From assembly GCA_023230245.1 (NCBI GenBank), contig JALNXT010000016.1, forward strand, positions 1 to 12,645: a stretch of 12,645 nt of DNA, written 5' to 3'. Under the pieces are notes generated by a model, which had not been told where the DNA came from, did no database searches, and worked only from the letters and a program-made list of their open reading frames with translations. Made by a program: the position numbers and the translations under genes. This document shows positions 1-12,645 of this stretch, in pieces; within the stretch, counting starts at the first letter, position 1, and the number at the start of each line of letters is the position of its first letter. This stretch comes from Candidatus Cloacimonadota bacterium. GTDB taxonomy: Bacteria; Cloacimonadota; Cloacimonadia; Cloacimonadales; Cloacimonadaceae.

Positions 1-1
1 C

Positions 2-316
2 ACCCGGATCTACGGAGCAGACGATGTCGTCTACTCACCGGCAGCTGATGCGGCCATCAAAGATATCGAAGTTCTCGGAAGAAGCGGTCTTCCTATCTGC
101 ATGGCAAAGACCCAGTACTCGCTCTCCGATGATCCTAATAAACTCGGCAGACCGAAGAACTTTGTTATTAACGCAGCAACGGTTCGGCTTTGTAATGGTG
201 CTGGATTTATCGTTGTCGAGACTGGAGACATTATGACGCTCCCGGGACTGCCGGCAGTTCCTGCAGCTTGTTCGATTGACGTAAACAATGATGGATATAT
301 CTCCGGTCTTTTCTAA
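2..316 (+). CDS. fhs: formate--tetrahydrofolate ligase, C-terminal fragment (5' end lies outside the window)
   Basis: Frame-2 translation from position 2 is stop-free to the TAA at 314-316. It reads ...[102 protein letters not shown]. This is the conserved C-terminus of formyl-THF synthetase ([10 protein letters not shown](L/F)SDDP ... GAGF(I/L)V ... TG(D/E)IMTMPGLP ... IDV ... G(L/I)F). The track's 101..316 ORF is the M-initiated tail of the same frame. Confidence 0.85.
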
Positions 317-387
317 TCTTTTTTTAAAGATAAAATTTACCCGTACAGATCGCCGGCGTGATCTCGATAACTGCCGTCTGCGTGACG
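317..387 (+). terminator. oligo-T tract after fhs plus two short hairpins in the convergent intergenic region
   Basis: T7 run at 319-325 immediately after the fhs stop, in archaeal oligo-T terminator style. Hairpin AGATC-gccggcgt-GATCT at 338-355. Hairpin CCGTC-tgcgt-GACGG at 365-379 followed by ATTTTCC. The region lies between convergent genes (fhs on +, AAA ATPase on -). Confidence 0.4.
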
Positions 388-493
388 GCATTTTCCGGCA
401 TCGAAAGACAGGCAAGATTTGGCTAGTATTGTGCATGTGAGTTTCCATGTTCTGCTGCTTCCATGTAATGTTCAGCTACATGTAATGCCATCT

Positions 494-1681
494 TTACACT
501 TCACCACACTGATTGTTCCATTGTTCGTATCGCTCAAGCATAATTTTTGTCATCGGTGAACGTATCTTCAGAAAAGCCTCACGAAAATCATCATCTACAA
601 GAGGGGTCGTCTGCAAACTTCGGCTTTTAAGCTCTTCAAATGGAAGTTCAGCCATTTTGTAGAGATCCGGATTCACCTTGCGGATCATCGTCCAGATCGC
701 CTGCTGACAGAAGTTAGAAAGATCACGTCCCGAATAGAGCATCTCCACACATTTTTCTGAAATTCTGTCCAGAGAAACCTCTGAGATGTCCATACCCTTT
801 GTCTGGATCTTTATGATCTCTTTACACGCATTCTGATCCGGAAGAGGGACATAGATCCGCCGTGGGAATCGGGATAAAACTGCCGTATCAAGATCCCACG
901 GGGTATTTGTGGCTGCAAGAGTGAGGAGAAGCTGAGCGCTTTTCTTGTCGGAAAGCCCATCCAATTCTGTAAGGAGGCTGGAGAGGACTTTGCGCGTCGC
1001 CTCGTTTGTTTCCCCGTCTCTGGACTGACTGAGAGCATCGAACTCATCAATGAACACGATTGATGGAGAGTGATCTCTTGCTGAGTTGTAGAGACTGGAG
1101 ATGAGTTTTGAAGATTCACCGAAATATTTTGAGAGCACACTCTCCAATTTCACATCAAAGAACGTTGCATGCAGACTTCCTGCAGACGCTGCCGCAAGAA
1201 GAGTTTTACCGGTCCCGGGAGGTCCAAAGAGAAGAATGCCTTTCCAGGGTTTGATGGACTCGGGTTTTTGCAGACCGGCGATCACTACCGTTTCCATCAT
1301 CAGTTTTTTTACAGAATCAAGCCCGCCGATATCGGACCATTTGACATTGGAGGTCGTTATCAGAGAGGCAGCTTTCCGGCTGATTTTATTTTCCTCTTCT
1401 TTCTCGGTTTCATTATGAGAGGTCAGGGATGGTTTTTGTCTTGACCTCGTTTTTCCAGATGAAACTCTCTCCCATTTCTCAGCTCGTTCGAGATATTCTC
1501 TTTTGTTTGAAAGATTCATGTTTGCAAGTTCATGATAGAACTTCGCGATCTCTGCCGCTTTTTTTCTTGCTCCGGGAAGGTCATTTTTCTCAATCAGGGA
1601 TGAATATTCTACGGAGGCTTTTTTCAGGGCATCATACAGAGGGCCGCTTAAATCGATTTTCATCGGAGTTTCCTCCCGCAT
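494..1681 (-). CDS. Vps4/CdvC-like AAA+ ATPase with N-terminal MIT-like helical domain (meiotic clade); probable true start at ATG 1663
   Basis: Walker A ILLFGPPGTGKTLLA. Pore-loop LSKYFGESSKLISSLY (Vps4: VSKWMGESEKLVKQLF). Walker B IVFIDEFDAL. Second region of homology ATNTPWDLDTAVLSRFPRRIYVPLPD (Vps4: [26 protein letters not shown]). Vps4-specific C-terminal helix DFREAFLKIRSPMTKIMLERYEQWNNQCGE (Vps4: [32 protein letters not shown]). N-terminal 3-helix region LYDALKKASVEYSSLIEKNDLPGARKKAAEIAKFYHELANM is MIT-like. GGGAGG (1677-1672, minus strand) sits 8 nt upstream of the second ATG (1663). Confidence 0.9.
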   Translation of the reverse strand: MREETPMKIDLSGPLYDALKKASVEYSSLIEKNDLPGARKKAAEIAKFYHELANMNLSNKREYLERAEKWERVSSGKTRSRQKPSLTSHNETEKEEENKISRKAASLITTSNVKWSDIGGLDSVKKLMMETVVIAGLQKPESIKPWKGILLFGPPGTGKTLLAAASAGSLHATFFDVKLESVLSKYFGESSKLISSLYNSARDHSPSIVFIDEFDALSQSRDGETNEATRKVLSSLLTELDGLSDKKSAQLLLTLAATNTPWDLDTAVLSRFPRRIYVPLPDQNACKEIIKIQTKGMDISEVSLDRISEKCVEMLYSGRDLSNFCQQAIWTMIRKVNPDLYKMAELPFEELKSRSLQTTPLVDDDFREAFLKIRSPMTKIMLERYEQWNNQCGEV

Positions 1682-2517
1682 TTATTACAATAGTGTTGAT
1701 CTTCCTGAGTCGGTGCCCCACAAAAAGAGCATGTTTCCGTCTTACATATACGTGAAAGGATACCTGTTGGTTTTACATCCCCGGGATTTTGCTCTTCGGA
1801 TCTTTGGATGATTTGTTCGTTTGGAACAGTCCATCCAGTACCGGGCTCTCCCATTATTATCGGACGATTCTGTATTGCGTCATCCGTTGCCTGATTTCCT
1901 CCGTTATTTATCGGTCCTTTATTATCACCAAAAATAATCGGTGCATTGTTATCTCCTATAATAACTACACCCCGGTTGGGTGTTCCATTACTTGGATGGG
2001 CCATCTCTATTTTATGTGCCTTTGCGAAAAACAAATCAGCTTCGATCAGAGGGATCGCGTTTCTCCCATATTTGCTTCCGATCGCATTCTTCAGAGCTGT
2101 TTTTAAGGCTTCTTCGGCGAGTACATATTCATCCATCCGGATGAGTGTTCGCCCTTTCCAATGCCAGGCGACAACAGACTGTCTGGTGATCTGAATACTT
2201 TTATCATAATACGCAAGCGCCAGATCGTATTTTTTCAGATAGTGATACGCACGTCCCGCCCCATGATATGCCCATGCGTGATGTCGATCGATTTTTATTG
2301 CATTCTCAAAACAGTTGAGAGCATCAGAATATTTTCCTAAGTCAAGAAGGCATTCGCCTTTCCCGTGCAGAGCGACGTAGGGTCTTTGCTTTCGTACAAT
2401 TGCTTTATCGAAAGCATCGATCGCTTCTTCATATTTTCCCTGATGTTTGCATTTCCAGCCAAGTTGTTCGTAATTGATACCTGACGTGTGGGTCGTACGA
2501 CGATGGTGGGTACTCAT
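1660..2517 (-). CDS. TPR-repeat protein with a central Gly/Asn-rich 'IGDN' repeat segment and a C-terminal zinc ribbon
   Basis: 285 aa. The N-terminal approximately 170 aa contain at least 4 TPR-like 34-mers (W/Y-x-G-x-A ... Y-x-x-A-L-x-x-F/Y-x-K-A-I, e.g. AWAYHGAGRAYHYLKKYDLALAYYDKSIQI). The middle segment is GVVIIGDNNAPIIFGDNKGPINNGGNQ. The C-terminal ribbon is CKTETCSFCGAPTQEDQHYCNKCGRKLR (CxxC-x12-CxxC). The ATG at 2517-2515 overlaps the upstream TGA (TGATG). Its own TGA (1662-1660) overlaps the downstream ATG (ATGA). Confidence 0.8.
   Translation of the reverse strand: MSTHHRRTTHTSGINYEQLGWKCKHQGKYEEAIDAFDKAIVRKQRPYVALHGKGECLLDLGKYSDALNCFENAIKIDRHHAWAYHGAGRAYHYLKKYDLALAYYDKSIQITRQSVVAWHWKGRTLIRMDEYVLAEEALKTALKNAIGSKYGRNAIPLIEADLFFAKAHKIEMAHPSNGTPNRGVVIIGDNNAPIIFGDNKGPINNGGNQATDDAIQNRPIIMGEPGTGWTVPNEQIIQRSEEQNPGDVKPTGILSRICKTETCSFCGAPTQEDQHYCNKCGRKLR
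1672..1677 (-). promoter_or_regulatory. Shine-Dalgarno GGGAGG for the AAA ATPase (second ATG at 1663)
   Basis: Minus strand reads TAATAAATGCGGGAGGAAACTCCGATGA. GGAGG, an 8-nt spacer, then ATG. The same ATG overlaps the upstream TGA stop as ATGA. Confidence 0.5.
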
Positions 2518-3083
2518 CAGTCATCAGCTCCTAAGAAAACCTTCAACTCCTTGTCCATTCTGCCTTGCACAAACGTCACAACATCACCATATCCCCGAAG
2601 TGTGATCAGAAGTTTTGTTTCTCCATCATTATTTGTCAGAGAAACGTCTATCCCCACCTGTCCTTTCTTCGTGTATGCCGTATATGCTTTGATCCCCTGT
2701 TTTGTTCCTTCGAACGAAGCCCCGAGTTTATTCATTATATAATTGAGAAATTTATCGATCGCTGCTGCATCCATAGAGGATGAATATTTCAAATGCATGG
2801 TTTGCTCCGTGATCTCCGGAGAATAAGCATCTCCTGCAAAAACATGAACGGACCCATCTCCAACACTCAAACGGGAATAAAGGTCATCCAAAAACTCATC
2901 AATATCCCCATTATCGAAATGAATAATCGTTCCCTTTGGTTTATGTATATTGGCCTTATCCTTCCAGCGTTCAATAGCGTAGTCTATCCGTTTACGCTCC
3001 GCATCGGACTGATAATCTACCAAAATCAGATAGTCCATATTAAATAAGGGATATGTTTTCAGGCTATATATCTCTATCACCAT
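2517..3083 (-). CDS. hypothetical protein (188 aa); first gene of the minus-strand operon
   Basis: Clean ORF with ATG at 3083-3081 and codon usage like its neighbours. It ends TGA at 2519-2517, overlapping the TPR gene start by 1 nt. The N-terminal segment MDYLILVDYQSDAERKRIDYAIERWKDKANIHKPKGTIIHFDNGDIDEFLDDLYSRLSVGDGSVHVFAG has a beta-alpha-beta-beta-alpha-beta periodicity reminiscent of the Cas2/VapD-like ferredoxin fold. This is inference only; no confident family assignment is possible. Confidence 0.6.
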   Translation of the reverse strand: MVIEIYSLKTYPLFNMDYLILVDYQSDAERKRIDYAIERWKDKANIHKPKGTIIHFDNGDIDEFLDDLYSRLSVGDGSVHVFAGDAYSPEITEQTMHLKYSSSMDAAAIDKFLNYIMNKLGASFEGTKQGIKAYTAYTKKGQVGIDVSLTNNDGETKLLITLRGYGDVVTFVQGRMDKELKVFLGADD

Positions 3084-3176
3084 ATTGGATATTGTATTTT
3101 ATGGTTATTATATTTATTCTCCATTTTGGAGAAATATTTATATCGATGAAAAACCAATGAAATCCTTGTGAGAAAG
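3084..3176. promoter_or_regulatory. AT-rich divergent promoter region with TATA-like boxes for both operons
   Basis: 93-bp gene-free, approximately 80% A+T spacer between divergent starts (3083 minus, 3177 plus). TTATTATATTTATT at 3107-3120 lies about 27-30 nt from the minus ATG (a leaderless mRNA is plausible). ATATTTATATC at 3133-3143 lies about 38 nt before the plus ATG. Confidence 0.35.
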
Positions 3177-3779
3177 ATGGAACTGAAAAATCTGTTCAAA
3201 AAAAGTAATACGATCGACAAACTCAAGATCATCGAACTCCAGGAGGAGGAACTCAGACTCAAAAGCAGGATCAACCGTCTCAGAAAGGAGATCGATGTTA
3301 TTGAAAAAGACAAAAAATGCCTTTTTAATGAGGGTATAGGAGCTGATCTGATCAAGAAAAAGATGATCGCACAGGAGTTAAAACAGCTTGATATGAGCGG
3401 CAAACTCAAAATCAAGAACTTCCTGACCTTACACAAACAGTACATGTTTGTATCCAACCTCATCATCATCAAAAAGTATCAGCGGGATTTGCAGACCACA
3501 CAGGTCTGGAACAAAATCCAGAGCCTTTCTCCTGAGAACTTCGAGTCGTCCCTCATCAAAGTCAACTTGTCCGGAAAAGGTTTTGAGAATGTTCTCGACG
3601 ATCTCAACCGTATTTTTGCACTTGACATCACGGATTCTGATTCCGATGTTGACGAAGCAGAAAAGCAGATGTTTGACATCTGGAACAGTGTTGAAGCGGG
3701 AAATCTTGACGTGAGCGATGCAGAGAATCTTATCTCAATAGAGAAAGAAATTGAAAAGTCCCTGGAGAAAGGTGACTGA
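3177..3779 (+). CDS. coiled-coil protein, ESCRT-III (Snf7/CdvB) / PspA-superfamily-like; the track's 3168 start is a GTG, so the ATG at 3177 is preferred
   Basis: Approximately 200 aa, predicted all-helical, with a basic N-terminus (KKSNTIDKLKIIELQEEELRLKSRINRLRKEIDVIEKDKK) and an acidic C-terminus (DITDSDSDVDEAEKQMFDIWNSVEAGNLDVSDAENLISIEKEIEKSLEKGD). The core EGIGADLIKKKMIAQELKQLDMSGKLKIKNFLTLHKQ parallels the Snf7 helix-2/3 pattern (KKGNKDAAKILAKQLVRLRKQ...YASKAQLESVSMQL). The C-terminal amphipathic helix ENLISIEKEIEKSL resembles a MIM1 motif. Genomic linkage to a Vps4-like ATPase supports the call. Confidence 0.6.
   Translation: MELKNLFKKSNTIDKLKIIELQEEELRLKSRINRLRKEIDVIEKDKKCLFNEGIGADLIKKKMIAQELKQLDMSGKLKIKNFLTLHKQYMFVSNLIIIKKYQRDLQTTQVWNKIQSLSPENFESSLIKVNLSGKGFENVLDDLNRIFALDITDSDSDVDEAEKQMFDIWNSVEAGNLDVSDAENLISIEKEIEKSLEKGD
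3771..3775 (+). promoter_or_regulatory. Shine-Dalgarno GGTGA for the small membrane protein gene
   Basis: GGTGA-ctgaa-ATG(3781). The SD sits inside the last codons of the upstream gene (stop TGA 3777-3779). The same GGTGA-type SD precedes the ATGs at 4178 and 8593. Confidence 0.5.
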
Positions 3780-3780
3780 A

Positions 3781-4170
3781 ATGTTTGAGATGACTGATGT
3801 TTCAATAGATTGGATACTTTCATTAATATTATTTCTCATCATTATTTTTGGAATCATCGCCATATGTGCTGTATTCAAGGAAAAAAACAAAAAACGTGAG
3901 ACTGAGAAAAGAAACCTACTTTCGGCAATGTTTGCGGCGACGTTCACCATGGAAGAAGATGAAACCGAAGAGGAATATTCCAAGAGAATTCACACAGAAG
4001 TCGACATTTACCTCAGGGAACAGGAAGACAAAATCTGGAACGAGGCAAAAGAGGAATATAGAAACCTGTTCGGGAAGAAAAAAACGTGCGATTCATGCAG
4101 TGATGAAACTGAGGCTAAAATCCCCTGCGTAACTTGCGTGAACGCTTGCGAGGAGAGGATTACAACATAG
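3781..4170 (+). CDS. small membrane protein with N-terminal TM helix and C-terminal Cys4-type zinc ribbon (YdjG/YdjH-like accessory?)
   Basis: The track's ORF starts at TTG 3751 and overlaps the upstream gene. The ATG at 3781 (MFEMTDVSIDW) has an SD and begins 1 nt after the upstream stop. TM helix ILSLILFLIIIFGIIAICAVF is followed by a charged stretch KEKNKKRETEKR (N-out/C-in). The acidic middle is EEDETEEEY. The C-terminus is CDSCSDETEAKIPCVTCVNAC (CxxC-x9-CxxCxxxC). Confidence 0.7.
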   Translation: MFEMTDVSIDWILSLILFLIIIFGIIAICAVFKEKNKKRETEKRNLLSAMFAATFTMEEDETEEEYSKRIHTEVDIYLREQEDKIWNEAKEEYRNLFGKKKTCDSCSDETEAKIPCVTCVNACEERITT

Positions 4171-4177
4171 GTGAACA

Positions 4178-4723
4178 ATGTCAATCATAAATAGCAAAAA
4201 AAGCCTTGAAAAAATAAGTTTAGGGGATTTGCGCATGGCAGAGGCAGAGCTCATTTTTTCTGTTTCAACTATTCATGAAAAAATAATGGAAATTGACAAA
4301 AAGATCGATGCAGAATTGATGACCTGCACAAAAGTTCTCTCTGAGTTTGAAACGGTTTCGGCAGCGAAAAAGATTTCAAGTCTGATATGTGAGAGAAAAG
4401 AACTCATTAAAAGGCTTCAAATTGCAGAAAAGAAGAAATTAGCGGTTGCGCGCCTTATTTGGATCAAGGATAATATAACTATTATTTCAGCACGAAAATC
4501 AGATATTTTCAGAAATCTTGACCTTGATGAAATAACTGCAAAACGTGATGAGATCGAAATTAAAACCGAAATTGAAGAGATGAAGCTTGATAAAATTCTT
4601 GATGAATCTGGGGCTTCATCAGGTGAATACAAAAAGATTCTTGAAATTGTAAAATCGGTAATTCTAGACGATGAAAGCGTGAAAATAGCCAAAGTTGAGA
4701 TAGAATGTCTGAGTTTGAAGTAA
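4178..4723 (+). CDS. coiled-coil protein (181 aa), possible second ESCRT-III/PspA-like paralog
   Basis: AGGTGA at 4169-4174 lies 3 nt before the ATG. The sequence is highly helical and charged with heptad periodicity (LSEFETVSAAKKISSLICERKELIKRLQIAEKKKLAVARL...EIEIKTEIEEMKLDKILDES) and has an acidic C-terminal tail. There is no enzyme motif. Similarity to ESCRT-III is weaker than for 3177-3779. Confidence 0.7.
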   Translation: MSIINSKKSLEKISLGDLRMAEAELIFSVSTIHEKIMEIDKKIDAELMTCTKVLSEFETVSAAKKISSLICERKELIKRLQIAEKKKLAVARLIWIKDNITIISARKSDIFRNLDLDEITAKRDEIEIKTEIEEMKLDKILDESGASSGEYKKILEIVKSVILDDESVKIAKVEIECLSLK

Positions 4724-4775
4724 GGATTAAATGCATTAAAGAGAAAGTAACTGATTAGTGTGATGGAATTTTATC

Positions 4776-6407
4776 ATGTTTAACAGGAAAATAAAATGTA
4801 ATTTTTGCGGTGCTGAAAATCCTGCGGGGGGCCATTTCTGTATCATATGCGGAAAATCAATCGAGGGAAAATCAAACAGCACATGTCCCATATGTGGAGC
4901 TGCTATTGTTGCAGGGGCGTCATTTTGTGGTAAATGTGGTGCAAAACTCTTGGACTCGCCGCAAACAACCCGAACTGCCGACACCTCCAAAGAGCTTGGT
5001 AAAAATCGTCAGTGGATGAGAATGCCGGGAGATCTTGCCCAGAGATTTGAACTCTCGGATATCAAAGGATTTTTTGCAAAACAGGTAACCGTTGAACAGG
5101 GAACAAAAGCCATTCTTCTTCAAGGAGGGATTTACAAAGGAACACTTCCTGCAGGCGTATACAATCTTGGAAACATCTTTGATACCATCGGTCAGTTGAG
5201 ACTTGATGAGCGAACAACGGTTATTCTTGTTGATGCCGGAGAGATTCCTCTTACCTTCATGATTCCAAAAGGTGAGTTACGTTCAAAGAATGCCATATCT
5301 GTCGAAGCTGCAGGTATATTGACGGCGCAGATCAAAGATCCGGTCGCTTTTCTTGAAAACTATCTGAAACGTGAACAGCACGTGAGTCTTATGGACATTG
5401 AGAACTGCATTCATGCAGAACTCAAAAATATTGCCCAGAATAAAATATCCCAATATAATATAGAAGAACTGTACGGAAATGCAGTTCTCAGTCAGGAATT
5501 GAGTAATGAATTCAAGAAAAATCTGAATGCAAACTTTGGTAATAAGGGTATAGAGATTTCTCATCTGAACTGTGTGGGCTTTGATGAAGGAGCCTGGAAA
5601 GAGGTTCTTGGAGCACGCGAAAGTATGCAGATCGAAGTGGGCAAAGCCAAAGCAGAGTATGAAAAGAAAGCTTACTTGCGTGAAGCAGGAACGAAAGATG
5701 CTGTTGGTCAGATTAATGCGGACCATACCATACAATCACTTCATGAGGGGCTTGAAAATCAAAGAATCAATACTGCCTTAAATCACGACCTTGCCCGTGA
5801 TTCTGCAAAACATGACCATGAACTGGAAAAAGACAGCAAGGAGATCAAGCAGCATCTGGAATTCAAAAGACAGAACAAGGCGATCAAACGGGAGGATGAG
5901 AGACAAAAGATCGCAAATCTCTCAGAAGCACCGATCGAAGTTCTCATTTCTCTGGTCGATGATCAGACGGTCGGCGCCCTTGTTCAACTTGAACTTGCTA
6001 AGAGAGCAAACAGCCTGACGCCGGAACAAATCCTTGCGATGAATGCAAAAGACCCGAAGGCAGCTGCCGAGGCATTGGCCGCTCGTGCCAAACTCGAATC
6101 TGTTGAGCAATTGAACGAACTTAGAATCAAGGATCAACAGACCTTCAACGTAACGATGCAGAGTCAATACAAGGAGAATGCCGAGCAGATGAAGGAGGTA
6201 ATGAATTCCGCACTGAATGCTATGGGAAATACGGCGACCGCCCGCTCTACTGCGCAAAATCCAGGGACCACCGTCGTTTCAGGAGGAATGGGGATGCCAG
6301 TTGTCATGAGTAATAATCCTCAATCGAAGAATATATGTCCACATTGTGGTGAAGTCGTGTCGCAAGAGGATTGGTTCTGTCCAAGTTGTAGGAAAAAGTT
6401 GTATTAA
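4776..6407 (+). CDS. double zinc ribbon - SPFH/Band-7 (flotillin/YqiK- or Band_7_1-like) - long coiled coil - C-terminal zinc ribbon protein
   Basis: N-terminus: CNFCGAENPAGGHFCIICG + CPICGAAIVAGASFCGKCG (two CxxC-x9/10-CxxC ribbons). Residues approximately 95-270: FFAKQVTVEQGTKAILLQGGIYKGTLPAGVYNL...TTVILVDAGEIPLTF...ISVEAAGILTAQIKDPVAFLENYL...ELYGNAVLSQELSNEFKKNL...GIEISHLNCVGFD. This matches the SPFH pattern (beta-rich N-part, xDPxxF, GIEIxxVxI at the end). Residues 270-480: Ala/Glu/Lys-rich coiled coil (flotillin-like EA-rich). C-terminus: CPHCGEVVSQEDWFCPSC. Confidence 0.85.
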   Translation: MFNRKIKCNFCGAENPAGGHFCIICGKSIEGKSNSTCPICGAAIVAGASFCGKCGAKLLDSPQTTRTADTSKELGKNRQWMRMPGDLAQRFELSDIKGFFAKQVTVEQGTKAILLQGGIYKGTLPAGVYNLGNIFDTIGQLRLDERTTVILVDAGEIPLTFMIPKGELRSKNAISVEAAGILTAQIKDPVAFLENYLKREQHVSLMDIENCIHAELKNIAQNKISQYNIEELYGNAVLSQELSNEFKKNLNANFGNKGIEISHLNCVGFDEGAWKEVLGARESMQIEVGKAKAEYEKKAYLREAGTKDAVGQINADHTIQSLHEGLENQRINTALNHDLARDSAKHDHELEKDSKEIKQHLEFKRQNKAIKREDERQKIANLSEAPIEVLISLVDDQTVGALVQLELAKRANSLTPEQILAMNAKDPKAAAEALAARAKLESVEQLNELRIKDQQTFNVTMQSQYKENAEQMKEVMNSALNAMGNTATARSTAQNPGTTVVSGGMGMPVVMSNNPQSKNICPHCGEVVSQEDWFCPSCRKKLY

Positions 6408-6433
6408 ATAATTGATTATGATGGAATGAAAAG

Positions 6434-8530
6434 ATGTCTGTAGAAAAAGAAGAGTGTCCAAATTGTGGGGGCAGTGTTGATATAAATCCAATCTCGGGGG
6501 AGGGGACCTGTCCTAGATGTAGAACCAAAGTAAGACAAACTAAAAAATATATTGACAGTGATAAATGGGGTCGTATTGTCATTGACAAAACGGGTGATTT
6601 TCAGAATTCTCTGAGCCGAATAAAAAAAGAAATTCTCTTAGGCAATTATTCCAATGCATATATAGCTTGCCTTGATGCTCTAAAAATAAATGCAAATAAT
6701 TATGAACTCGATTTTTACTATGCATTTTCTGATTATCTTGGAAATGGAAATGAGATGCATTTTCTCCAGTTCTTAATCCAGAAGGAAGTGCAGGTTGATG
6801 TTGAAAAACTTGATGAAATAATGAATATAATGCTAGGTGTCAAGTATACTACTAGCATTCTTACACAGATTGATCTATATATAAATAAACTAGAAATACC
6901 TGAAGCAATTAAAAAGAAATATTTGACTAAACTTACTCTTCTTGCATTTGATCAATACGATTTTCCACGAAAAGTGCATCTAGCATTGTCAGAACAGAAT
7001 AGCAGAAATCAGGCTGAAATGTTTACTTTGATTGACAATCAAATTTGTGACTATCAAGAATATCAATCGATCATACCTCTAATTGAGAAAGCAATTAAGA
7101 ATAATATTATCTTCTCAGAATCATTATCGATTTTTTTTGAGGGAGCAATTCGACAACTTCTATTAGTCAAAATATCTTATGAAGATTATGTAGATTATCA
7201 TTATATAGAGAAAAGTTTAAAAAAACTGAAAGATTTATATTCACTTAGCGATCTGGATAGTAGTTTCAGCAACTATAACATTAAACAAATGTTTGAAAAC
7301 GCCGACTCTACACTTTTGAGTATTAGAGACTCTATTGAAATACACATTCTGGAGCGAAAACGGCTAAGAACGAAAGAACTTCGCAGGCAAAGAGGAAAAA
7401 GAATGGGCAAAGCTCTGAAAATTCTCATCATTTTGGCTGTTCTGGGTGTGGTAATTTTCGCGGGATATAATGTTATTAGTAATTTCATTAATAATCAACA
7501 AAACACAGAAATAACATATCCACTTGGTTCTATTGAAAATCCTTATATTATTACAACACCTGATGAACTACAAAATATGAGAAGTTCAGCTAGTTATGTT
7601 CTTGGTAATGATATTGATTTGAATGGTTATTCTTGGACACCCCTTTGTAACGAAAAGTATCCATTTAAAGGACACTTGGATGGAAATGGATATACAATCT
7701 ATAATTTAAAGGTTTCAAATTATGAAAGTAACGGCCTATTTGCATATGTAGGATCTGGAGCAACTCTTACCAATCTTATTTTTGAAAAGGCAGAAATTAC
7801 TGGTGCACCGGGCATTAGTAAATATGTTGCAGTCATTGCTGGCTGTTCAAAAGGAGAGATTTCTAATTGTAAAGTATTTAATTCTTATGTATCCGGTGGA
7901 GGAAGTCTCTTTGGTGGACTTGTAGGGTTAAATGATGTGGGAACAATTCGTTCATGCTCATTTAACGGCAATGTAATCAATGAAGCTGTTTTTATTAAAA
8001 ATGATAATTTCAATTCTGCAACTGGAGGTATTTTAGGTTCAAATACATATGGAGAAATTTCAAACTGCAAGGCATCAGGCACAATAACTGGACTTGGTTA
8101 TGTGGGAGGTATTGTTGGAGTGGTTACATCTGCTAAGTCAATAATATCAGAATGTTCATTTTCTGGAATTGTAAATGCAGAATTCAGTCCCTACCCGTAT
8201 CCAGTAATGACAAGGATAGCATATACAGCTCCAGCAGGAGGTGCCAAATCAGATGCGGGAGGAATTGCTGGTTGCATTTCTGGTGGTGGAGTGGTTACTG
8301 ACTGTACTTCTTCTGGAACCATTTCAAGCAATAAAAATAAGTTTAGTATTATGACCGGAAATGCAGGTGGGATTCTTGGTTCAATTTCGTATAGTTCAAG
8401 TGGTACGGTGAGAAAGTGTACATCTTCCACACAGGTATACAAATCATCTTATTCTAATGCAGATGGTATTTGTCCTGACACTGATGCTACACTTTCTGGA
8501 AATACTTTTACTGGAGCCATAGTACAATGA
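6434..8530 (+). CDS. membrane-anchored surface protein: N-terminal cytoplasmic zinc ribbon + helical domain, one TM helix, extracellular GLUG-motif repeat (beta-helix-like) domain
   Basis: CPNCGGSVDINPISGEGTCPRC at residues 8-29. Approximately 290 aa helical, Asn/Ile/Lys/Tyr-rich region. The basic stretch RKRLRTKELRRQRGKRMGK immediately precedes the TM helix ALKILIILAVLGVVIFAGYNVI (N-in). After it come repeated G-x-(I/L/V)-x-G units with interspersed N/S-C residues: LFGGLVGLNDVGTIRSCSF, TGGILGSNTYGEISNCKASG, GYVGGIVGVV, AGGIAGCISGGGVVTDCTSSG, AGGILGSISYSSSGTVRKCTSS. These are typical of the GLUG motif family. Confidence 0.85.
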   Translation: MSVEKEECPNCGGSVDINPISGEGTCPRCRTKVRQTKKYIDSDKWGRIVIDKTGDFQNSLSRIKKEILLGNYSNAYIACLDALKINANNYELDFYYAFSDYLGNGNEMHFLQFLIQKEVQVDVEKLDEIMNIMLGVKYTTSILTQIDLYINKLEIPEAIKKKYLTKLTLLAFDQYDFPRKVHLALSEQNSRNQAEMFTLIDNQICDYQEYQSIIPLIEKAIKNNIIFSESLSIFFEGAIRQLLLVKISYEDYVDYHYIEKSLKKLKDLYSLSDLDSSFSNYNIKQMFENADSTLLSIRDSIEIHILERKRLRTKELRRQRGKRMGKALKILIILAVLGVVIFAGYNVISNFINNQQNTEITYPLGSIENPYIITTPDELQNMRSSASYVLGNDIDLNGYSWTPLCNEKYPFKGHLDGNGYTIYNLKVSNYESNGLFAYVGSGATLTNLIFEKAEITGAPGISKYVAVIAGCSKGEISNCKVFNSYVSGGGSLFGGLVGLNDVGTIRSCSFNGNVINEAVFIKNDNFNSATGGILGSNTYGEISNCKASGTITGLGYVGGIVGVVTSAKSIISECSFSGIVNAEFSPYPYPVMTRIAYTAPAGGAKSDAGGIAGCISGGGVVTDCTSSGTISSNKNKFSIMTGNAGGILGSISYSSSGTVRKCTSSTQVYKSSYSNADGICPDTDATLSGNTFTGAIVQ

Positions 8531-8592
8531 GGGTTTATTACAACACTCATTTCATTGTATTTAGAATCAACGAAAATTATTGGTGAATAAAT

Positions 8593-9540
8593 ATGATAAT
8601 AAGCAAAATAATAAAATTTGAAGGACCAACAGATGTCTTCATCTGGAAACATCCCATCGTAATATTGACGCACCAGATGCAATTATATGTAGAGAACAAT
8701 TATTATGCAATTCTCTTTCGCGATGGGGAAATTCTAGATATTTTCACATCAGGACATTATACTCTAAATGCATCTACTACTCCATTGTTAAAAAAGGTTC
8801 TTCCACACCAATTAAGCAGAAATGTATCTTTTCAGTGTGATGTATATTTTGTAAACTGTTTTACATCATTTAATTTCTTGTGGGGCACTCCCTCTCCAAT
8901 TCCAATGCAAGACCCACTATATGGTTTATTTGTTAATGTTCGAGCAAATGGACAGATGAAAATCAAAGTTTCAGATTCAGCAAAACTTGTAAAAAGACTT
9001 GCAGGTGATGTGTCTTCATTTATTCACGATAAATTACAGGATTATCTGCGAGATATGATAATGATGAAAATTGTAGTAGGAATATCTCAGATAATGATAA
9101 ATGATAATGTCAGTTTCCTAGATGTTTCTGCTAGATTATTTGATATATCAGAGGCAATTCACATAAGTATTGCACGAGATTTATATGAATGTGGCCTTTC
9201 AGCGGTATATTTTAATGTAAATTCAATTACTATCCCTAGTTCTGACTATGCACAATTGAAAGAAGCAAAAGAGACAGCTGTGTCTATAAAAACAATTGCT
9301 GATGCTGAAGCATATAGTATCATTGCTAAAGGAGAGGCAGAAAAAACAGTTCGACCATCAGTAATTAATATTGGAAATGTAGCTTCTGGTGGACAGGTAG
9401 TAGTGGGAGATAACTATGGGAATATTGTTGGGGCAGACGGGATAATAAATAGACCGTCAAACTCAGTCATTCAAGGTGATGAACGGAAAAAAGCTAAGAT
9501 GAATGAAGGTAGTCTGGATTCTGATTTATTTGAGGAGTGA
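8593..9540 (+). CDS. SPFH-superfamily protein of the Band_7_1 (B. subtilis YdjI-like) type with a Gly/Asn-rich C-terminal 'IGDN' repeat tail
   Basis: GGTGA at 8582-8586 lies 6 nt before the ATG. The N-terminus IIKFEGPTDVFIWKHP...LYVENNYYAILFRDGEILDIFTSGHYTLNASTTPLL matches the YdjI-family signature (W(K/R)HP ... L-V-x-E-x-Q-x-A-V/I-x-F-x-DG ... G-x-Y-x-L-x-T-x-N-x-P-L). Downstream matches: VYFVNCFTSFNFLWGTPSPIPMQDP, VRANGQMKIKVSD, YECGLSAVYFNVNSITIPSSDYAQL. The C-terminal tail is VINIGNVASGGQVVVGDNYGNIVGADGIINRPSNSVIQGDE. Confidence 0.85.
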   Translation: MIISKIIKFEGPTDVFIWKHPIVILTHQMQLYVENNYYAILFRDGEILDIFTSGHYTLNASTTPLLKKVLPHQLSRNVSFQCDVYFVNCFTSFNFLWGTPSPIPMQDPLYGLFVNVRANGQMKIKVSDSAKLVKRLAGDVSSFIHDKLQDYLRDMIMMKIVVGISQIMINDNVSFLDVSARLFDISEAIHISIARDLYECGLSAVYFNVNSITIPSSDYAQLKEAKETAVSIKTIADAEAYSIIAKGEAEKTVRPSVINIGNVASGGQVVVGDNYGNIVGADGIINRPSNSVIQGDERKKAKMNEGSLDSDLFEE

Positions 9541-10096
9541 ATTGGGTTAATTCGCCGTCTAAATTATAATGTTGGGTCGTTATATTTAATTCATTTGACA
9601 TTTATTTGCCACCTAACGTTTACAGTTACAAAGATCTGCCTTCATTCGGACATGCACTTCCGAAATAACCTGGGCGTTGAATTGTCGTGTATTTTGTCAG
9701 AACATCCAAGTAAATGCCAAAAGGAGAGACGGTCATAGATTTTCACTTTCAACGTTCAGATCTGGGAGGTTATTCTAGACTTCCAATAGCTGGATCTTGA
9801 AAATGGGTATTACATTTACATTGGGATGGTCATCCATGCCGGCTTAATTTGGATACATGGATTCATCAAGAAAAGGATGAAGGACATCCCAATCAAGTGT
9901 ATTACCAACGTCGGAGAGGCAATCGCCAAGTTTTTCATAATGTTCTTGATAAGCATGGTTGAGACCAAAGCTGCTGAAAGTCTCCATACTACTCAACGTA
10001 CGAAAAGAAAGTACTTTCTGTCGGAAAAATGGGTTGTTAGAAATTCTCAAATAGTTTTTTTCTGTCTTTATTAATATATTCTAAACAGTATTTACG

Positions 10097-11224
10097 CTAT
10101 GAGATGGAAATTAGAATGGATACTAAAGTAGTAATAATTGTTAGAGCAATTATCAACGACCAGACGTTTACTGCACTGTCGGACAATATATCCGTCATTT
10201 GACCATCGAAATATACCATATCCCTATTTATATAGTTTAATTTATTATGCTTGATGGATTCAGATATGAAACCCAACTCATTAATCATTTTTAAATTATA
10301 AATTCCAATACTTTCATAGAATGTGATTTTACGCTTTTTATTTACTCTTGAGAAAATAATAGCAGTGGCAATAATATCTGCGATAAGATAAATCGGGAAT
10401 AAACCAAGTAACATAGGATTTTGTGAAATGATTGCCATGATCAGAATCATTATAAAAATAATGATATGCACTATACTTTTCTTGGGAAGACAAGAAATAG
10501 AATAGTCATAATGTTTCTTTATGAGATAGTAGTTTGCTTTTCCATAATGCCACACCCGTTTTCTCATTTGAGTTCGGTGAGACCATGTATCTTTAGCATG
10601 ATAAACAATTCCTGTTTTTGAACATCTAATTTTATATCCTTTTTTAGTGAGGCGCAGCCCTAAGTCTACATCTTCTCCACCCGGTTTATTTGGAAAATCT
10701 GTATCAAATTCGCCAATTTCGGTAAAGAGATTTTTTCTTATAGAGAAATTAGCAGTTGGTGTCCAAGGGACTTCATATAGCCACCCAGGTAATTTAAAAC
10801 ATACAACAAATGGTGATTGGTCAACAACATGCCAATATCGATTTTCTTCCCCAGTAAATATTAATAAGCCGGCAACACCCCCAATTGAATCATCAGAATA
10901 CATTTTATAATGTTCTGTTAGCAGATTTGGCGAAGCAACACAATCTGAATCCAGATATAATATTATGTCATACTGGGCTTTTGAAGACCCATAATTTCGT
11001 TTGCCTGATACAGAAGGCGTAAAAAAATACTTTTGTGCACTGTATTTTTCACATAAAGAATCAATAATTTTTGTTTCATCTTCAGAACTATCATCAATTA
11101 TCAGTACTTCAGAGGAACCTGTAAAATTATTTCTTGCAATTAATACACTTTGTAATAACTTCTCCAAGTGTAATAACCTTCCTTTGGTTGCAATAACAAT
11201 ACTTATTCCATTTAGTTTTTTCAT
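10097..11224 (-). CDS. glycosyltransferase family 2 (GT-A fold) with C-terminal multi-TM region
   Basis: ISIVIATKGRLLHLEKLLQSVL...EVLIIDDSSED...YLDSDCV (DxD-type), with GGVAGLL and acceptor-side ED motifs. The C-terminal approximately 130 aa are hydrophobic (IVHIIIFIMILIMAIISQNPMLLGLFPIYLIADIIATAIIF ... VWSLIIALTIITTLVSILISIS). The ATG at 11224 overlaps the upstream TGA (ATGA). Confidence 0.85.
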   Translation of the reverse strand: MKKLNGISIVIATKGRLLHLEKLLQSVLIARNNFTGSSEVLIIDDSSEDETKIIDSLCEKYSAQKYFFTPSVSGKRNYGSSKAQYDIILYLDSDCVASPNLLTEHYKMYSDDSIGGVAGLLIFTGEENRYWHVVDQSPFVVCFKLPGWLYEVPWTPTANFSIRKNLFTEIGEFDTDFPNKPGGEDVDLGLRLTKKGYKIRCSKTGIVYHAKDTWSHRTQMRKRVWHYGKANYYLIKKHYDYSISCLPKKSIVHIIIFIMILIMAIISQNPMLLGLFPIYLIADIIATAIIFSRVNKKRKITFYESIGIYNLKMINELGFISESIKHNKLNYINRDMVYFDGQMTDILSDSAVNVWSLIIALTIITTLVSILISIS

Positions 11225-12360
11225 ATAACGACACCCTTTGTAAACAATACGAGAATAAAACTACACGTATATATCAAAACAAAAGATAATAGGAGCAATC
11301 CCATCCTTTTTGCATCATTTTTTAATTGAGCTTGAATTTGAAATGAATTAAACAACATACCTTTTAAAAAGACATCAAGATGCTTTTTCTGGATTGAAGT
11401 TTTTACTCTGAAAAATTCATATAATCCTGCGATACATTTTGAAAGCAGGTAATAAATTGGGTTTTTGAATTTATTCGATATACCATCAATCACATAATTT
11501 ACAATATTAATGCTCAAGCACCAAACTATTAATCCAATTAAAAAAATCCATGATTTCGTTATAAAACATGTAATTCCCCCAATTATTAGAGCTAGACAAA
11601 ATATAACATAATTCTTTGGTATTATCAACTTATATAATTCAGGATGTATTGTACAAATCATTACTTCCATGGATCCCCACCGTTTAGCTCGATCAATTAT
11701 TGCTGAAAAATTATTCCAAGTATTTCGTGAGTGATATGTTACTGCATCCGGAGCAGAACCAATCATATAACCTGCTTTTGTAACTCGGTATGATAGTTCT
11801 AAATCATCCCCGCCAAGTTTATATGGTAAATTTTCTTCAAACATACCAATTTCCTCCAGCACATTTTTCTTAAATGATACATTATTTCCGATGGTCCAGG
11901 AATGAAATGGATATTTTTTTGCAAAGGAAAACGCATCAACAAATGGGGTGATAGATAGAATTTTCCACCAGAAAGTCATTGGCCCTTCAAAAACAGTCAA
12001 GCCAAGAATCCCCCCAATCTTAAATTGGAGAGGCATATTTTGATATGAGGATGCGTAATTATCCAATAATCCCTCTTTTACTCTCACATCAGAGTCAATA
12101 AAAATGATATAGGGATATTTTGCACTTTTTATGCCCAAATTCCTCTTTTGACGAACACTGTCTGTACCATGGATGTATGTTGCATCATATTTTTTACATG
12201 CAGATAGTATCGTTTCTTTTTCTCTACCCTCACTACTATCAATGATTAGAACTTCAGTTGCTCCAAAACTATATGTTTTTCGCTCATCATACAGACTTTC
12301 GAGAAGCCTATCAACTAATTCTGATCGATTCCATGTTGGAATAATAATTGAAAAGTCCAT
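11221..12360 (-). CDS. glycosyltransferase family 2 (paralog of the downstream gene) with C-terminal multi-TM region
   Basis: FSIIIPTWNRSELVDRLLESL...EVLIIDSSEGRE...IFIDSDV...GGILGL, plus C-terminal TM helices (NYVIFCLALIIGGITCFITKSWIFLIGLIVWCLSINIV ... LLLLSFVLIYTCSFILVLF). The track's start at 12372 is a GTG. The ATG at 12360 (MDFSIIIPTWN) is preferred. Confidence 0.85.
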   Translation of the reverse strand: MDFSIIIPTWNRSELVDRLLESLYDERKTYSFGATEVLIIDSSEGREKETILSACKKYDATYIHGTDSVRQKRNLGIKSAKYPYIIFIDSDVRVKEGLLDNYASSYQNMPLQFKIGGILGLTVFEGPMTFWWKILSITPFVDAFSFAKKYPFHSWTIGNNVSFKKNVLEEIGMFEENLPYKLGGDDLELSYRVTKAGYMIGSAPDAVTYHSRNTWNNFSAIIDRAKRWGSMEVMICTIHPELYKLIIPKNYVIFCLALIIGGITCFITKSWIFLIGLIVWCLSINIVNYVIDGISNKFKNPIYYLLSKCIAGLYEFFRVKTSIQKKHLDVFLKGMLFNSFQIQAQLKNDAKRMGLLLLSFVLIYTCSFILVLFTKGVVI

Positions 12361-12610
12361 TTTTTCAGACACATTTAATCCAACTGACCGTTTAAAAGCA
12401 TTGTGACTTCATTACATAAGTACCAACACCCTTCACACTGACAACACAACATTTTTTCTCGACATCTATTCATTTTATCTCCAGTCCAAATTTCTTTTAA
12501 ACTTCTTTCTCCCAATGTTCGGTAGTACCTCAATTTTTCTGTAAATTTTTTGAGGCTCGTATTCTTAGCAGTAATTACGATGTTAGACTACAAAAATATA
12601 CTGTTGTGAA

Positions 12611-12645
12611 CCGGGGGGCGGAGGGGCGACTCCGGCGCGGAGCCC
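12611..12645. other. GC-rich structured element truncated by the window edge (possible 5' or 3' end of a stable RNA gene)
   Basis: 35 nt at more than 80% G+C (CCGGGGGGCGGAGGGGCGACTCCGGCGCGGAGCCC) follow about 230 bp of 25-30% G+C non-coding DNA. It contains the hairpin CTCCG-GCG-CGGAG. It is too short and too truncated to classify. It does not fit a tRNA T-arm. Confidence 0.2.

Follow-up and report, generated by a model that had tools for sequence, protein, structure and literature searches.

A probable tightly packed operon for an arCOG08177-type protein, a TPR-zinc-ribbon protein, and a Vps4-like ATPase in a putative methanogen ESCRT-like locus

Results

The stretch of DNA analyzed here, referred to as the window, is 12,645 nucleotides long and carries on its minus strand three consecutive genes: g188 (2517–3038), a TPR-zinc-ribbon gene (1660–2517), and a Vps4-like ATPase gene (494–1663). 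The 3′ end of g188 reads ...GGA GCT GAT GAC TGA, and its stop codon (TGA, 2519–2517) and the ATG of the TPR gene (2517–2515) together form TGATG (2519–2515), a 1-nt overlap. The TPR gene ends in ...CTC CGA TGA with its stop at 1662–1660, and the ATPase ATG lies at 1663–1661, forming ATGA (1663–1660), a 4-nt overlap. At this second junction (1660–1677), the Shine-Dalgarno (SD) sequence GGGAGG (1677–1672) is embedded in the zinc-ribbon Cys-Gly-Arg-Lys codons, 8 nt 5′ of the ATPase ATG (anti-SD pairing, −10.0 kcal/mol). At the first junction (2514–2532), an extended SD, AGGAGCUGAU (2532–2523; −10.6 kcal/mol), lies 5′ of the TPR start, its tail formed by the first copy of a perfect tandem heptamer (TCATCAG ×2 on the plus strand, 2514–2527; CTGATGA ×2 on the minus strand, 2527–2514), which comprises the SD tail and then the stop/start. 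An earlier note on this DNA had reported TGATG, ATGA, GGGAGG within the last codons of the TPR gene, and the heptamer, all of which are present where it placed them on the minus-strand reading; it had missed the SD of the first junction. Both overlaps are also recovered by pipeline gene calls on independent metagenome contigs (in locus L041, 6892–7455, 7455–8285, and 8282–9466).

Both overlaps are real, yet none of the reported sequence details is unusual. Across 1,695 species, neighboring unidirectional genes are most often, by a wide margin, spaced at −4 or −1 nt (PMC10666635), and ∼15% of co-directional gene pairs overlap (PMC6728339). The window contains a third ATGA overlap (11221–11224), between two unrelated family-2 glycosyltransferase genes. 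Perfect 7-mer tandems occur four times in the window against 1.26 expected, and at least four are reached in 8% of random windows. The tandem heptamer is not significant, and no role for it is demonstrable. A shifted repeat, GATGAGT ×2, is present in L001 and L002, and no heptamer repeat is seen at the first junction in the more distant loci among the related operons compared.

The junctions were compared in 12 related operons, termed type A, in which a TPR-type gene lies between g188 and the ATPase gene. Conservation of the overlaps in orthologous loci had been proposed as a check, and it is observed: the first junction is a 1- or 4-nt overlap in 11 of the 12, and the second has a spacing of −11 to +8 nt in all 12. 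The overlap of the TPR gene with g188 is better conserved than that with the ATPase gene. An ATGA second junction with embedded GGGAGG is identical in L001, L002, L005, and L041, ATGA being confined to close relatives. Family-wide, the start of the gene that follows g188 usually falls −8 to +4 nt from the end of g188. Mean anti-SD pairing is −10.2 kcal/mol at the first junction (n = 28) and −9.3 kcal/mol at the second (n = 12), compared with a coding background of −4.85 kcal/mol (p about 1e-12 and about 1e-6, respectively). The gene downstream of the first junction ranges from 244 to 898 aa, and one to two TPR genes, nominally more in L001, lie between g188 and the ATPase gene. That the three genes behave as one tightly packed operon is supported by the conservation of the junctions in the 12 operons and by their strong, conserved SDs. 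Counting against it, the sense strand of g188 and of the TPR gene contains five T5 runs in all, which could serve as partial archaeal terminators.

The g188 protein combines a Cas2-like ferredoxin domain at its N terminus with a C-terminal TBP/helix-grip domain that resembles an adaptin-appendage platform and a KA1 domain; the Pfam Cas2 and DUF3568 models do not match it at E ≤ 0.1. Inactivated Cas2 and TBP/DUF3568 domains are described for arCOG08177, a published component of euryarchaeal ESCRT systems (PMC10936438), and g188 has in common with Fig. S3 of that work an ERKRI(D/E)Y block. It is also 48% identical to its homologue in L020, the same genome whose protein PKL62238 is listed as arCOG08177. 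Folds, signature, and listing together assign g188 to arCOG08177, and the protein previously labeled hypothetical thus belongs to a published ESCRT-associated family. Of the 39 genome loci, 30 carry within the locus DNA examined a homologue of the ATPase, of the Snf7-like protein CC200 described below, or of both.

The reading frame of g188 and its stop are as earlier described, but its start is probably ATG 3038, the conserved Met16, giving 173 aa instead of the 188 aa counted from 3083. The ATG at 3083 is replaced by GTG in L001, L002, and L005. The doubtful 15-codon extension (3039–3083, minus strand) holds the downstream copy of a duplicated promoter module, composed of a degenerate palindrome and a TATA-like sequence, ATATATAG (3064–3071), ∼29 nt 5′ of ATG 3038. 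The upstream copy (3103–3132, minus strand) comprises a perfect palindrome, TCTCC-N5-GGAGA (3118–3132), followed by a TATA-like ATAAATATAATAACC (3103–3117). Because the module is tandemly duplicated, a start at 3083 could also be used. No SD precedes either start (−0.2 kcal/mol), which, with the TATA box at ∼29 nt, is consistent with a leaderless first cistron. The perfect palindrome, a candidate operator for a dimeric regulator, is present as a single copy in the window and likewise in L002, L003, L006, L031, and L040–L043, each of which has it upstream of g188.

The TPR-zinc-ribbon protein (285 aa) contains TPR repeats at about residues 15–146 (2475–2080; Pfam TPR_1, 1e-22), a low-complexity linker with a motif conserved in the family alignment, IIxGDNxAP(I/V)NxGGxQxxDDxIxNRP (about 1971–1852), and a C-terminal CxxC...CxxC zinc ribbon (about 1743–1663; Pfam Zn_Ribbon_1, 8e-5). 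It is homologous to the N terminus of TPR+HEAT proteins (hhalign 99%, E 7.5e-18), and both families are unrelated to arCOG09748 (hhalign 0.2%). The protein evolves faster than its neighbors (46–71% versus 72–92% identity), and its gene is lineage-restricted, occurring in one locus type only, and variable in number and size. In type A loci, the interval between g188 and the ATPase gene invariably holds a TPR-type gene and never an arCOG09748 homologue; a tblastn search limited to locus DNA gave no arCOG09748 match in the window or in L001–L006. In Methanosarcina- and Methanoculleus-type (type B) loci, the ATPase gene follows the Snf7-like genes, with no tightly linked TPR gene. Family-wide, the gene directly after arCOG08177 is tightly packed, be it arCOG09748, TPR+HEAT, or TPR-zinc-ribbon, and the TPR-zinc-ribbon gene fills the slot that arCOG09748 holds elsewhere. 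In L002, L005, and L041, other solenoid-zinc-ribbon (Sel1-zinc-ribbon) genes adjoin the ATPase gene on the opposite flank.

The ATPase (389 aa; Pfam AAA, 2e-36) is predicted to begin with an MIT-like three-helix bundle at residues 7–68 (1645–1460; pLDDT 81–88 in the AF2 model), followed by a disordered linker, a meiotic-clade AAA core (about 1348–644), and a Vps4_C-type helix at residues 373–386 (547–506). The N-domain has no match to Pfam MIT and no PDB sequence match; its helix 3 carries EYLERAEKW, which resembles the Vps4 MIT motif. Vps4_C (PF09336) is matched by 35 of 36 orthologues (best E 8e-11) and by the window protein only at E 0.02, with helix 373–386 present in the AF2 model. The top Foldseek matches are katanin, Vps4, spastin, and FIGL1; the C-terminal region scores 70.9 bits against katanin but no more than 46.6 against any VAT domain, and the two-residue insertion of the classic clade is missing from the SRFPRRIY motif. 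The ATPase gene is also linked to the Snf7/ESCRT-III-like genes. The enzyme is, as had been proposed, Vps4-like, with a single AAA domain of the meiotic clade. It falls far below the NCBIfam equivalog cutoff for CdvC (NF041006; 187 versus 650 bits). L002 is the contig of M. parvum XII, whose Vps4 appears under arCOG01307 in the published lists (PMC10936438); the L002 ATPase is 80% identical to that of the window.

An in-frame ATG at 1681 offers a second candidate start for the ATPase. Several observations place the start at 1663, not at 1681: the N-terminal MKIDLS is conserved, L001 and L002 have AACTGC in place of ATG 1681, gene calls for the six closest orthologues in the database give 389 aa, and anti-SD pairing at 1681 is weaker (−5.2 versus −10.0 kcal/mol).

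Upstream of g188, a set of genes runs divergently on the plus strand. The first, CC200 (3177–3779), is Snf7/ESCRT-III-like, shows 52–92% identity between loci, and is invariably oriented away from g188; the sole PDB match of its profile is a weak one to the CdvB/Vps2-like 9s9j (E 0.15). A second paralogue, CC181 (4178–4723), matches the CC200 family over its full length (hhalign 98.9%, E 2.9e-17). Neither protein matches Pfam Snf7. By accession order in the published lists, in which M. bavaricum arCOG09747 stands three accession numbers from M. bavaricum arCOG08177, CC200 and CC181 correspond to arCOG09749 and arCOG09747, respectively (PMC10936438). Between the two Snf7-like genes lies a gene for a small single-pass membrane protein (3781–4170; 129 aa), which is absent from the closest relatives; in L040–L043, 201-aa and 165/187-aa genes adjoin. 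Downstream, a 543-aa protein (4776–6407) combines a zinc ribbon, an SPFH/Band_7 domain, a coiled coil, and a second zinc ribbon (Pfam Band_7, 2e-11; DZR, 7e-12). The SPFH gene is conserved in type A loci (30–84% identity in L002–L005, L007–L009, L011, and L016), and SPFH-coiled-coil-zinc-ribbon proteins are described in “Meth_adaptin” ESCRT loci (PMC10936438).

Sliding-window identity delimits a recombinant segment (1340–1980, minus strand) that covers the linker and zinc ribbon of the TPR protein and the N-domain and linker of the ATPase. This segment is near L005 (82–92% nucleotide identity) and distant from L002 (47–75%), a pattern that is reversed in the adjoining TPR domain (∼1980–2550). 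At the protein level, TPR residues 1–175 share 80% identity with L002 and 23% with L005, and residues 176–285 share 49% and 66%, respectively; ATPase residues 1–70 are 57% identical to L002 and 87% to L005, and the AAA core is 92% and 90% identical. The TPR gene is accordingly a recombination mosaic, with a zinc-ribbon tail inherited along with the MIT-like N-domain of the ATPase. Simple DNA adjacency may account for this co-inheritance.

Discussion

Judged from its genes, the locus is an already catalogued methanogen ESCRT-like membrane-remodeling system with a TPR-zinc-ribbon gene in the place of arCOG09748. The euryarchaeal “Main”-clade ESCRT system is composed of Vps4 (arCOG01307), Snf7-family proteins (arCOG09747/09749), arCOG08177, and arCOG09748, a C-terminal winged-helix protein that every Main-clade system is said to encode; the published tables include proteins of M. 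parvum and M. bavaricum from loci of this kind (Makarova et al. 2024, mBio, PMC10936438). Compared by gene content and domains, the window shares with this system a Vps4-like ATPase, two Snf7-like paralogues, arCOG08177, and the divergent arCOG08177/arCOG09749 arrangement. The main differences are that arCOG09748 is replaced in its slot by an unrelated TPR-zinc-ribbon gene (TPR+HEAT in sister genera), that the ATPase gene lies behind the g188-TPR pair instead of behind the Snf7 genes, and that an SPFH-zinc-ribbon gene follows the Snf7 genes. On the same basis, the window resembles the Meth_adaptin variant, which comprises Vps4, adaptin-appendage-like proteins, and an SPFH-coiled-coil-zinc-ribbon protein (PMC10936438), in having an SPFH protein with coiled coil and zinc ribbons beside ESCRT-III/Vps4, zinc ribbons on several proteins, and a TBP/appendage-like domain (in g188); full appendage proteins with Ig-like and TBP domains, a GOLD domain, and ProX were not found in the window with Pfam.

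Similar to the crenarchaeal Cdv system (CdvA/CdvB/CdvC), the window links a Vps4-type ATPase to ESCRT-III-like proteins, but it has no CdvA and its ATPase is no CdvC by score. A division role is not expected, as we take the host to belong to an FtsZ-using methanogen lineage. The pspA-ydjGHI operon of Bacillus subtilis encodes PspA, a zinc-ribbon protein, a membrane protein, and the Band_7_1 SPFH protein YdjI. The plus strand of the window presents the same cast of ESCRT-III-superfamily, small membrane, zinc-ribbon, and SPFH proteins, including a Band_7_1 member, whereas the bacterial system is without a Vps4-like ATPase, arCOG08177, or a TPR component. The link between YdjI and PspA is cited in PMC10936438.

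On balance, the three genes probably form one operon of a Methanocorpusculum-type (Methanomicrobiales) ESCRT-like membrane-remodeling locus, with coupled internal cistrons and the TPR-zinc-ribbon protein as an exchangeable adaptor. From the architecture, we infer coupling, complex formation, and binding partners as follows. The first cistron, g188, with no SD and a TATA box at leaderless spacing, would be translated from a leaderless start, and the TPR and ATPase cistrons begin at −1/−4-nt overlaps behind strong SDs embedded in the preceding gene, so that a ribosome terminating on one gene could reinitiate on the next. Through its MIT-like N-domain, the ATPase hexamer would engage polymers formed by the two Snf7-like proteins and take them apart; the genes for these two proteins run divergently alongside that for an SPFH scaffold. 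g188 would provide a dimeric Cas2-like core and an adaptin-appendage-like platform. The TPR-zinc-ribbon protein, in this lineage replacing arCOG09748 directly after arCOG08177, would act as the exchangeable adaptor, and its tail may touch the ATPase N-domain.

Termination-reinitiation coupling at overlaps such as these has been demonstrated experimentally in Haloferax volcanii (PMC6728339, PMC10666635). The pairs studied by Huber et al. (2019, 2023) in H. volcanii and E. coli have the same overlap lengths and an SD inside the 3′ end of the upstream gene. For the present system, a literature search returned no transcript, proteomic, or interaction measurements from archaea. The translational coupling claimed by the earlier note is plausible because tight junctions with strong embedded SDs are conserved across 12 operons. 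The fixed stoichiometry drawn from the same overlaps does not follow from them. Only ∼45% of closely spaced H. volcanii pairs are subunits of one complex (PMC10666635), and the TPR genes differ in both number and size, which argues against a fixed-stoichiometry subunit.

The most serious alternative, which is less probable but has a substantial claim, is that the TPR-zinc-ribbon protein is the partner of g188 that replaces arCOG09748 and not an adaptor of the ATPase, its adjacency to the latter being a side effect of the ATPase gene's relocation behind the pair in one lineage. The protein may be primarily g188's partner because the g188 overlap is the better conserved and because the arCOG09748 slot is filled. 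The tight packing behind arCOG08177 holds for all three occupants of the slot family-wide, the ATPase gene of type B loci comes after the Snf7-like genes, at a distance from the partner of g188, and the locus DNA of Methanocorpusculum-type loci is without any arCOG09748 homologue. Against this account, the zinc-ribbon tail and the N-domain of the ATPase make up a single divergent module that is co-inherited, four close relatives have an identical ATGA junction with embedded GGGAGG, and Sel1-zinc-ribbon genes are likewise direct neighbors of the ATPase gene, on the opposite flank. The earlier suggestion of a dedicated ATPase adaptor therefore stays a hypothesis, given a gene that is lineage-restricted and variable, sits in the arCOG09748 slot, overlaps g188 more steadily, and is a mosaic.

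Slightly less probable again is that the overlaps are incidental products of compaction and start/stop drift, with the internal genes translated independently from their own SDs and neither stoichiometry nor complex formation readable from the overlaps. The commonness of −4/−1-nt spacings, the glycosyltransferase overlap in the same window, the drift of the second junction among relatives, and the ability of strong SDs to support de novo initiation all fit this account, as does the ∼55% of closely spaced H. volcanii pairs that are not complex subunits (PMC10666635). The first overlap, however, is kept in 11 of 12 operons despite a downstream gene of 244 to 898 aa, and such overlaps are tightly coupled by experiment in an archaeon (PMC6728339, PMC10666635). 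An anti-virus defense module, in which an IetA-like AAA ATPase would act with a protein derived from Cas2 and with a TPR protein as hypervariable sensor, is very improbable: PADLOC IetA models match the ATPase at 2e-35, the TPR gene is fast-evolving, mosaic, and variable in copy number, and g188 has a Cas2-like domain, but the ATPase match is generic AAA similarity (NCBIfam IteA, 114 bits versus a cutoff of 510), the IetS-like partner protease and other defense genes are absent from the window, g188, the TPR protein, and all neighbors have no meaningful PADLOC match, the conserved partners are Snf7-like and SPFH proteins, and the Cas2-like domain is described as inactivated (PMC10936438).

Within the preferred reading of an ESCRT-like operon with an exchangeable adaptor, a more specific arrangement can be entertained as a speculative and rather improbable extension. 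The solenoid protein (TPR-zinc-ribbon here, TPR+HEAT in sister genera) and arCOG08177 would constitute a split adaptin-like cargo/membrane adaptor, with the linker motif and zinc-ribbon tail docking on the MIT-like domain of the ATPase. Recombination would shuffle the TPR head apart from the module of tail plus MIT-like domain, thereby retargeting the machine. If true, archaea would provide an example of an MIT ligand that is not ESCRT-III, as well as of an ESCRT system whose specificity is exchanged in a modular fashion.

Protein Families and Organization of the Locus

The minus-strand operon comprising g188 (a 188-aa ORF), a TPR-Zn-ribbon gene, and the gene for a Vps4-like AAA ATPase makes up the arCOG08177/Vps4 half of an archaeal ESCRT-like system that has been catalogued before, here as a variant in which a recombining TPR-Zn-ribbon gene takes the place of arCOG09748. 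The product of g188, described as hypothetical in the earlier note, belongs to the named family arCOG08177. Pfam, NCBIfam, and PADLOC return no family for g188 or for CC200 and CC181, the plus-strand coiled-coil proteins divergent from it, and the family identities of all three were obtained from structure and the literature. The sole match of g188 in a sequence search of the PDB, a designed protein, was judged spurious. CC200 and CC181 are mutual full-length homologues (hhalign 98.9%) and correspond, by gene order and accession runs, to arCOG09749 and arCOG09747, respectively, the "Snf7 family" of Makarova et al. (2024, mBio, PMC10936438). The sole PDB match of CC200, a weak one, is an archaeal CdvB/Vps2-like ESCRT-III protein (E 0.15). 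A protein with an SPFH domain and a coiled coil between two zinc ribbons is encoded 3' of this pair. With the Snf7-like pair and the SPFH protein encoded beside g188, the locus qualifies as an ESCRT-like system of euryarchaeal kind and is more than a stand-alone ATPase operon. A defence-system reading, based on IetA-like matches, was rejected, as these fall below the curated cut-off and lack a partner gene. The literature searched yielded no experimental study of these euryarchaeal systems.

The ATPase has one AAA domain and belongs to the meiotic clade; its top Foldseek ranks are katanin, Vps4, spastin, and FIGL1. Its SRFPRRIY motif is without the two-residue insertion of Cdc48/VAT, and a Vps4_C helix is found in 35 of 36 orthologues. 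In the structure model, residues 7-68 form an N-terminal bundle of three helices, which precedes a disordered linker, the AAA core, and a helix at the C terminus; no MIT domain is detectable by sequence, and the model suggests an MIT-like N-domain. As the sole query of a deep search, the N-domain yielded just 7 fragments, so the full-length ATPase was used instead. The Vps4 of M. parvum XII is listed in arCOG01307 (PMC10936438), and the ATPase of the M. parvum XII contig (L002) is 80% identical to that of the window. Assignment as a CdvC equivalog was rejected (187 bits versus a cut-off of 650).

In the middle protein, 3-4 TPR repeats are followed by a low-complexity linker, which carries a conserved motif, and then by a zinc ribbon at the C terminus; public assemblies hold no record of this exact protein. 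The linker motif, IIxGDNxAP(I/V)NxGGxQxxDDxIxNRP (about 1852-1971, minus strand), is present in all TPR-Zn-ribbon family members and is duplicated once in the window protein (VIIGDN / IIFGDN). The window's Band_7_1 protein has a similar stretch, VVVGDN...IINRP, in its C-terminal tail (about 9397-9414, plus strand), and the motif may be a short docking motif common to both kinds of protein. Small CxxC...CxxC zinc ribbons are observed at the termini of at least four locus proteins, namely the TPR-Zn-ribbon protein, the SPFH protein (both ends), the GLUG protein (N terminus), and the Sel1-repeat-Zn-ribbon (Sel1-Znr) protein of relatives (window 1663-1743, 4776-4950, 6330-6407, and 6434-6550; L002, 9354-11231), which suggests a common docking or membrane-proximal role.

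Locus Layouts and the Gene Following g188

Two main layouts are observed among 39 genome loci with g188 homologues. In type A, the genes for Snf7, Snf7', and the SPFH protein, in this order, are divergent from g188, one or more TPR-type genes, and the ATPase; the window, Methanocorpusculum, Methanogenium, Methanocalculus, and M. marisnigri have this layout. In type B, found in Methanosarcina, other Methanoculleus, and others, Snf7, Snf7', and the ATPase are divergent from g188 and arCOG09748. The gene following g188 falls into three classes: arCOG09748-like (about 500-720 aa), TPR+HEAT/Arm (620-900 aa), and short TPR-Zn-ribbon (244-285 aa, sometimes in two or more copies). Homology links the TPR-Zn-ribbon class to the N-terminal part of TPR+HEAT proteins (hhalign 99%, E 7.5e-18). 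The middle gene as a diverged arCOG09748 was rejected, the profile-profile probability being 0.2%, and the same holds for the TPR+HEAT class. Although all Main-clade ESCRT systems are said to encode arCOG09748 (PMC10936438), a search of the fetched DNA of Methanocorpusculum-type loci revealed no homologue. In type A loci of the TPR+HEAT class, the divergent operon encodes, after the SPFH gene, a protein homologous to arCOG09748 over its N-terminal 200-260 residues only (L007, 2265-3032; L009, 3616-4383; L011, 3999-4604; L016, 3779-4381; all minus strand). In that lineage arCOG09748 may have been split or relocated, not simply lost.

Overlaps and Plausible Translational Coupling

All coordinates in the earlier note agree with the window sequence. 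The g188 ORF ends ...GAT GAC TGA (stop 2519-2517, minus strand), with the next ATG at 2517-2515 (junction 1), and the TPR gene ends ...CGA TGA (stop 1662-1660, minus strand), with the ATPase ATG at 1663-1661 (junction 2). Both overlaps recur in pipeline gene calls for unrelated metagenome contigs. In 1,695 species, unidirectional genes are spaced at -4 and -1 nt far more often than at any other distance (PMC10666635), roughly 15% of co-directional gene pairs overlap (PMC6728339), and a third ATGA overlap, at 11221-11224 (minus strand), joins two family-2 glycosyltransferase genes within the same window. The overlaps are therefore ordinary: real, but textbook operon architecture that by itself changes nothing.

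The tandem heptamer that the earlier note placed at junction 1 is present (CTGATGA twice, 2527-2514, minus strand), but a special role does not follow. The window contains 4 perfect tandem heptamers against 1.26 expected, a number reached by 8% of random windows. An extended Shine-Dalgarno (SD) sequence, AGGAGCUGAU (consensus AGGAGGUGAU), has the first copy as its tail, and the second copy is formed by the stop/start. A shifted repeat, GATGAGT twice, occurs at this junction in two related loci, L001 and L002, and none is found in the more distant loci compared. A functional or slippage element was thus rejected. An Rfam search of the window gave no match.

Conservation of the two junctions differs in degree. 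Among 12 type A operons, junction 1 has spacings of -1 (seven), -4 (four), and +3 nt (one), so that the overlap is kept in 11. Junction 2 has spacings of -4 (four operons), -11, -1, 0, +5, or +8 nt (four operons); tight spacing, from -11 to +8 nt, is kept in all 12, but the exact -4 overlap in only four. In the wider family, -8 to +4 nt is the usual range for the start of the gene following g188. Mean SD pairing is -10.2 kcal/mol at junction 1 (28 loci; p about 1e-12) and -9.3 kcal/mol at junction 2 (12 loci; p about 1e-6), versus a coding background of -4.85; the two haloarchaeal loci lack an SD upstream of the downstream start. At junction 1 the SD is built from the codons of the conserved ...FLG(G) C terminus of g188, and at junction 2 from the zinc-ribbon Cys-Gly-Arg-Lys codons of the TPR gene. 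Because the same arrangement of overlap and SD gives termination-reinitiation coupling in Haloferax (PMC6728339, PMC10666635), coupling is reasonable to infer, and tight spacing, embedded SDs, and this precedent make one translationally coupled operon plausible. The fixed stoichiometry proposed in the earlier note does not follow, since the number of TPR genes varies and no more than about 45% of such Haloferax gene pairs encode subunits of one complex (PMC10666635).

Gene Starts and the Promoter Module

The in-frame ATGs at 1663 and 1681, on either side of GGGAGG (1677-1672, minus strand), had been left as alternative ATPase starts; the start is 1663. An MKIDLS/M(T/N)VDLS N terminus is kept in all relatives, L001 and L002 lack the ATG equivalent to 1681, and each of the six closest database orthologues is annotated at 389 aa. 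Anti-SD pairing is -10.0 kcal/mol ahead of 1663 versus -5.2, the background level, ahead of 1681.

The start of g188 is most likely Met16 (ATG 3038). Most of 93 homologues are 171-173 aa long and begin at its equivalent, residues 1-12 are disordered in the structure model, and ATG 3083 is replaced by GTG in L001, L002, and L005. The putative extension also contains a conserved ATATATAG box, ~29 nt upstream of 3038. The promoter module (palindrome, TATA, ~25 nt, ATG) is present as a tandem duplication with an offset of 45 nt in the window's clade, and the upstream copy, which ends at 3083, retains the perfect palindrome; because of this duplication, 3083 is a possible alternative start. Neither start is preceded by an SD (-0.2 kcal/mol), which fits a leaderless first cistron. 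The perfect palindrome, TCTCC-N5-GGAGA (3118-3132, within the module region 3039-3134, minus-strand reading), occurs once per locus just upstream of the arCOG08177 gene in the window, L002, L003, L006, L031, and L040-L043, and its position is kept even where protein identity is as low as 38%, in a Thermoplasmatales MAG. It may serve as the operator through which a dimeric regulator acts on the divergent ESCRT operons.

No sequence inside the operon matches the methanogen box-A consensus TTTAWATA exactly, which is weak negative evidence only. Oligo-T tracts can serve as archaeal termination signals, and sense-strand T5 runs inside g188 and the TPR gene (1722-1726, 1930-1934, 2027-2031, 2838-2842, and 2890-2894) make partial internal termination possible.

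The TPR Protein as a Putative Adaptor

The earlier note proposed that the TPR protein is a dedicated adaptor of the ATPase. Some functional link is favored by gene position, Sel1-Znr neighbors, and a recombination mosaic. Against a dedicated, fixed adaptor stand the gene's lineage specificity, fast evolution (46-71% identity where neighbors show 72-92%), and variable copy number, as well as its closer tie to g188. A universal TPR-ATPase adjacency was rejected: TPR proteins are abundant in type B genomes, where the genes lie ~280-300 nt downstream or on the other strand. The main rival reading is that the TPR protein is a partner of g188 only, consistent with an overlap more faithful with g188 than with the ATPase and with occupancy of the slot of arCOG08177's usual partner. 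As for a link to the ATPase, a TPR-type gene always lies between g188 and the ATPase in type A loci, and further solenoid-Zn-ribbon genes (Sel1-Znr) adjoin the other side of the ATPase in L002, L005, and L041.

The mosaic, spanning about 1340-2550 with breakpoints near 1900-1980 and 1300-1340, is a further point for such a link. The TPR domain resembles that of L002/L041 (80% protein identity to L002, 23% to L005), whereas the linker and zinc ribbon (49% and 66%, respectively) and the ATPase N-domain (57% and 87%) resemble those of L005; for the AAA core, identity is about 90% in either comparison. By this pattern, the tail of the TPR protein and the presumed recognition domain of the ATPase were inherited as one divergent module, as is expected of co-evolving partners and equally of adjacent DNA alone. 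An exchangeable adaptor bridging g188 and the ATPase is the best reading.

Rearrangements and Neighboring Genes

In L001 (1074-5542), the sequence joining the zinc-ribbon 3' end and the ATPase 5' end occurs three times (stops 2420, 3484, and 4359), alongside additional TPR genes of L005 type and a chimeric ORF in which ATPase residues 1-59 are fused to g188 residues 113-172. Either unequal recombination of two operon alleles duplicated a cassette here, or the triplication is a chimera from two-strain co-assembly. In the window, the sequence directly 3' of the ATPase stop (423-491, minus strand), taaAGATGGCATT, opens like the Sel1-Znr gene that follows the ATPase in L002, L005, and L041 (537-705 aa); as only 22 codons remain, that gene was apparently deleted. 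The 3' end of a formate-tetrahydrofolate ligase gene is convergent (2-316, plus strand).

A gene for a 129-aa single-pass membrane protein (3781-4170, plus strand) separates the two Snf7-like genes and is a recent insertion, since these genes are adjacent in the closest relatives, L040-L043. GC content is about 0.44-0.47 and falls to 0.28-0.40 beyond about 6500. Positions 6434-12645 encode a Zn-ribbon-TM-GLUG-repeat protein, the Band_7_1 SPFH protein, and two glycosyltransferases; in relatives, a 78-aa gene and an SDF transporter follow the SPFH gene instead. Possibly this region is a cell-surface island that was acquired and now borders the ESCRT locus.

Implications

The analysis corrects two gene starts and gives a name to a "hypothetical" protein. 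Euryarchaeal ESCRT-like systems, experimentally untouched, bear on the pre-eukaryotic origin of ESCRT and of adaptin-like sorting machinery. The absence of the supposedly universal arCOG09748 from the locus, together with a fast-evolving, recombining TPR-Zn-ribbon gene between arCOG08177 and Vps4, leads to a testable hypothesis on the factor that recruits or directs archaeal Vps4. Cultured Methanocorpusculum strains have this locus.

Follow-up and report, generated by a model that had tools for sequence, protein, structure and literature searches.

Does one small zinc module serve as a common handle for otherwise dissimilar proteins of a gene cluster? The question is raised by the locus in the window (the whole stretch of 12,645 nt that was analysed), where six CxxC-x(9-14)-CxxC motifs are found in four host proteins. 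They are located as follows, with the ranges of the preliminary description in brackets.

1678–1731 (1668–1749), minus strand: motif of the TPR protein, aa 263–280, spacer 10
4087–4149 (4087–4150), plus strand: Cys cluster CDSCSDETEAKIPCVTCVNAC of the small TM protein, aa 113–129 plus C133, spacer 9; doubtful as a ribbon
4797–4850, plus strand: first N-terminal motif of SPFH543, aa 8–25, spacer 10
4884–4937, plus strand: second N-terminal motif of SPFH543, aa 37–54, spacer 10 (4797–4940 for the two N-terminal motifs jointly)
6336–6389 (about 6324–6383, some 6–12 nt off), plus strand: C-terminal motif of SPFH543, aa 521–538, spacer 10
6455–6520 (6455–6523), plus strand: N-terminal Cys4 motif CPNCGGSVDINPISGEGTCPRC of the GLUG protein, aa 8–29, spacer 14; sub-threshold generic matches

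The six motifs are present in the sequence almost exactly where they had been placed, and the expectation by chance is 0.003. This is the mean over 20,000 rounds in which the residues of the nine locus proteins were shuffled, with a maximum of 2, versus 7 motifs observed, a count that includes the overlapping middle pair of the SPFH543 double ribbon. The four types of host were also described correctly: a protein with TPR repeats, a single-pass TM protein, a Band_7/SPFH protein with DZR and Zn_Ribbon_1 matches, and a protein with GLUG repeats.

The window belongs to the Methanocorpusculum type of archaeal ESCRT locus, a methanogen gene cluster for membrane remodelling. Its products include a Vps4-like ATPase and a pair of putative ESCRT-III-like proteins, together with an SPFH protein of the arCOG15283 type and a protein resembling arCOG08177. 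Its genes are as follows.

494–1681, minus strand: Vps4/CdvC-like single-domain AAA+ ATPase, 395 aa, without ribbon
1660–2517, minus strand: TPR protein, 285 aa, three to four TPR repeats, composite tail at the end
2517–3083, minus strand: p188, 188 aa, Cys-free, N-terminus MDYLILVDYQSDAERKRIDY
3168–3779, plus strand: E3a, 203 aa, coiled-coil, putative ESCRT-III/Snf7-like protein
3781–4170, plus strand: small TM protein of 129 aa (start codon ATG at 3781), with a TM segment at 3811–3876 and an acidic tail in the cytoplasm
4178–4723, plus strand: E3b, 181 aa, coiled-coil, second putative ESCRT-III-like gene
4776–6407, plus strand: SPFH543, 543 aa, with a double ribbon, SPFH domain, long helices, disordered segment and C-terminal ribbon
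6434–8530, plus strand: GLUG protein, 698 aa, with an N-terminal ribbon, orphan helical cytoplasmic domain, TM segment (7412–7477) and extracellular GLUG repeats
8593–9540, plus strand: SPFH315, soluble Band_7_1 (PF13421) SPFH protein, Band_7_1 112.9 bits, without ribbon

The order SPFH, E3b, E3a, p188, TPR, AAA is kept in loci L002, L005, L007–L009, L011 and L012. The TPR gene overlaps the start of the AAA gene by 22 nt, and its own start overlaps the p188 stop. The ATPase scores 125.7 bits on Pfam AAA and 187 bits on NCBIfam CdvC (cut-off 650); its Vps4_C match is weak (E 0.02, below cut-off), and the HMM search showed no MIT domain match in it. The orthologue in M. parvum XII (L005, 80% identity) is Vps4, arCOG01307, in the table of Makarova et al. 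2024, mBio (PMC10936438), and assignment to the 'Main' Vps4 clade is based on this table. The p188 protein has no Pfam match. It is 72–91% identical across related loci, its N-terminus resembles the published arCOG08177 alignment when compared by eye, and it probably represents arCOG08177 (an inactivated Cas2 plus a TBP/adaptin-appendage-like domain). From the 'Main'-clade pair arCOG08177 and arCOG09748, only the arCOG08177-like p188 is seen in the window; no arCOG09748-like gene is found there, and the arCOG09748 list has no Methanocorpusculum entry. In other 'Main'-clade loci the slot between arCOG08177 and Vps4 holds arCOG09748, whose C-terminus is a winged-helix docking domain. Here the slot is filled by the TPR gene with its tail ribbon.

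E3a and E3b are helical, with an N-terminus that appears Snf7-like by eye, and there is a weak colinear similarity between them (hhalign E 0.002, probability 14%). Neither gives a Pfam Snf7 match or a PDB sequence match, E3a matching no Pfam family at all, and the identity of E3b to its counterparts in other loci is only 29–38%. A protein of M. bavaricum is listed as Snf7 family, arCOG09747 (PMC10936438). The sequenced loci of the genus of M. bavaricum match the window.

SPFH543 carries three of the six motifs. The whole protein scores 44.4 bits on Pfam Band_7, 45.8 on DZR and 46.3 on Zn_Ribbon_1. The AF2 model (mean pLDDT 79.7) shows an SPFH core at aa 80–270, helices at aa 271–492 and a disordered segment at aa 493–516. 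Core and helices match the cage-forming stomatin, flotillin, prohibitin and HflK/C by Foldseek, and erlin is also among the matches; E values are 1e-10 to 1e-7 for stomatin, flotillin and HflK/C. The ribbons are as follows.

4797–4949, plus strand: N-terminal double zinc ribbon, aa 8–26 and 37–58, PF13240 23.6 bits (just below cut-off) and 33.2 bits as isolated peptides
6336–6404, plus strand: C-terminal zinc ribbon, aa 521–543, after the disordered segment, Zn_ribbon_3 29.6 bits (cut-off 27)

Twelve of the 14 Cys residues of SPFH543 are within ribbons. These 12 (eight of them N-terminal) are invariant in 70 family members of 22–84% identity, a set chosen for having ribbons. Among the 150 best-scoring family representatives taken regardless of ribbons, 143 have at least one terminal ribbon. 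N-terminal ribbons number two in 90 and one in 30, with about 20% lacking them, and a C-terminal ribbon is present in 114. The 2+1 arrangement of SPFH543 is the commonest single layout (73/150, some of the representatives being fragments). SPFH543 is probably a member of arCOG15283, judging from the orthologue encoded in M. parvum XII (L005, 81% identity). The M. parvum XII protein WP_095642223 is placed in arCOG15283 (Makarova 2024, PMC10936438).

The TPR protein has orthologues in the same slot in L002, L005 and L007–L013. Its C-terminal part shows two elements, and the first of these recurs in SPFH315.

1846–1968, minus strand: pre-ribbon motif of the TPR tail, aa 184–224, with the core DDAIQNR at aa 212–218 (1864–1884)
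1663–1731, minus strand: C-terminal zinc ribbon CSFCGAPTQEDQHYCNKCGRKLR of the TPR protein, aa 263–285, PF13240 28.0 bits as an isolated peptide (cut-off 25)
9397–9471, plus strand: ribbon-less tail motif VVVGDNYGNIVGADGIINRPSNSVI of SPFH315, aa 269–293, in register with the DDAIVNR motif of TPR, Sel1 and Band_7_1 tails

Positions G207, A210, D212, D213, A214, I215, N217 and R218 of the TPR tail are invariant (alignments A1 and A2), and the ribbon Cys residues are invariant among those orthologues that carry the ribbon. In the AF2 model the ribbon has a pLDDT of 86–88 and the pre-ribbon motif is disordered; beyond the ribbon the tail model is uninformative (mean pLDDT 44.9). This lineage-specific C-terminal tail, which consists of a "DDAIVNR" motif, a linker and a ribbon and is common to TPR, Sel1 and Band_7_1 proteins, appears to be new. 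A metagenome scan with the composite tail gave 12 loci. A Vps4-like AAA gene adjoins the tail gene in 11 of these, and the twelfth contig is too short; in the loci long enough to judge, the tail is seen only beside a Vps4 gene. A search of 5.8 billion proteins gave only six further composite tails, each on a Sel1/TPR fragment. Two proteins, SPFH315 and a 243-aa TPR protein of L007, have kept the motif and lost the ribbon, which is therefore dispensable at least sometimes. The SPFH315 counterpart in L006 (338 aa, 24% identity) has both the motif and a C-terminal ribbon. The linear motif conserved ahead of the C-terminal ribbons is a better candidate for a shared handle than the ribbons themselves.

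The two remaining motifs are on membrane proteins. By the positive-inside rule, the N-terminus of the GLUG protein and the C-terminus of the small TM protein lie in the cytoplasm. The GLUG protein (Pfam Glug 58 bits) has a basic stretch RKRLRTKELRRQRGKRMGK just before its TM segment, and its first 340 aa show no homologue except in the same contig among 5.8 billion proteins. The scores of its Cys4 motif are all sub-threshold (DUF7575 22.6, DZR 19.6, PF13240 18.8 and tail-ribbon HMM 16.4 bits). It is of a different, longer-spaced type, and its third Cys is not preceded by an aromatic residue. The Cys cluster of the small TM protein has no Gly, matches no Pfam family at E<=10, and scores -2.9 bits on the tail-ribbon HMM. 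The exact product is on record (P0073). The sole orthologue, P0074, has 83% identity and the same E3a/E3b context, and none of the other related loci has the gene. P0074 reads TRDSC..., with Arg in place of the first Cys (C113), and four Cys are conserved as C-x9-CxxC-x3-C. This replacement in its one orthologue leaves the motif unsupported as a ribbon.

The ribbons were assigned to PF13240/PF12773 when their HMM score was at or above the gathering cut-off (25–27.3 bits). The TPR ribbon and the three on SPFH543 are of the PF13240/DZR type, with scores that reach or approach the gathering value, and have the pattern C-x2-C-G-x9-[FY]-C-x2-C-G-x-[KP]-L in common. The GLUG and small TM motifs fall outside these families, and the six represent at least three sequence types. 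The four that fit are no closer to each other than to ribbons of unrelated bacterial proteins (on the tail-ribbon HMM, 22–30 bits versus a median of 41). The ribbons are not a locus-specific subfamily, and the SPFH ones score below those of unrelated bacterial proteins. Whether the six form one subfamily, with Cys residues conserved in orthologues, had been posed as a check. A single subfamily is contradicted by the four PF13240/DZR ribbons standing beside a GLUG motif below Pfam thresholds and a small TM motif that loses a Cys in its only orthologue. Conservation is borne out for the TPR ribbon, where carried, and for the three SPFH ribbons; it fails for C113 of the small TM protein.

In AF2 models the ribbons are confident small modules (pLDDT 66–88) set off from the protein cores by low-confidence linkers. 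Terminal ribbons are also present on Sel1, TPR, Band_7_1 and TIR/TM proteins of sister loci. Among the cluster genes, 24 of 51 have a ribbon, versus none of 31 flanking genes (p = 8e-7; core-only count 12/37, p = 3e-4), in loci that are related and with ribbon genes partly defining the cluster edges.

Zinc-ribbon modules on several unrelated proteins are mostly a known feature of such loci. An SPFH/coiled-coil/zinc-ribbon protein has already been listed as an ESCRT component, with ribbons mentioned only in passing; it is arCOG15283, the SPFH-type 'ESCRT system component' found in Meth_adaptin and related loci of archaea, which includes the M. parvum XII and M. bavaricum proteins (PMC10936438). 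Like SPFH543, arCOG15283 combines an SPFH domain, a coiled coil and zinc ribbons, and its gene adjoins Snf7-family and Vps4 genes. Meth_adaptin loci have adaptin-appendage, GOLD and ProX genes, whereas the window locus lacks all three and has the SPFH protein together with 'Main'-clade arCOG08177 and tail-ribbon TPR/Sel1 proteins.

A parallel with YdjG, a ribbon-bearing partner of bacterial PspA, had been drawn; it is documented and can be extended to YdjI. YdjI consists of a band-7 domain and a C-terminal ZnR, and YdjG of two ZnRs and a TM segment (Ravi et al. 2024, PMC11237479). YdjG starts MIISYKCPNC according to a published primer, and membrane localisation of B. subtilis PspA requires YdjI, YdjG and YdjH, in a study whose subject was not the ribbons themselves (Scholz et al. 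2021, PMC8581546). The pspA-ydjGHI operon, like the window with its putative ESCRT-III-like proteins, joins an ESCRT-III superfamily member with a soluble ribbon-bearing band-7 protein and a ribbon-bearing membrane protein, the ribbons of YdjG being N-terminal. The remodelling proteins differ, being Snf7-like with a Vps4 ATPase in the window and PspA in B. subtilis. The Band_7_1 protein of the window, SPFH315, has the tail motif only, whereas its L006 counterpart is YdjI-like. Whereas YdjG-like proteins have two ribbons, an NTF2-like domain and a C-terminal TM segment, the GLUG protein bears a single ribbon, its TM segment is central and its beta-helix domain lies outside the cell. No Pfam match to a TPM (YdjH-type) or NTF2 domain is present anywhere in the window.

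In eukaryotic ESCRT, the NZF fingers of Vps36 act as small docking zinc modules. Asgard Vps25-like proteins carry three Zn ribbons (PMC10936438). Both belong to zinc-finger families different from the window ribbons, and the window locus has no ubiquitin system.

The ribbons could instead be generic, independent end caps that stabilise folds, made of a module (PF13240/DZR) very common in prokaryotes and gathered by domain shuffling among fast-evolving neighbours and having no common partner or ESCRT-specific role. We consider this rather unlikely. Among short, unrelated proteins of bacteria the tail-ribbon profile does retrieve dozens of ribbons that match it as well or better, and the diversity of sequence types in the window, the persistence of SPFH315 and the L007 protein after ribbon loss, and the SPFH family representatives that lack N-terminal ribbons are all consistent with it. 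The prevalence of the 2+1 layout in the SPFH family, the absence of ribbons from the flanking genes and the occurrence of the composite tail only beside Vps4 argue against it. It is improbable that the ribbons bind anionic lipids directly, in which case they would replace the TM/hairpin anchor that soluble SPFH proteins lack and would hold the adaptors at the inner leaflet. SPFH543 lacks a hydrophobic anchor and has its double ribbon at the N-terminal, membrane-proximal position of canonical SPFH proteins. Nearly all ribbons close with a basic C..CG[KR]KL, and an aromatic residue precedes the third Cys. However, the ribbon-bearing YdjI of B. subtilis is not membrane-autonomous and requires YdjG and YdjH (PMC8581546). 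By comparison with known SPFH cage structures, the apex of the cage, where the C-terminal SPFH ribbon would be, is distant from the membrane.

DNA or RNA binding is known for zinc ribbons of other families. A role in nucleic acid binding or gene regulation is highly improbable here; nothing in the locus suggests such binding, no HTH domain, nuclease or polymerase is found in the locus, and the ribbons are carried by scaffolds associated with the membrane, by TPR/Sel1 adaptors and by surface proteins.

The original idea of one shared handle is retained in part. The ribbons are real and cytoplasmic, are conserved in TPR orthologues, are widely retained in the SPFH family and recur in sister loci; they are not a single subfamily. 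A docking or recruitment role is plausible, and the reading that we tentatively prefer, at a probability of roughly 0.45, is that the ribbons are docking or clustering modules and that the tail is a locus-specific recruitment tag. The ribbons would be small predicted Zn-binding modules, joined by flexible linkers to the cytoplasmic ends of their proteins, and their most likely job there is protein-protein docking or clustering. In SPFH543 the double ribbon would be at the position of the canonical SPFH membrane anchor, so that in an oligomer the rim towards the membrane would display many ribbons, and the apex further ones. On the accessory proteins the ribbon would be the last part of the composite tail, after the DDAIVNR-type motif and linker, and the tail may behave like such a tag. 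In this way the ribbons may bring a cage-forming SPFH scaffold, TPR/Sel1 adaptors and membrane proteins with a single TM segment together with ESCRT-III and Vps4 in one assembly beneath the membrane.

The window carries the following genes, in which E3a and E3b denote putative ESCRT-III-like coiled-coil genes.

Genes of the window (coordinates, strand, product)
2–316, plus: C-terminal fragment of formate–tetrahydrofolate ligase (fhs), identified from its translation by eye; borders the locus on the left
494–1681, minus: AAA+ ATPase, Vps4-like (AAA), 395 aa
1660–2517, minus: TPR protein, 285 aa
2517–3083, minus: p188, free of cysteine, 188 aa
3168–3779, plus: E3a, coiled coil, 203 aa
3781–4170, plus: small TM protein, 129 aa
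4178–4723, plus: E3b, coiled coil, 181 aa
4776–6407, plus: SPFH543, 543 aa
6434–8530, plus: GLUG protein, 698 aa
8593–9540, plus: SPFH315 (Band_7_1), 315 aa
10097–12372, minus: two glycosyltransferases, 375 and 383 aa

The 12,645-nt contig was submitted as part of a 'Candidatus Cloacimonetes' MAG. Of its close relatives in the set of related loci (L001–L023), L001, L002 and L006 come from MAGs labelled Bacilli, Acholeplasmataceae and Methanomethylophilaceae. In the genome collection, SPFH543 has relatives in Methanocorpusculum parvum contigs and in MAG contigs assigned to Bacilli, Acholeplasmataceae, Methanomethylophilaceae or Methanomicrobiales. Gene content and an identity of 80–90% to M. 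parvum point to the window and its close relatives being mis-binned archaeal contigs. The order SPFH543, E3b, E3a, then p188, TPR, AAA is kept in L002, L005 (M. parvum XII), L007–L009, L011 and L012. The GC content is about 50% in the fhs fragment, 41–46% in AAA, TPR, p188, E3a and SPFH543, and 32–34% in E3b, GLUG, SPFH315 and both glycosyltransferases (4178–4723 and 6434–12372). Identity to counterparts is 77–93% for E3a and only 29–38% for E3b. The downstream part of the window seems to be variable and may have been acquired. Downstream of AAA there are no Sel1- or TPR-ribbon genes in the window; such genes are present in L002, L005, L008, L011, L015 and L019.

ESCRT components described for M. 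parvum XII and/or M. bavaricum are Vps4 (arCOG01307), arCOG08177 (an inactivated Cas2 plus TBP), the Snf7-family arCOG09747 and an SPFH 'ESCRT system component', arCOG15283 (PMC10936438); with that study by Makarova et al. 2024, the SPFH ribbons are already on record. The winged-helix protein arCOG09748 is otherwise always present in loci of the 'Main' clade, and its listing contains no Methanocorpusculum protein (PMC10936438). Its slot is taken by the TPR-ribbon gene. E3a and E3b have no match among Pfam families or PDB sequences; their mutual similarity, though colinear, is weak, and their ESCRT-III assignment is putative. PADLOC returned only generic AAA matches for the window proteins, so that no defence system is assigned.

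The preliminary description listed six Cys4 ribbons on the TPR, small TM, SPFH543 (three) and GLUG proteins. All six CxxC-x(9–14)-CxxC motifs were recovered where they had been placed or a few bases off, and seven motifs are observed in nine proteins against a mean of 0.003 by chance in 20,000 shuffles. The TPR C-terminal ribbon and the three SPFH543 ribbons match the Pfam families Zn_Ribbon_1, DZR and Zn_ribbon_3 (PF13240, PF12773 and PF13248) at or near the gathering cut-offs, and share the pattern C-x2-C-G-x9-[FY]-C-x2-C-G. In the GLUG motif the spacer is 14 and the aromatic residue is missing. Its Pfam matches are generic and all sub-threshold, and the small TM motif has no Pfam match. These two motifs do not group with the other ribbons. 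A search of NCBIfam gave no specific family for the window's ribbon proteins. An HMM built on 23 C-terminal ribbons from sister loci (the tail-ribbon HMM) gave the following scores.

Scores with the tail-ribbon HMM
TPR C-terminal ribbon: 53 bits
SPFH543 first N-terminal ribbon (N1): 22 bits
SPFH543 second N-terminal ribbon (N2): 30 bits
SPFH543 C-terminal ribbon: 26 bits
GLUG motif: 16 bits
Small TM motif: -3 bits
Ribbons of unrelated bacterial proteins: median 41 bits, in a biased set consisting of the best matches from an earlier search

On these scores a locus-specific ribbon subfamily is rejected. Despite the bias of the bacterial set, the six motifs, for which a single subfamily had been considered, do not form one; four of them belong to one very broad family.

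Among 1.84 billion representatives, scanned in full with HMMER, SPFH543 has 1,804 relatives at E ≤ 1e-3; a look-up of the exact sequence found no record. At least one terminal ribbon is present in 143 of the 150 best-scoring relatives, and the full layout of two N-terminal ribbons and one C-terminal ribbon in 73 of these 150, many others being fragments. Conservation of the cysteines in orthologues, which the preliminary description expected of the ribbons, is found in this protein: among 70 full-length members picked for carrying ribbons (22–84% identity), the 12 ribbon cysteines are invariant, together with only four other columns. The first knuckle of the first ribbon (4797–4808) is CNFC in the window. 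It is CSCGH (CxC, then Gly-His) in all close relatives with an N-terminus (L001–L003, L005, L007, L009, L011 and L012), which suggests a different ligand geometry or a histidine ligand. The AF2 model has a mean pLDDT of 79.7 and shows the following segments.

Segments of the SPFH543 model (AF2)
aa 1–58: two ribbons, pLDDT 66–83
aa 60–65: floppy linker, pLDDT below 50
aa 80–270: SPFH core, pLDDT above 90
aa 271–492: long helices, pLDDT mostly 60–93, with one disordered break at 328–346
aa 493–516: disordered segment, pLDDT mostly below 50
aa 518–543: C-terminal ribbon, pLDDT 75–83

Foldseek matches the model to stomatin, flotillin, prohibitin, erlin and HflK/C, which are cage-forming SPFH proteins. 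In SPFH cages the N-termini lie at the membrane-anchored rim and the C-termini at the closed cap. A hydrophobic anchor is missing from SPFH543, whose double ribbon occupies the anchor position. A distant relative (26% identity) with the same ribbon layout is present in L023, a GC-rich and probably bacterial contig, where it is flanked by a Sel1-repeat gene upstream and, downstream, by a gene opening with a PF13240-like ribbon; SPFH, Sel1 and ribbons may thus be associated outside archaea too. The archaeal-looking L022 has a relative of 37% identity, also with two plus one ribbons, next to two helical proteins and a 762-aa protein that by eye consists of a beta-propeller followed by repeated beta-sandwich domains. 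By eye, L022 looks similar to the adaptin-type ESCRT loci in Makarova 2024.

The TPR ribbon is likewise conserved, being retained by all orthologues in the slot except one 243-aa copy (L007). In TPR, Sel1 and Band_7_1 proteins, every C-terminal ribbon comes at the end of a composite tail, made up of a conserved motif (about 25 aa), a linker that varies, and the ribbon. The motif is I-x-G-N-x-G-V-x-A-x-D-D-A-I-V-N-R-x-x-V (also given as I.QGN.GV.A.DDAIVNR..V), and no Pfam or NCBIfam model covers the region. It occurs twice in the window.

Tail motifs of the window
1846–1968, minus: tail motif of the TPR protein
9397–9471, plus: tail motif of SPFH315, without a ribbon

Beyond the window it is present in L002, L005–L009 and L011–L019, and it is found only in genes adjoining a Vps4-like gene. 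A composite-tail profile run against 5.8 billion proteins gave only six further examples, all Sel1 or TPR fragments. A metagenome scan gave 12 loci, with a Vps4-like gene adjacent in 11 and the twelfth contig too short. Since the motif persists without a ribbon in SPFH315 and in the 243-aa TPR protein (L007 1452–2183), the two elements can occur apart, the motif being perhaps the more constant of them. A MIM2-like reading of its 'NRPII' was rejected, the proline not being conserved (A, S or T in paralogues). The full-length AF2 model of the TPR protein (mean pLDDT 44.9) is poor outside the ribbon and uninformative on where the tail docks, including whether it docks into the TPR groove.

The TM segment of the GLUG protein is preceded by RKRLRTKELRRQRGKRMGK, and that of the small protein is followed by KEKNKKRETEKRN. 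By the positive-inside rule, the cysteine motifs of both are cytoplasmic, like the soluble TPR and SPFH proteins. The only homologue of the 340-aa cytoplasmic N-terminal region of GLUG (6434–7453) in 5.8 billion proteins is a fragment from the same contig. Orthology to the N-ribbon/TIR protein of L002 was dropped, the BLASTP comparison not being significant. The small TM gene is real. It is an insertion of about 400 nt (3781–4170) between E3a and E3b, present among the related loci only in the window contig and one 876-nt relative (L021); in the others E3b directly follows E3a. The orthologue has the same gene context and is 83% identical, 18 codons differing synonymously and 23 non-synonymously. 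It has Arg at the first ribbon cysteine, and cysteine conservation thus fails for this motif: the four conserved cysteines, C-x9-CxxC-x3-C, are not a two-knuckle ribbon.

Sister loci have further ribbon proteins round the same core, namely Sel1-repeat proteins (323–733 aa), TPR proteins and one Band_7_1 protein, and also TIR-domain membrane proteins of 708–778 aa with an N-terminal ribbon (CKMCGGNL...C..CG; L002 1570–3906, L006 568–2694 and L009 10686–13022). Besides the ribbon, the latter have a TPR-like region and a TIR_2 domain, with TM segments at the C-terminus. Their TIR domain gives a hint of a connection with defence or NAD signalling. In six non-redundant loci, ribbons are present in 24 of 51 cluster genes and in none of 31 flanking genes (p = 8e-7), or in 12 of 37 by a conservative core-only count (p = 3e-4), p-values that are illustrative only because the loci are inter-related.

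To our knowledge, target choice and membrane access of archaeal ESCRT systems are inferred almost wholly from gene content, except in the Sulfolobus cell-division system. The ribbons are best read here, with a probability of roughly 0.45, as flexibly tethered cytoplasmic modules for docking or clustering. On this reading they would gather the SPFH scaffold, the TPR/Sel1 adaptors and the membrane proteins with ESCRT-III and Vps4, and the motif-plus-ribbon tail would be a locus-specific tag on the accessory proteins. As a rival explanation, the ribbons may be generic end caps that share no partner. They might also bind lipid directly, or they might bind nucleic acid. A literature search on PF13240 found no functional study.

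The nearest experimental analogue of docking or clustering ribbons is the B. subtilis pspA-ydjGHI operon, in which PspA depends for its membrane localisation on the SPFH protein YdjI and on the membrane proteins YdjG and YdjH (PMC8581546), a dependence shown at the level of whole proteins. Ribbons have been described in both YdjI and YdjG (PMC11237479). The interpretation in the preliminary description stands in part: its parallel to PspA and YdjG agrees with these two reports, and its treatment of the six motifs as one kind is not upheld. The ribbons of the SPFH protein and the PspA/YdjG analogy are known from the literature, and the new element of the locus is the Vps4-linked composite tail, which in this lineage appears to stand in for the usual winged-helix protein. 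It is conceivable, if rather doubtful, that this is a locus-specific C-terminal targeting tail that plugs interchangeable TPR, Sel1 and Band_7_1 adaptors into the methanogen Vps4/ESCRT-III machinery and replaces arCOG09748. Docking would then be, for example, to the adaptin-appendage-like TBP domain of arCOG08177 or to the Vps4 N-domain, and the tail would provide a modular adaptor or cargo-selection layer, comparable in function to ESCRT-0/I or MIM–MIT docking and made of different parts.

As generic end caps and nothing more, the ribbons would add little to the domain architectures published in 2024. Should the ribbons and the tail motif prove to be docking tags, the wiring of one archaeal ESCRT system could be drawn in concrete, testable form, with the proteins that it recruits, the short element used for each and the hub that they join, and there would be a mechanistic link between the archaeal system and the bacterial PspA–SPFH module.
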